A stretch of 64,000 nt of DNA from an uncultured Acidimicrobiaceae bacterium (lineage in GTDB: Bacteria; Actinomycetota; Acidimicrobiia; Acidimicrobiales; RAAP-2). A program made the translations under genes and the position numbers. Below, piece after piece: positions 1 to 64,000 of this stretch; position 1 is the stretch's first letter, and each line of letters starts with the position of its first letter. The notes under the pieces were generated by a model. That model was not told the DNA's origin. It saw nothing but the letters and a program-made list of their open reading frames with translations, and did not search any database. The stretch covers positions 367,529-431,528 of the forward strand of contig CAWAPQ010000013.1 in assembly GCA_963783965.1 (NCBI GenBank). The letters are read 5' to 3'.

Positions 1-562
1 AGGCCGGCGCAGCGTCGGTGTGCGCGGTTGCCTGGCACGTCGCGCCGATCAAGGAAAGCACTGCAATCGGCGTCACGTCCGGCCGGACCGCACCCACTGC
101 CTGCGCCCGCTGCAGGAGCACACCAATGGCTTCGTGCAAACCCTCCTTCACCGGCGCGGCCGCCTCCTCGAACTCCACTCCGGCGCCCATGACCGCGACC
201 ATGAGGTCACGCTTGGCCACGCCCTCCTCGACGACGTGCGTCAGGAAGTCGAAGAACGCGGCCTTCGGATCGTCGGCCTCCGCCAGCGCCTGGGCGTCCA
301 GAGTCAGTGCAGAGAGCCGCTCGAGCAGGACGGCCTCGCAGAGCTTCTCCTTGGTCGGGAAGTGGCGGTAGAGCGTACCCACGCCCACCCCCGCCTTCTC
401 GGCGATCAGGTCGACCGGGACCTCTATGCCCTCGACGGCGAAGACGTTCTCGGCGGCCTCCAGAATGCGGGCCCGGTTACGCAGGGCGTCCGCCCGGAGG
501 GGGCGCGCAGGGACGGCGGCCGGCTCGTCACACCCCGCCTCTACTTTCGAAGTCAGGTCCAC
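1..562 (-). CDS. TetR/AcrR-family transcriptional regulator; C-terminus runs off the window
   Basis: Absent from the ORF track because it has no in-window stop. Reverse-strand translation from GTG 562..560 reads VDLTSKVEAG..RADALRNRARILEAAENVFAVEGIEVPVDLIAEKAGVGVGTLYRHFPTKEKLCEAVLLERL, a canonical TetR N-terminal HTH. GGAGGAG lies 8 nt upstream. The frame stays open to position 1. Divergent from an MFS pump. Confidence 0.85.
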   Translation of the reverse strand, partial: MDLTSKVEAGCDEPAAVPARPLRADALRNRARILEAAENVFAVEGIEVPVDLIAEKAGVGVGTLYRHFPTKEKLCEAVLLERLSALTLDAQALAEADDPKAAFFDFLTHVVEEGVAKRDLMVAVMGAGVEFEEAAAPVKEGLHEAIGVLLQRAQAVGAVRPDVTPIAVLSLIGATCQATAHTDAAPA

Positions 563-582
563 GGAAATCTCTCCTCCCCCCA

Positions 583-612
583 TTGACAAACGGAACTCAG
601 GTTCCGTATAGT
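583..612 (+). promoter_or_regulatory. Putative promoter of the MFS pump (TTGACA-18 nt-TATAGT) with an embedded perfect inverted repeat, the likely TetR operator
   Basis: TTGACA 583..588 and TATAGT 607..612. ACGGAAC-tcag-GTTCCGT occupies 590..607. Locally AT-rich in a GC-rich genome. Confidence 0.5.
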
Positions 613-735
613 CTAAATGGAACCAGAACTCCGATTCCGATTGTAAGCGATCTCAGCCCAGATAACTAGACCCTTCCAGGTCAAGGCGGCGGGCGGAACA
701 GTCGGCACGGAACCTCTTTGGACACGGAGACCACC

Positions 736-2241
736 ATGACAACGACACTCGACCTTCCGGGCCTGGCAAACGAGCCGGCGCCCGATCTCGATCCCAAGCG
801 CTTTCGGGCCCTGGCGATCATCGCCGTGGCCCAGCTGATGGTGGTGCTCGACGCCTCGGTGGTGATCATCGCCCTGCCGTCCGCCCAACGGGCTCTGCAC
901 ATCTCGACGGCCAACCGCCAGTGGATGCTGACGGCTTACACGCTGTCCTTCGCCGGCCTGCTCCTCCTGGGCGGCCGGATCGCCGACTACTTCGGTCGCA
1001 AACGGATGTTCGTCATCAGCCTGGTCGGCTTCGCCGCCGCCTCCGCCCTGGGTGGACTGGCCGAGAACTCGGCCATGCTCTTCAGTGCCCGTGCCCTGCA
1101 GGGGGCATTCGCCGCGATCATGGCGCCTGCAGCCCTGTCGCTGCTCACCGTGGCCTTCACCGAGCCCAAGGAGCGGGCCCGCGCGTTCGCCGTGTACGGC
1201 GGCATCGCCGGCGGCGGAGCGGCCATAGGCCTCATCCTCGGTGGATTCCTGACCGAGTTCGCCTCGTGGCGCTGGACCCTCCTGATCAACGTGCCGATCG
1301 CCATTGTGGCGGCCGTGGCGGCCTTCCGCTCCATTACCGAGAGCCGGGCCTCGGCCAACCACGGCTACGACATCCCCGGCGCCGTGACCGTGACCGGTGG
1401 GCTGCTCGCCCTCGTCTACGGCTTCACAAAGGCTGGGACCGACGGCTGGGGCTCGTCCGTGACGGTCATGCTGTTCGCCGCGGCCGCCGTCCTCCTGGTG
1501 GCCTTCGTGGTCATTGAGCAGCGGGTGCAGCACCCGCTGCTGCCTCTCCGGGTGGTCCTCGACCGCAATCGTGGCGGGTCCTTCCTGGCCTCGCTGCTGG
1601 TGGGCACCGCACTCCTCGGGACCTTCTTGTCGCTGACCTATTACTTCCAGGGCACGCTGCACTACTCGGCCCTGAAGTCCGGGTTCGCCTTCGTGCCGTT
1701 CTCCGTCGGCATCATCGCCGGAGCCACGCTGGCGAGCCGCCTGCTGCCCCGCTTCGGGCCACGGATCGTCATGACCGGCGGGCTCCTGCTCGGCATGGCC
1801 GGATTGTTCCTCTTCGCCACGCTCAGCGTGAGCTCCTCCTACCTGACCGTCGTGCTCCCGGCCGAGGTCATCGTGAGCCTGGGCATGGGCCTGTCGTTCG
1901 TGGCCATGAGCAGCACGGCCCTGATCGGGGTGAGCCCGCAAGATGCCGGTGTGGCCAGCGCCCTGGTCAACGCCACCCAGCAGACCGGCGGCACCATGGG
2001 CGCCGCCCTGATCAACACGATCGCCACGAGCGCCACGGTCTCCTACGTCGCCGCCCATGGGAAGTCGGTGGCCTCGCTCACCGCGGGCTCCATCCACGGC
2101 TATACGACGGCCTTCACCTTCAGCGCCATCGTGCTGGCGGTGGCCGGCGTGAGCGCCTTCGTCCTCATCCGACGGGGCCGACCCGACGTGGCGGACGCCG
2201 TCACGGAGGATGAGTCGACGCTGGTGCTGGCCCCCGTCTGA
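736..2241 (+). CDS. MFS transporter, DHA2 (EmrB/QacA-like, 14-TMS type) drug/H+ antiporter
   Basis: ORF 718..2241. Motifs LDASVVIIALP and GGRIADYFGRKRMF, with many hydrophobic helices. ATG 736 has GGAGA 7 nt upstream; TTG 718 is the longest alternative. Confidence 0.9.
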   Translation: MTTTLDLPGLANEPAPDLDPKRFRALAIIAVAQLMVVLDASVVIIALPSAQRALHISTANRQWMLTAYTLSFAGLLLLGGRIADYFGRKRMFVISLVGFAAASALGGLAENSAMLFSARALQGAFAAIMAPAALSLLTVAFTEPKERARAFAVYGGIAGGGAAIGLILGGFLTEFASWRWTLLINVPIAIVAAVAAFRSITESRASANHGYDIPGAVTVTGGLLALVYGFTKAGTDGWGSSVTVMLFAAAAVLLVAFVVIEQRVQHPLLPLRVVLDRNRGGSFLASLLVGTALLGTFLSLTYYFQGTLHYSALKSGFAFVPFSVGIIAGATLASRLLPRFGPRIVMTGGLLLGMAGLFLFATLSVSSSYLTVVLPAEVIVSLGMGLSFVAMSSTALIGVSPQDAGVASALVNATQQTGGTMGAALINTIATSATVSYVAAHGKSVASLTAGSIHGYTTAFTFSAIVLAVAGVSAFVLIRRGRPDVADAVTEDESTLVLAPV

Positions 2242-2296
2242 GCACGCTTCCGGGCTGGACGCGCCGTTGCCGGGCGCGCCGGCCCGGACCGGGGGT

Positions 2297-2491
2297 TCAG
2301 TCGGCGATGATCTCTATGGCGTACTCGGGACAGTTGGCCACCGCGAGCCGGGCCTTCTCCTCGAGTTCAGCCGGGATCTCGTCCAGGATCACCGACGCCT
2401 GCCCGTAGTCGTCGACGTCGAAGATCTCGGGCGCGAGGCCATAGCAGCGGGCGTGGCCCTGGCACTTCTCGGGGTCGACGCGGATCTTCAT
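2297..2491 (-). CDS. Small ferredoxin (single-cluster, Cx5C..CP type), P450 partner
   Basis: MKIRVDPEKCQGHARCYGLAPEIFDVDD..ANCPEYAIEI. Its ATG 2491..2489 overlaps the P450 stop codon (ATGA). Confidence 0.85.
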   Translation of the reverse strand: MKIRVDPEKCQGHARCYGLAPEIFDVDDYGQASVILDEIPAELEEKARLAVANCPEYAIEIIAD

Positions 2492-3705
2492 GGGAATACG
2501 ACGGGCAGGATACGTGGTCCACGCACCTGTCCGCCCGCCCAGGTGATGTCCGCGCCTTCGGCCAGTGAGAATTCCGGCAGACGGGCCATCCACTCTTCGA
2601 GGGCCACCTGCAGCTCCATGCGGGCCAGATTCGACCCGGCACAGCGGTGGATACCCGAGCCGAAGGCAACGTGGCGGTTGTGGGCCCGGTCCAACTGCAC
2701 GACCTCGGGGTGCTCGAACGCCTCCGGGTCGCGGTTGGCCGCCGGGAAGTTCATCAGGACCTTGTCGCCCGCCTTCATGGGACAGCCGTTGTACTCAATG
2801 TCCTCGGTGACTTCACGGGCCATCGTCACCGGGGCGTAGGCCCGCAGGAGCTCTTCGACCGCCGTCGACATGAGTTCGGGCTCGGCGGCCAGGCGCTTGC
2901 GGTCGTCGGGGTGTGCCGCCAGGTGCCACAACGAGGAGCCGATGGCGCTCCACGTCGTGTCCACCCCGGCTATCAGGACGAGCGCCGCCATGCCGAGCAC
3001 GATGCCGTCGTCGACTGGCTTCCCGTCGACCTCGGTGGTGAGCAACTCGCTCAGGAGGTCGTCTCCCGGGTTTCGGCGCCGCTCCTCCAGCTGAACCAGG
3101 AAGTAATTGAGGAGGCCCTCGGCCCCGTGCTGGCGCCGCTCGGCGTCATCGGCGAACTCGAGCACGTCGCGCACCCAGCCGGTGAAGGTGTCGGACAGGT
3201 CGGTGGAGACACCGAGGATCCGGGCGATGACCCGTACGGGGATCTGCTGCGCGTAGTCGGCGGCGGCATCGGCGCGACCGTTGTCTGCGAACTTGTCGAG
3301 CAGGCCGCGACACAGCTCGCGCGTGAGCGGCACGTAGCTGTCGACCCGCGTGTGCGAGAACCATGGCAACAGCAACCGACGAGTCCACGTATGCAGCGGC
3401 GGGTCCGCCGAAATGGGCGGCAGGCCGTACTCGAGGTTGGGTCCGTCGAAGTTGGCGTTGGGGTCCTCGTCCTCGTCGCCGGGGATGACAGCCACCTTGA
3501 GTGAACTGAAGTGCGCGATGTCATGGGCGATGGCAGTGACGTCGTCATAACGGGTGGGCAACCAGCTGCTCTTGCGACGGTCGGTGTGTGCGATGGGGCA
3601 GCTCCCCCGTAACTCGTCCCAAATGCTGAACGGATCCGTGACATAGCGCGGGTCGAGGACGTCGAAGTCAGTTGCCCAGTCCTGCACGGGCGCGGTATGT
3701 GACAT
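2488..3705 (-). CDS. Cytochrome P450 monooxygenase
   Basis: 405 aa from MSHTAPV (ATG 3705). I-helix AGVDTT, EELLR (ExxR) and heme-thiolate loop FGSGIHRCAGSNLA. The longer track ORF to 4104 is an Arg/Gly-rich extension. Confidence 0.9.
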   Translation of the reverse strand: MSHTAPVQDWATDFDVLDPRYVTDPFSIWDELRGSCPIAHTDRRKSSWLPTRYDDVTAIAHDIAHFSSLKVAVIPGDEDEDPNANFDGPNLEYGLPPISADPPLHTWTRRLLLPWFSHTRVDSYVPLTRELCRGLLDKFADNGRADAAADYAQQIPVRVIARILGVSTDLSDTFTGWVRDVLEFADDAERRQHGAEGLLNYFLVQLEERRRNPGDDLLSELLTTEVDGKPVDDGIVLGMAALVLIAGVDTTWSAIGSSLWHLAAHPDDRKRLAAEPELMSTAVEELLRAYAPVTMAREVTEDIEYNGCPMKAGDKVLMNFPAANRDPEAFEHPEVVQLDRAHNRHVAFGSGIHRCAGSNLARMELQVALEEWMARLPEFSLAEGADITWAGGQVRGPRILPVVFP

Positions 3706-3894
3706 GGGACCCCCTTGGTGCTTCTTCAGGCCACCCGGATTCCTGCACCCTAGTGCGGAGTCGCGGGTCGTCCGCGGCCGGTCCGGGATTCTGACCGCGT
3801 CCTCAGCGGCCGCGCAGTGCAGCCACACACTGGTCGCGCAGGCTCCTGGCACGGCAGAGCGCCGGGTTGCACGCAGAGCAGGAGCCGACACGAT

Positions 3895-4452
3895 ATGACT
3901 GGAAGGACAGTGCAGAAACCCTCCGGAGGCGGCGGCGTCGAACTGCCGAGACCTCGCCGCAGCTCCCGCTGGCGCTGGTCCCGTCCGCGGCGGGCCTTCA
4001 CGGCAGGCGGCGTCTTGGCCGCCGTCCTCGGCTTTGGTCTCGCCACCGGCGCCAACGCCGGCGCGGCCACCACCGCGTCGGGGAACACGGGCACCTCGGC
4101 GCACGGGCGTCCTCCGGGTGGGATGGCCCGGCCCACCGTCTCGGGGAGGATCAGTGCGCTCGCAGGCGATGACATCACGGTGGAGACGAACGCCAACACG
4201 TCGGTCACCGTCGTCTTCGGCTCGAGCACGACGTTCAAGGCGAATCCGGGCCCGAGCGGGGGGACCACGTCCAGCGCGTCCGCGCTCAAGGTGGGTGCCT
4301 ACGTCGGGGTGTGGGGCACCAAGGACAGCGACGGCACCGTCACGGCGACGACCGTCAGGATCGGCCGTCCGCCGCAGATGGGCAAGGGCGGACCCGGTGG
4401 TGGACCCGGTGGTGGAGCGGGCAGGGGCGGCAACCCGCCGTCCGGCGCCTAA
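3895..4452 (+). CDS. Secreted/membrane-anchored protein, DUF5666-like beta domain with a Gly-rich tail
   Basis: From MTGRTVQKP. N-terminal basic region plus hydrophobic helix AGGVLAAVLGFGLATGANA. Repeated ..ITVETNANTSVTVVFG..GTVTATTVRIG pattern. C-terminal GGPGGGPGGGAGRGG. Confidence 0.55.
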   Translation: MTGRTVQKPSGGGGVELPRPRRSSRWRWSRPRRAFTAGGVLAAVLGFGLATGANAGAATTASGNTGTSAHGRPPGGMARPTVSGRISALAGDDITVETNANTSVTVVFGSSTTFKANPGPSGGTTSSASALKVGAYVGVWGTKDSDGTVTATTVRIGRPPQMGKGGPGGGPGGGAGRGGNPPSGA

Positions 4453-5276
4453 CGCGTGACGCGCCGCCCCGCGCGCAGCACCTCGTACTGGCGGTCCTCA
4501 TCGGCGGCCACCAGTCGCTGCGTCGCACCGCCTGGTTCAGGCCGGAGCACGGCGGCCCCGTCCGGCGCGTATTGCACGATGTAGGCCTTGCGCACCTCGT
4601 CGGTCCGGTTGGGGCCGGTCGAGTGCGGCGTCAAGGAAGAGAACACCACAATGCTGCCGGCCTGCACCGGCACTGCGACGGCGTCCGCCGGGTCGCGCAG
4701 GCAGACGAAGCCGATGTCGGAGTACTGGTGGGCCAGGGTGCCGCGCCGGTGCAGCCTCGGCACCACCCACGGGCACCCGTTCTCCTCCGTGGTGTCGGTG
4801 AGCGCCACCCAGCAGGTGAGGTACTGCTGCGGCTCCACGAAGGCGTACCCGTTGTCCTGATGCCACGGGAAGGGGGACTCGGTCCCGGGCTTCTTGTAGA
4901 CCGCCTGGTCCCAGTACAGCCGGACGTCGGGCCCCAAGAGGTCGGCGCAGACTCCGGTCAGCAGCGGGGAGCGTGTGAACTCCCGCAATGCGGGCGACTG
5001 CAGGACCAGGTGGGTCGTGAAGGTGATCTCGTCGGCGCGGGCAATGAAGAAACGCCCGCCCTCCAGCTCGCGTAGCGCGTCGGCCCCGCGTTCCTCGAAG
5101 GGATCGATGGCCGCGATGAGCGCTTCCACCTCGGAGGCTCCGAGCGCGTCCTCCAGCACGAAGAACCCGTCCTCGTCGTACTGGCGGGCCTGCGCCTCGG
5201 TGACGGCCCTGAACGGCCCCGTGTGCTCGTCCCATTCGAAGGACACGTTGAGCTGGTGGGCCGCCGGCGCCGGCAC
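4449..5276 (-). CDS. Phytanoyl-CoA dioxygenase (PhyH) family Fe(II)/2-oxoglutarate oxygenase
   Basis: WHQDNGY (HxD facial-triad region), CWVALTD, SLTPHSTGPN. GTG 5276 lies 2 nt after the upstream crotonase stop. Confidence 0.8.
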   Translation of the reverse strand: MPAPAAHQLNVSFEWDEHTGPFRAVTEAQARQYDEDGFFVLEDALGASEVEALIAAIDPFEERGADALRELEGGRFFIARADEITFTTHLVLQSPALREFTRSPLLTGVCADLLGPDVRLYWDQAVYKKPGTESPFPWHQDNGYAFVEPQQYLTCWVALTDTTEENGCPWVVPRLHRRGTLAHQYSDIGFVCLRDPADAVAVPVQAGSIVVFSSLTPHSTGPNRTDEVRKAYIVQYAPDGAAVLRPEPGGATQRLVAADEDRQYEVLRAGRRVTR

Positions 5277-5278
5277 GC

Positions 5279-6037
5279 CTACATTCCGCCAAACGAAGGG
5301 TCGCGTCGTTCCGCTGCGGCGCGCACGCCCTCGGCGAAGTCGGCCGTGTCGCGCAGCCGGGTCTGCTCGGCACACTCGTGCTCCATGGCGAGGCGCGCCT
5401 CCTCCACCAGGCCCTGGCGCAGCGTGGCCCGGATGGAGCGGACGGCCAGCGGGCCCGCCGCCGCCAACTCCTCGGCGTAGCCGATCGCCCCCGCCAGCAG
5501 ATCGTCCTCCTCCGCCAGTCGGTCACACAGACCGAGCGCCAACGCCTGCTCGCCGCCGATGCGACGCCCCGTCAGCAGGAGATCCGCTGCGGCCTGGCGA
5601 CCGACCGTGGCCGGCAAGGTCACCGTCAGTGCGAAGCCGTGGTGGAACCCCAGGCGGGCGAAGTTGGCACTGAACCGGCTCTGCGCGGTCGCCACGCGGA
5701 AGTCGGCCGAGAGGGCCAGCCCGCAGCCGCCGCCGATGGCGGCTCCTTGCACCGCCGCCACGACGGGCAGCGGGGCGGCAAAGAGGCGCAACGCCGCGCG
5801 GTACAGCGCGGCGATGTCCTGCCCGGCGTTGCCGGCGAAGTCGAGCCCGGCGCAGAAGTGCCGACCCTCCGAGGCCAGCACGAGCGCCCGGCACCAACCC
5901 GAACGGTCCAGATCCTCGTAGGCCGTTGCCACGTCCTCAATGAGCCCGGTGTCGAAGTAGTTGTTGGGCGGCCGTTGCAGGCGCACCACCGCCACGTGCG
6001 CCCCCTGTTGCTCCACGCTGACGTCGGTGCCGCTCAC
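5279..6037 (-). CDS. Enoyl-CoA hydratase/isomerase (crotonase) family protein
   Basis: VSGTDVSVEQQGAHVAVVRLQRPPNNYF..HFCAGLDF..AAVQGAAIGGGCGLAL. GTG 6037 overlaps the GNAT stop (GTGA). The upstream part of the 523-aa track ORF is spurious. Confidence 0.85.
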   Translation of the reverse strand: MSGTDVSVEQQGAHVAVVRLQRPPNNYFDTGLIEDVATAYEDLDRSGWCRALVLASEGRHFCAGLDFAGNAGQDIAALYRAALRLFAAPLPVVAAVQGAAIGGGCGLALSADFRVATAQSRFSANFARLGFHHGFALTVTLPATVGRQAAADLLLTGRRIGGEQALALGLCDRLAEEDDLLAGAIGYAEELAAAGPLAVRSIRATLRQGLVEEARLAMEHECAEQTRLRDTADFAEGVRAAAERRDPSFGGM

Positions 6038-6564
6038 AACGCGATGTCCTCCAGGCTGCGCCAGTAGATCACTGCTTCCTGACCCTCGACGGCGTTGGGG
6101 ATCCGGCCGACCTCGTCGAAGCCGAGTTGACCGTACATGGCGCGGGCGGGATTGGACTCGAAGACCAGGTTGAACATCATGGCGTCGAAACCGAGACGGC
6201 GTGCCTCGTGGAGCGAGTGCTCCACCAGCGACCGCCCCACTCCCGTGCCCCGGTACGGCGCCACCACGAAGTAGCCCGCGTTGGCGATATGGGCGGCCCG
6301 ACCCACGAAGTTGGGCTTGATGTACGACGCCCCAATGAGATATCCGCCGAAGCGGGCCACGGATACGGCCGCAGACCGTCGGATCCAGTAATCGTCGAAA
6401 TCCTCCCGGGTGAGCGGTGGTTGCTGGGGGAATCCCTCGCCCGCGCCGACAATGCGGCTGAATGCCGTGTACAGCTCGTCGTGGTCGTCGGGCGCCGCCT
6501 GGCGGATCTCTACGGGCACGGCACCCACGGTAGTGGTGGCCACCCGTGAATCGACTGATCGCAC
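6034..6564 (-). CDS. GNAT-family N-acetyltransferase
   Basis: ..FVVAPYRGTGVGRSLVEHSLHEARRLGFDAMMFNLVFESNPARAMYGQLGFDEVGR, the acetyl-CoA-binding R/Q-x-x-G-x-G motif region. Confidence 0.8.
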   Translation of the reverse strand: MRSVDSRVATTTVGAVPVEIRQAAPDDHDELYTAFSRIVGAGEGFPQQPPLTREDFDDYWIRRSAAVSVARFGGYLIGASYIKPNFVGRAAHIANAGYFVVAPYRGTGVGRSLVEHSLHEARRLGFDAMMFNLVFESNPARAMYGQLGFDEVGRIPNAVEGQEAVIYWRSLEDIAL

Positions 6565-6599
6565 ACGTGATGCAGCGATGCCGGGTCAGGCCGAACGGG

Positions 6600-7430
6600 T
6601 TACGCGTTGGTCCCGAACCCTGCGGTCCCGATCCCGGGCCGCACTGCCTCAATGGGGTCGCGCAGGTCGTCGATGTAACCCAGCGCGTACGCCCCCCGGT
6701 CGTAGCCCATGACTCGGAGCAGGTCCGTCGGCAGTGTCTCGGCCACCTCGCGGGGCACCGAGAGGTACTGGTTCTCCTCCTGGCGCAGCCACGCCACGTT
6801 GTAGGTGATGTTGAGGCCGATGCGTGCGGCATCTGACCGATTCGCCCCACCGCCGTGGTACACGCTCCCCGAGTAGAAGAGGACCGAGCCCCGGGCCATG
6901 GTGGACGGCTCCGTGTCGTCAGGACCGAAGGACAGCCGGTCTTCGCGTAGGTTGCTGCCCGGCACCACGCGGGTGGCGCCGTTCTCCTCCGTGAAGTCCG
7001 TCAGCGCCCAAATGGTGTTGCACTGGACCTCGTAGCCCGCGGGGAAAGGGAAGAAGTCGAAGGCCCACTGATCGCGGTGGATGGGCTGCGGCGTCTCCCC
7101 CGGCCCGATGGCGATCGCCTGGGTCAGGTGCAACTGGATAGTGGTGGCATGACCCAAGAACGTGCGGGCCGTGCCGAGGGCCAACGGGTGCATGACGAGC
7201 TCGCGGCACCCGGGTGAGCGCGCGATCAGCGAGCCGGTGCGCCGTGTCCGGTCGCCGCTGAAGTCGTCCGGCCCGGTGGGGGTGGCGTCCAGGTACGGAC
7301 GCAGCTCGGACTCGATGCGCTGCAGCAGTGCCTCGGGGGCCACGCCGTCCACGATGGCGGCGCCGTCGCTGCCGACAGCCGCTGCCACCTCGTCCGGGCT
7401 GGCGTCACTCGTCAGATGGACGATGGGCAC
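6600..7430 (-). CDS. Phytanoyl-CoA dioxygenase (PhyH) family Fe(II)/2-oxoglutarate oxygenase
   Basis: 276 aa. QPIHRDQ (HxD), IWALTDFTEENGATRVVPGS, GSVYHGGGANRS. Confidence 0.85.
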   Translation of the reverse strand: MPIVHLTSDASPDEVAAAVGSDGAAIVDGVAPEALLQRIESELRPYLDATPTGPDDFSGDRTRRTGSLIARSPGCRELVMHPLALGTARTFLGHATTIQLHLTQAIAIGPGETPQPIHRDQWAFDFFPFPAGYEVQCNTIWALTDFTEENGATRVVPGSNLREDRLSFGPDDTEPSTMARGSVLFYSGSVYHGGGANRSDAARIGLNITYNVAWLRQEENQYLSVPREVAETLPTDLLRVMGYDRGAYALGYIDDLRDPIEAVRPGIGTAGFGTNA

Positions 7431-7576
7431 GCTCCATCCTCCCCAACGCCCGCCGGCGCGGCAACTCGCCCGGCCCGGCGTCGACGATCCGTCCGGGTCG
7501 GCCGCTTGCGTGATGTCGGCCGCTCGCGTCGGACCCCCGTGCGGGCCGAGGGGCCGGTGACGGGAGCGTCCTCGTC

Positions 7577-8335
7577 CTAAGGACCAGGGAAGACGCCGCG
7601 CAGCCCATTGAGCAGCGCGGCGTCACCCCTGAATGGAGGGGTGTGGTCGGGATCGAGCCGGCCGTAGACCAGCCGGCAGAAGGCCTCGGCGGGAAGCTCG
7701 AGGTCAGGCTGCTGCCCGGGATCGCCGGCCCCCACTGCCACGCCGTCGGTCGAGAGGCGCAGCGCGATGTCACGTCGGGGGCCGGTGGTGTGGATGGCGA
7801 TCGTGCGCTCCTCGCCATTCGGTCTCCCGGTGAACCGCGCAATGAGCGAGAGGTTGTCGATCACGAGAGCCGTCGCGTCCTCAGGCAGACCGACCGACCC
7901 GTCCAACATGACCGCGATGTCCCAGGAGTGGAAGGTGTGCTCGTTGAGCCGCAAGCCGACGAGCTCGTCGAACCCGAGGCTGAGCGGACCCATGGGGAAG
8001 GTCAGCCGCTCCCGTTCGGAGTCGTCGACCCCCTCGTAGGCCTCCATCAGCGCCTCGTCGGCCTCGAGGGCCTCGTCGGCCTGGGCCCGGGGGGTCTTGG
8101 CGTTCCACTCGTCCCACACCGAGGGGTTGAATCCCTCCGGCGTCGTGGTGCCGGCCCGGACGTCCTGCAGTCCGCGCAACGAGATGACTGCGCCTGAACC
8201 GAGATGCGACAGCACCTGGGCGATCGACCAGTCGTCGCAGTAGGACGGCGAGACGATTTGCGCGTCGTCCAACCCACTGGCGAGGTCATGCAAGCGTCCG
8301 ACTGAGGCGCGCAGCGCGCCGACGGGAGTGTCCAT
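7577..8335 (-). CDS. Maleylpyruvate-isomerase-family mycothiol-dependent enzyme (DinB/MDMPI_N domain)
   Basis: N-terminal LRASVGRLHDLASGLDD..SYCDDWSIAQVLSHLGSG, typical of the actinobacterial DinB-like family. Confidence 0.8.
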   Translation of the reverse strand: MDTPVGALRASVGRLHDLASGLDDAQIVSPSYCDDWSIAQVLSHLGSGAVISLRGLQDVRAGTTTPEGFNPSVWDEWNAKTPRAQADEALEADEALMEAYEGVDDSERERLTFPMGPLSLGFDELVGLRLNEHTFHSWDIAVMLDGSVGLPEDATALVIDNLSLIARFTGRPNGEERTIAIHTTGPRRDIALRLSTDGVAVGAGDPGQQPDLELPAEAFCRLVYGRLDPDHTPPFRGDAALLNGLRGVFPGP

Positions 8336-8422
8336 GCGAGCGGTCTACCTGCTGGCGGACCACTCCGATGCGTCGAAACCGTGGGACCGCCGACACCACT
8401 GGAGGCAGCACCGCCCGGTATT

Positions 8423-8455
8423 TAACTTGACAGCTAACTAACTTTTTGGTTAACT
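8423..8455 (+). promoter_or_regulatory. AT-rich island with four TAACT repeats and a TTGACA-17 nt-TTAACT promoter in front of the ArsR gene
   Basis: TAACT at 8423, 8435, 8439 and 8451. TTGACA 8427..8432 and TTAACT 8450..8455. ATG 8464 lies 8 nt downstream of the -10. Confidence 0.4.
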
Positions 8456-8463
8456 ACGTGTCC

Positions 8464-8826
8464 ATGAAGACGCTCGCCGACGACACGCTCACTGCGGCGT
8501 TCGCCGCGCTGGCCGACCCCACCCGACGCGCCATCGTGAGCCGCCTGGCCCGGGGCGACGCCACCGTGACGGAGCTGGCCGCCCCATTTGCCATGTCGCT
8601 GCCGGCTGTCTCCAAGCACCTCAAAGTGTTGGAGCGCGGCGGCCTTATCTCGCGCCGGCGCGACGCCCAATTCCGACCCTGCCACCTGGAAGCCGGCGCG
8701 CTCGACGGCGCATTGGACTGGATCACGACGAACCGGCGCCTGTGGGACGAGCGCTTCGACAAGCTCGACACCCTGCTGGCCGACCTGCAGCCGGTCAAGA
8801 AGCGAACGGGGCGCGCGCGTGGCTGA
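8464..8826 (+). CDS. ArsR/SmtB-family transcriptional regulator
   Basis: FAALADPTRRAIVSRLARGDATVTELAAPFAMSLPAVSKHLKVLERGGLI (wHTH). The track ORF starts at TTG 8446; ATG 8464 is preferred. Confidence 0.85.
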   Translation: MKTLADDTLTAAFAALADPTRRAIVSRLARGDATVTELAAPFAMSLPAVSKHLKVLERGGLISRRRDAQFRPCHLEAGALDGALDWITTNRRLWDERFDKLDTLLADLQPVKKRTGRARG

Positions 8827-9256
8827 GCACGGCGAGCTGCGCTTCAACCGCGTCTTCGACGCGCCGCGCGAGCTCGTCTTCGCGTGCATGACCGATCCCG
8901 AGCATCTCGCCCACTTCTGGGGGCCGAAGGGGGTACGCGCGCCGCGGGACCGCATGACCGTCGACGCCCGGCCTGGTGGAGTCTTCGAGACCGTCATGGT
9001 CAACGATGCCGACGGGAGCGAGTACCCGACCCGGGCCGTGTACGACGAGGTGCGCGCCCCCGAGCTGTTGGTATGGACCGAGTCGCATTCGGGGATGCGG
9101 GTGCGGTCCGAGTTCATCGCGCTCGGCCCGCAGCGCACCGAGGTCAGAATCCACCAGACCTACGTCCCCGAGGCGTTCCTGGTTCCCGAGGTCCGGGCGG
9201 GCTTTCTGTCGTCGCTCGACCGCTTCGAGGCCTATCTCGCCGAGCTGGCCGCATGA
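8819..9256 (+). CDS. SRPBCC-superfamily protein (AHSA1/activator-of-Hsp90-ATPase-homologue-like)
   Basis: VAEHGELRFNRVFDAPRELVFACMTDPEHLAHFWGPKG.. GTG 8819 overlaps the ArsR 3' end by 8 nt. ArsR+AHSA1 is a common pairing. Confidence 0.8.
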   Translation: MAEHGELRFNRVFDAPRELVFACMTDPEHLAHFWGPKGVRAPRDRMTVDARPGGVFETVMVNDADGSEYPTRAVYDEVRAPELLVWTESHSGMRVRSEFIALGPQRTEVRIHQTYVPEAFLVPEVRAGFLSSLDRFEAYLAELAA

Positions 9257-9894
9257 GCGTGGGCACCGCACAGGACATCGCCGAGGAATATGGCGCACTC
9301 GCCGACCTGCTGGAAGCGGCCGGGGACGAGGTGTGGGAGTCACCCTCGCTGTGCGAGGGCTGGCGCACCCGCGAGGTGGTGGCCCACGTGACGATGCCGG
9401 TGCGCTACGACGGCCCCGCGTTCATGGCGGAACTGGAGTCCGCCGGTGGGGACTTCACGCGTCTCTCCAACGAGGTGGCCGCGCGTGACGGCGCGCTCCC
9501 CGCGGCCGTGCTACTGGGCGGCCTCCGCTCCCCCGTGTTGCACGAGTGGCAGCCGCCGGGAGGCGGCGTGGAGGGCGCACTGATCCACTGCGTCATTCAC
9601 GAGCTCGACATCGTGGAGGCCGGGTCCCTGGCGCGGGGCGTACCCGACGACCGCATCCGCTCGGTGCTCGAGCTGGTGCTTCCGGACGACGGCGGCACCG
9701 CCGGTGCCGGTGCGAACCTGTTCGGGGTCGATTTGAGCGACGTGGAGCTCCGAGCGGACGACCTTGACTGGGCCTCGGGCGCGGGTGCACTGGTGACAGG
9801 CCCGGCGCAGGCGCTGGCCCAGGCCGCCTGCGGCCGCCTGCTGCCTCCGGGTCGCCTGCGCGGCGCGGCGGCAGCTCGCTTTACGCAGTCGTAA
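9253..9894 (+). CDS. Maleylpyruvate-isomerase-family mycothiol-dependent enzyme (DinB-like), second copy
   Basis: MSVGTAQDIAEEYGALADLLEAAGDEVWESPSLCEGWRTREVVAHVT. ATG 9253 overlaps the upstream stop (ATGA). Confidence 0.75.
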   Translation: MSVGTAQDIAEEYGALADLLEAAGDEVWESPSLCEGWRTREVVAHVTMPVRYDGPAFMAELESAGGDFTRLSNEVAARDGALPAAVLLGGLRSPVLHEWQPPGGGVEGALIHCVIHELDIVEAGSLARGVPDDRIRSVLELVLPDDGGTAGAGANLFGVDLSDVELRADDLDWASGAGALVTGPAQALAQAACGRLLPPGRLRGAAAARFTQS

Positions 9895-10111
9895 AGGGCT
9901 GCGCCAGCTGGCGGGCCACCAGGCGCGCCGGAGCCGAGCGGGTCGTCACGTGGTCGGCCTGCTCCACCGGGACGGGCCGACCGTGGCGCAAGGGGCAGAC
10001 CCCTTGATCGGGAAGCGGGCCATGCCGGCAAGCACGTCCCACACCGTGAACACGACGCCGAGGTTGGCGTCCTGTACGACGAGAGGGGCGGGTGGGATTC
10101 CCCGCGACCGA

Positions 10112-10519
10112 CTACCCCGAGGTCTCGGGGGGAGCAGGCGGGGCCGCGCCGTCGCGCCAGGTGCGCCACGCCTGGTAGCCCCCCGCCAGATCGGCGGCGT
10201 CGGTGAAACCCAATGCGCGCAGCGAGTCGGCCGCCAGACTGGAGGCGTAGCCGGCCGAGCACACCACCACGACAGGCTGGTCGTAGTCGCTGACCTCGGG
10301 GAGCGCGTGGTCGCCGGTCAGGTCGAAGCGCCACTCGAGCACGTTGCGCTCCACGATCAGCCCGAAACCGAGCTCACCCTCGCTGGCCCGTTGGGCCGCG
10401 GGCCGGATGTCGACTACCAGCGCACCGTTGGCCAGGAGCCCTTCAAGCTCCTCCGGCTCGACCCGCCGGATTCGTCGGCGCGCCTCGGTCAGCAGATCGT
10501 CGGCGCTGCGTGCGGTCAC
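10112..10519 (-). CDS. Rhodanese-like sulfurtransferase domain protein
   Basis: 135 aa. Active-site loop VVVCSAGYASS. GTG 10519 overlaps the upstream stop (GTGA). Confidence 0.85.
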   Translation of the reverse strand: MTARSADDLLTEARRRIRRVEPEELEGLLANGALVVDIRPAAQRASEGELGFGLIVERNVLEWRFDLTGDHALPEVSDYDQPVVVVCSAGYASSLAADSLRALGFTDAADLAGGYQAWRTWRDGAAPPAPPETSG

Positions 10520-11094
10520 CGGGAGGCCGCCGCCGCTCCGCCTGTCCCGACCTCGAGGTCGTCATCGAATTCGCCGCTGCCGTCGGCGGTCCACGCCACT
10601 CCGCGCACGACGAGTTGTCCTCCGTCGACCTCGTAGAACGTCATGGTGGTCAGGGCCGGGCTGTAGACGTGCAGGCTCAGCGCGGGCCCGTCCGACTCGT
10701 TGGTGACATCGTGCACGTGCCCGGCGCCGAATCCGAGCGTGGCGCCTTCGCGGAGCTCGTGGCGGTCGAGCGAGAGCCGGCCCGTATCGTCTCGCCAGGG
10801 CACGGCCTCTACGAGGGACCCGCTGATCACGCTCACTGCTCCGGTCGAACGGCCATGGTCATGGAGCTCCACTTTTCCTCCGCTCGGCCAGGCGATCAGC
10901 CAGGCGTCGAAGTCAGCCGTCCGGGCCATCAGCCGCCACGACCGCCGCTCCATGTCGAGTGCGCCGGGCCAGTGGACGGCGGGGGCCAGGCGGCTCGCCA
11001 CCTCCTGGGCGTTGATGTGAGGGTGCCGCCATGACAGCGCCGCCCCGCCCCCCTCGCCCGGCGTCGTCGGACGACGTCGGGCCGTGGGAACCAT
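10516..11094 (-). CDS. Cysteine-dioxygenase-like cupin
   Basis: WLIAWPSGGKVELHDHGRSTGAVSVISGSLVE..GHVHDV cupin motifs. Translationally coupled to a rhodanese. Confidence 0.6.
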   Translation of the reverse strand: MVPTARRRPTTPGEGGGAALSWRHPHINAQEVASRLAPAVHWPGALDMERRSWRLMARTADFDAWLIAWPSGGKVELHDHGRSTGAVSVISGSLVEAVPWRDDTGRLSLDRHELREGATLGFGAGHVHDVTNESDGPALSLHVYSPALTTMTFYEVDGGQLVVRGVAWTADGSGEFDDDLEVGTGGAAAASR

Positions 11095-11106
11095 CCGGCA
11101 GAGAAT

Positions 11107-11145
11107 AAACCCTAAATCCGACTAAGTCAATCGTATTTAGGGTTT
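11107..11145. promoter_or_regulatory. AT-rich 11-bp perfect inverted repeat in a divergent promoter region
   Basis: AAACCCTAAAT (11107..11117), 17 nt, ATTTAGGGTTT (11135..11145), then TT. Lies between the divergent starts at 11094 (minus) and 11249 (plus). Confidence 0.4.
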
Positions 11146-11248
11146 TTGGGGCTCCCTCCCTGGCCGGAGGGTCAAAACCGGACAAGATGGCGGCGATGCC
11201 TCCCCCGGCCAGGCCCGAAGCCGCAAGACAGCGGCGCGTCGTCCCGAC

Positions 11249-13699
11249 ATGAAGGTCATGGGGACCGCCGCGCCTGCCGCTGCCGCCACGACGTCCGTTC
11301 CCGACGTCGGCCACACGACCTGGAGCCAGCGCGTCCGCTCGCTGGTCCTCGGCCCGCACGGCGGCGGCACCACCCGGCGGCGCGCCTCGGACGCCGTGCG
11401 CGTCGGCATCGCCGCCGTGCTGGTGGTCATCTGCGTCCCGCTGGTACAGGCCAACACCGCGGTCGAGATCCACGTCACCGAGCTCATCACTCCCCCGCCG
11501 ACGGGTATGCAGTGGCTGATCACCGCCCTCTGGTTCGTGGGGTCCATCGGCGTCACGGTGGCCCTGGTCCTGATCGGCCTGCTCGTGCCCAGACTCACTG
11601 CCGTGCGGCAGATGGGTGTCGCCGGGTTGGCTGCGCTCGTCGTCTGTCTCTTGCTGGACGCGCTGTTGGGCCCCGCCGCCGGTCGCCCGCCCATTCCGGA
11701 GTTCTCGGGCTTCGACCCGCGCTTCCCGATCCTGCAGTTGGCCGTCGCCACCGCCGTTGCGTTGGCGGGCTTGCCCTACCTGAGTCGGCCCATGCACCGC
11801 ATCGTCATCGGTGCCATCGCGCTCGCCGGGCTCTGTGCGGTCATCGGCTCCTACGGGCTGCCGCTCGGTGTCATCGCCGCCGTGATCGTGGGGTGGGGCA
11901 CCGCGGCCGCCTGCCATCTGGCCATGGGCGCGCCGAACGGGCTCCCGTCCGCCTCGGAGGTGACCGCCGCCGTGCGAGACCTCCGGGTCGAGGTGGTCGG
12001 GCTGAGCTCCATGGAGCGCCAGGAGTGGGGCGTGGCGTCCTTTGCTGGCGCCGATCCTGACGGGCGAACGATCGAACTGGCCGTCTACGGGCGTGATGCC
12101 GCCGACGCGCAGTGGCTCCGCAAGGTCTGGCGCTTCTGCATCTATCGCGACTCGGGACCGACGCTCATGGTCAACCGGCTCCAACAGGTGGAGCACGAGG
12201 CCTACCTGACCTTTCTGGCCGCCCATGCCGGCGCGCGCGTGCCCGAGATCGTGGCAGCCGGGCGGTGCGGGCCGGCGCACGACGCCGCTCTGATCACCCA
12301 GCTGCCCGAAGGACGCCGGCTCTCCCAGCTGGAGGGAGTGGATGTCAGCGACGGTGAGGTCGACGGCTTCCTGCGCTCGGTGCTCGTGCTGCGCCGGGCC
12401 GGGATCTCGCACGGCGCGCTGAGCCCGGAGACCGTCCTCTCCACGCCCCAGGGCCCGCTGCTGCGCGATTTCCGGCGCGCCTCGTCGTCGGCGCCTCCCA
12501 TGCGCACCGACCGTGACCTCGCCGCAGCGGTAGCGACCGCGGCGGTTGTGGTCGGGATCGAGCGCGCCGTGGCGTCCGCCTGTCGCGTCCTCGACACCGA
12601 GACCGTGGAGGCGGTCCTGACGCGCTTGCAGCGCTCCACGCTCGACCCCGAGACCGAGCGCATGGCCCGGTCACAGAAGGGCTTCCTCAAGTCGCTGCGC
12701 GAGGCGCTGGCATCGGCCGCCGGGGTCGAGGTGCCCAAGCTCGTCGAGGCGAAGCGGATCAGCTGGCCCAACCTCTTGATGGTGGTGGGGAGCCTCGTCG
12801 GCCTGTGGCTGATCATCGGCGTCCTCACCGAGGCGTCGGGCTCATTGAGCGTCATCCGCGACGCAGCCCTGCCGTGGGTCGCCGCTGCCTTCGTCCTGGG
12901 CCAGCTGCCCGTGGTCACGGGGGCGTGGGCCCTGACCGGCGCGGTGATGGGCCCGCTGCCCTTCGGGCGGTGCGTCGCCCTGGAGACCTCCAACATGTTC
13001 ACGTCGTTCGTCGGCGGTGACGCCGCCGTCTTCGGCGTGCGTGTGCGCTTCTTCCAGCGTCAGGGTTTGGACGCGCCGGCGGCCATCAGCTCGGGGGCGA
13101 TCGCCGGCACCGCGAGTTGGGTGGTCAAGGGCGCGCTGTTCCTGATCTGCCTCCCCTTTGCGGTGGGCGACTTCCACAAGCCGACCTCCGGCGAGAGCGG
13201 GAGCCATGAGGACATCGTGTGGATCATCCTGCTCGTCGTCCTGGTCGTTGCCGTCCTCGTGGCCGTGGTGACCCTGGTGCCCCGGGTGCGGCGGATGGCG
13301 AACGAGAAAGCCCGGCCGCACCTGGTCACCATCTGGAAGGACGTCAAGGCGATCGCGGTGGAGCCCCGCAAGATCTTCTATGTCCTGGGCGGGTCCCTGG
13401 GCAGCCAGGTCCTCATCGCGTTCTGCCTCGGGGCGTCCCTGCACTCGGTGGGCGAGCACGCCAGCTTCGCCACCCTCATTGTGGTGCTGACCCTGGCCGC
13501 CATGATCGGTGGCGCCGTTCCGGTCCCGGGCGGCGCCGGCGTCATAGAAGTGGGCCTCATCGCCGGATTGACCGCCGCCGGCATCCCGCAGGACCAGGCC
13601 GTGGCGGCCGTTTTCATCGAACGATTCTGCACCGCGTACCTGCCGCCGATCTGGGGCTGGGCCACCCTGGTCTGGATGCGCCGCAGCGACTACATCTGA
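11249..13699 (+). CDS. Large polytopic membrane protein: N-terminal TM block, central kinase-like (RIO/Kdo-type) domain with degenerate catalytic motif, C-terminal flippase-like (lysyl-PG-synthase TM / UPF0104) domain
   Basis: 816 aa. The central stretch ..QQVEHEAYLTFLAAHAGARVPEIVAAG..LRRAGISHGALSPETVL.. resembles a small-kinase fold. The C-terminal ~330 aa (ISWPNLLMVVGSLVGLWLII..GGAVPVPGGAGVIEVGLIAGL) is typical of flippase-like domains. Start uncertain. Confidence 0.75.
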   Translation: MKVMGTAAPAAAATTSVPDVGHTTWSQRVRSLVLGPHGGGTTRRRASDAVRVGIAAVLVVICVPLVQANTAVEIHVTELITPPPTGMQWLITALWFVGSIGVTVALVLIGLLVPRLTAVRQMGVAGLAALVVCLLLDALLGPAAGRPPIPEFSGFDPRFPILQLAVATAVALAGLPYLSRPMHRIVIGAIALAGLCAVIGSYGLPLGVIAAVIVGWGTAAACHLAMGAPNGLPSASEVTAAVRDLRVEVVGLSSMERQEWGVASFAGADPDGRTIELAVYGRDAADAQWLRKVWRFCIYRDSGPTLMVNRLQQVEHEAYLTFLAAHAGARVPEIVAAGRCGPAHDAALITQLPEGRRLSQLEGVDVSDGEVDGFLRSVLVLRRAGISHGALSPETVLSTPQGPLLRDFRRASSSAPPMRTDRDLAAAVATAAVVVGIERAVASACRVLDTETVEAVLTRLQRSTLDPETERMARSQKGFLKSLREALASAAGVEVPKLVEAKRISWPNLLMVVGSLVGLWLIIGVLTEASGSLSVIRDAALPWVAAAFVLGQLPVVTGAWALTGAVMGPLPFGRCVALETSNMFTSFVGGDAAVFGVRVRFFQRQGLDAPAAISSGAIAGTASWVVKGALFLICLPFAVGDFHKPTSGESGSHEDIVWIILLVVLVVAVLVAVVTLVPRVRRMANEKARPHLVTIWKDVKAIAVEPRKIFYVLGGSLGSQVLIAFCLGASLHSVGEHASFATLIVVLTLAAMIGGAVPVPGGAGVIEVGLIAGLTAAGIPQDQAVAAVFIERFCTAYLPPIWGWATLVWMRRSDYI

Positions 13700-13891
13700 G
13701 TCGGCAACTGCGCGTGAACTGATTCACAAGCTCCGAAGCGGCCACGCGCCGGCATCTGTTGCATTTTCATAGTGCTCCGGTGTCGAACGCTGTAACGTCC
13801 AGGGAATGCCGGGGGGCTGGGTTGGCATGACGGATCACTGGACGCGCGTGACGGGCGCACGCACCGACCCCCACACCGGATAGGCAGCCCG

Positions 13892-14755
13892 GTGGCCGCG
13901 GTCACCGAGTCCCCGGCAACCCCCTCCGAGCAGGAGGGCGCGCCCGGAGACGCGGCACCGCTGCTGGTCGTCAACGAAGTCACCGTCGGATTCGGCGGCC
14001 TGCTGGCGCTCGACGACGTCTCCATGGCAGTCGGTCACGGTGAGGTTGTCGGGGTCATCGGACCGAACGGCGCCGGCAAGACGACCCTCTTCAACGTCAT
14101 CAGCGGATTCGTGCACCCGAGCTCGGGGACGGTCGCCTACCGCGGCAGCGTCCTGCGCCGGCACCATCCTCATGACCTGGCGAAGCTCGGCATCGCCCGC
14201 ACCCTGCAGGGCGTCGGCCTCTGTCCTGGTCTGACCGTGCACGAGAACGTGATGCTCGGCGCGGAACCGAGACTGCACGCTGACCTCGGGTCCGCGTTCC
14301 TGGGCATCTGGCGCTCCAGCCGGGAGGAGCGCACCGTGACGGCGCGGGCGATGGCGATCCTCGACGAGCTCGGCGCGGCCGATTACGCCCGCCGGATGCC
14401 CGCCGCGCTCCCCTATGCCATACAGAAGCGCACCGCGCTGGCCCGCGCACTCATGGCGGAACCGCAGCTGCTGCTCCTCGACGAGCCGGCGAGCGGGCTT
14501 TCGGAGGGCGAAATGGACGCGTTGGGATCGATGGTCCGCGGGCTGACCGAGCGCATGTCCGTGCTCCTCGTGGAGCATCACATGGACCTGGTGATGTCGG
14601 TGTGTGACCGTCTCGTCGTCCTCAACTTCGGCCAGGTGATCGCGGAAGGCACGCCTGCGGTCATCCGCTCCGACGCCGACGTGGCGACCGCCTACCTGGG
14701 CGACCCCGTCCATGAGAGCGCACCGCCCGGGCTACACGAGACCGACGATGCTTGA
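13892..14755 (+). CDS. Branched-chain-amino-acid-type ABC transporter ATP-binding protein (LivG-like)
   Basis: Walker A GPNGAGKTT, signature LSEGE, LLLLDEPASG. N-terminal start uncertain. Confidence 0.9.
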   Translation: MAAVTESPATPSEQEGAPGDAAPLLVVNEVTVGFGGLLALDDVSMAVGHGEVVGVIGPNGAGKTTLFNVISGFVHPSSGTVAYRGSVLRRHHPHDLAKLGIARTLQGVGLCPGLTVHENVMLGAEPRLHADLGSAFLGIWRSSREERTVTARAMAILDELGAADYARRMPAALPYAIQKRTALARALMAEPQLLLLDEPASGLSEGEMDALGSMVRGLTERMSVLLVEHHMDLVMSVCDRLVVLNFGQVIAEGTPAVIRSDADVATAYLGDPVHESAPPGLHETDDA

Positions 14756-15455
14756 GGTCCGCGACCTCAGCGTGTCCTACGGCGCGGTGCGGGCACTGCG
14801 CTCGGTCTCCTTCGAGGCGGAGGCGGGTGCGGTCACCGCCGTCCTGGGGGCCAACGGCGCCGGGAAGACCACCCTCCTGCGGACCATCTCTGGACTGGTC
14901 AAGCCACTCGACGGCTCCGTGCGGTTCGACGGCGACCCGCTGTTGGGGCGCCACGTGGAGTCCATCGCGCGGCTGGGGGTGGCTCACGTACCCGAGGGTC
15001 GGGGGGTGATCGAGGAGCTCACGGTCGAGGAGAATCTCCGGCTGGCCACCCTCTGGAGCCTGCACAAGAAAGAACGCCAGGGTGCCATCGCGGAGATCCT
15101 CGAGCTCTTCCCCCGCCTACAGCCGTTCCGGCGCCGGCATGCGTCCACTCTCTCGGGGGGCGAGCGCCAGATGCTCGTGCTGGGCCGGGCCCTCATCTCC
15201 CGGCCCCGCCTGCTCCTGCTCGACGAGCCGAGCCTCGGGCTCGCTCCGCTGGTGACCGCGCAGCTGATGGCGCTGCTGCGGGAGCAGACCGAGAGCAAGG
15301 ACATCACCGTGGTGCTGGTCGAGCAGAACGCCCGCAGCGCGCTGTCGGTGTCGCACCACGCCGTCATCCTCAACCTCGGCCAGGTGGTCGTCTCCGACGA
15401 CGCCGCCGCTGTGGCCGCCGACGACGCACTCCGTCACCACTATCTGGGGTTCTAG
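14748..15455 (+). CDS. Branched-chain-amino-acid-type ABC transporter ATP-binding protein (LivF-like)
   Basis: MLEVRDLSVSYGAVRAL..GANGAGKTTLL..LSGGERQML..LLLLDEPSLGL. ATG 14748 overlaps the LivG-like 3' end. Confidence 0.9.
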   Translation: MLEVRDLSVSYGAVRALRSVSFEAEAGAVTAVLGANGAGKTTLLRTISGLVKPLDGSVRFDGDPLLGRHVESIARLGVAHVPEGRGVIEELTVEENLRLATLWSLHKKERQGAIAEILELFPRLQPFRRRHASTLSGGERQMLVLGRALISRPRLLLLDEPSLGLAPLVTAQLMALLREQTESKDITVVLVEQNARSALSVSHHAVILNLGQVVVSDDAAAVAADDALRHHYLGF

Positions 15456-15459
15456 CGCC

Positions 15460-16338
15460 GTGAGCCTGTTCCTCGACTACACGCTCGACGGCATCGCCAA
15501 CGGCATGGTCTACGCCACGCTGGCGCTCGCTCTGGTTCTCATCTACCGGGCGACGCGGATCATCAACTTCGCCCAGGGGGCGGCGGGCATGCTCACCACG
15601 TTCATTGCGTTCAGCCTGCTGTCGCGCGGCCTCGGGTACTGGTGGGCCTTCGTGTTGGTGCTCATCATCGGATTCGCCCTCGGGGCGGTGACCGAACGCG
15701 TGCTGATCCGCCCGCTCCACGGCAAGTCCGAGCTGAATCCCGTCATCGTGACCATCGGGTTGCTGGTTGTCTTCGAGGGGCTGGCGGGAGCGATCTACGG
15801 CAACGCGAGCCGCGGCTTCCCGGCCGCCTTCTCCCAGCGCGGCTTGAAGGTGGGCGGGACCACCATCGCCTTCTCCCACTTCGACCTCTTCATCCTCATC
15901 GCCGTCCTCGCGCTCATGGCCGGGACCCTGGTCCTGTTCCGCTACACGGCGCTGGGCCTCCGCATGCGGGCATCGGCCTTCCACCGCGAGATCGCGCGGC
16001 TCCTCGGGGTGCGCGTCGGCATTCTGCTGACCCTCGGGTGGGGCCTGGCGGGCATCGCCGGCTCCCTGGCCGGCCTGCTGGTGGCGCCGACGAGCGCGTT
16101 CGGGCCGTACTACATGGACCTGATCCTCGTGTACGGCTTCACGGCCGCCGTCATCGGCGGCCTCGAGAGCCCCGTGGGCGCGCTGGTCGGCGGGCTCATT
16201 TCGGGGTTGTGCATCTCGTACGTCGGAGGGTACCTCGGTTCGGGCCTCGAGCCGCTCGGCGCGCTGGCCCTTCTCATGGTCGCGCTGATGGCCCGGCCCG
16301 AGGGCATCTTCGCCCGGCCTGCGGCGCGGAGGGTCTGA
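15460..16338 (+). CDS. Branched-chain-amino-acid-type ABC transporter permease (LivH-like)
   Basis: 292 aa. LDYTLDGIANGMVYATLALALVLIYRATRIINFAQG, the typical LivH N-terminus. Confidence 0.9.
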   Translation: MSLFLDYTLDGIANGMVYATLALALVLIYRATRIINFAQGAAGMLTTFIAFSLLSRGLGYWWAFVLVLIIGFALGAVTERVLIRPLHGKSELNPVIVTIGLLVVFEGLAGAIYGNASRGFPAAFSQRGLKVGGTTIAFSHFDLFILIAVLALMAGTLVLFRYTALGLRMRASAFHREIARLLGVRVGILLTLGWGLAGIAGSLAGLLVAPTSAFGPYYMDLILVYGFTAAVIGGLESPVGALVGGLISGLCISYVGGYLGSGLEPLGALALLMVALMARPEGIFARPAARRV

Positions 16339-16339
16339 C

Positions 16340-17452
16340 GTGGCCACTGTCGACCGCGTCCGCGCGCTGCGCCTGCCCCGTCAACCGCTGCTCCGCCACC
16401 TCCCCGTCGCGCTCGTCGCCGGCGTCGTGCTCTACGAGGTCACGCTGCGCCTGAACTCGTACAACGACTATCAGGTCGGGGAGATCGCCTCGTACGTTGT
16501 CGCGCTGGTCGGACTGAGCCTGCTGACGGGCAGCAACGGACAGATCTCCCTCGGCCACGGCGCGTTCATGGCGGTGGGCGCCTACACCATGGCCCTGCTG
16601 ATGAACCACACCCAGGGGAACTTCATCCTCGAGCTGGCCGCCGCGACGGCCGTGGCTGCGGCAGCCGGTCTGGTGATCGGCCTGCCCGCCACTCGGCTGA
16701 AGGGCCCGTACCTGGCGGGCATGACGCTGCTGTTCGCTCTGGCCGTCCCGTCCATCGCCGACAAGTGGCCGAACACGTTCGGGGGTGACCAGGGACTGAC
16801 GACGACCGTCCCGACGGCACCGGGCTCGCTGACCGCCGAGCAATGGCTGGCCCAGATTCAGATCCTCGGGGCACTGATCGTGATGGTCCTGCTGGCCAAC
16901 TTGATGTGGAGCCGCTACGGCCGGGCCTTCCGGGCCGTGCGCGACGACGAGATCGCGGCCTCGCTGACGGGGATCCACATTGTGCGCACGAAGGTGATGG
17001 CCTTCACGATCAGCGCGGGGTGTGCCGGCCTCGGTGGGGCGCTGCTCGGCCTCTCGACAGGCGTGGTGAACACCGGAGAGTTCCCGCTCACCCTGTCGAT
17101 CCAGCTGCTGGCGGCCATGGTGCTCGGCGGCACGGGGACGTTGATCGGCATGGTCTGGGGCGGGATCCTGCTGGTCTATCTGCCCCAGTGGTCGACCTCG
17201 CTCTCCAACGGCTTCAACCTGGGCAGCGGGGCGAACGCCTACCTCGCCACGATCATCTTCGGCGTGGTGCTGATTGTGGCGATGCTGGTGGCGCCCAACG
17301 GGATTCAAGGCGGGCTGCGCTGGCTGTGGGGCCATCGACCGCGGCCGGGTGGCTCCGTTCCCGCCGTACCCAGCGAGATCTCGACAGCGGACAAGAGCAA
17401 CGCAACAGAAAGGAACAGGAGGAGCGATGCAAAGACGAGCGTGGAAGCCTAA
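16340..17452 (+). CDS. Branched-chain-amino-acid-type ABC transporter permease (LivM-like)
   Basis: 370 aa. LLTGSNGQISLGHGAFMAVGAY, the LivM signature. Starts 1 nt after the LivH-like stop. Confidence 0.9.
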   Translation: MATVDRVRALRLPRQPLLRHLPVALVAGVVLYEVTLRLNSYNDYQVGEIASYVVALVGLSLLTGSNGQISLGHGAFMAVGAYTMALLMNHTQGNFILELAAATAVAAAAGLVIGLPATRLKGPYLAGMTLLFALAVPSIADKWPNTFGGDQGLTTTVPTAPGSLTAEQWLAQIQILGALIVMVLLANLMWSRYGRAFRAVRDDEIAASLTGIHIVRTKVMAFTISAGCAGLGGALLGLSTGVVNTGEFPLTLSIQLLAAMVLGGTGTLIGMVWGGILLVYLPQWSTSLSNGFNLGSGANAYLATIIFGVVLIVAMLVAPNGIQGGLRWLWGHRPRPGGSVPAVPSEISTADKSNATERNRRSDAKTSVEA

Positions 17453-18822
17453 GGGGTGGGCCCTGTGGGCCCGCGCCCTTGTTGCCGGTTGCCTCGGGCT
17501 GATGCTCGGGGTCACGCTGCTGCCGGCGACCGCGGGCGCAGAGAGCACACCCGGCGTGACGTCGACGTCCATCACCATCGGTGCGACGGTCCCCCTGACC
17601 GGCCCTGCCGCGCCGGGCTACGACGAGATCGCCCCCGCCATGAACGCGCTGTTCAGCTGGGTCAACGCGCATGGTGGCGTCGACGGCCGCAAGATCCACT
17701 ACACGTACCTCGACGACGGCTACAACCCGGCCAACACCGCCACGCTGACCCGCAAGCTCGTGCTGCAGGACAACATCTTCGCCGACGTCGGGTCGCTCGG
17801 AACGCCGACTCAGTCGGCGGTGCAGGGCTTCCTGAACGCCCAGAAGGTGCCGCAGCTCTTCATCGAATCGGGCTGCAACTGCTGGAGTAACTCGAAGTTC
17901 CCCTACAGCCTCGGTTGGCAGCCCCCCTACACCGTGGACGGAAAGATCCTCGGGGCCTACATCAAGGCGAATTTCGCCGGAAAGAAGATCGGCTACCTGT
18001 CCCAGGACGACGAGTTCGGACAGGACGTCGTGAAGGGCCTCGACATGGAGATCCCCTCCTCAGACGTGGTCTCGCGACAGACCTACGACGCGGCGACGCT
18101 GGCCGGTCCGCTGTCCAACCAGATGGCGGCGCTGAAGGCGGCGGGTGCCCAGGTGGTCGTGCTGGCCACCATCCCGGCCGCCACGGCGCTGGCGATGCTC
18201 CCCGCCGCGGTCATCGGCTACGCCCCGCAGTACGTGGTGGACAACGTCGGTGCCGACGCGCCGACGGTGGGGCCGCTGCTCGCCTCGTTCACCCAGAAGG
18301 GCGGTGGAACGGCCGCCCAGGCGCAGGCGGCCGGAGGCCTGCTCAACGGGGTCATCACCGATGCGTACTTCGCCCCCGAGTCCGACACGTCCAACTCGTG
18401 GGTGCAGACGGAGAAGAAGATCCTGCAGCAGTACGCACCCTCGCTCTACGCCAAGTCGGGGCTGGACGGGAACACCCAGTACGGCATCGCGCTCGGCCTA
18501 TACCTTCGTCCAGGCGCTGCAGAAGGCCGGGAAGAATCTCACCCGCCAGAGCCTCCTCGATGCCATCAACAAGGACGGGAAGAGCTTCGTGACCCCGGGG
18601 TTCGTTCCGCTCTCGTACTCGAGCTCGGTGCACTTCGGGTTCGAGGGCGAAGAGGTCGTCAAGTTGGAGAGCTCGGCCCCTCCCGCCGTCACACCGACCG
18701 GCACGTGGATCGGCAGCGTCGCCGTCACTCCGGTTGAGCAGACGAGTCCCGGTGCCGGCCCGATCCACAAGTACACCGGTCCCACCTCGGTCCCGCCCAA
18801 GAATCTGGCCGCCACCGGCTGA
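17427..18822 (+). pseudogene. Liv-type periplasmic substrate-binding (lipo)protein gene interrupted by a +1 frame change near 18492..18496
   Basis: ATG 17427 with AGGAGGAG upstream, then a signal-like WALWARALVAGCLGLMLGVTLLPATAGA. Homology runs to ..GNTQYGIAL in frame 0, then continues as AYTFVQALQKAGKNLTRQSLLDAINKDGK.. in the +1 frame (ORF 18145..18822). The frame-0 continuation is Arg-rich nonsense. Confidence 0.8.
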
Positions 18823-18836
18823 CCGCCCGGCGTCTC

Positions 18837-18866
18837 CGGCGGCGGAGGGTCACCCCTCCGTCGCCG
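18837..18866. terminator. GC-rich 13-bp-stem hairpin between convergent genes (possible bidirectional, tail-less terminator)
   Basis: CGGCGGCGGAGGG-tcac-CCCTCCGTCGCCG, with one G-T wobble on the plus strand. No U-tract. Confidence 0.4.
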
Positions 18867-18901
18867 GCGCGCCCACGGCGAGGACGGGCGCACGCGAACG
18901 G

Positions 18902-19534
18902 TCAGCTGGTCCAGCCGTCCGTGGCGGGACTCGTCGTGGCCGTCCCCGTCCCACCCCCCGTCGCGGTGATCCCGGTCAACGACGGCATGGAGAAATAGGT
19001 GTTGGCGCACGCCAGCGGTGCCGACAGGCTCATGAGGGCGGCATCGCTCAACGTGACGATCAGGGGGTTGTTGGCCTTGCCACTCGCGGCCACCGTGAGT
19101 GGAGTCGTGAGGGTGTGGCTGCTGCCGCTCGTGGCCGTCGAGAAGTTCCAGGTGACGTCGCTCGGGGAGGTGGAGAGACAGCCCGCTTGCGTCGTCGTCA
19201 ACGCGCTCGATGTGTACCCCGTGGCGTACGTCGTGTTCGTCGGCAGCTGCACGGCCGTGATGGTGACCGGGTACGGGTTGGCGTTGGCGATGCTCACCAC
19301 GACGTCGCCGCTGTCGCCGGGGTCGAGCAGGTCACCTGCGGCCGGACTCGACATCGCCGTGATGGTCACCTTCGAGATGGTGGCCGACTGGGCCTCACCC
19401 GAGGAGTTGCTCGTCAGGCCAACGACCCAGTTGGTCGCGGCGTAGGCGGCCGCCCCCGCCAGCACCATGCCGAGCGTGATGGAAGCCGCCTTGAACACCC
19501 ACTGGAACCGCCACGCCTTCGCATGCTGCGCCAC
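18902..19534 (-). CDS. Hypothetical secreted/anchored Thr/Ser-rich protein (TasA/camelysin-like beta-rich architecture suspected)
   Basis: The track ORF extends to TTG 19600. GTG 19534 gives VAQHAKAWRFQWVFKAASITLGMVLAGAAAYAATNW.. (basic n-region plus hydrophobic helix). The rest is T/S/A-rich with the motif LLDPGDSGDVVVSIANANPYPVTITAV. Confidence 0.5.
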   Translation of the reverse strand: MAQHAKAWRFQWVFKAASITLGMVLAGAAAYAATNWVVGLTSNSSGEAQSATISKVTITAMSSPAAGDLLDPGDSGDVVVSIANANPYPVTITAVQLPTNTTYATGYTSSALTTTQAGCLSTSPSDVTWNFSTATSGSSHTLTTPLTVAASGKANNPLIVTLSDAALMSLSAPLACANTYFSMPSLTGITATGGGTGTATTSPATDGWTS

Positions 19535-19681
19535 CGCTTCCCCGCCCCGTCCGTCTCGCCCTCGTGCTGCCTCTGACCCAAACAAGCGTTTCAGAAACAA
19601 CCCTGGGATGGGACTGAGATACGCGCAACCCTGGTTGTGTCACCCGAGGCCGACGGCGCCCGGAGGGCGAGAGAAGCGGCG

Positions 19682-20887
19682 TCAGGCGGCGAAGGGCAGC
19701 TTCATGACCTCCGCGAGATTGCCGCCCATGACCTTCGCCATCTCCTCGTGCGACAAGCCCTCGAGCTCGTCGACGTAGGACAGCGGCTCCGACATGCCTT
19801 CGATGTGCGGGTAGTCCGATCCGAACACGACGCGGTCGGCGCCCACCAGATCAATGAGGCCGCGCGGGTCCTCCTCGTGGAACGGGTGGATCCAGATGTT
19901 CCGCTTGAGCACCATGAGGGGATCCTCGTCGTAGATCGCCGGCTCGTGCGCGTACGAGCGGCCCATGGCGTCAATGAGCGGGCGCACCCACGCCGAGCCG
20001 TTCTCCACGGGGAGGATGCGCAACGTCGGGAACCGGCTCAGCAGGCCGTGCCCGATCAACGACGCCACGGTGTCGAAGATGCCCCGGCCCTGCGTGTGCG
20101 CGATGTCCATGAAGGCCGACTTGCCTCCCGCGAACGGAAGGTGCTCCCCGCCGTGGGTGCCTTCCCACTGGTTGTAGTAGCGGGTGAGGCCGTCGTCGGA
20201 GGCATGCATGCCAACCGTGACGTCCAGCTCGGTCACCCGCTGCCAGAACGGGTCGAACTCGGGGAGCGCGAACGAGCGGTAGCCCCGGTAGCCCGGCACC
20301 GGGGCGGGCCTGATGAGGATCAGCTTCGCCCCCCGCTCGACGACCCATTCGAGCTCCTTGATCGCCTCGTCGACGATGGGCAGCGTGATCACCGGCGACG
20401 CGAAGATCCGGCCCTCGTAGTTGAACGTCCAATGCTCGTGCATCCACTGGTTCAGCGCGTGGACCACGACGTGCGTGGCAATCGGGTCGTCGGCCAGGCG
20501 CTCCTCGAGCAAGCTGGCCAGTGTCGGCCACATGAGGGCACGGTCGAGGCCGAGCTCGTCCATGAGGGCGAGCCGCGGCTCGGGCGAGAAGAACGCCTCG
20601 GGCGAACGGATCGGGTCCCCCATCAGCTCGCGGCGGCTCTTTCCCTCGGGATTGCCGTACTTGAAGAGCTCCTCGGACGCACCCGGTCGGCCGACCACGT
20701 TGAAGGTCGGGTTCGGGATGTACTCGGAGATCACGTTGCGCACGGCGATTTTGGTGCGCCCGTTGACCTCCACGTACTTGATCAGCCCGGCGTACTCGGG
20801 AGGCAGGAACTTCGTGAAGGCGTCCGTCGTCTCGTACATGTGGTTGTCGGCGTCGAAGACGGGAAAGTCGACAATGGGCTTGGGCAT
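19682..20887 (-). CDS. Amidohydrolase_2 (ACMSD/metal-dependent hydrolase) family protein
   Basis: MPKPIVDFPVFDADNHMYE..VVFGSDYPHIEG. ATG 20887 is preceded by GGAGGTGG. Confidence 0.85.
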   Translation of the reverse strand: MPKPIVDFPVFDADNHMYETTDAFTKFLPPEYAGLIKYVEVNGRTKIAVRNVISEYIPNPTFNVVGRPGASEELFKYGNPEGKSRRELMGDPIRSPEAFFSPEPRLALMDELGLDRALMWPTLASLLEERLADDPIATHVVVHALNQWMHEHWTFNYEGRIFASPVITLPIVDEAIKELEWVVERGAKLILIRPAPVPGYRGYRSFALPEFDPFWQRVTELDVTVGMHASDDGLTRYYNQWEGTHGGEHLPFAGGKSAFMDIAHTQGRGIFDTVASLIGHGLLSRFPTLRILPVENGSAWVRPLIDAMGRSYAHEPAIYDEDPLMVLKRNIWIHPFHEEDPRGLIDLVGADRVVFGSDYPHIEGMSEPLSYVDELEGLSHEEMAKVMGGNLAEVMKLPFAA

Positions 20888-21052
20888 GACCACCTCCGGG
20901 AGGACGGAACCGCAGTGCGTGGCATCCACGTGGCGAGCGGCTCGTTTTCAACTTCGACGTCAATATTACAGGATGGAGCGGAGCGGACACAATCGTGACG
21001 GTGGCGACCCCCTCCCGCCGTGGAGGCGGTATCTGGCACGAGGAGAGGGACC

Positions 21053-21068
21053 ATGCAAAGCTTTGCAT
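21053..21068. promoter_or_regulatory. 16-bp perfect palindrome ATGCAAAGCTTTGCAT (LacI-type operator candidate) overlapping the uxaC start
   Basis: Read directly. The same 14-bp core TGCAAAGCTTTGCA recurs at 46357..46370. Confidence 0.5.
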
Positions 21069-22477
21069 CGATGCTCCACCCGGACCGCCTCCTGCCCGCC
21101 GACCCGGGAGTCCGCCGGATCGCCCGGGCCCTGTACGACGGGACGAAGCCCCTTCCCATCGTGAGTCCCCACGGCCACTGCGACCCTGTGGCACTGGCCG
21201 ACGACATCCCGTTCGACAGCCTCGCGACCGAGCTCGTGACGAAGGACCACTACATCCTGCGCATGCTGTACAGCCAAGGTGTGTCCCTCGAGGCACTCGG
21301 CGTACCCCGGCGCGACGGCACACCGGTCGTCACGGACGGAAGGCAGATTTGGCGCGAACTGGCAGCGCGTGCTCCGCTGTTCCGCGGCACGCCGTCGAAG
21401 CTGTGGCTCGACCACACGCTGCAGGAGGTGTTCGGCGTCCAGGAGCCGATCGACGCCAAGAACGCCGACGCCGTGTACGAGACGATCTCGGCCCGCCTGG
21501 CCGAAGAGAGCTTCCGACCACGTGCGCTCTTCGAACGCTTCGGCATCGCCTTCCTCGCCACGACCGACGGCGCCCTCGACCTTCTCGAACCGCATGTGCA
21601 GCTGCGTCAATCCGGTTGGGCGGGACGCGTCGTGCCGACCTTCCGCCCGGACGATGTCATCGACCCTGATCGGCCCGCCTTCCAGGCGCGCGTGGCAACG
21701 CTCGGCGAGCTGACAGGTGAGGACACCGCGACCTGGTCCGGCTACCTCGACGCGCTCCGGAGCCGGCGGGCCTCGTTCGTCGCGGCGGGCGCGACCGCTT
21801 CGGACCACGGGCACGCGTCCCCCGTCACGGCCGATCTTTCACCGACAGAAGCAGAAGCTCTGTTTACGCGCGTGATGGCGGGCAGGGGACAACCGGGCGA
21901 CGCCGATTTGTTCCGCGGTCAGATGCTGGTCGAAATGGCGGCGATGAGCCTGGACGATGGTCTCGTGCTGCAAATCCACGCCGGTGCGTGGCGCGACCAC
22001 AATCCGACGGTGGCGGCCCGCTTCGGCCCCGACCAGGGCGCCGACATTCCGAGGGGGGTCGACTACGTGGACGGCCTCAAACCGCTGCTCGACCGGTTCG
22101 GCAACGAGCAGGGGCTGACCGTCGTCGTCTACACCCTCGACGAGACGACCTACAGCCGCGAGCTGGCGCCGCTGGCCGGGCACTATCCGGCACTGCGCCT
22201 TGGGCCTCCGTGGTGGTTCTTCGACAGCCCCGAAGGCATCCGCCGCTTCTACCGCTCGATCGTCGAGACGGCCGGATTCGCCAACACCGTCGGCTTCAAC
22301 GACGACGCCCGGTCCCTGCTGAGCATCCCGGCCCGCCACGACGTGGCCCGGCGGCTCAATGCCGGCTACCTGGCCGAGCTGGTGGCGGAGCACCGAATGT
22401 CGGAGGAGGACGCCGCGGACACCGCGGAGGACTTGGCCCTCAACCTCGCCTGTCGGGCTTTCCGGGTCGATCGATGA
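21053..22477 (+). CDS. uxaC: Glucuronate isomerase (uronate isomerase)
   Basis: 474 aa. ..LPIVSPHGHCDP..KDHYILRML..LQIHAGA..LGPPWWFFD.. is collinear with UxaC. GGAGAGGGA lies upstream of ATG 21053; ATG 21071 is an alternative. Confidence 0.9.
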   Translation: MQSFASMLHPDRLLPADPGVRRIARALYDGTKPLPIVSPHGHCDPVALADDIPFDSLATELVTKDHYILRMLYSQGVSLEALGVPRRDGTPVVTDGRQIWRELAARAPLFRGTPSKLWLDHTLQEVFGVQEPIDAKNADAVYETISARLAEESFRPRALFERFGIAFLATTDGALDLLEPHVQLRQSGWAGRVVPTFRPDDVIDPDRPAFQARVATLGELTGEDTATWSGYLDALRSRRASFVAAGATASDHGHASPVTADLSPTEAEALFTRVMAGRGQPGDADLFRGQMLVEMAAMSLDDGLVLQIHAGAWRDHNPTVAARFGPDQGADIPRGVDYVDGLKPLLDRFGNEQGLTVVVYTLDETTYSRELAPLAGHYPALRLGPPWWFFDSPEGIRRFYRSIVETAGFANTVGFNDDARSLLSIPARHDVARRLNAGYLAELVAEHRMSEEDAADTAEDLALNLACRAFRVDR

Positions 22478-22992
22478 CGCGCGTGGTGCTCGTCGGACTG
22501 ATGGGGTCCGGCAAGTCCACCGTCGGCGCGCTGGTCGCCGAGCGGACCGGCAGGGCGTTCGTCGACGTCGACGTGGTCATCGCCCAGGAGACGGGCAAGA
22601 CCGTCCGCGCCCTCTGGGAGGAGGGCGGCGAAGCTGCCTACCGCCACCTCGAATCGGAGGCCGTGCTGCGAGTCCTGCGCGACGACACGCCCTCGGTACT
22701 GGCAGCCCCCGGGGGTGCCGTGCTCGATCCGCGCCTGCGCGCCGCCCTCACCGGGAACCTCGTCGTCTGGCTGCGGACCAGTCCGACGACACTGGCGGCT
22801 CGGGTCCGGCCCGGGGATCACCGACCCCTCCTCGGGGACCAGCCCGCTGAGACCCTGGCCGCCATGGCGGCGGCGCGGTCGAACCTCTACGAAGAGGTGG
22901 CGACCGCCACCATCGACACTGACGGCCGCACCGCGGCGGAGATCGCGGAGGACGTCATCGGACTGCTCGCAGGCAGCCCGGCGGACACCTGA
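22474..22992 (+). CDS. Shikimate-kinase-family (SKI) P-loop kinase, translationally coupled to uxaC
   Basis: MTRVVLVGLMGSGKSTVGALVAERTGRAFVDVDVVIAQETGKTVRALWEEGGEAAYRHLE.. closely resembles AroK. The usual GGG substrate loop reads APGG. ATG 22474 overlaps the uxaC stop (ATGA). Confidence 0.8.
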   Translation: MTRVVLVGLMGSGKSTVGALVAERTGRAFVDVDVVIAQETGKTVRALWEEGGEAAYRHLESEAVLRVLRDDTPSVLAAPGGAVLDPRLRAALTGNLVVWLRTSPTTLAARVRPGDHRPLLGDQPAETLAAMAAARSNLYEEVATATIDTDGRTAAEIAEDVIGLLAGSPADT

Positions 22993-23011
22993 CCGACGAA
23001 ACGGGGACCAC

Positions 23012-24829
23012 ATGCTTCGACCACAGGACGGCAGCACCCGCGAGACCAAGCGGCTCGACGGGATCTGGTCCTTCAGCCCGGACAGTGCCGGGGTCGGTCG
23101 CTCCGAGGGTTGGTTCCGCGCCGCCCTCCCCGAAGGTCGTCGGATGCCGGTGCCGAGCAGCTTCAACGACGTGCTGGCCGATCCGCAGGTGCACGACCAT
23201 GTCGGTGACGTCTGGTACCAGCGCAACGCCTTCATCCCGCGCGGCTGGGCCGGACAGCGCATCGTCCTCCGATTCGATGCCGCCACGCACCGCGCCACCG
23301 CGTGGGTCGGGGACTCCTGCGTCGGCGACCACGAGGGCGGCTACACGCCGTTCGAGATTGACGTCACCGCTTTCGTAGTGCCGGGCGAGGAGTGCCGGTT
23401 CACCGTGGTCGTCAACAACGAGCTCACGTGGGAGTCCATTCCTCCGGGAGTCGTGGAGGTGCTGCCGGACGGGACCCGACGGCAACGGCAGTACCACGAC
23501 TTCTTCAACTACGCCGGCCTGCACCGCAGCGTCTGGCTCTACGCGACCCCCCGCGCGCACGTCGATGACGTGACTGTGGTCACCGACCTCGACGACGGGG
23601 TCGGTGTCGTCCGCTACGACGTCGGCGTCGCAGGAGGCGGCTCCCAGGCCGTCCGTGTGCGGCTCCGCGACGCCGGCGGCGTCGTGGTCGCCGAGGCGGA
23701 AGGGGCTGACGGTGTCCTCCGTGTGGCCGAGCCGGAGCTGTGGGGGCCGGGGCGGGGATACCTCTACGACCTGGAGGTCGAGCTCGTCGTCGTCGACGAC
23801 GACGATGACGCCGTCGTCGACCGCTACACGCTCCCGGTCGGCATCCGCACCGTGCGGGTCGAGGGCACGCAGTTCCTCATCAACGACGAGCCCTTCTACT
23901 TCCGGGGCTTCGGCAAGCACGAGGACCTCAACGTGCACGGCCGCGGCCACGACGACGCGGCGATGCTGCACGACTTCTCGCTCCTCGCGTGGATCGGCGC
24001 CAACTCCTTTCGGACCTCCCACTACCCCTACGCCGAGGAGGTGCTCGAACAGGCCGACCGCCAAGGCATCGTCGTCATCGACGAGACGGCTGCGGTCGGG
24101 CTCAACCTTGGCGTCGGAGGAGGAATGTTCCTCGGTGGCCCGAGGACGACCTTCTCGGAAGAGACGGTCAGCGCAGCCACGCAGCTGGTGCACCGTCGGG
24201 CCATTGAGGAGCTCATCGCACGGGACAAGAACCATCCGTGCGTCGTCTTGTGGAGCCTGGCCAACGAGCCCGAGTCCCACACCGCCGCCGGCCGCACCTA
24301 CTTCGAGCCTCTGTTCCGGGCGGCCCGGGAGGCTGATCCGAGCCGTCCGGTCGGATTCGTCAACATGATGTTCGCGCTCCCCGGCACCTGCACGGTGACC
24401 GAACTGGCGGATGTCGTGATGATCAACCGCTACTACGGCTGGTACGTCGAGCCCGGCGACCTCCTGGCGGCGGAGCGAGGTCTCGAGGCAGAGCTCCGGG
24501 CCTGGGCCGCCACGCACGCCAAGCCCATCATTGTGACGGAGTACGGAGCGGACACGATGTCGGGACTCCACACGACGGACGGCAGCATCTGGAGCGAGGA
24601 GTACCAGGTGGCACTGCTCGAGACCTATCACCGCGTCTTCGATCGCACGGAGGCAGTGGTGGGCGAGCACGTCTGGAACTTCGCGGACTTCGCCACGGGG
24701 CCGTCCTTCATGCGTGTCGACGGCAACAAGAAGGGCGTGTTCACCCGGGATCGGCGGCCGAAAATGGCCGCACATTACCTGCGGCGCCGGTGGACCGGCG
24801 CTCCCTGGCGCGTGTCGTCGAATGCCTGA
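23012..24829 (+). CDS. uidA: Beta-glucuronidase (GH2)
   Basis: MLRPQDGSTRETKRLDGIWSF.. is collinear with E. coli GUS (MLRPVETPTREIKKLDGLWAF..). WSLANEPE (acid/base), VTEYGAD (nucleophile), NKKGVFTRDRRPK. Confidence 0.95.
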   Translation: MLRPQDGSTRETKRLDGIWSFSPDSAGVGRSEGWFRAALPEGRRMPVPSSFNDVLADPQVHDHVGDVWYQRNAFIPRGWAGQRIVLRFDAATHRATAWVGDSCVGDHEGGYTPFEIDVTAFVVPGEECRFTVVVNNELTWESIPPGVVEVLPDGTRRQRQYHDFFNYAGLHRSVWLYATPRAHVDDVTVVTDLDDGVGVVRYDVGVAGGGSQAVRVRLRDAGGVVVAEAEGADGVLRVAEPELWGPGRGYLYDLEVELVVVDDDDDAVVDRYTLPVGIRTVRVEGTQFLINDEPFYFRGFGKHEDLNVHGRGHDDAAMLHDFSLLAWIGANSFRTSHYPYAEEVLEQADRQGIVVIDETAAVGLNLGVGGGMFLGGPRTTFSEETVSAATQLVHRRAIEELIARDKNHPCVVLWSLANEPESHTAAGRTYFEPLFRAAREADPSRPVGFVNMMFALPGTCTVTELADVVMINRYYGWYVEPGDLLAAERGLEAELRAWAATHAKPIIVTEYGADTMSGLHTTDGSIWSEEYQVALLETYHRVFDRTEAVVGEHVWNFADFATGPSFMRVDGNKKGVFTRDRRPKMAAHYLRRRWTGAPWRVSSNA

Positions 24830-25772
24830 CGACCAGCTCCCCGTAGAGCTCCCTCCTCGCGGGTGCTTCGCCGAGCATCGCCATGGCCGCGGCACCGACC
24901 TCCCCGGAGGGCAGGCGGATGGTCGTGAGCGGAGGGGCGACCATGGCTGCCATCGGCACGTCGTCGAAACCCACCACGCTGACGTCACGGGGGACGGAGA
25001 TCCCGAGAGCGGTCAACCCGGCGATGACCCCGAGCGCCATCTGATCGTTGAACGCCAGCACCGCCGAGACGCCGCTGGCAGCGATGTCGGGCACCACGCT
25101 CGCCGTGGCCTCGAACGTCGGCTCGCCCACCGAGAGCTCGACCACCGCGATCCCACTGGACCGACCGTTCCGCCGCACCGCGGTGCGGCGCTCGCCGGCC
25201 GCCCACGACCCATTGGGCCCACCGAGATACGCCAACCGTGTGTGACCGAGCCCGGCCAGATGTATGAGGGTGTCGCTGACCGCGGGTGCGGTGCGGAGGA
25301 GAACGGAGGCATGCTCGCGCACGGGGCGGTTGACGAAGACCGCCGGCGTCGACCCCAGGGAGCCGAGGGTGCGATGCAGGCGGCGCGGCGACACGATGAT
25401 GAACCCGTCGACCTCCCGGGACAGGGACTCCGCCGCTCGCACCTCCTCACCCGGGTGCTCGCCGGTGTCTACGAGGAGCACCTGCAGCTCGGCCTGCCGC
25501 GCCGCGCGCTCGACGGATCGGACCACCGCAGCGAAGTGCGGATTGGTGATGTCGGGAACGATGACGGCGAGATTGCCCGTCCGGCCGGTGATCAAGCCAC
25601 GGGCCGCCCGGTTCGGAACGAAGCCGAGCGCGCGTACAGCTTCTTCGACCTTGCGGCGGGTTTCGGGAGCGACCTTCTCGGGCACGTTGATGGTGCGAGA
25701 CACCGTGGCCGCATGCACGCCGGCGCGGGCGGCGACATCGAGGATCGTCGCTCGTTGCTCGCGCCGCACCAC
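24741..25772 (-). CDS. LacI-family transcriptional regulator
   Basis: ATILDVAARAGVHAATVSRTINVPEKVAPETRRKVEEAVRALGFVPNRAARGL HTH, then a periplasmic-binding-like core ending ..LVVRHST. GTG 25772 or 25769. The 3' end overlaps uidA convergently. Confidence 0.9.
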   Translation of the reverse strand: MVRREQRATILDVAARAGVHAATVSRTINVPEKVAPETRRKVEEAVRALGFVPNRAARGLITGRTGNLAVIVPDITNPHFAAVVRSVERAARQAELQVLLVDTGEHPGEEVRAAESLSREVDGFIIVSPRRLHRTLGSLGSTPAVFVNRPVREHASVLLRTAPAVSDTLIHLAGLGHTRLAYLGGPNGSWAAGERRTAVRRNGRSSGIAVVELSVGEPTFEATASVVPDIAASGVSAVLAFNDQMALGVIAGLTALGISVPRDVSVVGFDDVPMAAMVAPPLTTIRLPSGEVGAAAMAMLGEAPARRELYGELVVRHSTTRARERRSTGAAGNVRPFSAADPG

Positions 25773-25813
25773 GCCCGACCCTACACGGCGACCTACGGGA
25801 CCCCAGGGGAAGG

Positions 25814-27199
25814 ATGACCGGCACGCGCCAGCAACGCCTGAGCGCGCGCACGGTGCTGCACGCGCGTGCGGGCACGCTGCCGGACTACGACAGGGCCGGG
25901 CCACCCGTCATCGCCCACCTCGGTTTCGGCGCCTTCGCCAGGGCCCACCTGGCGGTCTACGCTGACGCACTCCTCCGGCGCGGTCATCCCGCGCTGATCA
26001 GCGGTGTCTCCCTCAGGAGCCGGCGGGCGCAGCAGCAACTCGAGCCGCAGGACGGTCTCTTCACCGTCGCCGTGCGGGAGCCGGGTGAGGAGACGACACT
26101 CCAGGTGATCGGTGCACTGACCTCCATGACGACCGGGCCCGCGGCGGCGCTCGAGGCGATGACGTCACCGACCACATCGCTCGTCACGGTGACCATCACT
26201 GAGAAGGGCTACGAAGACAGCGTCGACAGGCCGACGACCTCAGGAGGAGCGCCCGGCACGGCGGCGCTCATCGCCCAGGCGTTGGCCCAGCGCCGCCGGG
26301 AGGGAGCGGCGCCTCCGGTCTTCGCATCGCTCGACAACCTTCTGGACAACGGCGGCGTGCTGCGGGCGCGGGTCCTCCGGGCAGCCGAGGCCATCGATCC
26401 CGCCCTGGCGGCGTGGATCGCCGACGAGGTGTGCTTCCCCAGCTCGGTCGTCGACCGCATGGTTCCTGCGCCCACCGAAGCCAGTCGGAAGGACATCGCC
26501 GACGAGCTCGGGCTCGTCGACGAGGCTGCCGTCGCCACGGAACGCCACCGTTCCTGGATCATGCGGTCGGTCGGCGGGTTGGATCGCCTCGGCGAGGTCG
26601 GCGTGGAGCTGGTCGACGACATTGATCCCTTCGAGCGCCGCAAGCTCTGGCTCCTCAACGAACCGCACTCCGCCGCGGCGTACGGCGGCCTGCTGACCGG
26701 GTGCGCCACCATCGCAGCGGCCGTGGCAGATCCCGTCGTCGCTCGCTTCGTACGGGCGCTCGTCGAACAGACGCTCGAGGTGGCCGCGCTGCCGCCAGCG
26801 CTGCAGCCCGCGGCATTCGCCGACGACGCGTTGCGGAGATTCGCCAACCCGGCTCTGGGCCACACCTGCGTCCAGGTCGGCGCCGACGGATCGAGCAAAT
26901 TGCCCCAGCGCCTGCTCCCCGTCGTGGCGGCCCGACGGGCCAGGTCGCTCGACACCACAACGTTCGCCATCGTGGCGGCCATCTGGATCGCCGGCGTGGC
27001 GGGCGTGGAGGTGCGTGGCGTGGCGCTTCCCCGCCTGCAGGATCCGATCGCCGAGGATCTCCGTGCCGCCGCCCGGTGCGGCGCGCTCGGGGAGCTCAGT
27101 CGCCGCGCCCTCGGGCACACCGCGTTCGCCGCCGAGGTCGCGTCCATGCTGCAGCGGTTGACCACAGAGGGACCGAGGGTGTTGGGGGGTGGGGAGTGA
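25814..27199 (+). CDS. Mannitol-dehydrogenase-family oxidoreductase (fructuronate/tagaturonate-reductase-like)
   Basis: IAHLGFGAFARAHLAVY, TITEKGY, VDRMVP, LNEPHSAAAY motifs of the long-chain mannitol DH family. Start may be somewhat downstream. Confidence 0.85.
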   Translation: MTGTRQQRLSARTVLHARAGTLPDYDRAGPPVIAHLGFGAFARAHLAVYADALLRRGHPALISGVSLRSRRAQQQLEPQDGLFTVAVREPGEETTLQVIGALTSMTTGPAAALEAMTSPTTSLVTVTITEKGYEDSVDRPTTSGGAPGTAALIAQALAQRRREGAAPPVFASLDNLLDNGGVLRARVLRAAEAIDPALAAWIADEVCFPSSVVDRMVPAPTEASRKDIADELGLVDEAAVATERHRSWIMRSVGGLDRLGEVGVELVDDIDPFERRKLWLLNEPHSAAAYGGLLTGCATIAAAVADPVVARFVRALVEQTLEVAALPPALQPAAFADDALRRFANPALGHTCVQVGADGSSKLPQRLLPVVAARRARSLDTTTFAIVAAIWIAGVAGVEVRGVALPRLQDPIAEDLRAAARCGALGELSRRALGHTAFAAEVASMLQRLTTEGPRVLGGGE

Positions 27200-28449
27200 C
27201 GGTGACGCTGGGGGGGCCCGGACGGGTGCTCGAACCCGAGGCGGTTCGCTCGTTCGTGCGCGCCGAGGTCGCCGCACTGGACCTGGCCGGTCGCTCCCTG
27301 TGCGTGGTCATCCCCGACGCCACCCGGAACTGCCCGCTGCCCCTGCTCCTCCGGGCCATCGAAGAGGGAGCCGGCGGACGGACGAGTGCACTGACCGCGG
27401 TGATCGCCCTCGGCACCCACGCACCCATGTCCGACGACGCCGTGGCCGCGTTGGTCGGGCCGGCCTCCCTTCACGTCCGCAACCATGCGTGGTGGGAGGA
27501 CGACACCTTCACGCACGTCGGCTCGTTGTCGGCGGAGCTGGTCGTGGAGCTCTCGGGCGGCCGGCTTCATGACCCGATCGACGTCCGGCTCAACCGGCTC
27601 GTTGTCGAGAGCGACGTGACGCTGCTCGTCGGCCCGGTGTTGCCCCATGAGGTCATCGGCTTCTCGGGAGGGAACAAGTACCTGTTCCCCGGGCTGTCCG
27701 GCCAGGAGATGATCGACGTGACGCACTGGCTCGGGGCGCTGATCACGAGCAGCGAGATCATCGGCACGCGTGGGGTCACGCCCGTGCGGGCACTGGTCGA
27801 GGCGGCGGCCGAGCTGGTGCCCGGCGAGCGCCACGCCCTGTGCGTCGTCGTGGACCACGACAGTGGCGGCCTGGAGTCGTTGTCCTTCGGGGACCCGTTC
27901 GGCGCCTGGGCGGCCGCGGCCGAGGTGGCGGCGGAGACGCACGTCATCTATCTCGACCGCCCGGTGCGGAGGGTGCTCTCCCTCGTCCCCACGCGGTACC
28001 CGGACCTGTGGACGGGGGCCAAGGGCTTCTACAAGGTGGAGCCGGTGGTGGCCGACGCGGGCGAGGTCGTCCTGTACGCGCCGCACATCACCGAGATCGC
28101 GGCGATGCACCCGCGCCTCATGGAGATCGGCTACCACTGCCGCGACTTCTTCCTGGCCCAGTGGGACCGCTACCGCGACGTCCCGCTGGGCGAGCTGGCG
28201 CACTCGACCCATCTGTTCGGCGCCGGGACGTACGACCCCGTGGGCGGGGAGCGCCAACGGGTCCGGGTCACCCTGGCCACCGGCATCCCCGAGGACGTCG
28301 TGCGGCGGGCGAACCTCGGCTACCTCGCGCCCGACGCCGTCGAGCCCTCAGCATGGGCTTCCGATCCCCATGCGCTGGTCGTGCCCGATGCCGGCGAGGT
28401 GCTCTACCGGCTCCGGACAACCCCACCGGCGGGCTACTCGCCGGGATAG
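27196..28449 (+). CDS. LarA-like (lactate-racemase family, DUF2088) putative nickel-pincer-dependent 2-hydroxyacid racemase/epimerase
   Basis: 417 aa. VVIPDATRNCPLP, IALGTHAP, PHEVIGFSGGNKYLFPG and IDVTHW align with the LarA catalytic/cofactor motifs. GTG 27196 overlaps the upstream stop (GTGA). Confidence 0.8.
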   Translation: MTVTLGGPGRVLEPEAVRSFVRAEVAALDLAGRSLCVVIPDATRNCPLPLLLRAIEEGAGGRTSALTAVIALGTHAPMSDDAVAALVGPASLHVRNHAWWEDDTFTHVGSLSAELVVELSGGRLHDPIDVRLNRLVVESDVTLLVGPVLPHEVIGFSGGNKYLFPGLSGQEMIDVTHWLGALITSSEIIGTRGVTPVRALVEAAAELVPGERHALCVVVDHDSGGLESLSFGDPFGAWAAAAEVAAETHVIYLDRPVRRVLSLVPTRYPDLWTGAKGFYKVEPVVADAGEVVLYAPHITEIAAMHPRLMEIGYHCRDFFLAQWDRYRDVPLGELAHSTHLFGAGTYDPVGGERQRVRVTLATGIPEDVVRRANLGYLAPDAVEPSAWASDPHALVVPDAGEVLYRLRTTPPAGYSPG

Positions 28450-29405
28450 ACGACGCCGAGCTCGGCCCGGATGGCATCGAGGGTCGTGGCCAGGGCGATG
28501 GACTCGTCCAAGGGGACCACACTGCTCTCGGTCCGGCCTTCGGCGAGGCAGCGATGCACCTCGTCGATCTCGAAACGGAGCCCGTTGCCTTCGTACGAGG
28601 CGTCGATCCGCTCGACTCCGGCCGCGCTCGAGACGGTGAGGGCGTTCGGACAGTGCATCATTGCCGGGAGATCGATGACGCCATCGGTCCCCGCGATCCG
28701 GGCGGTGCAGGGCATGGCGACCCGCAAGGCGGCCTTGACCACACCCAACCGGTCCTCCGTGTGGTGCAGGAGCGCGGTGACCACCTCGTCGACACCCGTC
28801 TCGCCCACCACCCCGTCGGCGACGACGCGCTCGATCGGCCCCAGGACCAGCGTGCAGAGCTGCACGGGGTAGATCCCGAGGTCGAGCAGCGCCCCTCCGC
28901 CCAGCTCACGAGCGAAGTGCCGGTGATCGGGATCCACCGGCCGGCGGAACCCGAAGTCCGCCTCCACGAGGAGGGGCTCACCGATGCGACCCTCGCCGAG
29001 AACATCGACGAGTGCGCGGTAGGCGGGAAGGAACCTGCTCCAGATGGCCTCCATGAGGAAGAGTCCCCGGCTGCGGGCCTCCTCCGCCATGCGTGCCCCC
29101 TGGCGGGCGTTGAGTGCGAACGGCTTCTCGCACAGGACGTGCTTCCCGGCCTGCAGGAGGGTGATGGTGTCGACCTCGTGACGCGAGTGCGGGGTCGCGA
29201 CGTAGACGACATCCACGTCGGGGTCGCCGGCGAGCGCGTCGTAGTCGCCGTACCGGGTCGGGATGTCGAACCTGTCGCCGAACGCGTCGGCCCGCTCGGC
29301 CGAGCGCGAGGCCACGGCCGTGATGGTGCCCCCCTCGGCCCACTGCATCGCCTCGGCGAAGCCCGCGGCGATGATGCCCGGCCCGATCACGCCCCAGCGG
29401 ATCAC
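28434..29405 (-). CDS. Gfo/Idh/MocA-family NAD(P)-dependent oxidoreductase (dimeric dihydrodiol / sugar 1-dehydrogenase-like)
   Basis: VIRWGVIGPGIIAAGFAEAM..HVLCEKPFALN.. from GTG 29405. The rest of the 866-aa track ORF is spurious. Overlaps the LarA-like 3' end by 16 nt (convergent). Confidence 0.85.
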   Translation of the reverse strand: MIRWGVIGPGIIAAGFAEAMQWAEGGTITAVASRSAERADAFGDRFDIPTRYGDYDALAGDPDVDVVYVATPHSRHEVDTITLLQAGKHVLCEKPFALNARQGARMAEEARSRGLFLMEAIWSRFLPAYRALVDVLGEGRIGEPLLVEADFGFRRPVDPDHRHFARELGGGALLDLGIYPVQLCTLVLGPIERVVADGVVGETGVDEVVTALLHHTEDRLGVVKAALRVAMPCTARIAGTDGVIDLPAMMHCPNALTVSSAAGVERIDASYEGNGLRFEIDEVHRCLAEGRTESSVVPLDESIALATTLDAIRAELGVVYPGE

Positions 29406-29477
29406 CGCGGGACCCCTTCGCCGACGGCCATCCGGCCTCGCATCGGGCCCGTTCCGGAGGCAGGAGACTTCACTGTC

Positions 29478-29491
29478 TGATAACGCTATCA
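29478..29491. promoter_or_regulatory. LacI-type operator candidate TGATAACGCTATCA in the oxidoreductase/xylA divergent region
   Basis: Near-palindrome (6 of 7 arm pairs) with a CG centre. 12/14 identical to TGTTATCGCTATCA at 40120..40133. Confidence 0.5.
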
Positions 29492-29570
29492 TCGGCCACT
29501 GCCTGGGACAACGCGGCGGTGACGGTGGCGGCTCGACGGGGTGCCGGGTGGAAGCCACGACAGGAGGACC

Positions 29571-30728
29571 ATGACCGATCTCTTTGTGCCGCGACCCGAA
29601 GACCACTTCACTTTCGGGCTCTGGACCGTGGGCAACCCCGGCCGTGACCCGTTCGGCGCCGAGGTGCGCGCGCCACTCGACCCGGTCGATTCCGTGCACC
29701 GTCTCGCCGAGCTGGGCGCCTACGGCGTCAGCTTCCACGACAACGATCTCGTCCCGTACGGCTCGTCGCCCAACGAGCGTGACGAGATACTGAAGCGCTT
29801 TCGCCGCGCGCTCGACGCCACCGGGATGCACGTTCCCATGGTGACGACGAACCTCTTCTGGCGGCCGGTGTTCAAAGAGGGCGCGTTCACGGCCAACGAC
29901 CCGCTCGTGCGCCGACTGGCCGTCAAGAAAGCCTGTGAAGCGACCGAGCTCGGTGCCGAGCTCGGTGCCGAGATCTTCGTCCTCTGGGGTGGCCGGGAGG
30001 GAATGGAGGCCGAAGCCGCCAAGGACGTCCGGCTGGCCCTGGACCGCTACAAGGAAGCGATCGATCTCGTGTGCGATCACATTGCGGCGCGGGGCCTTCG
30101 CCTGCGTCTTGCGCTGGAGCCCAAGCCGAACGAGCCCCGCGGCGACATCCTCCTCCCGACCGTGGGCCATGCGCTCGCCTTCATCGGGTCGCTCGAGCAT
30201 CCGGACATGGTCGGGCTGAACCCGGAGTTCGCGCACGAGACCATGAGCGGCCTCTCCTTCTCGCAGGCCGTGGCGCAGGCGTTGTGGCAGGGCAAGCTCT
30301 TCCACATCGATCTCAACGCGCAGCGGATCGGCAAGTTCGACCAGGACTTCCGCTTCGGTTCCGAGGGGATCCGCGATGCCTTCTACGTCGTCAAGCTGCT
30401 GGAGGACGCCCGGTGGGACGGCATGCGGCACTTCGACGCCCACCCGTACCGCACCGAGGATGCCGACGGCGTATGGGACTTCGCCCGCGGCTGCATGCGC
30501 ACGTACCTGATATTGGCGGACAAGGCCCGGCGCTTCCACGAAGACGCCGACATCCGGGAGGCCCTCCGGGTGGCAAAGGTGGCCCAGCTGGGTGAACCGA
30601 CGGCCCCGGCCGGCGGCCTCGACGAGCTGCTGGCCGCGCAGTACGACGAGGACGCGCTGGCCGCGCAGGGCTACGGCCACGAACAGCTGGACCAGCTCGT
30701 CACCGAGTTGCTGCTCGGGGCCCGGTAG
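29571..30728 (+). CDS. xylA: Xylose isomerase (class I, actinobacterial type)
   Basis: [52 protein letters not shown] lies upstream of ATG 29571. Confidence 0.95.
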
Positions 30729-32149
30729 TGCCCCTGGTGGTCGGGGTCGACTCCTCGACGTCGGCCTGCAAGGTCCAGGTACGCGACGCCGACAGCGGTG
30801 CAGTGGTGGCGTCGGGTCGGGCGACCCACCCTTCGACGTCGCCTCCCCGTAGCGAGCAGCACCCCTCGCAGTGGGAGGCCGCATTCCACGCGGCAAGCGC
30901 TCAGGCGGCCCTCCCGGCCCGGGAGACGCCGTCGGCCATTGCCATCGCCGCACAACAACACGGCCTGGTCGTCCTCGACGCAGACGGCGAGGTGCTCCGT
31001 CCCGCCAAGCTCTGGAACGACACGGAGTCCGCACCCGATACCGCCACGCTCCTCTCCGCCCTGCCGGGCGGCCCGGCCGGCTGGGCCACTGCCTGCGGCA
31101 GCGTGCCGCTCCCGAGCTTCACCATCACCAAGCTGCACTGGTTGCGCCGCTGTGAGCCGGAGGCCTTCACGCGTGTTGCCTCCGTCCTGCTGCCGCACGA
31201 CTGGCTCACGTTCCGCCTCACCGGCCGTCCCACCACCGACCGGGGCGACGCCTCGGGCACCGGGTACTGGTCGCCGCGCGGGGACCGCTACCGGGACGAC
31301 CTCCTCCGTCTCGTCAGCAGCGACATCGACTGGGACTCGGTGCTCCCCGAGGTCCTCGCTCCGGACGCCATCGCCGGGGAGTGGCGGGGCGCCGGGATCA
31401 CCGTCGCTCCCGGGACGGGCGACAACATGGCGGCCGCCCTCGGCCTGGGCCTCCGCCCCGGGGACCTCGCCCTGAGCCTCGGGACGAGCGGCACCGCCTT
31501 CACGGTCGCCGACGAGCCGACCGAGGACCCCACGGGAACGGTCGCCGGCTTCGCCGATGCGACGGGGCGCTTCCTGCCGCTCGTCTGCACCATGAACGCC
31601 ACCAAGGTGACCGGCGCCGTGGCCCGTCTGCTCGGCGTCGATCAGGCGCAGCTCGACGCGCTGGCGCTCGAGGCGCCGCCCGGTGCGGGCGGGCTGGTGC
31701 TCGTCCCGCACCTCGACGGCGAACGCACTCCGAACCGGCCCGGTGCGACCGGGACAGTGACGGGACTGCGCACCGACGTGACCCGGGCCCAACTGGCCCG
31801 GGCGGCGATTGAAGGTGTGGTGTGCAACCTGCTGGCCGGAGCCGACGCGCTCGGGCCGGCGAGCCCGCAAGGCACGGTGTTCCTGGTCGGCGGCGCGGCC
31901 CGGAGCCCGGCCTACCGGCGCATCGTCGCGGACCTCACGGGGCGACCCGTTCGGGTCCCGGCCGACGACGAGCTCGTGGCGGCCGGCGCAGCGGTCCAGG
32001 CCGCCGCGGTGCACCACGGTTGCGACTTCGCGCAGGTGGCGGCGGCGTGGGGACTCGGGCGCGGCGAGACCGTCGAGCCGGACGACTCGGTCGACCGCGT
32101 CGCCGTCCGCGCTTCCTACGCCGCCGCGGCGGAGGCGGCCGTGCCATGA
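30728..32149 (+). CDS. xylB: Xylulokinase (FGGY family)
   Basis: VVGVDSSTSACKVQV..PGTGDNMAAALG..GGAARSPAY. GTG 30728 overlaps the xylA stop. Confidence 0.9.
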   Translation: MPLVVGVDSSTSACKVQVRDADSGAVVASGRATHPSTSPPRSEQHPSQWEAAFHAASAQAALPARETPSAIAIAAQQHGLVVLDADGEVLRPAKLWNDTESAPDTATLLSALPGGPAGWATACGSVPLPSFTITKLHWLRRCEPEAFTRVASVLLPHDWLTFRLTGRPTTDRGDASGTGYWSPRGDRYRDDLLRLVSSDIDWDSVLPEVLAPDAIAGEWRGAGITVAPGTGDNMAAALGLGLRPGDLALSLGTSGTAFTVADEPTEDPTGTVAGFADATGRFLPLVCTMNATKVTGAVARLLGVDQAQLDALALEAPPGAGGLVLVPHLDGERTPNRPGATGTVTGLRTDVTRAQLARAAIEGVVCNLLAGADALGPASPQGTVFLVGGAARSPAYRRIVADLTGRPVRVPADDELVAAGAAVQAAAVHHGCDFAQVAAAWGLGRGETVEPDDSVDRVAVRASYAAAAEAAVP

Positions 32150-33624
32150 CCTACCGCAACCCCGTCATTCCGGGCTTCCATCCCGACCCGAGCGTGTGCC
32201 GGGTCGGAGACGAGTACTTCTTGGTGACCTCCTCGTTCATCCTCTCCCCCGGCGTCCCTGTCTTCCGGTCCTCGAACCTGGTGGAGTGGACGCAGATCGG
32301 CAACGTGCTCGAACGCCCATCGCACCTCGACCTCGCGTCGACCTGGAACTGGTCGTCGCTCGGCATCTACGCCCCGACCATCCGCTACCACGACGGCACG
32401 TTCTTCATGATCACCACCAACGTCGGCTCCGCGGGCGTGCGGACGTTTCTCGTCATGAGCGAAGACCCCGCCGGACCGTGGTCGGATCCCGTCCCGGTGC
32501 CGGTCCCCGGCATCGACCCCGACCTGGCCTGGGACCACGACGGGAACTGCTGGGTGCACTTTTCGGGCCTCGGCGGCATCGCCCGCTCCCGCATCAATGT
32601 CAGCACCGGCGCCCTGGTGAGCACGCCGGACCTCACGTGGTCGGGCACCGGGCTGCAGTACCCCGAGTCACCACACCTCTACGAGCGCGACGGACTCTGG
32701 TACCTCCTCATCGCCGAGGGAGGGACGTACGCCGGGCACAGCGTCTCGGTCGCCCGCGGCCCGTCCCCGCTCGGGCCCTGGGAAGGATCGCCGAGCAATC
32801 CGATCCTCTCGCACCGCAGCACCGACTCGCCGATTCAGAACACCGGCCACGGCGACCTGGTGGAGGCCATCGACCGATCGTGGTGGATGGTCTTCTTGGG
32901 TGTGCGACCCAGGGGCATCGGACCCACCTTCCACACGCTCGGCCGCGAGACCTTCCTCGTGCCGGTGCAGTGGCACGACGGTTGGCCGGTACCGGCCGAT
33001 CCCGCGTTGGAGATGACCGCCACGACTCCCGGACTGGTCGAGAGCGTGCAGGCTCAAGGGCGGGAGGACTTCGACGCGCCCACCCTGGGGCCCATCTGGG
33101 TCGGCCTCCGCCGATCCCCCGCGATGATGAGCTCGCTCACGGACCGCCCCGGCTGGCTCGTCCTGCACGGTGGCGAGGCCACGCTTGACGACCCGGAGCC
33201 GACGTTCGTCGGGCGCCGGCAACTCCATCATCACTGCCGGGTCAGCGCGCGCGTCGACGCCGCACCGGCCACGGAGGCCGGGGTAGCCGTCTGGTTGGAC
33301 GGAGGTGCGCACTACGAGGTCGCCGTCCGGGGCGACCGCGTCGTCGCCCTGGCCCGCATCGGATCGGTCCATTCCGTCGTCGGATCGGCACCGCGTCCGG
33401 TGGGCCCCGTGGTGCTGAACCTCGAAACAGGTCCTGACCCGTACGGACCCGACTCGGTCTCACTCGGATTCGACGACGGCTCGGGCACCACACGGACGTT
33501 GGCTCGCCTGGACGGCCGCTACCTCTCCACAGAGGTGACGGGAGGGTTTCTCGGCCGCGTGATCGGGATGTACGCCGTCGGCGGGAAAGCCGCCTTCGAA
33601 TGGTTCGACTACGGAGAGGCGTGA
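32146..33624 (+). CDS. GH43 beta-xylosidase/alpha-L-arabinofuranosidase
   Basis: MTYRNPVIPGFHPDPSVCRVGDEYFLVTSSF..YAPTIRYHDGTFFM..ESPHLYERDGLWYLLIAEGG. ATGA overlap with xylB. Confidence 0.9.
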   Translation: MTYRNPVIPGFHPDPSVCRVGDEYFLVTSSFILSPGVPVFRSSNLVEWTQIGNVLERPSHLDLASTWNWSSLGIYAPTIRYHDGTFFMITTNVGSAGVRTFLVMSEDPAGPWSDPVPVPVPGIDPDLAWDHDGNCWVHFSGLGGIARSRINVSTGALVSTPDLTWSGTGLQYPESPHLYERDGLWYLLIAEGGTYAGHSVSVARGPSPLGPWEGSPSNPILSHRSTDSPIQNTGHGDLVEAIDRSWWMVFLGVRPRGIGPTFHTLGRETFLVPVQWHDGWPVPADPALEMTATTPGLVESVQAQGREDFDAPTLGPIWVGLRRSPAMMSSLTDRPGWLVLHGGEATLDDPEPTFVGRRQLHHHCRVSARVDAAPATEAGVAVWLDGGAHYEVAVRGDRVVALARIGSVHSVVGSAPRPVGPVVLNLETGPDPYGPDSVSLGFDDGSGTTRTLARLDGRYLSTEVTGGFLGRVIGMYAVGGKAAFEWFDYGEA

Positions 33625-34631
33625 CGGGCGACGCGCCGAACCGCCGTCCCGTCATGGCTGACGTCGCCGCCCGGGCCGGCGTGTCCGTCATGACCGTGTC
33701 CCGCGTGCTGAACGGGTTCGCCGGTGTGACCGAGGAGACCCGACTGCGGGTCGAGGAGGCCGTTGCGTCGCTCGGGTACCACGCCAACACCGCGGCACGG
33801 GTGCTGGCCGGCGGCCGCTCACGCACCCTGGGGGTGATGGCCGTCGAGACCGAGCAGTTCGGCCCGTCCCACATGCTCTTCGCCATTGAGGCGGCGGCCC
33901 GCCGGGCCGGCCACGCCGTGACCTTCGTGACGCTGAACCGAAACGGCAGTGACATGGAGGCGACGCTCGACCAGCTGCGGGCCTCGCACGTGCAGGGGGT
34001 CATTGTGGTCGCACCCGTTCGGCGTGTCGTGGAGGCGGCGACCCGGCTTGAGGGCGACATGCCCCTCGTCGTCGTCGGGGGTGACCCCGCCATCGGCGCG
34101 CCCACCGTCACCATCGACCAGGTGGGCGGCGCCCGCATCGCCACGCGCCATCTCCTCGACCTCGGGCACGGCACGGTCCACCACGTGGCCGGCCCGCAGA
34201 CCTGGATCGATGCCACCGCCCGCCTGCGGGGCTGGTCGGATGCGCTGCGCGAGTACCCCGCTCCCGGAGGCCGCTCGGTGGCCGGGGACTGGAGTGCACG
34301 CCGCGGCTACGAGGCCGGCCTGCGCCTGGCCGGGGAGGCGGACGTCACGGCCGTCTTCGCCGCCAACGACCAGACGGCGCTCGGGGTGATCAGAGGCTTG
34401 CGCGATGCCGGTCGCCGGGTGCCCGAGCACGTGAGCGTGATCGGATTCGACGACACGCCGGAGTCGGGGTACTACCTGCCGCCCCTGACGACGGTCCGCC
34501 AGGATTTCGGGGAGGTCGGGCGCCGCAGCGTCGAGCTCCTGTTGTCGCTCTTCGACGGCGAGCTGGTGGAGCGTCATGTCGTCGTCCCGGCGGCACTGGT
34601 TGAACGGGCCAGCACGGCGCCGCCGCGCTGA
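33621..34631 (+). CDS. LacI-family transcriptional regulator (last gene of the xyl operon)
   Basis: VMADVAARAGVSVMTVSRVLNGFAGVTEETRLRVEEAVASLGYHANTAARVL. GTG 33621 overlaps the GH43 stop (GTGA). Confidence 0.9.
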   Translation: MTGDAPNRRPVMADVAARAGVSVMTVSRVLNGFAGVTEETRLRVEEAVASLGYHANTAARVLAGGRSRTLGVMAVETEQFGPSHMLFAIEAAARRAGHAVTFVTLNRNGSDMEATLDQLRASHVQGVIVVAPVRRVVEAATRLEGDMPLVVVGGDPAIGAPTVTIDQVGGARIATRHLLDLGHGTVHHVAGPQTWIDATARLRGWSDALREYPAPGGRSVAGDWSARRGYEAGLRLAGEADVTAVFAANDQTALGVIRGLRDAGRRVPEHVSVIGFDDTPESGYYLPPLTTVRQDFGEVGRRSVELLLSLFDGELVERHVVVPAALVERASTAPPR

Positions 34632-35738
34632 TCAACGGATCAGCGCATCCACGTCGTCCAACGCCCCGGGCTCACAGGCGACCACGACGGTGCCCCCGCA
34701 GCCGCCCCCACTGGAGCGGGCGCCGTAGACGCCGGGCCGGGACAACGCCTCCTCGACGATCGCCGTGGCCGCCGGATGGCCGAGCCCCATGGCGTCATAC
34801 CCGTCCTGGCTCGCGGCCATCAGGGGCCCGAGCCGCGCCGGCGACGGCACCTCGCCGGCCAACGCGGCCAGCGCGTCCACCGCACGCACGTGCTCCTCGA
34901 CGCCGAACGACGCCGCCGCACGGACTGGGTACGTCTCGTCCGGTCGTACGACCGTCACGTCGTCGTCGGTCGTGCCCCAGCGATTGAGGAAGGAGGCTCC
35001 ATCCATCGTCGCCGGGAGGCCCTCCACAGCGGCGCGCGGCAGCTCGCTCACCCATGACCAGGTGCGGCCGGCCGCTTCCTCGAGCACGCGCTTGCCCATG
35101 AAGGCCGCCGCCCGTGCCCGCGCGTACGGCGCGCCGTCCACGTTGTGCGAGATTCCCGTCGGCCACCCGACGACCTCGAGCCCGGGCGGCAGGGGGACCG
35201 GGTCCGCCACCGAAGCCGGCCGGCACAGTATCGGCAGCACTGCTCCGGGTGTCCCGAGCGCCACCGCCACCTGATCCATGATGCCGCAAGGCGCGCCGAC
35301 GACATGGTTCTCGGCCTCCTGACACAGCGCGGCGACACGGAGAGGGTCCGCGCCCGCCGCGCCGAGCGCGCGCGCCGTGGCCACCTCGAGCGCCGCGCTT
35401 GATGCCACGCCCACCGATGCCGGGAGATCCGACGTGACGTCGAGCCGCACGCGGGGCGGCGCAATCACACCGTGGCGCAGGAGCACAAGGGCGACCCCGA
35501 CGACGTAGTGCGTCCACCGGGGACACGCGGCCAGCTGCCGGCGGACATCCTCGTAGGCGAGCCCGGCCAGGTCGACGAGCTCGGCCAACGAGAAGCTGAC
35601 CGGGCCCACGACGAAGGCGTCGTCGGGAGTCGCGACCACCTCGGTCCCCTGCCGGGTCGGCATCTCGAGCACGAGCGCCCCCGAGTAGTCCGCCACGCCA
35701 CCGAGAAGGTCGAGACGCCCTGACGCGCTACCCCGCAC
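34632..35738 (-). CDS. GHMP-family anomeric sugar kinase (arabinokinase-like rather than classical GalK)
   Basis: VRGSASGRLDLLGGVADYSGALVLEMPT.. in place of the GalK GEHxDY signature. GHMP motif SDLPASVGVASSAALEVA, C-terminal SSGGGCGG. GTG 35738 overlaps the upstream gene by 11 nt. Confidence 0.8.
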   Translation of the reverse strand: MRGSASGRLDLLGGVADYSGALVLEMPTRQGTEVVATPDDAFVVGPVSFSLAELVDLAGLAYEDVRRQLAACPRWTHYVVGVALVLLRHGVIAPPRVRLDVTSDLPASVGVASSAALEVATARALGAAGADPLRVAALCQEAENHVVGAPCGIMDQVAVALGTPGAVLPILCRPASVADPVPLPPGLEVVGWPTGISHNVDGAPYARARAAAFMGKRVLEEAAGRTWSWVSELPRAAVEGLPATMDGASFLNRWGTTDDDVTVVRPDETYPVRAAASFGVEEHVRAVDALAALAGEVPSPARLGPLMAASQDGYDAMGLGHPAATAIVEEALSRPGVYGARSSGGGCGGTVVVACEPGALDDVDALIR

Positions 35739-36651
35739 CCAGCCCGTCCACCAACTCCGCCAACACCGGACCGATGCGCTCAGCCAACGCCCGGTTCGCG
35801 TAGCCGACCCAGGCCACCGGCGAGACGTTGTCCAGCGGGACCGCAAGCGGACCACCCCAGGGGTCGGTGACCACGCCCCCGACCTCTTCGAGGAGCAAGG
35901 CGGTGCACACGTCGTAGGGATGGCAGGCCAGACCGTCGTTCGTGACCAACGGGCGCAGATCGGCGACGAAACGGTCGCGCCCTGTGATCAGCTCGTGCAG
36001 TTGGCCCCCGGTCGAGAGGTACTCGTCGTCGAAGACGTGCTGCTCGCCGAGCCGCTCGAACAGCTGCGCCTCCAGTCCGGCGAGGGTCGTCTTGCCGGGC
36101 AGGAAGAATTTCGCCAGCCCAGCGAAGCTGTGGGCGAGATCCGTCGCCGTGGACGGCCGCACACCCAGCGCCACGCGGCCGCCGCGAGCGAGGTCGACCC
36201 GTTCGCCGTGCAGGCCCCCGCCGCGGGTGGCGCTCAGCTGATCGGCCGCCCCCTGCTTGACAGTGGGAAGTTCGGTCATGGCCGCCGCGACGACGTCCGC
36301 CAGCGTGCCGCCCGGCGGTGCCACTGCGGCCAGACACCAGGCCGGCCGCTTGTCGTACATCAGACCGCGCGTGCCGTCGATGGTGTCGACGATGACCGTC
36401 CAGGCCGCCTCGCCGCCGACGAGCACGGGGTGGTCGAGTCCCTCCGAGACCACCATGACATCGCGCCAGTACTGCTCGAACCAGCGCAGCAGTGCGTCGT
36501 CGGCGACCCGGTCGATGGCGTAGATCGTGTCGGCCACGCTCTCCCCCGACACCGCTGCCATGTCCATGCCCCGGGACGCCACGACCAGGTCGCGCACGTG
36601 CTCGCCCAGCGCGCAGAGCAGGCGACGGGCTTCTTCAGGCGATGGCGGCAC
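35728..36651 (-). CDS. Inositol-monophosphatase/FBPase-fold family phosphatase-like protein
   Basis: WTVIVDTIDGTRGLMY (DPIDGT-type motif) and HPYDVCTALLLEEVGGVVTD (WD-x-AAG-type motif). GTG 36651 overlaps the GalT-like 3' end by 17 nt. Confidence 0.75.
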   Translation of the reverse strand: MPPSPEEARRLLCALGEHVRDLVVASRGMDMAAVSGESVADTIYAIDRVADDALLRWFEQYWRDVMVVSEGLDHPVLVGGEAAWTVIVDTIDGTRGLMYDKRPAWCLAAVAPPGGTLADVVAAAMTELPTVKQGAADQLSATRGGGLHGERVDLARGGRVALGVRPSTATDLAHSFAGLAKFFLPGKTTLAGLEAQLFERLGEQHVFDDEYLSTGGQLHELITGRDRFVADLRPLVTNDGLACHPYDVCTALLLEEVGGVVTDPWGGPLAVPLDNVSPVAWVGYANRALAERIGPVLAELVDGLGAG

Positions 36652-37618
36652 GAAGCTCCTCGGCCCTCTCGTCGGGATCCGACTCGTTGGTCATGGAGCC
36701 GCCGCCGACCTCGGGCCCGGCCAGGTACTTGCGCAGGCCGGGAGCCCGGAGGGGCGGGTGGAGCTCCAGATGGAAGGGGTAGTGCGGATGGTCGCCCACC
36801 GGGGCCTGGTGCACGGCCAGGACGTAGGGCAGCCGGAAGCCCCAGAGGGCGTCGTAACGCCGCACCACATCGCGCAGGACGAGTGCGAGTGAACGGCACT
36901 GGTCCTCGTCGAGGTCGACAAGTGAGGTCAGGGGACGCCGGGGCAGGATGAGCACCTCGTAGGCGTACTGGGCGAACCAGGGCACGCAGGCGAAGAAGTG
37001 GTCACCCTCGCTGACGATCCGAGGGCCGTCCGCCTCCCGGTCGATCACGTCGGCGAGCAGCGAGCGCCCGGTCCGCTCGTGGTGCGCGCCGGCCACCGCC
37101 GCCTCCCGCGCCATGGTGGCGTAGACCATCGATCCGGCGTAGATCTGGCAGTGCGGGTGGGGATTGGACGTGCCGACCATGGCGCCACGATTCTCGAAGA
37201 TGTACACGTGCGCCACACCGTCGAGTGTCTGGAGCACCTCCGTCCGGCTGCGCCAGGTGGCGACGATGGCCGCCATCTCGTCGTCGGTCAGCTCGGCCAG
37301 GGACCGGTCGGGATCGTGGTGGTAGCAGACGACCTCGGCCGTGCCGAGCGCGCGGCGCGTCCGGTAGACGTCGTCCCCGTGCGCTGGTTCCGGTGCGTCG
37401 GCCGAAAAGACGGGGAGGTCGTTCGTGAACCAGTACACGCCGCGATAGTCGGGGTTGGTCCCGTGGAGGCGCGTGCCGAGGGGCGCCAGGGCGTTGTGGG
37501 CGGGAACAGGCGGCTCCTCCGGCGCGACGATCTCGCCGATCCAGGGGCGGGCCTCCCGGTGGGAGGTGAAGAGGATCCACTCGCCGCGAAACGGGTGCCA
37601 GCGCAACTCCCAGGTCAT
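36635..37618 (-). CDS. galT: Galactose-1-phosphate uridylyltransferase-like (HIT superfamily, GalT class I)
   Basis: ELRWHPFRGEWILFTSHREARPW..NPDYRGVYWFTNDLPVF..IFENRGAMVGTSNPHPHCQIY (HPHxQ active site). GGAG lies 7 nt upstream of ATG 37618. Confidence 0.85.
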   Translation of the reverse strand: MTWELRWHPFRGEWILFTSHREARPWIGEIVAPEEPPVPAHNALAPLGTRLHGTNPDYRGVYWFTNDLPVFSADAPEPAHGDDVYRTRRALGTAEVVCYHHDPDRSLAELTDDEMAAIVATWRSRTEVLQTLDGVAHVYIFENRGAMVGTSNPHPHCQIYAGSMVYATMAREAAVAGAHHERTGRSLLADVIDREADGPRIVSEGDHFFACVPWFAQYAYEVLILPRRPLTSLVDLDEDQCRSLALVLRDVVRRYDALWGFRLPYVLAVHQAPVGDHPHYPFHLELHPPLRAPGLRKYLAGPEVGGGSMTNESDPDERAEELRAAIA

Positions 37619-37636
37619 GGCCGACTCCGGACCCGT

Positions 37637-40093
37637 TCAGCCCCGGGCATCGATCTCGACCCGTTGTGATGGGCAGCCCTCCGTGGTGGCGCTGAGGGTG
37701 ATCCGCCCCTCGCCGGCGGGGCGGACGATGGCGAGGGCGCGGCCACCGAACGTCGTGCACCCCGTCCCGGTGAAACTCTCCTCGGACGCCGGGTTCGCAC
37801 TGCCCAGTCCCTGCAGGACGCCGGGGCCGTCGACCTGCACCTCTATCCACCGGTCGCGCGCCACGTGGAGCACTCCGTGGTCGTCAACGAGGCAGAGGGT
37901 CACGTAGGCCAGGTCCTCGGGATCGGCCGCAATGACGGCGCGATCGGCGGTCGCGTCGAGCCGCACCTCCCCGGTGGCGGAGGCGAGCGCGGTGCGGCCG
38001 ATCTCTGTCCCGTCTCGCCAGGCCACGGCCTCCAACCGGCCCGTTTCGTATGTCGTCTCGAATGTCGACCGGTAGCGCTGCGACGCCCCGCTCGCCTGTC
38101 GGCCGACCGGGCGGCCGTTCAGCAGCAACTCGACCTCGTCGGCGTCGGCGTAGACCTCCACGGTCACCGGCGCGCCCTCGTGCCCGACCCAGCTCCAGCT
38201 CGACACGACGTCGCTCCAGGACCACGGCGTGCCCGACGCCGCCTCACCGTGGTGCACCGGCGACCGCACGGCCAGGTAGGGGTCAGACCGCAACCCGAAC
38301 ACGATCTCGCGGTAATACGACTGGGGACGGCGGTAGCCGGTGATGTCGATGTCCCCGCACCAGGCGGTCCGGTACGGGTACTCGCCGTGGAACGACTGCA
38401 TGCCCTGCGCCGGATCGGGCGTGCCGTAGACCGTGCGCCCGATCCCGGCCTCACCGAGGTAGTCCCAGCCGGTCCAGGTGAAGTCGCCGATGACGTGGGG
38501 GTACCTGCGCACCGCGGCCCAACCTCTGTCGATGGCCGGGGGATGGGTCTCGCTGCCGACGATCACCCGGTTCGGGTAGAGGTCCCCGTCGGTGGCGAAC
38601 CGGGTCTCCATGTAGTTGTAGCCGACCACATCGAGGTACGAAGCAGTCTGGGCCGAGTTCCTCGCCACGACGGGCGCACGCATGAGGTCGTTGAGCCGGT
38701 CGGCGATCTGGGTCATCGCCGTGTTCACGCCCGTCCCGGCATCCGGCTCCTCGGTTGCGTTGTCGCGTCCCTCGGCGAGCCGGGCGAAGAGCTCGGACCC
38801 GCCGACCAGCAGCCCGCTGATGGCCTCGGTCACGAAGCGCGAGGCGTCGAGCGAGCGGATCTTCTCGGCCAGCGCACGTCCGACACGGGCACCCATCGGT
38901 GTCCCCGCCTCTGGGATCTCGTTGCCGATGCTGTAGAGGATGACGCTCGGGTGGTTGATGTCCTTGCGGACCATGGCCTCCACGTCCGCCTCCCACCAGT
39001 CGGGGAATCGCAGCGCGTAGTCGTGCTCGCTCTTTGGTTGTGTCCACATGTCGAAGGTCTCGTCCATGACGAGCACGCCGAGCCGGTCGCAGGCACGGAG
39101 CATGGGTTTGCTGAGGGGATTGTGGGCGCTCCGGATGGCGTTGAACCCGGCTTCCTTGAGCAACTCGACACGGCGCTCCTCTGCACGCCCGACGGTGGCC
39201 GCACCGAGCGGGCCGTTGTCGTGATGGACGCACGCCCCGCGGAGGAGCACCGTCTCGCCATTGATGCGGAGGCCTCGCTCCGGGTCCACGTTCAGCGACC
39301 GAATCCCGAACGTCGTCGATTCCTCGTCGAGGACGTGATCGCCGTCCAGCAAGGACGCCCGACAGACGTAGAGGTACGGATGTTCTGGACCCCACCGGTG
39401 CGGACGTCGCACACGCAACCGCTGCCGCGCGGTGAGGACGTCGCCTGGCACGGTCGTGATCGGCGCCTCGGCTTCGGCCACCACGTTGCCCTCTGCGTCG
39501 ACGATCTCGAATCGCAGGTCGGCGTTCGACATCCCGGTCGACTGGTTCCGCACCTCTGCGCTCACGGCCACCGACGCCAGGTCGTCGTCGATCTCGGGCG
39601 TGAGCAGCTGCAGACCGCCCGGCACCAGGTGGACCCGTCCGCCCTGGAGCAGCCAGACGCTGCGGTAGAGGCCGCCCCCCGAGTACCAGCGGCTGTCGTC
39701 GTGGGCGCAGGCCTCGACCTTGACCTCATTGGGCTGGCCGGAGCGCAGCAGGTGGTCGATCTGCACGGTGAAGTCCGAGTAGCCCCCCGGTCGGTGGGCG
39801 ACCAAGGCGTCGTTGACCCGGACCCGTGCGTCGCGGTAGACGCCCTCGAATTCCAGGACGACGGCGCTCCCGGGCTCGTCGGTCGACAGCTCGAACGACT
39901 TCTTGTACTCCCAGTTCCCGCTCGGGAAGTAGGCCGTCGCCGCGTGCCCGGACGGCGAGCGTTCGGTGCCGAGCATGGCGTCGTGGGGCAGGGTCACCTG
40001 TGCCGGCGCCGAGCCCGCTCCGGCGATCAGCTCGGCAAAGGAGTTCGCCTTGGCTCCGACCGTCCAGCCGTCATTGAATGGGGTACGACGCAT
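37637..40093 (-). CDS. GH2 glycoside hydrolase (beta-galactosidase-like, with C-terminal DUF4982-type domains)
   Basis: 818 aa. FNDGWTV, GGLYRSVWL, NAIRSAHNP, ILYSIGNEIPE (acid/base region). Confidence 0.9.
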   Translation of the reverse strand: MRRTPFNDGWTVGAKANSFAELIAGAGSAPAQVTLPHDAMLGTERSPSGHAATAYFPSGNWEYKKSFELSTDEPGSAVVLEFEGVYRDARVRVNDALVAHRPGGYSDFTVQIDHLLRSGQPNEVKVEACAHDDSRWYSGGGLYRSVWLLQGGRVHLVPGGLQLLTPEIDDDLASVAVSAEVRNQSTGMSNADLRFEIVDAEGNVVAEAEAPITTVPGDVLTARQRLRVRRPHRWGPEHPYLYVCRASLLDGDHVLDEESTTFGIRSLNVDPERGLRINGETVLLRGACVHHDNGPLGAATVGRAEERRVELLKEAGFNAIRSAHNPLSKPMLRACDRLGVLVMDETFDMWTQPKSEHDYALRFPDWWEADVEAMVRKDINHPSVILYSIGNEIPEAGTPMGARVGRALAEKIRSLDASRFVTEAISGLLVGGSELFARLAEGRDNATEEPDAGTGVNTAMTQIADRLNDLMRAPVVARNSAQTASYLDVVGYNYMETRFATDGDLYPNRVIVGSETHPPAIDRGWAAVRRYPHVIGDFTWTGWDYLGEAGIGRTVYGTPDPAQGMQSFHGEYPYRTAWCGDIDITGYRRPQSYYREIVFGLRSDPYLAVRSPVHHGEAASGTPWSWSDVVSSWSWVGHEGAPVTVEVYADADEVELLLNGRPVGRQASGASQRYRSTFETTYETGRLEAVAWRDGTEIGRTALASATGEVRLDATADRAVIAADPEDLAYVTLCLVDDHGVLHVARDRWIEVQVDGPGVLQGLGSANPASEESFTGTGCTTFGGRALAIVRPAGEGRITLSATTEGCPSQRVEIDARG

Positions 40094-40119
40094 GGACCGG
40101 CATCCTACGCCACCAGGGA

Positions 40120-40133
40120 TGTTATCGCTATCA
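40120..40133. promoter_or_regulatory. LacI-type operator candidate TGTTATCGCTATCA, 27 nt upstream of the GH2 start
   Basis: 12/14 identical, in the same orientation, to the site at 29478..29491. AT-rich spot in the GH2/esterase divergent region. Confidence 0.45.
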
Positions 40134-40260
40134 TGCGCCGACCGACCCGGGGCGCCGAGCCTGCCCGCGCAGGCCGCCGGAGTCGGGGCGCAGTGTTACC
40201 TTGACCGCAACAGCGACCCCGCCCGCACCGGGCGGCGGCGCTGCGGGACAGGAGGTGCGC

Positions 40261-40980
40261 ATGGCGACCTATGTGCTCGTGCACGGCGGCGGCCACGGGG
40301 GCTGGTGCTATCAGCGGGTCGCCCGACTCCTGCAGGCAAAGGGCCACGTGGTCTACGCGCCCACCATGACGGGATTGGGCGAACGGGCGCACCTGCTGAA
40401 CGCCGAGGTCGACCTGGACCGACACATCGAGGACATGGCCGCCGTGTTGCAGTTCGAGGACCTGCGCGACGTCATTCTGGTTGGACACAGCTACGGCGGG
40501 ATGGTCATCACGGGCACAGCCGACCGCGTGCCGGACCGGATCGGCCGTCTGGTGTTCCTCGACGCCGCCAACCCCGTCAACGGCCAGTCACTTGTCGACG
40601 TGGCGGGTCCCGTCATCGGCGCCGTCCGCCCATTCGGCGAGACCGTCGATGGGATGGAGCTCGTGCTGCTCCCGGCGCCCGATGCCGGTCTGCTCTACGG
40701 CGTCACCGACCCGGCAGACCTGGCCTGGATGGCCGAGCGCCTGACGGCGCACCCCTGGAAGTGCTTCGAACAATCGTTGGATCTGACCAACGAGGCCGCT
40801 CTCTGGGCCATTCCCCAGTTCCACATCGTGTGCACGTCGACGCTGGCGACCAGGGACCCTGGCCTCATTGCGACCGCCCGAGCCGAGGGCCGGCTCTGGG
40901 ACATCGACACCGGCCATGACCTCATGATCACCGAACCGGAGAAGGTCGCGGACGCATTACTGCAGGTCGCAGTGGCCTGA
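40261..40980 (+). CDS. Alpha/beta-hydrolase (SABP2/methylesterase-like)
   Basis: MATYVLVHGGGHGGWCYQRV..VILVGHSYGGMV (GxSxG nucleophile elbow)..TGHDLMITEP. Confidence 0.8.
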   Translation: MATYVLVHGGGHGGWCYQRVARLLQAKGHVVYAPTMTGLGERAHLLNAEVDLDRHIEDMAAVLQFEDLRDVILVGHSYGGMVITGTADRVPDRIGRLVFLDAANPVNGQSLVDVAGPVIGAVRPFGETVDGMELVLLPAPDAGLLYGVTDPADLAWMAERLTAHPWKCFEQSLDLTNEAALWAIPQFHIVCTSTLATRDPGLIATARAEGRLWDIDTGHDLMITEPEKVADALLQVAVA

Positions 40981-41064
40981 CTGTCATCACACGCTCCGGG
41001 CGTGTATGCCTAGGGATCCGATTTTGGGATCGGACGGCACTTTTGGGGAGGGATGGTCTGCACC

Positions 41065-42321
41065 ATGGGGAAATTGTCTGGTAGGTACAGGGGCCGGTTG
41101 GGGCTGGCGGCTCTCGCGTGCACCGCGGGCGTCGGGGTCACGAGCCTGGCTGGCGGAGTTGCGAGCGCAGGGGCTTCGGGGTCGCCCATCACAATCGTGA
41201 TGATCACCTCGCTGACAGGTGAAGGGTCGTCGGAATTCAGCCAGGCACCGGCAGGCTTCAATGCCCGCATTGCGCTCCAGAACGCCCAAGGCGGGATCGA
41301 CGGTCACAAAATCAACGGCGTCGTGCTCGACGACCAGACCAGCCCGACGCAGATCGTGACGGCCGCGCAGGACGCCCTCTCGAAGAACCCGGCGGGCATC
41401 GTGTCGATCAGCCCGCTCTACTTCCTGGGCGACAAATACGCACAGCAGGCAGGCGTGCCCGTCACGGGCGGCTTCTTCGACGGTCCGGAGTGGGGCGAGC
41501 AGCCCTTCACCAACATGTTCGCCTCGGACGTGGGGAGCCTCAGCGACAAGTACCCGGTCAACACCGGCATCGGCGCCTTCATGAAGGCGCACGGCGGCAC
41601 GGTCGTCTGTTCGTACGGCTACGGGATCTCACCTTCGTCGAGCCGGTCCGCCATCGGCACGAACCTGTCGTTCGTGCACGCCGGCGGCAAGTCGGGCGTG
41701 CTCGACACCTCTATTCCCTTCGGCTCCGTGGCCATGACGACGCCGGCGCTCGCAGCAAAGCAGAAGGGGTGCGATGCGTACTACGCCGGGCTCGACGACA
41801 ACTCGAATGACGCTCTGGCGACTGCACTGCAGCAGGAAGGCGTCAAGCCGAAGGTCATGGTCTTCCCGACGGGCTACGAGCCCAGCGTGATCGGGACCCC
41901 GGCGTGGAAGGCCGTCCAGGGCGGCTACTTCGAGACCGAGTTCCGGCCGTTCTCACTGCCGAACGCCGGCACGCAGCAGATGCAGTCAGCTCTCGAGAAG
42001 TACGCGCACTTCAGCAAGACCGAGTTCCCGTCCTTCGCCCAGTACGAGTCGTGGCTCGGCGCCGACCTCATGATCAAGGGGCTGCAAATGGCCGGGCCGA
42101 CCGCGTCCCACGCCACCGTGATCAAGGACCTGCGCAGCATTAAGAGCTACAACGGCAATGGGTTGCTCCCGGAGTCCATCAACTACTCCACCGACTTCGG
42201 GAAGGACCTGCCGAAGTCGTGTGGGTGGTACATGAAGGCAGAGAAGAGCGGCTTCGTGGCCGTCTCGAGCCAACCGTATTGCGGGACGGACATTCCGGGC
42301 ACGACCACAGTGCAGGGGTAA
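41065..42321 (+). CDS. Liv-type ABC substrate-binding protein, orphan copy
   Basis: Signal-like GRLGLAALACTAGVGVTSLAGGVASA. By eye about 60% identical to the binding protein at 55888..57168. No adjacent permease or ATPase. ATG 41053 is an alternative start. Confidence 0.85.
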   Translation: MGKLSGRYRGRLGLAALACTAGVGVTSLAGGVASAGASGSPITIVMITSLTGEGSSEFSQAPAGFNARIALQNAQGGIDGHKINGVVLDDQTSPTQIVTAAQDALSKNPAGIVSISPLYFLGDKYAQQAGVPVTGGFFDGPEWGEQPFTNMFASDVGSLSDKYPVNTGIGAFMKAHGGTVVCSYGYGISPSSSRSAIGTNLSFVHAGGKSGVLDTSIPFGSVAMTTPALAAKQKGCDAYYAGLDDNSNDALATALQQEGVKPKVMVFPTGYEPSVIGTPAWKAVQGGYFETEFRPFSLPNAGTQQMQSALEKYAHFSKTEFPSFAQYESWLGADLMIKGLQMAGPTASHATVIKDLRSIKSYNGNGLLPESINYSTDFGKDLPKSCGWYMKAEKSGFVAVSSQPYCGTDIPGTTTVQG

Positions 42322-42358
42322 CGGATCGCGACTGAGCCGGTCCTGGGACGGGCCTGGC

Positions 42359-42556
42359 TCAGTCCACGATGGAGATGGCGTTCTTGGGACACGTCCGCAC
42401 GGCGGCCTCGACCTTCTCGCGCAGATCCTCGGGAGGATTCTCGTCGAGGACGTAGAGGAGGTCGTCGTCCCGGACCTCGAACACCTCGGGCGCCAGACCC
42501 ATGCAGAGGGCGTTGCTCTCGCACAGATCGAAATCAACCACAACACGCATCGGCAT
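42359..42556 (-). CDS. Small ferredoxin (Cx5C..CP type), stand-alone
   Basis: MPMRVVVDFDLCESNALCMGLAPEVFEV..RTCPKNAISIVD. Confidence 0.8.
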   Translation of the reverse strand: MPMRVVVDFDLCESNALCMGLAPEVFEVRDDDLLYVLDENPPEDLREKVEAAVRTCPKNAISIVD

Positions 42557-42676
42557 TACCTCCAACTCCAAAGAAGTCGTTGATCACAAGGGGGAGGCTA
42601 CGCGAAGGAGGAGTGACCTCGGTTCATCGCGGCCCTGGGGAGATCTCGGGAGGGAGCGGCGGCCGCGGGCGGCAGC

Positions 42677-43537
42677 TCAGCCATCCACGACAAACGGGTA
42701 GATGCGGGTGAAGTCCGCGCCCGGCTCCGCCGCGGCGAACCGCCGCCACACCGATTCGGTGACTCTCCCCAGGGTCGCCGGCGCGCCCTCGGCCTCGACG
42801 GCACCGAGATACAGCTTGAGGTCCTTGGCCATCAGCGCGTTGGCGAACCCTGCGGCGTAGACGCCGGTCAGCACGTGGTTCGGGAACTTGTCCCGCGTCG
42901 CGGCGCTCTGTCCGCTGGAGGTGTCAATGACCTCGAGCATCGTCTCCATGTCGAGGCCGACAGAGAGCCCGAACGCGATCGCCTCACTGGTGGCGGCCAA
43001 TGCCGTCGCAGAGAGGAAATTATCGGCCAATTTCAGCGCCTGGGCCATGCCGGGCCGATCGCCAACCCGACGCCGCCGGTCGCTCAGCCCCGTCAGGACC
43101 GGCTCGACCGCCGTGCAGGCCTCGTCCCGACCCGCGTACATCACGGACAGCGTGCGCGCTCGGGCCCCCGCCACGCCGCCGGACACGGGCGCGTCGACCA
43201 GGCCGATGTCCACCGATGAGAGAAGCTCGTCCGTCGTCTGGGCCGCCGCCACCCCGACCGTCGAGGTGTCGACGACATGGCCGACGCGCCGGCGCGGAGC
43301 GGCGGCGATGGCCTGCGCAACCGCCCCGGACGCATTGCCGTCCGGAAGGCTCAGCACGACGACGTCGGCGAGCCCAGCCAGTTGACCGACATCGGCGACG
43401 AACGCAGCGCCGTCGGGGTTCCGCTCTGACCCCGTGATGTCGTGGCACACGACTTCGTGTCCCGCAGCCAGGAGGTTCGCAGCGAGAACGCTGCCCATGT
43501 TGCCCAGGCCGACGAACCCGACCGTCGTCACCGTCAC
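42677..43537 (-). CDS. NAD(P)-dependent 3-hydroxyisobutyrate-dehydrogenase-family oxidoreductase
   Basis: VGFVGLGNMGSVLAANLLAAGHEVVCHD Rossmann N-terminus. GTG 43537 overlaps the CMD stop (GTGA). Confidence 0.85.
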   Translation of the reverse strand: MTVTTVGFVGLGNMGSVLAANLLAAGHEVVCHDITGSERNPDGAAFVADVGQLAGLADVVVLSLPDGNASGAVAQAIAAAPRRRVGHVVDTSTVGVAAAQTTDELLSSVDIGLVDAPVSGGVAGARARTLSVMYAGRDEACTAVEPVLTGLSDRRRRVGDRPGMAQALKLADNFLSATALAATSEAIAFGLSVGLDMETMLEVIDTSSGQSAATRDKFPNHVLTGVYAAGFANALMAKDLKLYLGAVEAEGAPATLGRVTESVWRRFAAAEPGADFTRIYPFVVDG

Positions 43538-43932
43538 GCCTCCGGGTGCTGTGCTGCGTGTTCCTCCGCGCGCTCGGCCAGGAGTGCCCTCCGCGCCGAG
43601 ACCCCCGCCGGCGCGCCGCAGTAGGCGGCGATCTGGAAGAGAAGCTCGTCGAGCTCCTCGTCAGTGACTCCGGTCCGCGACCGAGCACTGACGTGCAATC
43701 GGAATTCGTCCATGCGGCCGAGCGCTGCGGTCATCGCCAGCACCACCAGGCTGCGGTCACGCGTGCTCAGTGCGTCACTGCGGGTCCATACCCCCCAGGC
43801 CATCGACGTGAGGTAGTCGGAGAACTCCCGCATGACCGGGTTGGGGTCGGACGTCTGCGCGTCGACGTAGTCGGCACCCAGCATGGCCCGGCGCATCGCC
43901 TGGGACCTTTCGAACTTCTCGTCCTCCGACAC
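43534..43932 (-). CDS. Carboxymuconolactone-decarboxylase (CMD/AhpD-like) family protein
   Basis: 132 aa. ..FSDYLTSMAWGVWTRSDALSTRDRSLVVLAMTAALGR..EL..H.. CMD-family pattern. Confidence 0.85.
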   Translation of the reverse strand: MSEDEKFERSQAMRRAMLGADYVDAQTSDPNPVMREFSDYLTSMAWGVWTRSDALSTRDRSLVVLAMTAALGRMDEFRLHVSARSRTGVTDEELDELLFQIAAYCGAPAGVSARRALLAERAEEHAAQHPEA

Positions 43933-44126
43933 TGTGCCCTCCTCTTGTCCCGGGGGTCGGCAGTAGCCCTGCCACCGGCACGTTTCTCCTGCTCATCGAC
44001 GGAGAACCTCAATGTACAGGACTGAGAATGAGCGTGCATCCCCGCCGAGCGCGCGCATGCGGCGCAGCCTGGTGGAACGAAGAGGTGACACCACAGGTGC
44101 GCAGGACCGACCTGCTCCGCCGCTGA

Positions 44127-45755
44127 TCAGGCGACGTGGCGCTCGGTGTAGAGCCCGAAGACGGATTCGAGCGCCTGCATCGACTCGCCGACGGTCACGT
44201 GATGGCGTGCTGCCTCAATGAGGGCCGGCATCACGTTGACCTCCGGATCGGACGCGTCCTTGGCGATCCGGGCCAGCGACGCGCGGACCGCGTCGTCGTC
44301 TCGCGCCTGCTTGATCTGCGCCAGACGGACCAGCTGCTCCGTCTCGACATCCCCGCCGATAGAGAGCGTGGACGGCGCGACGCCGTCGTCCTCCACGTAC
44401 CCGTTGACGCCCACCATGGTCCATTCGCCTCGGGCGATCTTCGATTGGAAGGCATACGCCGCGTCGGCGATCTCCGCAATGAACCATCCGTCGTCAATGC
44501 AGGCGATGACTCCCTCGAACATCGACCCCGAGCCGGCCTGGTCCAAGTGCGCGAAGACGTCTTCGGCCTGACGCTCCAACTCGTCCGTGAGCGCCTCGAC
44601 GAACCACGAGCCACCCAGCGGGTCGGCCACATGGACGACGCCCGACTCCTCCGCGATGACCTGCTGCGTCCGCAGGGCCAGGCGGGCCGCGTGCTCGGTT
44701 GGCAGCGCCAGCGCTTCGTCAAAGGCATCCGTGTGCAGGCTCTGGGTTCCGCCCAGGACGCCGGAAAGAGCCTCGAGCGCCACCCGGACCAAATTGACCT
44801 CCGGTTGCTGGGCGGTCAGCGACACCCCGGCCGTCTGGGTGTGGAAGCGCAGCTGGCACGACCGCCCGTCCGCCGCCCCGTAGCGCTCGCGCATGAAGCG
44901 GGCCCAGATGCGCCGGGCCGCCCGGTACTTGGCGATCTCCTCGAAGAAATCGCTGTGGGCGTTGAAGAAGAAGCTGAGTCGCGGCGCGAAATCGTCGACC
45001 GCCATGCCGGCCGCGATGGCAGCCTCGACGTAGGCGAACCCGTTCGCCAGGGTGAAGGCCAGCTCCTGCGCCGCCGTCGAACCAGCCTCGCGGATGTGGT
45101 ACCCCGACACCGAGACGGGATGCCAGCGCGGCAGCTCGGCCGCGCAGAACCGCATGACATCTGTGACGAGCCGGACCGAGGGCCGCGGCGGGAAGACATA
45201 TTCCTTCTGGGCCTGGTACTCCTTCAAAATGTCGTTCTGCAGCGTGCCCGAAAGGGCAGCCCGCTCGACGCCGGTACGGTCCGCCACGCCCACGTACATG
45301 GCGAGCACGGGCGCAGCCGGTGAGTTGATGGTCATGGACGTCGAGACCTTCCCGAGGTCGATGCCGGAGAACAGCGTCTCCATGTCGTCCTGGGTGTCGA
45401 CGGCGACGCCCGCCCGACCCACCTCTCCCCTGGCCCACGGGTCGTCGGAATCACGACCGAGCAGCGTCGGCATGTCGAACGCAGTCGACAGCCCGTCGCC
45501 GCCGGCCCGCAACAGCTCCTTGAAGCGTCCGTTGGTGTCGGCCGCGGTGCCGAACCCGGCGAACTGGCGCATCGTCCACAGGCGGGAGCGATACATGGAG
45601 GCGTAGGGCCCGCGCGTGTAGGGGTACTGACCCGGCAGCTCGGCGCCTTCGGGGCCGTACACGGCCTCCACGGGCACGCCCGACATCGTCTCGAACCGCG
45701 CCTCCCGCCGGGGAGAGCGGTCGAATTCCTCCTGCCAGGTCTTTCGGTCTGCCAC
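44127..45755 (-). CDS. Acyl-CoA mutase large (substrate-binding TIM-barrel) subunit, isobutyryl-CoA-mutase-like; no B12-binding domain
   Basis: 542 aa, collinear with the MCM alpha N-terminal barrel and ending at ..ALESVFGLYTERHVA. RQFAGFG and NDILKEYQAQKEYVFPP carry Phe/Gln where MCM has Tyr89/Arg207. GTG start. Confidence 0.9.
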   Translation of the reverse strand: MADRKTWQEEFDRSPRREARFETMSGVPVEAVYGPEGAELPGQYPYTRGPYASMYRSRLWTMRQFAGFGTAADTNGRFKELLRAGGDGLSTAFDMPTLLGRDSDDPWARGEVGRAGVAVDTQDDMETLFSGIDLGKVSTSMTINSPAAPVLAMYVGVADRTGVERAALSGTLQNDILKEYQAQKEYVFPPRPSVRLVTDVMRFCAAELPRWHPVSVSGYHIREAGSTAAQELAFTLANGFAYVEAAIAAGMAVDDFAPRLSFFFNAHSDFFEEIAKYRAARRIWARFMRERYGAADGRSCQLRFHTQTAGVSLTAQQPEVNLVRVALEALSGVLGGTQSLHTDAFDEALALPTEHAARLALRTQQVIAEESGVVHVADPLGGSWFVEALTDELERQAEDVFAHLDQAGSGSMFEGVIACIDDGWFIAEIADAAYAFQSKIARGEWTMVGVNGYVEDDGVAPSTLSIGGDVETEQLVRLAQIKQARDDDAVRASLARIAKDASDPEVNVMPALIEAARHHVTVGESMQALESVFGLYTERHVA

Positions 45756-45796
45756 GTCCCTACATTACTTCAACGTCAAACTACTTTCCAGCTCCC

Positions 45797-46306
45797 TTAC
45801 TGGAAGTCGCCGGCGGCCCGTCGAAGGTCGGCGAGCAGCGTGAAGAGGCTCGCCACGGCGGGCGGCGAGACGCCGATGTCGGCGAAGACCTCCGCATTCA
45901 TCGCCTCCGTCGCTGCGGCAGCCCGACGCCGCCCCGCCGCCGTGAGGACGGCGAGCGTTCCCCGCCCGTCTTCGGGGTTCGAGCGTCGGGTGACGAGACC
46001 GTCCGCCTCCAGGCGATCGACTGCGTTGGTCACGCTCGCCGCATTGACCTGCAGACGCTCGCCGACCTTGCCCAGGGGCAGGGCTCCCTTGGAGGAGAAC
46101 GACAGCAACATGAGGACCTCGTAGCGCGCAAACGTCAGTCCGAGTGGACGCAGGACGGCATCGGCACGGGCAAGGAAGACCTGCTGCAGCCGCATGATGG
46201 AAGTGACGACCGCCATGCCCGGCGCCTCTTCCGGCCAGCCGTGGGTCCCCCACTGGCGCTCCGCCTCGGCGATCGGATCGAAACGCAGCCGTCGCGGTTC
46301 GGCCAT
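45797..46306 (-). CDS. MarR-family transcriptional regulator
   Basis: LGLTFARYEVLMLLS..LPLGKVGERLQVNAASVTNAVDRLEADGLVTRR wHTH. Confidence 0.85.
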   Translation of the reverse strand: MAEPRRLRFDPIAEAERQWGTHGWPEEAPGMAVVTSIMRLQQVFLARADAVLRPLGLTFARYEVLMLLSFSSKGALPLGKVGERLQVNAASVTNAVDRLEADGLVTRRSNPEDGRGTLAVLTAAGRRRAAAATEAMNAEVFADIGVSPPAVASLFTLLADLRRAAGDFQ

Positions 46307-46356
46307 GGGCGCACGCTAGACGTTCATCCGCTCGCCGGACGGGGGCTCCGGTTTGA

Positions 46357-46370
46357 TGCAAAGCTTTGCA
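46357..46370. promoter_or_regulatory. 14-bp perfect palindrome TGCAAAGCTTTGCA in the MarR/GH1 divergent region (LacI-type operator candidate)
   Basis: Identical core to 21054..21067. Lies 64 nt upstream of the GH1 ATG. Confidence 0.5.
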
Positions 46371-46433
46371 GAGGCCAGGGCGGGCGTGTCACACTGCGGC
46401 CTTCCGGTCAGGCTTGCGACAGGAAGGACCGCG

Positions 46434-47669
46434 ATGGCACGGTTTCCACATGGCTTTCTCTGGGGCGCGGCCACAGCCGGACACCAGGTCGAAGGCGGCA
46501 ACGTCAACGCCGACATGTGGCCGATGGAATGGGCCCAGAACTCGACCTTCAACGAGCCGTCCGGCGACACGTGCGATCACTACCACCGCTATCCCGAGGA
46601 CATCGCGGCCCTCGCCGAGCTCGGACTCACCGCGTACCGCTTCTCCCTCGAGTGGTCCCGGATCGAACCCGAGCCGGGCTTCTATTCGCGGGCCGCGCTC
46701 GACCACTACGGGAGGATGATCGAGAGCTGCCTGCACAACGGCATCACGCCGGTGGTGACCTACAACCACTTCACGGTCCCGCGCTGGATGGCAGGCCGGG
46801 GCGGATGGAGTGCAGATGATGCACCGGCGCGCTTCGCGGACTATGCGGCGCGAGCGACGCAGCACTTCGGCGATCTCCTGTCGTGGGCCTGCACGCTGAA
46901 CGAGCCCAACCTCATGGCCATGATGCGGAGCACCGGCGTCCTGGCCATGGGCGCCGGAGACCGCTCACCGCGCCCCGAGCCTTTCGAATCGGAACGCGGT
47001 GGTGTCGGCGGCTTCGACCCGCGGCACTACCGGATGGGGATTGTGGCGGCCGACCTCGAGCGCATGGCGACGGCCCATCGACAGGCGGTGCAGGCGATCA
47101 AGGCGACGACGGGGGCCATCAAGACGGGGTGGACCCTGGCGCTCGTGGACTTCCAGCCGGCGGAGGGTGGCGAGGAACGGTGGCAGGAGGCACGGCGGGT
47201 GGCCCAGACCGACTGGCTCGCCGTCTCGGCCGACGACGACTTCGTCGGCGTGCAGACGTACTCCCGCGCCCGCATCGGACCGGAGGGGCAGCTGTCCGTG
47301 CCGGACGGGGCCGACACCATGCAGACCGGCTGGGAGGTCTACCCCGAGGCACTGGGACACACGGTCCGCCTCGCCGCGGAACACGCCGGCGTGCCCGTGC
47401 TCGTGACCGAGAACGGGATGGCGACCGACGACGACGCGAGCCGGCTGGCCTACATCCGTGCCGCGCTCGAGGGACTGGCCCGGGCCGTTGCTGACGGGGT
47501 CGACGTGCGCGGCTACCTGCACTGGACGCTGCTCGACAACTTCGAATGGAACGCCGGCTACTCCAAGACGTTCGGCCTCATCGCCGTCGACCGCGAGACC
47601 TTTGCCCGTTCGGTCAAACCCTCCGCCCGCTGGCTCGGTCAGGTGGCCCAGCGCAACGGCCTGGACTGA
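46434..47669 (+). CDS. GH1 beta-glucosidase
   Basis: MARFPHGFLWGAATAGHQVEG..YRFSLEWSRIEP..TLNEPN (acid/base)..LVTENGMAT (nucleophile). AGGAAGGA lies upstream of ATG 46434. Confidence 0.9.
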   Translation: MARFPHGFLWGAATAGHQVEGGNVNADMWPMEWAQNSTFNEPSGDTCDHYHRYPEDIAALAELGLTAYRFSLEWSRIEPEPGFYSRAALDHYGRMIESCLHNGITPVVTYNHFTVPRWMAGRGGWSADDAPARFADYAARATQHFGDLLSWACTLNEPNLMAMMRSTGVLAMGAGDRSPRPEPFESERGGVGGFDPRHYRMGIVAADLERMATAHRQAVQAIKATTGAIKTGWTLALVDFQPAEGGEERWQEARRVAQTDWLAVSADDDFVGVQTYSRARIGPEGQLSVPDGADTMQTGWEVYPEALGHTVRLAAEHAGVPVLVTENGMATDDDASRLAYIRAALEGLARAVADGVDVRGYLHWTLLDNFEWNAGYSKTFGLIAVDRETFARSVKPSARWLGQVAQRNGLD

Positions 47670-47696
47670 TCGCCGTCGCCGCCGTCGGCCGCTCCG

Positions 47697-48884
47697 TCAG
47701 CGTCGGCCGGGCCCGGCAGACCCGTCGACCTCGAACCCGACGCGCTCGATGTCGGGCGCCAACTGCGCCATGTCGAACCCGTACAGGCGCGCCGCGTTCT
47801 CGCACAGGATCTTGCGTGCCACGTCGGCACTGATACTCGGATGCTGCACCAATGCGTCGACCTGGGCGTTGGTCTCGGGGAACACCGATTCGAAGTGCGG
47901 ATAGTCCACCCCGAACATCGCGTTGTCACACCCGATGGCGAACGGCTGGTACTCGGCACTGGGACGGGCCAGCTCCTGGAGCGGAACCTGGTCGTCGGTG
48001 AAGGGCGAGATACCGGCGAAGCAATTGGCCGCCCAGTAGTCACGCGCCGAGCCCGTGAACTGGCGCATGCGCTGCAGCGTGTGAGCCCACCCCGTCCAAT
48101 CGTCCCCCCACTCGAGCCGACGGTCCAGCTTGCGGATCACCGGAGCGATCCAATCCGCCTCGGTCTCTATGAACGCGAGCCGCAGGTCGGGAAAGCGCGC
48201 GAAGACGCCGCCGAGGATCATCTGCCACAGGGAGCGGCCCGAGTAGAAGGAGTGCTCGAGCGCGAGGGTCATGATGGCGGCGAACCCGGGCGGCCCGTAG
48301 GCGGGCGCACCCGACCCCCCGTGCTGACTGATCGGCAGGCCCACGTCCACGCAGGCGGCCCACACCGGGTCGAGCGCAGGGTCGAAGAAGAAGGTCCCAC
48401 CGGGCAACAGGGCGGGCATCATGACGCCGCCCAGGCCGTGCTCCTTGGCCCAGTGGATGTCCGCCACCGCCAGGTCGACGTCGTCGAACGAGACCAGCGC
48501 CTGCCCGGCGCGACGGCCCGGCGTGTGGGCGCAGAAGTCGGCCAGCCAGCGGTTGTAGGCGAGACGCGCCTGCCGGTCGATCTCGGGGTCGGCGAACGAG
48601 CCCACGTCGTCGGCGGGCCTGGACTGGAACGGAAGCCCGTTCGGGAAGAGCACCTCGGCCACCACGCCCTGACTCTCCATGTCCTTGAGGCGCAGGTCCG
48701 AGTCCCACTGCGACGTGGGATCGAGTCCGGCGCTCAGGTTGCCGCTCTCGGGTGCACCCGCCGCTTCCTCCGCGCTCGCCCACGCATCGAAGGCAGGGAG
48801 GAAACGCTGCTCGACGTAGTTCCGGTAGTCGCTCCGTGAAGCCCGGACGTGTCCGTCCACCGAGATGATCGCGGTCTTCGCCAT
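47697..48884 (-). CDS. Amidohydrolase_2 family protein
   Basis: MAKTAIISVDGHV..AMFGVDYPHFES. Shares VFARFPDLR with the partial copy at 63476. Confidence 0.85.
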   Translation of the reverse strand: MAKTAIISVDGHVRASRSDYRNYVEQRFLPAFDAWASAEEAAGAPESGNLSAGLDPTSQWDSDLRLKDMESQGVVAEVLFPNGLPFQSRPADDVGSFADPEIDRQARLAYNRWLADFCAHTPGRRAGQALVSFDDVDLAVADIHWAKEHGLGGVMMPALLPGGTFFFDPALDPVWAACVDVGLPISQHGGSGAPAYGPPGFAAIMTLALEHSFYSGRSLWQMILGGVFARFPDLRLAFIETEADWIAPVIRKLDRRLEWGDDWTGWAHTLQRMRQFTGSARDYWAANCFAGISPFTDDQVPLQELARPSAEYQPFAIGCDNAMFGVDYPHFESVFPETNAQVDALVQHPSISADVARKILCENAARLYGFDMAQLAPDIERVGFEVDGSAGPGRR

Positions 48885-48970
48885 CGTCCCCCCTTTTCCG
48901 CACCGCCCTCAGGCGTGCACAAGGGTCATGCTAACGATTGCACGAGGCGAGAACCAGGGGATGGTGCCCG

Positions 48971-51544
48971 TCAGCCGAGCCCGCACGCGTAGGACGCGGT
49001 CCCCGGCCCTTGCTCACGGACGGAGCCGTCGGGCAACGCGACCTCGGCCGCCGTCCCTGGCGGCGCGGTCACCGTCACGAGAAGGGTCGACCCGTCGAGG
49101 TGCCACGCCGACTCAATGCGGCCGTAGGGCGAGTCATGGACGGCCTCCGCCCAGGTCAGCCCACCCCCGGGCCGGGGCGCCACCCGGAAGCGGCGGTAGG
49201 CGGGGTGACCGTCGAGCAGCGTGATGCCGGCGACGTAGTTGTGCAGGAACGAGATCACGGCGCCCTTGCTGTAGTGGTTCAGGGATTCGTGCGGACGGCC
49301 GTCCTCGTCGATTCCCTCCCACGCCTCCCAGACCGTCGTCGCGCCGCGCTCGACCATCGCCAACCAGGAGGGCGGCGTGTCCTGCAGCAAGAGCTCGTAC
49401 GCCACGGGGAGGTGGCCGTGGTCCGCCAGCACCGGCAACAGGTACGGCGTGGCCAGGAACCCGGTACCAAGGTGCGTGTCGTCCTCGCGGATCAGCTGCA
49501 CCAGCCGCTCCGCCGTCCGCGCGCGCAGCCCATCGGGCACGAGCCCGAAGGCGAGGGCGCGCACGTGATTCGCCTGGGTGTCGGGGGTGAGGGCGCCATC
49601 GGGCCCGATGAACTCGGCGCGCCAAGCGCGGAGCACGTCGGCAGCCAGCTCCTCGAAGCGCGCCGCCTCCGCGTCATGCCCGAGCATCCGACCGATGCGC
49701 GCGGCCAGCGCGGCGGAGTGCTGTAGGAACGCGGTCCCCACCGACCCCTGGTCCTTCTTCACGTGATCATGGGGTTGCGCGCCCGGCTCGAGCCATTCGC
49801 CCCAATGGTACGTCCCGTCCCAGATGAACTCCTCGTGCGGCGCCGGCTCGGGCCGGGCCGCCGCGCGGCTCTCGTGACGGTGCAGGGCCGCCGCCGCCGC
49901 GGCGAAGTCGACCCAGGACACCATGGACGGCCACAGCTCCGCCAGCACGTCGCTGTCGCCGTAAGCGCGCCACATCTCCCAGGGGACCATGACGATGGCG
50001 TCGCCCCACCCCGACGACCCCTGCATGTGCTGCCACAGGCCGGTGCTCTCCATGCGTTGGCGCAGCGGGTCCGGCGAGTAGTTGATGATCCGGCCGTCAG
50101 GGAGCTGCTCGGCCGCGACGTCCCGGAGCCACTTGAGGGAGAACCCCGCGACGTCGTAGAGAAAGGCACCGGTCGGGACGAACAGCTGCCAGTCCCCCGT
50201 CCAGCCGGCGCGCTCGCGTTGCGGGCAGTCCGTCGGGATTTCGCAGGCGTTGTCCCGGAACGACCATTCGGTGATGTCGTGCAGCCGGTTCAACCGCTCG
50301 TCGCTGCAGCGGAACCACCCCGTACGGCGCAAGTCCGTATGGACGACCACTCCAGTGACGTCGTCGGGAGTGAGCCGGTTCGGATGGCCCTCGATGCGCG
50401 CGTACCGGAAACCGTGGGTCGTGTGGCGCGGTTCGAACACCTCGCCGGGCGTGCCGGCGGCCACCACGTGATCGGTCATCCCGACCTTCATGTCGCCACC
50501 GAAGAAGTCGGGCGACAGGTGATCCTGGGTGACGTCGCCCGACGGATCGAGAAACTCGCCGTGGACGATGGTCAGCTCCGTGCCGGTGGGACCGACGTCG
50601 CACAGGCGCAGCCAGCCGTTGATGTTCTGCCCGAGGTCGACCACCTGGCGGTCGGACCCCAGCCGCGTGACGGCGACAGGCGGCAGCTCCTGCACCCTGC
50701 GGGTCGGCGGCGCCGGGGAATAGGCCAGGGACCCGAGGTCGTCGCCGACGACCGTGACGGCCTCCCAGGAGCCCGGGCTTTTCCGATGGTCCTCGCTCTG
50801 CCCCGCCATGAGGTCGGCGCTGAGGAGCGACCCGGTGCCGGATACCCAATCGGGGCCCGACGTGATCACGACGTCGCCGGCGTGGAGCTGGCCCAGGAAG
50901 CCGAGCGTGCCGCCGAAGCCATCGGTGCCCTGGAAGAACCCGGTGCGACCGCGCCACCACCCGTCCGAGAGCACGACCTCCCAGACGTTGTCGCCGGGAG
51001 CCAGCAGCGCGCCGACGTCGTAGACCTGGACGTGCAGGCTCGTCGGGTAGCTCGTGAAGCCCGGCGCCAGCTCGACATCACCGACACGCCGGCCGTTGAG
51101 GAAGGTCTCGTAGACCCCGTGGGCGGTGGCGTAGAGGCGGGCCTCCCGCGTCGGTGCTTTCAGGCGGAATGTGTGGCGCAGCACATGGGCGGACCGGGTG
51201 GTCTCCGCCGGCTCTATCCAGCGAGCGGCCCAGTCGGAAGGGTCGAGCAGTCCGGTCTCGAACCAGGCCGGGGACGACCACTCGCTCTCGGCCCCGCCGG
51301 CACCCCAGCTCTTCACCCTCCAGACGACCCGCTGCCGCGAGCTCAGGTCAGGACCGGGCCACGGGATCAGGACGCTGGCGTCGGACTCGACACGGTCCAG
51401 GACGCGGCCGTCGAGCTCTAGGACGTAGGCCTGCTGCCGCTCTGTGCCGGGCGGCAGCCGCCATGACAGGCGTGGCCGACGATCGCCGAGGCCGAGGACG
51501 GAGGCGCCGAGATGCTCGACCCCGAGGCGGGTGGGCGTGTTCAT
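48971..51544 (-). CDS. GH78 alpha-L-rhamnosidase
   Basis: 857 aa from MNTPTRLGVEHLG..PRLSWRLP..AHGVYETFLNGRRVGD..DCPQRERAGWTGD.. typical of bacterial rhamnosidases. The N-terminal part of the 978-aa track ORF is rejected. Confidence 0.9.
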   Translation of the reverse strand: MNTPTRLGVEHLGASVLGLGDRRPRLSWRLPPGTERQQAYVLELDGRVLDRVESDASVLIPWPGPDLSSRQRVVWRVKSWGAGGAESEWSSPAWFETGLLDPSDWAARWIEPAETTRSAHVLRHTFRLKAPTREARLYATAHGVYETFLNGRRVGDVELAPGFTSYPTSLHVQVYDVGALLAPGDNVWEVVLSDGWWRGRTGFFQGTDGFGGTLGFLGQLHAGDVVITSGPDWVSGTGSLLSADLMAGQSEDHRKSPGSWEAVTVVGDDLGSLAYSPAPPTRRVQELPPVAVTRLGSDRQVVDLGQNINGWLRLCDVGPTGTELTIVHGEFLDPSGDVTQDHLSPDFFGGDMKVGMTDHVVAAGTPGEVFEPRHTTHGFRYARIEGHPNRLTPDDVTGVVVHTDLRRTGWFRCSDERLNRLHDITEWSFRDNACEIPTDCPQRERAGWTGDWQLFVPTGAFLYDVAGFSLKWLRDVAAEQLPDGRIINYSPDPLRQRMESTGLWQHMQGSSGWGDAIVMVPWEMWRAYGDSDVLAELWPSMVSWVDFAAAAAALHRHESRAAARPEPAPHEEFIWDGTYHWGEWLEPGAQPHDHVKKDQGSVGTAFLQHSAALAARIGRMLGHDAEAARFEELAADVLRAWRAEFIGPDGALTPDTQANHVRALAFGLVPDGLRARTAERLVQLIREDDTHLGTGFLATPYLLPVLADHGHLPVAYELLLQDTPPSWLAMVERGATTVWEAWEGIDEDGRPHESLNHYSKGAVISFLHNYVAGITLLDGHPAYRRFRVAPRPGGGLTWAEAVHDSPYGRIESAWHLDGSTLLVTVTAPPGTAAEVALPDGSVREQGPGTASYACGLG

Positions 51545-51675
51545 GTGGGCAGCTCCATGATCCCTTTTGTGCAACATTACAACTTCGAACATCTGGCGTC
51601 GATTGGCTCTCGTGTCCGCAGATGCGGCCGGCTTTACGGTCTTCTTATGGATTCCGAATGCGGGAGCGCGCCTTT

Positions 51676-51816
51676 TGCAACGGTGCTGTAACGACCGGCT
51701 GTCAATGTCGTTGGTAGCGATTCGGCCCCGCGTTCCCCCCCTCACCCCCCGGGGCGGGGTCGCATCGCTCGGACCCACCAGGTGGCACCGTTGCAGCCCC
51801 GCTCCGGCGGGGCTGC
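51676..51816 (+). ncRNA. Candidate structured RNA element (nested helices, C-rich loop, terminal GC hairpin); strand and function uncertain
   Basis: P1 pairs 51676..51686 with 51785..51795 (11 bp perfect). An inner hairpin pairs 51690..51695 with 51707..51712. A 16-bp stem pairs 51716..51731 with 51754..51769 (one mismatch, one G-U on the plus strand) and has the loop GUUCCCCCCCUCACCCCCCGGG. A 10-bp hairpin spans 51793..51816. Confidence 0.25.
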
Positions 51817-51948
51817 GGCGCGCCACGGGCCCGCCGTACCTCACAATCCTGTCATTCCGTCCCGCCTGCGGATGGTGCTCCCCGACGCCCGATTTCGGCC
51901 CGGGCAAAGGTGTCTAACATCGCCGTCAGCGAATCAAAAGGAGGGGCG

Positions 51949-52701
51949 TTGCGGACGGTTGTCGTAGGAGCTTCGAGCGGACTCGGGCGCTGCATCGGCG
52001 TCGGGCTCGCCCAGCGCGGGGCGAAGACCGCCCTGTTGGCCCGCCGGCAGCAGCGACTCGAGGGGGCAGCAAGGGAGGCGGGGCCGGGGACGCTGGCCAT
52101 CACGTGTGACGTGACCAGCACCGAGTCCTGCCAGTCCGCGGTGCGACAGGCCGCCGAGGGTCTCGGGGGCATTGACGCCCTGGTCTACGCACCGGGGATC
52201 GGTCCGCTGGCGCGCCTCGCCGACATGGACGCGGCGACGTGGCGGCAGGTCTTCGACACGAACGTGATCGGAGCGTCACTGGTGACGGCTGCCGCAGTGC
52301 CGTATCTCTCCGAGTCCTCGGGTACAGCCGTCTATCTCTCGTCGGTGAGCGCCTCCCAGACCCCCCCGTGGCCGGGCCTGGGTGCCTACGCGGTCAGCAA
52401 GGCCGCACTGGACAAGCTCGTCGAGGCCTGGAGGGGTGAGCACCCGGCGGTGGGATTCACCCGGGTCGTGGTGGGTGAGTGCATGGGTGGCCAAGGCGAC
52501 TCGACGCCGGGGTTCGCCGACGGCTGGGACCAGGAGCTGGCAGCGGAGGTGATGCCGGTGTGGTTCGCCCGCAACTACATGAGCGGGGCGTTTGTCGGCG
52601 TCGAGGACCTCATCACCGTCGTGGACACGGTCCTGCGTCATGGCGGCGGTGTCGCCATCCCGTCGGTGACGGTGGCCGGTCGCCTCGCCGGGGAGAGCTG
52701 A
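51949..52701 (+). CDS. Short-chain dehydrogenase/reductase (SDR)
   Basis: LRTVVVGASSGLGRCIG..YAVSKAAL. TTG 51949 is preceded by AAAGGAGG 5 nt upstream; the track ORF starts at GTG 51910. Confidence 0.85.
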   Translation: MRTVVVGASSGLGRCIGVGLAQRGAKTALLARRQQRLEGAAREAGPGTLAITCDVTSTESCQSAVRQAAEGLGGIDALVYAPGIGPLARLADMDAATWRQVFDTNVIGASLVTAAAVPYLSESSGTAVYLSSVSASQTPPWPGLGAYAVSKAALDKLVEAWRGEHPAVGFTRVVVGECMGGQGDSTPGFADGWDQELAAEVMPVWFARNYMSGAFVGVEDLITVVDTVLRHGGGVAIPSVTVAGRLAGES

Positions 52702-52718
52702 GTACTTCTCACTTCGGT

Positions 52719-53876
52719 ATGCACGTCGAGCCCTACCCGTACCGAGCGAGCGCATCATGGGAGGGAAAGGTCGTGGCCCGATCCGGCTCGTGCCTCATTG
52801 CGGAGTCGTCCGGGACCCTTCCGGTCCTCTACTTCCCGGCGGCCGAACTCCAGGTGCAGGGGCGCGCGGGGCTGTCCGATCACCTGCGCCCGGCGGACGG
52901 CGAGCCGGGGCTCGCGGACTACGTCGCGTTCGACCAGGACCGGGTCGTGGTCGAGGTCACCGACGAGGACGACGGGGACGAGGAGCGCGATGTCACGGTG
53001 AAGCGGTTTCCCACCTGGGGCGATGCCGCGCACCTCGTGGACGTCATGGACGTCCAACCCACCGACGAGGGGCTCAGCTTCATCACCGTTGCCCGGAGCG
53101 ACGACCGACGCCCCGTCGTCGAGGGCAGCCAGATGCTCGGCCAGGCCATCGTGGCCGCCGGCCGGCATGCCGAGGACCGCCGCGTCGTCGCGGCCAACAT
53201 GATCTTCCTGCGGTCGGCCGATGCCCGTCTGCCGCTGCGCTTGGAACTGGCCGAGCTCAGCTCCGGCCGCACGTTCTCCGGCTTGGCGGTCCAGGTGTTC
53301 CAGCGCGACCGCCTGTGCGCCGCGGGCACGCTGCTGCTCGACGTGCCGTCCGACGACGTCATCCGGCACGCGCCGGACCCTCCGGACGTGGCCGGACCGT
53401 TCGCATGCGAACCGTACGATATGGGCGTGACCGGTCGCGACGTCAGAGTGGTCGACAGCGCCTACTCGAACGATCCCGACGCGCCGGAGGGACCACCCAC
53501 GGTGGACGCCTGGGTGCGCTTCCGCCATCTGCCCGACGATCAGCCCATCCATGCCGGCCTGCTGGCGCAATTCACCGGCCACATGTCGATTGCCGCCGCC
53601 CTGCGCCCCCACGCCGGAGTCAGCCAGGACCAAGCGCACCGGACGCTCTCCATGGCGATCAACAGCATCAGCCTGTCGCTGCACGGTCCGGTCAAGGCCG
53701 ACGACTGGCTGCTCTACCGCCACCTCTCGACGTATGCCGGCGCCGGTACGACCCATGCCGAGAACCGGGTGTACGACCGTGACGGTGCGCTCGTTGCCTC
53801 ATTCTCCGTCGACGCCATGGTGCGGCCGCTCCCCGCGGGAGCCAAGGGCCCCATGGACGCACGTACCGCGCTGTGA
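52719..53876 (+). CDS. Fusion protein: N-terminal degenerate DUF427-like domain plus acyl-CoA thioesterase II (TesB-like double hotdog)
   Basis: N-terminus ASWEGKVVARSGSCLIAESSGTLPVLYFPAAEL..ADYVAFDQDRVVVEV (DUF427 pattern). The rest is collinear with TesB (..NMIFLRSADARLPLRLELAELSSGRTFS..DDWLLYRHLSTYAGAGTTHAENRVYDRDGALVASFSVDAMVR). Confidence 0.8.
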   Translation: MHVEPYPYRASASWEGKVVARSGSCLIAESSGTLPVLYFPAAELQVQGRAGLSDHLRPADGEPGLADYVAFDQDRVVVEVTDEDDGDEERDVTVKRFPTWGDAAHLVDVMDVQPTDEGLSFITVARSDDRRPVVEGSQMLGQAIVAAGRHAEDRRVVAANMIFLRSADARLPLRLELAELSSGRTFSGLAVQVFQRDRLCAAGTLLLDVPSDDVIRHAPDPPDVAGPFACEPYDMGVTGRDVRVVDSAYSNDPDAPEGPPTVDAWVRFRHLPDDQPIHAGLLAQFTGHMSIAAALRPHAGVSQDQAHRTLSMAINSISLSLHGPVKADDWLLYRHLSTYAGAGTTHAENRVYDRDGALVASFSVDAMVRPLPAGAKGPMDARTAL

Positions 53877-54550
53877 GCCTCACGACGGGTCGAGGCCCGC
53901 TCAGCGCCACGCCCGCAGGACGGTTCACGATCCCCATGCCGGAGAACGTGTCATACATCGAACCGTTCCGCCGGCGTGTCAGGGCGAAGAAGGGCGGCCG
54001 GACGGTGATCGACAGCGAGCGCGCCGTACTGATGCACCGGCCCGGTCAGCCGCCCACCTTCGCCTTCCCGGACCACGACATTGCCGGGCTTCCGACGAAC
54101 GACGAGGAAGACGCTCCGGGCTATGTGACAGTGTCGTGGGATGCCGCCGACGCCTGGTTCGAGGAGGACGAACAGATCTTCGGACATCCTCGGAATCCTT
54201 ACCACCGCGTGGACTGTCTGCACTCCCATCGTCACCTGCAAGTGCAGGCCGCCGGCGCCACACTGGTCGACACGACAGAGACCATGGCCGTGTACGAGAC
54301 AGCGCTTGAACCTCGCCTGTACGTCCACCCTCGCCACGTGCAGGCCGAACTGACTCGGAGTCAGCTGGCGACCTATTGCCCGTACAAGGGCACTGCCACG
54401 TATTGGAACGTCGTCGTGGAGGGAGTGCTCCTCACGGACGTCGCCTGGAGTTACGAGGAAGCACTTCCGGAGTCCGCCCCCCTCCAGCATTTGGTGAGCT
54501 TCGATGACCGCCGGGTCTCGGTCAAGCATGACCTCCCGGCCGCCGACTGA
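53873..54550 (+). CDS. DUF427 domain-containing protein (two-repeat type)
   Basis: EPFRRRVRAKKGGRTVIDSERAVLM..WDAADAWFEEDEQIFGHPRNPYHRVD..TYCPYKGTATYWNV..DVAWSYEEALPES. GTG 53873 overlaps the upstream stop (GTGA). Confidence 0.8.
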   Translation: MSLTTGRGPLSATPAGRFTIPMPENVSYIEPFRRRVRAKKGGRTVIDSERAVLMHRPGQPPTFAFPDHDIAGLPTNDEEDAPGYVTVSWDAADAWFEEDEQIFGHPRNPYHRVDCLHSHRHLQVQAAGATLVDTTETMAVYETALEPRLYVHPRHVQAELTRSQLATYCPYKGTATYWNVVVEGVLLTDVAWSYEEALPESAPLQHLVSFDDRRVSVKHDLPAAD

Positions 54551-54638
54551 GAGAGACCAGTGGGGCAGATGCATTCATTCGTGTCGGCCCGCGAGCCGGC
54601 CTCGGTGCACCGGGTGCGCGGAACAAAGGGGATTTTGC

Positions 54639-55478
54639 ATGGTGCTTGAGACACTGTTGTACGAGCAGCAGGACGGTGTCGCCATCGTCACCATGAACCG
54701 CCCCGAGGTCCACAACGCGTTCAACCACCGGATGCAAGCGGAGCTCCACGGATTGTGGCGTCACCTCCGGCGCAACGACGATGTCAGAGCCATCGTCCTC
54801 ACGGGAGCCGGAGACGAGGCGTTCTGCGCCGGGATCGACCGGGACGAGACCATTGAGGAGAGCTATCTCGCCAATGAGGAGAACCGCTACAAAATGCAGG
54901 GCAAGGCGGGTCCCGTCGCGACGCCCTTCATGTACAACGATCCCGGGGTCAACATCAACCCGAAGACGAACGACCTGTGGAAGCCGATCGTCGCCGCCGT
55001 CAACGGGATGGCCTGTGGCGGCGCCCTCTACATGCTCGGGGAGTCGGACATCATCATCGCGGCCGAACACGCGACGTTCTTCGACCCCCACGTGACCTAC
55101 GGGATGGTGGCGGGCTTCGAGTCCACCCACCTGCTCCAGAAACTGCCCCTGGGCGAGGTGCTCCGCGTGATGCTGCTCGGTGCGTGGGAGCGCATGTCGG
55201 CCGAGCGCGCCCACCAGGTGGGGCTGGTCTCCGAGGTCGTGCCGGCAGCGGAGCTCCGCGAGCGGGCCCTCTGGGTGGCGAAGGCCATCGCGTCGGCGCC
55301 GGTCATGGCGGTTCAGGGGACGCTGCGAGCCATCTGGATGACCCATGAGCTCAGCCGGCGCGAAGCCCTCTCACAGGTCTCGACCTTCGTCGCGCTCGGG
55401 ACGCTCTTCGACGACATCGCCGGGGGCCAGGAGATCTTCCGGGAGACCGTGTCCCGCCCTGAGTGGCGGCTCCGCTGA
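54639..55478 (+). CDS. Enoyl-CoA hydratase/isomerase (crotonase) family protein
   Basis: MVLETLLYEQQDGVAIVTMNRPEVHNAF..AFCAGID..AAVNGMACGGALYML. Confidence 0.85.
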   Translation: MVLETLLYEQQDGVAIVTMNRPEVHNAFNHRMQAELHGLWRHLRRNDDVRAIVLTGAGDEAFCAGIDRDETIEESYLANEENRYKMQGKAGPVATPFMYNDPGVNINPKTNDLWKPIVAAVNGMACGGALYMLGESDIIIAAEHATFFDPHVTYGMVAGFESTHLLQKLPLGEVLRVMLLGAWERMSAERAHQVGLVSEVVPAAELRERALWVAKAIASAPVMAVQGTLRAIWMTHELSRREALSQVSTFVALGTLFDDIAGGQEIFRETVSRPEWRLR

Positions 55479-55497
55479 GAGCCTGATTCCTCCATTC

Positions 55498-55842
55498 ATG
55501 ATCGAACAGTTCGACGTTGCGGTCCTCGGAGCCGGCTTCGGCGGCCTCACCTTGGCCCACCGCCTTGCCCAGTAGTTCGTGGCCGACGCTCTCGAAGCCA
55601 CGCGCGCAGCGGGCGCGTCCTCCATTGAGATCTCAGAAGGAGCGATGGACCGCTATGAGCGCGCCCTCGAGCACGACCTCCGCGGGACGGTCTGGGCTCA
55701 GGGTTGCTCGACCTACTTCCACAACGCCGCCGGTCAGATCGTGACGCAACTTCCGCACACCTCGGGGTGGTACGCAAAGGCCAGGAGACAGATCGATCGT
55801 GACGACTTCACCTTCGGTGGTGTGGCCGGCCTGACCTCGTAG
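55498..55842 (+). pseudogene. Relic of a flavin-dependent (FMO/Baeyer-Villiger-type) monooxygenase: N-terminal FAD-binding stub, in-frame TAG, C-terminal tail
   Basis: MIEQFDVAVLGAGFGGLTLAHRLAQ (GxGxxG), TAG at 55573, then in the same frame FVADALE..TVWAQGCSTYFHNAAGQIVTQLPHTSGWYAKARRQIDRDDFTF (typical FMO/BVMO C-terminus). About 400 internal codons are missing. Confidence 0.6.
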
Positions 55843-55887
55843 TCCGAAGCGCAATCGGGTCGACGGCACCGGAGACCCTCGAAAGGG

Positions 55888-57168
55888 TCAGCTCGCCGTC
55901 GACGTCCCGGCCAGGTCCTTCCCGCATGACGGCTTCGACGAAATCGCCGTGAAGTCGGTCGGGCCGGCCTTCATGACCCAGGCGCAGGTCTGAGCCGGGT
56001 CATGCCCGAAGTTGTTGGTGTAGTTCAAGTTGTAGGGCAGCAACCCGTTGGCGTTGTACGCCTTGAGGCTCCGCAGGTTCTTGATCACCGCGGCCTTGGT
56101 CGGGTTGGATCCCGCCATCTGCAGGCCCTTGATCATGAGGTCGGCGCCGGCCCACGACTCGTACTGGCCCAGATTCGGGAACTGGGTCTTGGTGAAGTGG
56201 GCGTACTTCTGCATGGCGGCCTGCATCTGCTGAGTCCCGGCGTTGGGCAGCGACCACGGGCGGAAGGGCGTGAGGAAGTAGCCACCCTGCACGACCTTCC
56301 ACGCCGGGGACTTGATCACGTCAGGCTGGTACCCGCTGGCGTAGATGGCCGTCTTGATCTTCACGCCGGCCTGCTGCAACGCCGTGGCCAGGGCGTAGTT
56401 GGAGTCGGCGTCCATGGCAGGCGAAATAGCGTTGACTCCGTTCTTCTTCGCCACCAGCGCCTCACTGGTGAAGTCGACGCCACCGAAGGGGACGGTGGTG
56501 TCGAGCACGCCGACCTTGCCGCCCGCGTGCTTGAACGAGTCGGCCGTCGCGATGGCGGCCCGGCTCGACGACGGCGAGATGCTGTAGCCGTACGCGCCGA
56601 GGGTGGTGGCGCCCAGCTTCTTGAACAAGTCGCCCAGCTGCGTGTTGACCGGGTACTTGGGGTCGACGCTGCCTTCGTCGGACGCGAACATATTGGTGTT
56701 CGGCTGTGTGCCCCACTCCGGCCCGTCGTCGTAGGTGCCGGTCACGGGCATGCCGGCCTGCTGCGGGTACTTGGCGGCCAGGAACATCAACGGGCTCTGC
56801 GAGACGATCCCGATCGCGCCCTTGGAGATGGCGCTCTGCACGGCGGTGGCGATCTCACTTGGGTTGGTCTGGTCGTCGATGGTGATCCCGACGAGCTTGT
56901 GCCCGTTCACGCCGCCTTGGGCGTTCTGCAGCGCGATGCGCGCGTTGAAGCCCGCCGGAGAGGTCCCGTTCTGGGACCCGCCCTCTCCCGTCAGGTCGGT
57001 GATGTAGGCAATCGTGATCGGCGCCGGCGCTGCGGCGGCCGTCACGGCGGTCGTGCCAACGAGGAGGAGCGGCACGCCGGTCAACATGCCCAGCGCCACG
57101 GGGACGATCGTCGGCAGGCGCCTCCGCGTCGATCCGCCTCGGTTGATGCGTCGTTGCACGGTCTGCAT
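55888..57168 (-). CDS. Liv-type ABC substrate-binding protein
   Basis: MQTVQRRINRGG..signal-like VALGMLTGVPLLLVGTTAVTAAAA. Paralogue of 41065..42321. Last gene of the importer operon. Confidence 0.85.
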   Translation of the reverse strand: MQTVQRRINRGGSTRRRLPTIVPVALGMLTGVPLLLVGTTAVTAAAAPAPITIAYITDLTGEGGSQNGTSPAGFNARIALQNAQGGVNGHKLVGITIDDQTNPSEIATAVQSAISKGAIGIVSQSPLMFLAAKYPQQAGMPVTGTYDDGPEWGTQPNTNMFASDEGSVDPKYPVNTQLGDLFKKLGATTLGAYGYSISPSSSRAAIATADSFKHAGGKVGVLDTTVPFGGVDFTSEALVAKKNGVNAISPAMDADSNYALATALQQAGVKIKTAIYASGYQPDVIKSPAWKVVQGGYFLTPFRPWSLPNAGTQQMQAAMQKYAHFTKTQFPNLGQYESWAGADLMIKGLQMAGSNPTKAAVIKNLRSLKAYNANGLLPYNLNYTNNFGHDPAQTCAWVMKAGPTDFTAISSKPSCGKDLAGTSTAS

Positions 57169-57250
57169 GCCTCCCCGGATCCCCTGCCGGAAGATCCCTC
57201 TCGTGTCGCCGTACACTGAGCCAGCGCTCGTGGGTTGTAATGACCGGTCG

Positions 57251-58000
57251 TTACTGTAGCGAACCCCCAGCCGCCGCAGGGGTCGCCGGCTCGGCGTCGC
57301 CGAGGTAGCGGTCGATGACCTCTTGCCCGGCCTCCGCGGCAGGGCCGAACCAGCCCACCTGGCCCCGCATCAGGATCACGCAGGCGTCCGCCATGGAGAG
57401 GGCACGGTGGACGAATTGCTCGGTCAGAACGATGGTGATCCCCGACCGCCGGGCTTCCTCGAGGGCCTCGAAGACGGACTCGGTCACGATCGGCGCCAGA
57501 CCGAGCGACATCTCGTCGGCGATGATGAGCGTGGGCGAGACGGCCAGCGCCCTGGCCAGGGCCAGCATCTGCTGCTCGCCCCCCGACAGGCTCCCTGCCC
57601 GCTGCCCTCTGCGTTGACCCAAGACCGGAAAGCGGTCGATGGCCCGGTCGATGGCGGCGGCGCGCTCGTGTCGCTTCTCCTGGGCCACCGCCATGCGCAG
57701 GTTGTCGACGACGGACAGGCCCGGGAAGATGCCTCGTCCCTCCGGGATGTAGGTCAACCCGAGCTTTCGAATGCGGTGCGCCGGCTGTCCGGTGATCTCG
57801 TGGCCGTCGAAGAAGACCCGGCCGCTGGTGGTGGGAACCAACCCCGAGACCGCACGCGCCAATGTGCTCTTGCCCGCTCCATTGGCACCCAGGACGGCGA
57901 GAACCGTGCCCGGATCCACCGTGAGGGAAACGCCGAAGAGGGCGCGCGACGACCCGTAGCGAACATCGAGGTTCTCGACGGTGAGGAGAGGATCGGTCAC
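57251..58000 (-). CDS. Branched-chain-amino-acid-type ABC transporter ATP-binding protein (LivF-like)
   Basis: GANGAGKSTL, LSGGEQQML, LIIADEMSLGL. Confidence 0.9.
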   Translation of the reverse strand: MTDPLLTVENLDVRYGSSRALFGVSLTVDPGTVLAVLGANGAGKSTLARAVSGLVPTTSGRVFFDGHEITGQPAHRIRKLGLTYIPEGRGIFPGLSVVDNLRMAVAQEKRHERAAAIDRAIDRFPVLGQRRGQRAGSLSGGEQQMLALARALAVSPTLIIADEMSLGLAPIVTESVFEALEEARRSGITIVLTEQFVHRALSMADACVILMRGQVGWFGPAAEAGQEVIDRYLGDAEPATPAAAGGSLQ

Positions 58001-58863
58001 GCCGAGTTTCCCCCGGTGGGCGCCGGCTCGGCCGGGGGACCCGGCTCCGGGTCGGTGTCGCCCAGGTAGGCGGCCCGCACCGCGGGGTCGTTGCGGATCT
58101 CCTCGGGGCTCCCCACGGCGATGCGCTCACCGAAGTCGAGCACGAAGACGATGTCGGACAGCGACAGCACCGCGGCCACGTCGTGCTCCACCATGATGAG
58201 AGAGACCCGGTGGTCCGGTTGATCGACGATCTGGCGGAAGACCGACAGCAGGTTCTCCGACGCCTTGATGTCGAGGCCCGAGAGCGGCTCGTCCAAGAGG
58301 AGCACGTTCGGCTCGCTGGCCAGTGCCCTCCCGACCTCGACCAGGCGCAGGATGCCGAGCGGCAGCGCCGCCACGGGCGCTTTCTCGACCTTGGTGAGCC
58401 GCAAGAGCTCGAGCAGCTCGTCCACCCGCTCGCTCTCCTCCCGCGAGGGCGGGAGGAGAGAGCGCGGATCGAGCATGTCGCGCCACAGCCGTGTCGGGGC
58501 CGTCCGAGCGCGATGGGCGAGTTGGAGGTGCTCGCGCACGGTGAGACCCATGAAGAGTTCAGGCTGCTGGAACGTCCGCGCCAGACCCTTGCGTGCCCGC
58601 GCCCGGCACGACGCGTTGGTGACGTCGGCCCCGTGCAGATGCACCTTGCCCCTGTTGGGGCGGAGGAGGCCGGACAGGACAGCCAGCAGCGTTGACTTTC
58701 CGGCACCATTCGGCCCGACCAGGCCTGCGATCTGGCCTGGCTGGACCTCGAGGCTCACGTCAGACAGGGCGGTGAGGCCTCCGAAGCGAACGGTGATGTC
58801 GCGCGCCGCCAGGGCGGCGCCCTCGGCTCCGACGGCCCGAGCAGTCTCGCCCGTGGTCGGCAT
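57997..58863 (-). CDS. Branched-chain-amino-acid-type ABC transporter ATP-binding protein (LivG-like)
   Basis: From MPTTGETA (ATG 58863, overlapping the permease stop by 1 nt). GPNGAGKSTLL, LLLLDEPLSGL. Confidence 0.9.
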   Translation of the reverse strand: MPTTGETARAVGAEGAALAARDITVRFGGLTALSDVSLEVQPGQIAGLVGPNGAGKSTLLAVLSGLLRPNRGKVHLHGADVTNASCRARARKGLARTFQQPELFMGLTVREHLQLAHRARTAPTRLWRDMLDPRSLLPPSREESERVDELLELLRLTKVEKAPVAALPLGILRLVEVGRALASEPNVLLLDEPLSGLDIKASENLLSVFRQIVDQPDHRVSLIMVEHDVAAVLSLSDIVFVLDFGERIAVGSPEEIRNDPAVRAAYLGDTDPEPGPPAEPAPTGGNSA

Positions 58864-60875
58864 CACGATATGTGCTCCGCTACGCGTGTCGGCACCGGCC
58901 CGACGTCCGCGGTGGCCAACGTCAGGTCGGCCAGTTCGGCGCCCTGCTGTTGCGGCCGCAGGTGGAGGACGAGACGACGGAGTCGGCGACTCTGCTCGGC
59001 CAGCACGCCGTCGGGGTACTTGGCCGCCGACACCGCGCCGAGACCGAAGAGCACCGGCGTCACGTTCGAGGTCCAGGTCGGTAGGTAGTTCTGGGTGACG
59101 GCAGGGAGCAGGGCCAACGAGACCCCGCCCAGCAGTGCCGCAGCGTTGGAGCGAACGCCCCACGTCACGAGCACGGCCAGCCAGACCACGCCCTCGAAGG
59201 TGGCGAACTCGCTGGGCTGGAAGGTCGTCTGGGACAGGGCGAAGAGACCTCCGCCGATCCCGGCGATCAGTGCTGCGAGCGCCCCGGCAATGACCTTCTG
59301 CTGCACCACGCTGATGCCCGACGTCTTTGCCCCGGCCTCACTCCAGCGCGCCGCGTTGAGAGCCAGGCCGGTGGTCGATCGTCGGAAGTTGACGATGAAG
59401 AGCGCAATGATCACGAAGGCGGCGAGACACAGATAAGCAAAGGCACGATCGGAGGCGGCGAAACCCGGTCGATTGAGCGTAAGACCCAAACCCTGGTTCA
59501 CGAAGGTGGGCAGCGTGAAAACGAGGTTCTCCATCAAGAGCCCGAACGTCAGCGTCACCAGGGCGACGTACAGATCGCCGAGGCGGATGCTGAGCAGGCC
59601 GACGACGACACCCATCGCCAGCGCCACGACACCGCCGGCGAGGACGGCCAACAGAACCGGCCACCCGTGGTTGTTCGCCAGTTGGGCAGTGGTCAGCGCG
59701 CCCACCCCGGCGAAGGTGATCTGACAGAGCCAGAGCATGCCGCCCTCTCCCGTGACGATTGTCCAGGAGAGGAGGATGACCGCGTAGGCGAATCCGGCGG
59801 CCATCACGCCGACCCAGTAGCCCTGCACAATGAGCGGGATGACGCCCACGACCGCGATCAGGAGCACCGGTCCGGCGTAGCGGCCGAAGAATCCGAGGGA
59901 TGCGGACTCGACCACGTTGCTGGTGGACCCCGCCAGACGGCTCTCGCCCTGGGGCGTGATGGCACGGTCGAGCGCGCCACCCCAGCCGTCCGTCTCGCCG
60001 ACTCGACCGCGGCGGAGCAGCTCGTAGACGAGAACGACGGCGACGACAATGAAGGGCACGGCGTCGATGAACTCCGTCGTCCACGAGCTCGAGGGCGGGA
60101 GGTAACCCTCAATGAGCGAGGTGGCGATGCCCATGAGAAGGGCCACGACCACGGCCACCGTCAGGTTCCGCAGCCGCGCTGCCACGACGGCGGCGAACGA
60201 CGCGGCGATGAGGATCGTGAACTTGTCGGGGTCGAGACCGACGATGGGGGCTGCCAGCACTCCGGCCAGCCCGGCAAAGAGGGTGCTGACGGCCCAGACC
60301 CCGACGGAAATGAAGGTCGGATTGGTGCCCGAGAGGTCCGTCATCGCCGGTGAGTCGACCATCGCCCGCACCTTGAGCCCCACGTCGGTGTAGCGCAGGA
60401 TCAGCGCGCCGGCGATCACGGTCGCGAGCACGCAGGCGTAGACGATGACCTGATCGAGCGTGACCGCGACGCCGAAGACCTGGTAGACGGCGACCGGCTG
60501 CGGCGCGAGCCCCGGCGCCGACTGGATGGCCTGGTTGCCGAAGATCAACACGGCCGCCGCCGGGATGGCCACCAGCAGGCCAATCGTCGCCACCACCTTG
60601 ATCATGGGTGAGGACAGGCGCAGATGCCGGAACAGCACGAAGTAGAGGAACACCCCCAACGCAGGCGAGGCCACCACAATGGAGAGGACCGCAGCCGGCA
60701 GGATCGACCAGCTGTGCTGCGTGTTGAGGAAGTAGTAGAAGCGGGCGATGAAGAAGGCCATGGCTCCGAAGGCGAAGTTCAGAATCCCCGACGCCGTGTA
60801 GGTGATGACCAGGCCTGCGGAGCAGATCGCATAGATCCCTCCCAGCACCAGTCCGGCGATCACGAATTGCAGCAT
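58863..60875 (-). CDS. Fused LivH-LivM-type ABC transporter permease
   Basis: 670 aa. The N-terminal half is LivH-like (MLQFVIAGLVLGGIYAICSAGLVITYTASGILNFAFG). The C-terminal half is LivM-like (IVTGEGGMLWLCQITFAGVGA). Confidence 0.9.
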   Translation of the reverse strand: MLQFVIAGLVLGGIYAICSAGLVITYTASGILNFAFGAMAFFIARFYYFLNTQHSWSILPAAVLSIVVASPALGVFLYFVLFRHLRLSSPMIKVVATIGLLVAIPAAAVLIFGNQAIQSAPGLAPQPVAVYQVFGVAVTLDQVIVYACVLATVIAGALILRYTDVGLKVRAMVDSPAMTDLSGTNPTFISVGVWAVSTLFAGLAGVLAAPIVGLDPDKFTILIAASFAAVVAARLRNLTVAVVVALLMGIATSLIEGYLPPSSSWTTEFIDAVPFIVVAVVLVYELLRRGRVGETDGWGGALDRAITPQGESRLAGSTSNVVESASLGFFGRYAGPVLLIAVVGVIPLIVQGYWVGVMAAGFAYAVILLSWTIVTGEGGMLWLCQITFAGVGALTTAQLANNHGWPVLLAVLAGGVVALAMGVVVGLLSIRLGDLYVALVTLTFGLLMENLVFTLPTFVNQGLGLTLNRPGFAASDRAFAYLCLAAFVIIALFIVNFRRSTTGLALNAARWSEAGAKTSGISVVQQKVIAGALAALIAGIGGGLFALSQTTFQPSEFATFEGVVWLAVLVTWGVRSNAAALLGGVSLALLPAVTQNYLPTWTSNVTPVLFGLGAVSAAKYPDGVLAEQSRRLRRLVLHLRPQQQGAELADLTLATADVGPVPTRVAEHIS

Positions 60876-60923
60876 TCCTGCGGACCCCTCCTCACCGGCC
60901 GGCTCCGCCGGGGCGTTTCTGAC

Positions 60924-60935
60924 ATCGACGTCGAT
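60924..60935. promoter_or_regulatory. 12-bp perfect palindrome ATCGACGTCGAT upstream of the fused permease (operator candidate)
   Basis: Lies 49-60 nt upstream of ATG 60875, in an AT-richer patch. Related TTCGACGTCAAT at 20953..20964. Confidence 0.35.
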
Positions 60936-61003
60936 TCAGATACTAACGATGCGGACCGGACCGTGCACGACAGAGGAAAGGCCCTTTGAGCTGGGATGAA
61001 GCA

Positions 61004-62347
61004 TTAGCGAAGGGCATCGGCACTCCTGACCGAGGACCGGCCGAGCAGACCCCGCTCGACGATGTGCGCCGCCGCGTCGACACCGGCGGCCGTGCGCGGC
61101 TGCGCCCCGAAGGCACCCAGGAGTGCCACCATGACCACGGCGTCGATCTCCACGTCACCGAAGCCGCGGTCGCCGAGGACCCGCACCATCCGGCGCCGCC
61201 CCCAGTCCAACGCCGAGGCGGACAGGGAGCGCAGCCTGACATCCTCGAGTGCGGCGCCGACCCAGACACGGATCATCGCCGCCTCGCCCGACTGCGCCGC
61301 GTTGTAGCGCTGGAGCCACCGACGCAATTCGGGACCGTTCTCTGTCGTCAGATCGGGGATCTCGACGAAGGCCTCGGCGACGGCGCGCATGGCCTGCACC
61401 GTGAGCACAATCGCCAGCTCATCCTTGTTCTCGAAGTAGCGGTAGAAGACTCCGTGGGAGACCCCGGCCGCGGCCGCAAGGTCGTCCACCCGGGTGGCGT
61501 GATAACCCCGCTCGACGAACACGTCCCGCCCGTTTTCAACCAGTGCCTTCAAGGCAGCGCGCTTGTCGGTGCCGGATTGGATCGTCTCCTCCTTCTCCAA
61601 CATCGCACGGACTCCGGGCCCGAACGGAACGCGTGGCGGATGAGCGCCGGAGCCGGCGTGCACGTTGACGGCGCTGCGTCCGAAGAGCGACCGGTGCATG
61701 ACATCGGTCATGACGACCTCGACCCGCTCCCTCGAGTAGTCCTCCGGTGCCACGGCGCGCAGGCTGACCGCATCGTCAAGGGACCGGGCGAGACTGCCGA
61801 GCAGGAGCTCGAGCAGCGGACTGAGCTGACGGGCGGGCAGATCGCTGGTCGAAAGCTTCGAGCGGATCCGGGCCACGCTCTGATCGCGGAGGCGCACGAC
61901 CGCGGTGGTCAGGCGGTCGTCACCCGCCAGCGCCGCTGGGAGGGCCTGGAAGATCGGCCCGTAGCGTGCGTGAATGTCCCCGTAGCGGCCCACCCAGGCG
62001 CGGAGGCTCTGCCAGCCCTCGGCCTCCGGCGTGATCGGGTCGATCGCCTCGGTGGATGCGCTGATCTGTCGTGCGACCTGGCCCGCCAGGCTGCTGAACA
62101 CGTCCTCCTTCCCCGAGAAGTACTGGTAAAAGGACACTCTCGAGCAGCTCGCCTGCTCGCTGATGCGGGCGATGCTGCATCGATGAAACCCCTCGTCGCC
62201 GAAGAGCTGCAGGGCGGCATCGAGAATGCGTTGCCGGGTCCGCTGCCCGCGCGCACCTACCCTGGGGTTGTCGGAGAATGGTGCGCGTCGCAGGACCGGT
62301 TCGGCATCCTCGAGCCGGGCGACCGGGGCGGCGCTCTCAGGCGCCAT
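61004..62347 (-). CDS. Tandem (double-domain) TetR-family transcriptional regulator
   Basis: Two complete TetR HTH units in one chain: RQRILDAALQLFGDEGFHRCSIARISEQASCSRVSFYQYFSGKEDVF and ALKALVENGRDVFVERGYHATRVDDLAAAAGVSHGVFYRYFENKDEL. Start taken at MAPESAAP (ATG 62347). Confidence 0.8.
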   Translation of the reverse strand: MAPESAAPVARLEDAEPVLRRAPFSDNPRVGARGQRTRQRILDAALQLFGDEGFHRCSIARISEQASCSRVSFYQYFSGKEDVFSSLAGQVARQISASTEAIDPITPEAEGWQSLRAWVGRYGDIHARYGPIFQALPAALAGDDRLTTAVVRLRDQSVARIRSKLSTSDLPARQLSPLLELLLGSLARSLDDAVSLRAVAPEDYSRERVEVVMTDVMHRSLFGRSAVNVHAGSGAHPPRVPFGPGVRAMLEKEETIQSGTDKRAALKALVENGRDVFVERGYHATRVDDLAAAAGVSHGVFYRYFENKDELAIVLTVQAMRAVAEAFVEIPDLTTENGPELRRWLQRYNAAQSGEAAMIRVWVGAALEDVRLRSLSASALDWGRRRMVRVLGDRGFGDVEIDAVVMVALLGAFGAQPRTAAGVDAAAHIVERGLLGRSSVRSADALR

Positions 62348-62421
62348 CAGGTCACGACCTGCGCTCGCTCTGCAGACGGCCGCCGGCCACCCCAAAGGGA
62401 GTCACCGGTCCCGCGTGCCGG

Positions 62422-63330
62422 TCAGGAGTCGGCTCGGACCTTGTCTTTGAGGGCGGGGACGATCGGCGGTGCGTCCTTCCAGTTCGGGAGGCCGCTGTCC
62501 TCCTTGGCCACGGGGTAGCCGTCGTCGTTGACCTGGGCCCAGTGCGAATGGTTGAGCTCGTGCAGGGTGAAGCAGGCATTGAGCGCGTTGTAGAACCCCA
62601 TGTTGTCCACGCTCTGGTTCACGGCTTCCTTGACCAGCAATGACGTCACCGACGGCAGCACGGCGATCCGCTCGGCGAACTCCTCGGTCCGTTGCGTGAG
62701 GTCCTCGGCCGGAAAGATCTTGCTGACCATGCCGAGGCCATGTGCCTCCTCGGCGTCGATGGAGTCGCCGGTCAGGAGCAGTTCCTTCGCCTTGCGCGGG
62801 CCGAACTCCCACGGGTGGGCGAAGTACTCCGTGCCGCACATGCCCAGGCGCGTTCCCACCACGTCGGCGAAGCGCGTCCCCTCGGCGCAGACGATGAGGT
62901 CGCATGCCCACAGCAGCATCAGCCCGGCCGCATAGACATCCCCGTGCGCCTGCCCGATGGTGATTTTGCGCAGATTGCGCCAACGCCGCGTGTTCTCGAA
63001 GTAGTAGTGCCACTCCTGGAGCATGAGACTCTCAGCACCCTTACGCGTCGCACCATTGATCTTGCGGGTGTAGTGCTGGTTCGGCCCCGGCATGCCTTCT
63101 TCCATGGCGACCTTGGAACCCATGTCGTGTCCCGACGAAAACATCGGACCCATGCCGCCCAGGATGACCACCCGGACCTCGTCGTCTGCCTCCGCTTCGA
63201 GGAACGCGTCGTTCAAATCGACCAGGAGCCCACGGTTCTGGGCGTTGCGCGCCTCGGGACGGTTGAGCATGATGCGCGCCACCTTCCCCGAGTCGAGCGT
63301 CTCGTACGTCACGAATTTGTAGTCAGTCAT
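62422..63330 (-). CDS. Enoyl-CoA hydratase/isomerase (crotonase) family protein
   Basis: MTDYKFVTYETLDSGKVARIMLNRPEARNAQN..FSSGHDMG..AHGDVYAAGLML. AAGGAG lies 8 nt upstream of the ATG. Confidence 0.85.
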   Translation of the reverse strand: MTDYKFVTYETLDSGKVARIMLNRPEARNAQNRGLLVDLNDAFLEAEADDEVRVVILGGMGPMFSSGHDMGSKVAMEEGMPGPNQHYTRKINGATRKGAESLMLQEWHYYFENTRRWRNLRKITIGQAHGDVYAAGLMLLWACDLIVCAEGTRFADVVGTRLGMCGTEYFAHPWEFGPRKAKELLLTGDSIDAEEAHGLGMVSKIFPAEDLTQRTEEFAERIAVLPSVTSLLVKEAVNQSVDNMGFYNALNACFTLHELNHSHWAQVNDDGYPVAKEDSGLPNWKDAPPIVPALKDKVRADS

Positions 63331-63475
63331 AAGGAGGCTCCTTGACGAGTGCAGCGAGTCGTTGCTGAAGTGACCCTACTGTTAGAAACGGCACGGTGCA
63401 CCTTGGGGACGAGGTGACGATGGACCACCCTGCCGACGCGACGCGACGGGCGACCGTGTGACGAACTGACCCGAA

Positions 63476-64000
63476 TCACACTGCTGCTGCGGCCTGCTCC
63501 ACCCGCATGATCCGGGCCAGATTGCCGCCCATGATGTTGCGCACGTCCTCGTCGGAGAGCCCCTCCGGAAGGTGGTCGAGGTAGCTGCACGGCTCGGCCA
63601 GGCCTTCGGGGTGCGGATAGTCCGAACCGAACAGGACGTGGTCGGCGCCGATCACGTCGACGATCTCTCCCAGGTCGTCCTCGTGGAAGGGGCTCACGTA
63701 GACATTGTGCTTGAACTGCTCGACGGGATCGCCGTCGAAGGCATTCGGCATCTTCTTGTAGGTGTCGCCGAGGTGGTTGACGAACCCTCGGATCCACTCC
63801 CCCCCGGCCTCTATGGAGGCCACCCTGAGGTCGGGGAAGCGAGCGAAGACGCCGTGGCAGACGAACGCAGCCATGGTGTCCTGAATCGGCCGATGGCCGC
63901 CGGTCATGTACGTGAAGGAGTCGAGCCGGAAGGGCAGCATTTCGCTCGGGCCGGTCCAGTCGCCCGTGTAGCGCGCGTAGCCACTGTCCGAGGAGTGCAT
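63476..64000 (-). CDS. Amidohydrolase_2 family protein; N-terminus lies beyond the window end
   Basis: ..VFARFPDLRVASIEAGGEWI..VLFGSDYPHPEG..NIMGGNLARIM. Paralogue of 19682..20887 and 47697..48884. Confidence 0.85.
   Translation of the reverse strand: MHSSDSGYARYTGDWTGPSEMLPFRLDSFTYMTGGHRPIQDTMAAFVCHGVFARFPDLRVASIEAGGEWIRGFVNHLGDTYKKMPNAFDGDPVEQFKHNVYVSPFHEDDLGEIVDVIGADHVLFGSDYPHPEGLAEPCSYLDHLPEGLSDEDVRNIMGGNLARIMRVEQAAAAV

Follow-up and report, generated by a model that had tools for sequence, protein, structure and literature searches.

A conserved gene pair in an uncultured Acidimicrobiaceae bacterium couples DUF427 to a protein predicted to have the TesB double-hotdog fold. The first gene (gene A) encodes the hotdog protein fused to a degenerate DUF427 domain, and the second (gene B), which starts on the stop codon of the first, encodes a separate DUF427 protein whose motif is intact. 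Together, an old and conserved fusion, a stop/start overlap found in 77 of 77 intact pairs and a pocket kept in fusions without a partner gene and lost from most with one argue that the intact DUF427 pocket, whether in cis or in trans, functions with the hotdog enzyme within neighbourhoods of SDR, crotonase and acyl-CoA dehydrogenase genes. The features concerned lie in the 64,000-nucleotide stretch that was analysed (the window):

51910..52701, plus strand: SDR gene (PF00106, 115.9 bits), the first gene of the conserved core
52719..53876, plus strand: gene A, 385 aa by translation, a degenerate DUF427 domain plus a TesB-fold double hotdog (PF13622 and PF20789 over cut-offs)
52719..53009, plus strand: N-domain of gene A, residues 1-97, a DUF427 derivative without the CPYKG hairpin (partial PF04248 match, hhalign, Foldseek)
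53010..53873, plus strand: linker (KRFPTWGDA) and TesB-fold double hotdog of gene A, residues 98-385 (Foldseek, phmmer)
53873..53876, plus strand: GTGA, start of gene B over the stop of gene A (GTG at 53873-53875, TGA at 53874-53876)
53873..54550, plus strand: gene B, a 225-aa DUF427 protein that combines a single complete DUF427 repeat with a short module lacking the motif and a conserved tail at the N-terminus
54377..54406, plus strand: CPYKGTATYW motif in the complete repeat of gene B, the only intact DUF427 pocket of the pair
54639..55478, plus strand: crotonase / enoyl-CoA hydratase family gene (PF00378, 134.5 bits), a facultative member of the cluster
55888..60875, minus strand: convergent Liv-type ABC transporter of a binding protein, two ATPases and a permease (Peripla_BP_6, ABC_tran, BCA_ABC_TP_C and BPD_transp_2 matches)

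The original prediction had given the same coordinates and frames for the pair, the GTGA overlap, an SDR gene before it and a crotonase gene after it, all of which held. It had also read the N-terminus of gene A as a DUF427 copy lacking CPYKG, and the N-domain is indeed a true DUF427 derivative despite its sub-threshold Pfam score (16.4 bits when the whole protein is scored and 20.3 bits for the segment alone, against a PF04248 gathering cut-off of 22.1 bits), with a match covering only positions 3-37 of the 93 in the profile. Four lines of evidence establish the homology: PF04248 matches 85 of 101 full-length relatives; hhalign aligned the N-domain with canonical DUF427 over 91 columns (96.4% probability, E 1.5e-9); the sole confident Foldseek match of its model was PDB 3DJM, the DUF427 protein of Rhodobacter sphaeroides, which has the same fold (probability 1.0, TM 0.65); and gene A aligns colinearly with complete DUF427-thioesterase fusions. 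CPYKG is missing because of an internal deletion, visible in the hhalign alignment as a 28-residue gap over the motif. Both the C-P-Y-K-G...Y-W hairpin and the A-W-x-Y segment are absent, with 'DVAWSYEE' of canonical DUF427 standing opposite 'LSDHLRPA' of the N-domain.

The decayed domain nonetheless remains constrained, its first beta-meander and last strands being under purifying selection (dN/dS 0.14-0.50, vs 0.11-0.24 for the hotdog part). All AF2 models were of single chains; a Foldseek search with full-length gene A returned hotdog proteins only, and the N-domain was therefore modelled separately. The full-length model (pLDDT 86.4, pTM 0.88) suggests, from its pTM, a fixed arrangement of the domains.

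Gene B is a full member of the family: residues 123-212 cover PF04248 positions 2-92 at 102.6 bits, placing its C-terminal repeat in the same family as 3DJM. It had been predicted to carry two full repeats with CPYKGTATYW intact; the motif is intact as described, but the N-terminal half is short and motif-less (14.7 bits, profile positions 1-36 only). Like the N-domain of gene A, this half has no central hairpin, and the pocket residues left in both are the Glu and Tyr of the first meander only. Among 34 orthologs of gene B, C169, P170, Y171, K172 and G173 are invariant, as is the N-terminus MSLTTGRGPLS..PAGRF, whose conservation from residue 2 fixes the start codon. Invariance of Cys, Lys, Tyr, Trp, Glu and Asp extends to two distant paralogs. 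The genome contains the tail SLTTGRGPL a single time, and a paralog lacks it; a search of NCBIfam profiles gave gene B no specific name.

The tail pattern recovered 80 species-level Acidimicrobiaceae loci, and the fusion lies directly upstream of gene B in all of them. A 4-nt [A/G]TGA overlap is kept in every one of the 77 intact pairs (53 GTGA, 24 ATGA), across paired proteins down to ~53% identity, and by this conserved overlap of start and stop the two genes appear to be a translationally coupled pair.

Fusions with and without the partner gene differ sharply in the state of the DUF427 domain. Overall, C-P-x-K/R-G was lost from 69 of 75 partnered fusions and kept in 6, with PF04248 scores of 16.4-48 bits and 28 short forms of the domain, whereas all 11 partner-less fusions (from other Acidimicrobiia, Pseudonocardia and Mycolicibacterium) match the profile at full length with 68.8-110.3 bits; related genomes are not independent in this comparison, and the contrast is partly a single evolutionary event, since the partnered state probably arose once. 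Among partnered fusions, well-supported tree branches require the length class of the domain to have changed independently at least 5 times, and the hairpin was lost from the fused copy repeatedly, by independent deletions.

The closest systems compared are the partner-less fusions themselves, which JGI already names 'DUF427 family/acyl-CoA thioesterase'. Identity between gene A and WP_344415654.1 of Pseudonocardia ailaonensis is 32% across the two domains (E 5e-51), and both the latter and a 437-aa protein of Mycolicibacterium sp. XJ1819 share the colinear architecture of gene A, with the linker RFPxWGD. As at the gene A locus, an SDR gene adjoins them, here with a 4-nt overlap between it and the fusion gene, and there are acyl-CoA genes in the vicinity. 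In these proteins DUF427 is intact (82.8-110.3 bits) with CxYKG kept, and there is no DUF427 partner gene; in gene A, by contrast, the hairpin is gone (16.4 bits) and a coupled partner gene is present.

We consider it somewhat probable that genes A and B work as a single functional module in an actinobacterial pathway of the acyl-CoA type, along the following lines. The ancestral form is one polypeptide with an intact DUF427 domain, the RFPxWGD linker and a TesB-fold double hotdog, and Pseudonocardia, Mycolicibacterium and other Acidimicrobiia still have it with no partner gene. In the Acidimicrobiaceae form, a separate DUF427 gene begins on the stop codon of the gene for the fusion, whose own hairpin has been lost repeatedly. 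The DUF427 pocket (Cys/Lys/Tyr/Trp) would be required beside the hotdog enzyme, either on the same chain or as a separate protein; the fused domain, once decayed, would have become a scaffold, most likely a predicted docking surface for gene B, and translational coupling would set the stoichiometry of the two products. More tentatively, the pocket might bind a small ligand (a thioester, free CoA or a related metabolite) and control or feed the hotdog enzyme, which in turn might hydrolyse a CoA thioester made by the neighbouring SDR and crotonase steps.

Mammalian ACOT11 and ACOT12 may provide a working analogy for how such a module operates. Both are double-hotdog acyl-CoA thioesterases fused to a START lipid-binding domain, and this small-ligand-binding accessory domain modulates the thioesterase. 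Their accessory domain is C-terminal, has a different fold and shares no homology with DUF427, and these proteins are not known to have a split cis/trans arrangement.

A second reading, which has an appreciable but lesser chance of being right, makes DUF427 the enzyme of a neighbouring step, acting on the acid or CoA released by the hotdog protein (for example, a 3-oxo acid after the SDR), so that fusion and coupling serve substrate channelling. The residues invariant in gene B orthologs and distant paralogs would suit a catalytic role no less than a binding one, the conserved core consists of the SDR, hotdog and DUF427 genes, and enzymes such as MsrB and GFA are among the other beta-tent proteins (PMC4287342). 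However, our literature search found no activity on record for any DUF427 protein, a fusion of DUF427 to an adenylate/guanylate cyclase (P0380), which puts the domain in the position of a sensor, fits sensing better, and retention of the decayed fused copy suits docking better than channelling.

Readings of the module also depend on the chemistry of the hotdog part. Gene A had been described as carrying a complete TesB-type double hotdog, a description that stands for the fold and fails for the catalytic residues. Both Pfam thioesterase domains score over their cut-offs (PF13622 38.1 bits, PF20789 52.8 bits), phmmer matched the TesB structures 4QFW and 1C8U at E 1e-13 to 1e-16, and the predicted model superposes on 1C8U (E 1.5e-23, TM 0.80 normalised to target), consistent with the double-hotdog fold of acyl-CoA thioesterase II (TesB) from E. 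coli and Yersinia pestis (1C8U, 4QFW). Unlike TesB, gene A has the additional 97-aa N-domain and conserved linker, and the TesB catalytic triad, which we take from structural work on TesB to be Asp204/Thr228/Gln278, is not conserved: in HMMER alignments with 4QFW and 1C8U, whose register is uncertain by one residue, D204, T228 and Q278 fall on G287, I314 and V364. One position past these columns, the gene A family has H288, N315 and D/E365; H288 and N315 are invariant in the partnered family, and the Pseudonocardia fusion lacks N315. Because the triad is not conserved, we infer thioesterase activity for gene A rather than assign it.

These replacements leave an unlikely alternative in which the hotdog protein is not a thioesterase and is instead a binding protein or a catalyst of another hotdog-fold reaction, with DUF427, for instance by way of its invariant Cys, providing the chemistry that is missing. 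Such a departure would agree with the loss of the triad, with a score of 71.8 bits for the NCBIfam TesB equivalog TIGR00189, far under its cut-off of 292.85, and with a different set of residues invariant in the gene A family (H288, H298, H307, N315, H346 and E348). It sits less well with the Pfam thioesterase matches, with the structural matches at E <=1e-14, which are TesB-type or putative thioesterases plus one uncharacterised hot-dog protein, and with the one-residue uncertainty in register, given a Gln at position 365 in a deep clade; moreover, hotdog thioesterases are well known to vary in their catalytic residues.

A little less likely again is a composite active site, in which the hotdog protein, having lost the catalytic Asp of TesB, would depend on the DUF427 Cys/Lys, for instance through an acyl-S-Cys intermediate or thiol exchange with CoA. 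If true, DUF427 would be a previously unrecognised catalytic module for handling thioesters or thiols, which could also explain why DUF427 is found together with 5.7% of ergothioneine-type gene clusters (PMC13674229).

Gene context is consistent across related loci. In 77 of the 80 loci the fusion is preceded by an SDR ortholog, giving a conserved core of SDR gene, hotdog fusion and DUF427 gene that includes no CoA ligase or transferase. A crotonase ortholog (>=61% identity) follows in about 50 of the 80, and crotonase, acyl-CoA dehydrogenase, thiolase and MaoC genes occur nearby. Most related loci also have the Liv-type ABC transporter downstream, a conserved neighbour and at most a candidate member of the unit. 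Upstream rhamnosidase and GH1 genes were rejected as core members, being clade-specific insertions. A scan for promoters and terminators gave nothing above shuffled expectation, and neither the Amidohydro_2 protein nor the binding protein received a specific name from NCBIfam, which matched the SDR and crotonase only generically.

The link to thioesterases is specific to the fusion subfamily and does not generalise to DUF427. The original prediction had taken fusion and coupling to tie the family to acyl-CoA or thioester chemistry; the tie to a hotdog enzyme stands, but at 40 other actinobacterial DUF427 loci (40 genomes) a family HMM detected no TesB-like gene at a distance of up to 7 kb, and none near two DUF427 paralogs in the window's own genome. 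Ordinary DUF427 genes likewise had no acyl-CoA neighbourhood. No Pfam family recurred in more than 2 of 129 ORFs neighbouring ordinary DUF427 genes, in a census based on rough longest-ORF gene calls with 9 loci dropped, and long open frames around DUF427 matches (363-773 aa) held DUF427 only, with no other fusion. The family was present in 48 of 121 sampled Actinomycetota genomes; it occurs mainly in bacteria and fungi and has a beta-tent fold without the zinc site (PMC4287342). A crystal structure has been available since 2008, and a whole-word literature search found no characterised function, in agreement with the original prediction.

The inconsistent context of generic DUF427 genes, and the confinement of the association between fusion and gene B to one lineage, would suit a vestigial structural cap in gene A beside a merely syntenic gene B of unrelated function. 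We regard this as very unlikely, given an overlap that persists in all intact pairs despite protein divergence, a fused pocket that decays only where gene B is present and a gene B tail found only in partners of the fusion. A true thioesterase start downstream, leaving the N-terminal segment untranslated, can be set aside: the ATG at 52719 has no clear Shine-Dalgarno sequence upstream, but the N-terminal 97 aa are conserved as protein from the start methionine in 101 homologs, show dN/dS <0.5, have a confidently predicted fold and are colinear with the complete fusions.

Together, these results narrow the tests that could reveal what DUF427 does, by naming a protein beside which it works, a TesB-fold hotdog in SDR/crotonase clusters, and the part that matters, the CPYKG pocket, which is kept whenever no second copy exists. 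Cultured carriers of the simple one-protein form are at hand in Pseudonocardia ailaonensis and Mycolicibacterium sp. XJ1819. The locus also illustrates clearly how, in nature, a fused domain can decay, probably into a scaffold, once a trans-acting copy is available, and the gene A/gene B pair offers a testable handle on the role of a widespread domain.

Four genes run in the same direction in the window, with the SDR gene before the gene A–gene B pair and the crotonase gene after it, as the original prediction had placed them. Gene A encodes an N-terminal DUF427-derived domain (residues 1-97), a linker and a double hotdog of the TesB fold; gene B encodes a DUF427 protein.

41053-42321 (+), second Peripla_BP_6 binding-protein gene, flanking the region
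46353-51601, GH1 beta-glucosidase (+), Amidohydro_2 (-) and GH78 alpha-L-rhamnosidase (-) genes, just upstream of the SDR gene
47697-48884 (-), the Amidohydro_2 (PF04909) gene, upstream of the SDR gene
51910-52701, SDR gene, directly before gene A
52719-53876, gene A, 385 aa
53873-54550, gene B, 225 aa
54639-55478, crotonase gene, after gene B
62422-63330 (-), second crotonase-family gene, flanking the region

The GTG of gene B (53873-53875) overlaps the TGA of gene A (53874-53876), and the predicted start of one gene on the stop codon of the other recurs as an [A/G]TGA overlap in 77/77 intact pairs (53 GTGA, 24 ATGA). A one-genome-per-species scan yielded 146 gene B relatives, of which the best 80 loci were retained, all from Acidimicrobiaceae or Acidimicrobiales MAGs, with orthologs counted by tblastn. 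Across these best 80 of 146 loci, the fusion gene ended at the DUF427 gene start in every case (80/80), with an SDR upstream in 77, a Liv-type ABC transporter ATPase downstream in 71 and a crotonase downstream (≥61% identity) in approximately 50, establishing a two-gene architecture with a conserved stop/start overlap. The upstream Amidohydro_2, GH1 and rhamnosidase genes are restricted to certain clades, and because the rhamnosidase was found in just 17 of the 80 loci, it appears to have been inserted between Amidohydro_2 and the SDR. An Amidohydro_2 ortholog lies upstream in approximately 30 of the 80; a 30% identical gene adjoins a fusion lacking a downstream DUF427 gene (hereafter partner-less) in genome G196 (locus L157, 5816-6676), and with a further one at locus L183 (1351-2427), PF04909 genes recur near fusions of separate clades.

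The N-terminus of gene A had been claimed as DUF427, an assignment that fell below the PF04248 gathering threshold itself (16.4 bits in the whole protein and 20.3 in isolation; cut-off, 22.1; profile positions 3-37 of 93) but held in profile–profile, structural and family comparisons. A profile of 35 N-domains matched the canonical DUF427 repeat profile (96.4% probability, E 1.5e-9, 91 columns) and recovered ordinary DUF427 genes of other genomes. In that alignment the window sequence has a 28-residue gap over 'TYCPYKGTATYW...', in line with the predicted absence of the conserved CPYKG motif. Homologs of gene A from a homolog search (385-432 aa, from Acidimicrobiales) all keep the extension from Met1, and the longer ones carry 30-45 additional residues exactly at the gap, in some cases containing SCPEKGEVEYL or SCPVRGEVELL; PF04248 matched 85/101 full-length family members at E ≤0.01 (best, 1.1e-12). 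When the N-domain was modeled by itself with AF2 (pLDDT 78), its one confident PDB neighbor was the DUF427 structure, 3DJM (E 6e-3, probability 1.0, TM 0.65); the second-ranked match had an E value of 0.75. Together, these results demonstrate homology to DUF427 and identify the segment as a decayed derivative. It is also translated and under constraint: within the short-form clade, its dN/dS was 0.14-0.50 versus 0.11-0.24 for the hotdog part, which rules out a thioesterase start codon downstream of the domain.

For the remainder of gene A, Pfam detected 4HBT_3 (residues 135-205) and 4HBT_3C (residues 245-361) above their cut-offs, and the full-length model (pLDDT 86.4, pTM 0.88) matched Escherichia coli TesB (1C8U; E 1.5e-23, TM 0.80) and, similarly, Y. 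pestis TesB. The fold of the proposed TesB-type thioesterase was thus upheld, but its catalytic residues did not align: in HMMER alignments, TesB Asp204, Thr228 and Gln278 are matched to G287, I314 and V364. One residue further along are H288 and N315, both invariant in the partnered family (N315 is not retained in the Pseudonocardia fusion described below), and D/E365, and because position 365 is Gln in deep-branching relatives, the alignment could be shifted by one residue. Gene A scored 71.8 bits against the NCBIfam TesB equivalog (cut-off, 292.85), and we therefore infer thioesterase activity from fold and family; that the hotdog protein is not a thioesterase is a live alternative.

Gene B had been described as a full two-repeat DUF427 protein with CPYKG. 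Its PF04248 match is strong (102.6 bits) and the motif is invariant across 34 orthologs, but only the C-terminal repeat is complete, with the N-terminal half covering profile positions 1-36 (14.7 bits). This short half is also what BLASTP matched to the gene A N-domain (E 7e-4); neither of these two modules carries the motif, which leaves the pair with a single intact pocket. The first 18 residues of gene B (window 53873-53930; MSLTTGRGPLSxxPAGRF) are nearly invariant in the 34 orthologs, which fixes the overlapping start codon. This tail occurs once in the genome, is absent from a two-repeat paralog and is present only in DUF427 genes following a fusion, making it a candidate docking peptide.

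We compared 75 fusions, 74 partnered by a downstream DUF427 gene and one partner-less outgroup (L157 from G196). C-P-x-K/R-G was retained in six, including L157, and absent in 69; short forms (≤106 aa) numbered 28. In a maximum-likelihood phylogeny built from the hotdog part, motif-bearing fusions diverge early and well-supported branches force at least five independent changes of domain-length class. Fusions with an intact CP[FV]KGxAxxW were found in seven genomes of other Acidimicrobiia families (six in one family), and no DUF427 gene was found in their flanks. Representative and third homolog searches revealed colinear fusions in two cultured organisms, Mycolicibacterium sp. XJ1819 and Pseudonocardia ailaonensis. 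The latter (WP_344415654.1; 32% identity to gene A over both domains, E 5e-51) keeps the linker RFPLWGD and, unlike gene A, an intact motif (TCRYKGTARYW). No neighboring DUF427 gene was found at four loci with such fusions (Pseudonocardia, Mycolicibacterium and two metagenomic). Gene order is ACAD, ECH, SDR, ACAD, ACAD, TetR, SDR, fusion, MFS, thiolase, MaoC in Pseudonocardia and ECH, SnoaL, SDR, fusion in Mycolicibacterium (SDR/fusion overlap, 4 nt), while the metagenomic loci contain SDRs, Amidohydro_2, ACADs and a second TesB-like gene; the SDR–fusion pairing therefore extends across actinobacterial classes.

PF04248 scores cleanly separated partner-less fused domains (110.3, 99.8, 99.7, 99.2, 94, 82.8 and 68.8 bits) from partnered ones (48, 46.3, 38.5, 36.1 and 20.9, with the window at 16.4), demonstrating that partner presence is inversely related to pocket retention. 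The partnered state probably had a single origin, so the contrast does not represent many independent events. Within the partnered clade hairpin deletions recur, and outside it an intact domain persists over far deeper divergence, a pattern that fits relaxed constraint on the fused pocket given a copy in trans. A second complete fusion copy in genome G362 (C3:383748-385000) lies in three collinear pieces in different frames, and is probably a frameshifted pseudogene or assembly error.

As the original prediction stated, literature using the name DUF427 assigns it no function; it is described as a beta-tent fold without a zinc site (PMC4287342) and occurs in 5.7% of thiohistidine-type gene clusters (PMC13674229). 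We found DUF427 in 48/121 sampled Actinomycetota genomes. The proposed association with thioesterases did not extend beyond the fusion family: no TesB-like gene lay within 7 kb of 40 DUF427 genes (40 genomes) or of two paralogs in the window's genome, so the link is a property of this subfamily, not of the whole family. Among 129 neighboring ORFs, based on heuristic gene calls, no Pfam family recurred more than twice. A metagenomic protein (P0380, 524 aa) fuses an intact N-terminal DUF427 (88.6 bits, FCPFKGNANHF) to an adenylate/guanylate (class III) cyclase catalytic domain (PF00211, 32.4 bits); the N-terminal position beside such a domain is the usual place of a sensor domain. Three further proteins (P0276 and P0284, 573 and 599 aa; P0337, 476 aa) match DUF427 three or four times in tandem, with P0337 showing three stretches and no other domain by Pfam.

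DUF427 had been proposed to act on or sense acyl-CoA or thioester intermediates. The fusion, the gene overlap and the pattern of pocket retention together suggest that the hotdog enzyme requires an adjacent DUF427 pocket, supplied in cis or in trans. More tentatively, and on the model of acyl-CoA thioesterases that carry a START domain, DUF427 might bind a thioester-related ligand and modulate or feed the enzyme; that DUF427 is itself catalytic is a live alternative. The decayed fused domain would be kept as a scaffold or docking surface.
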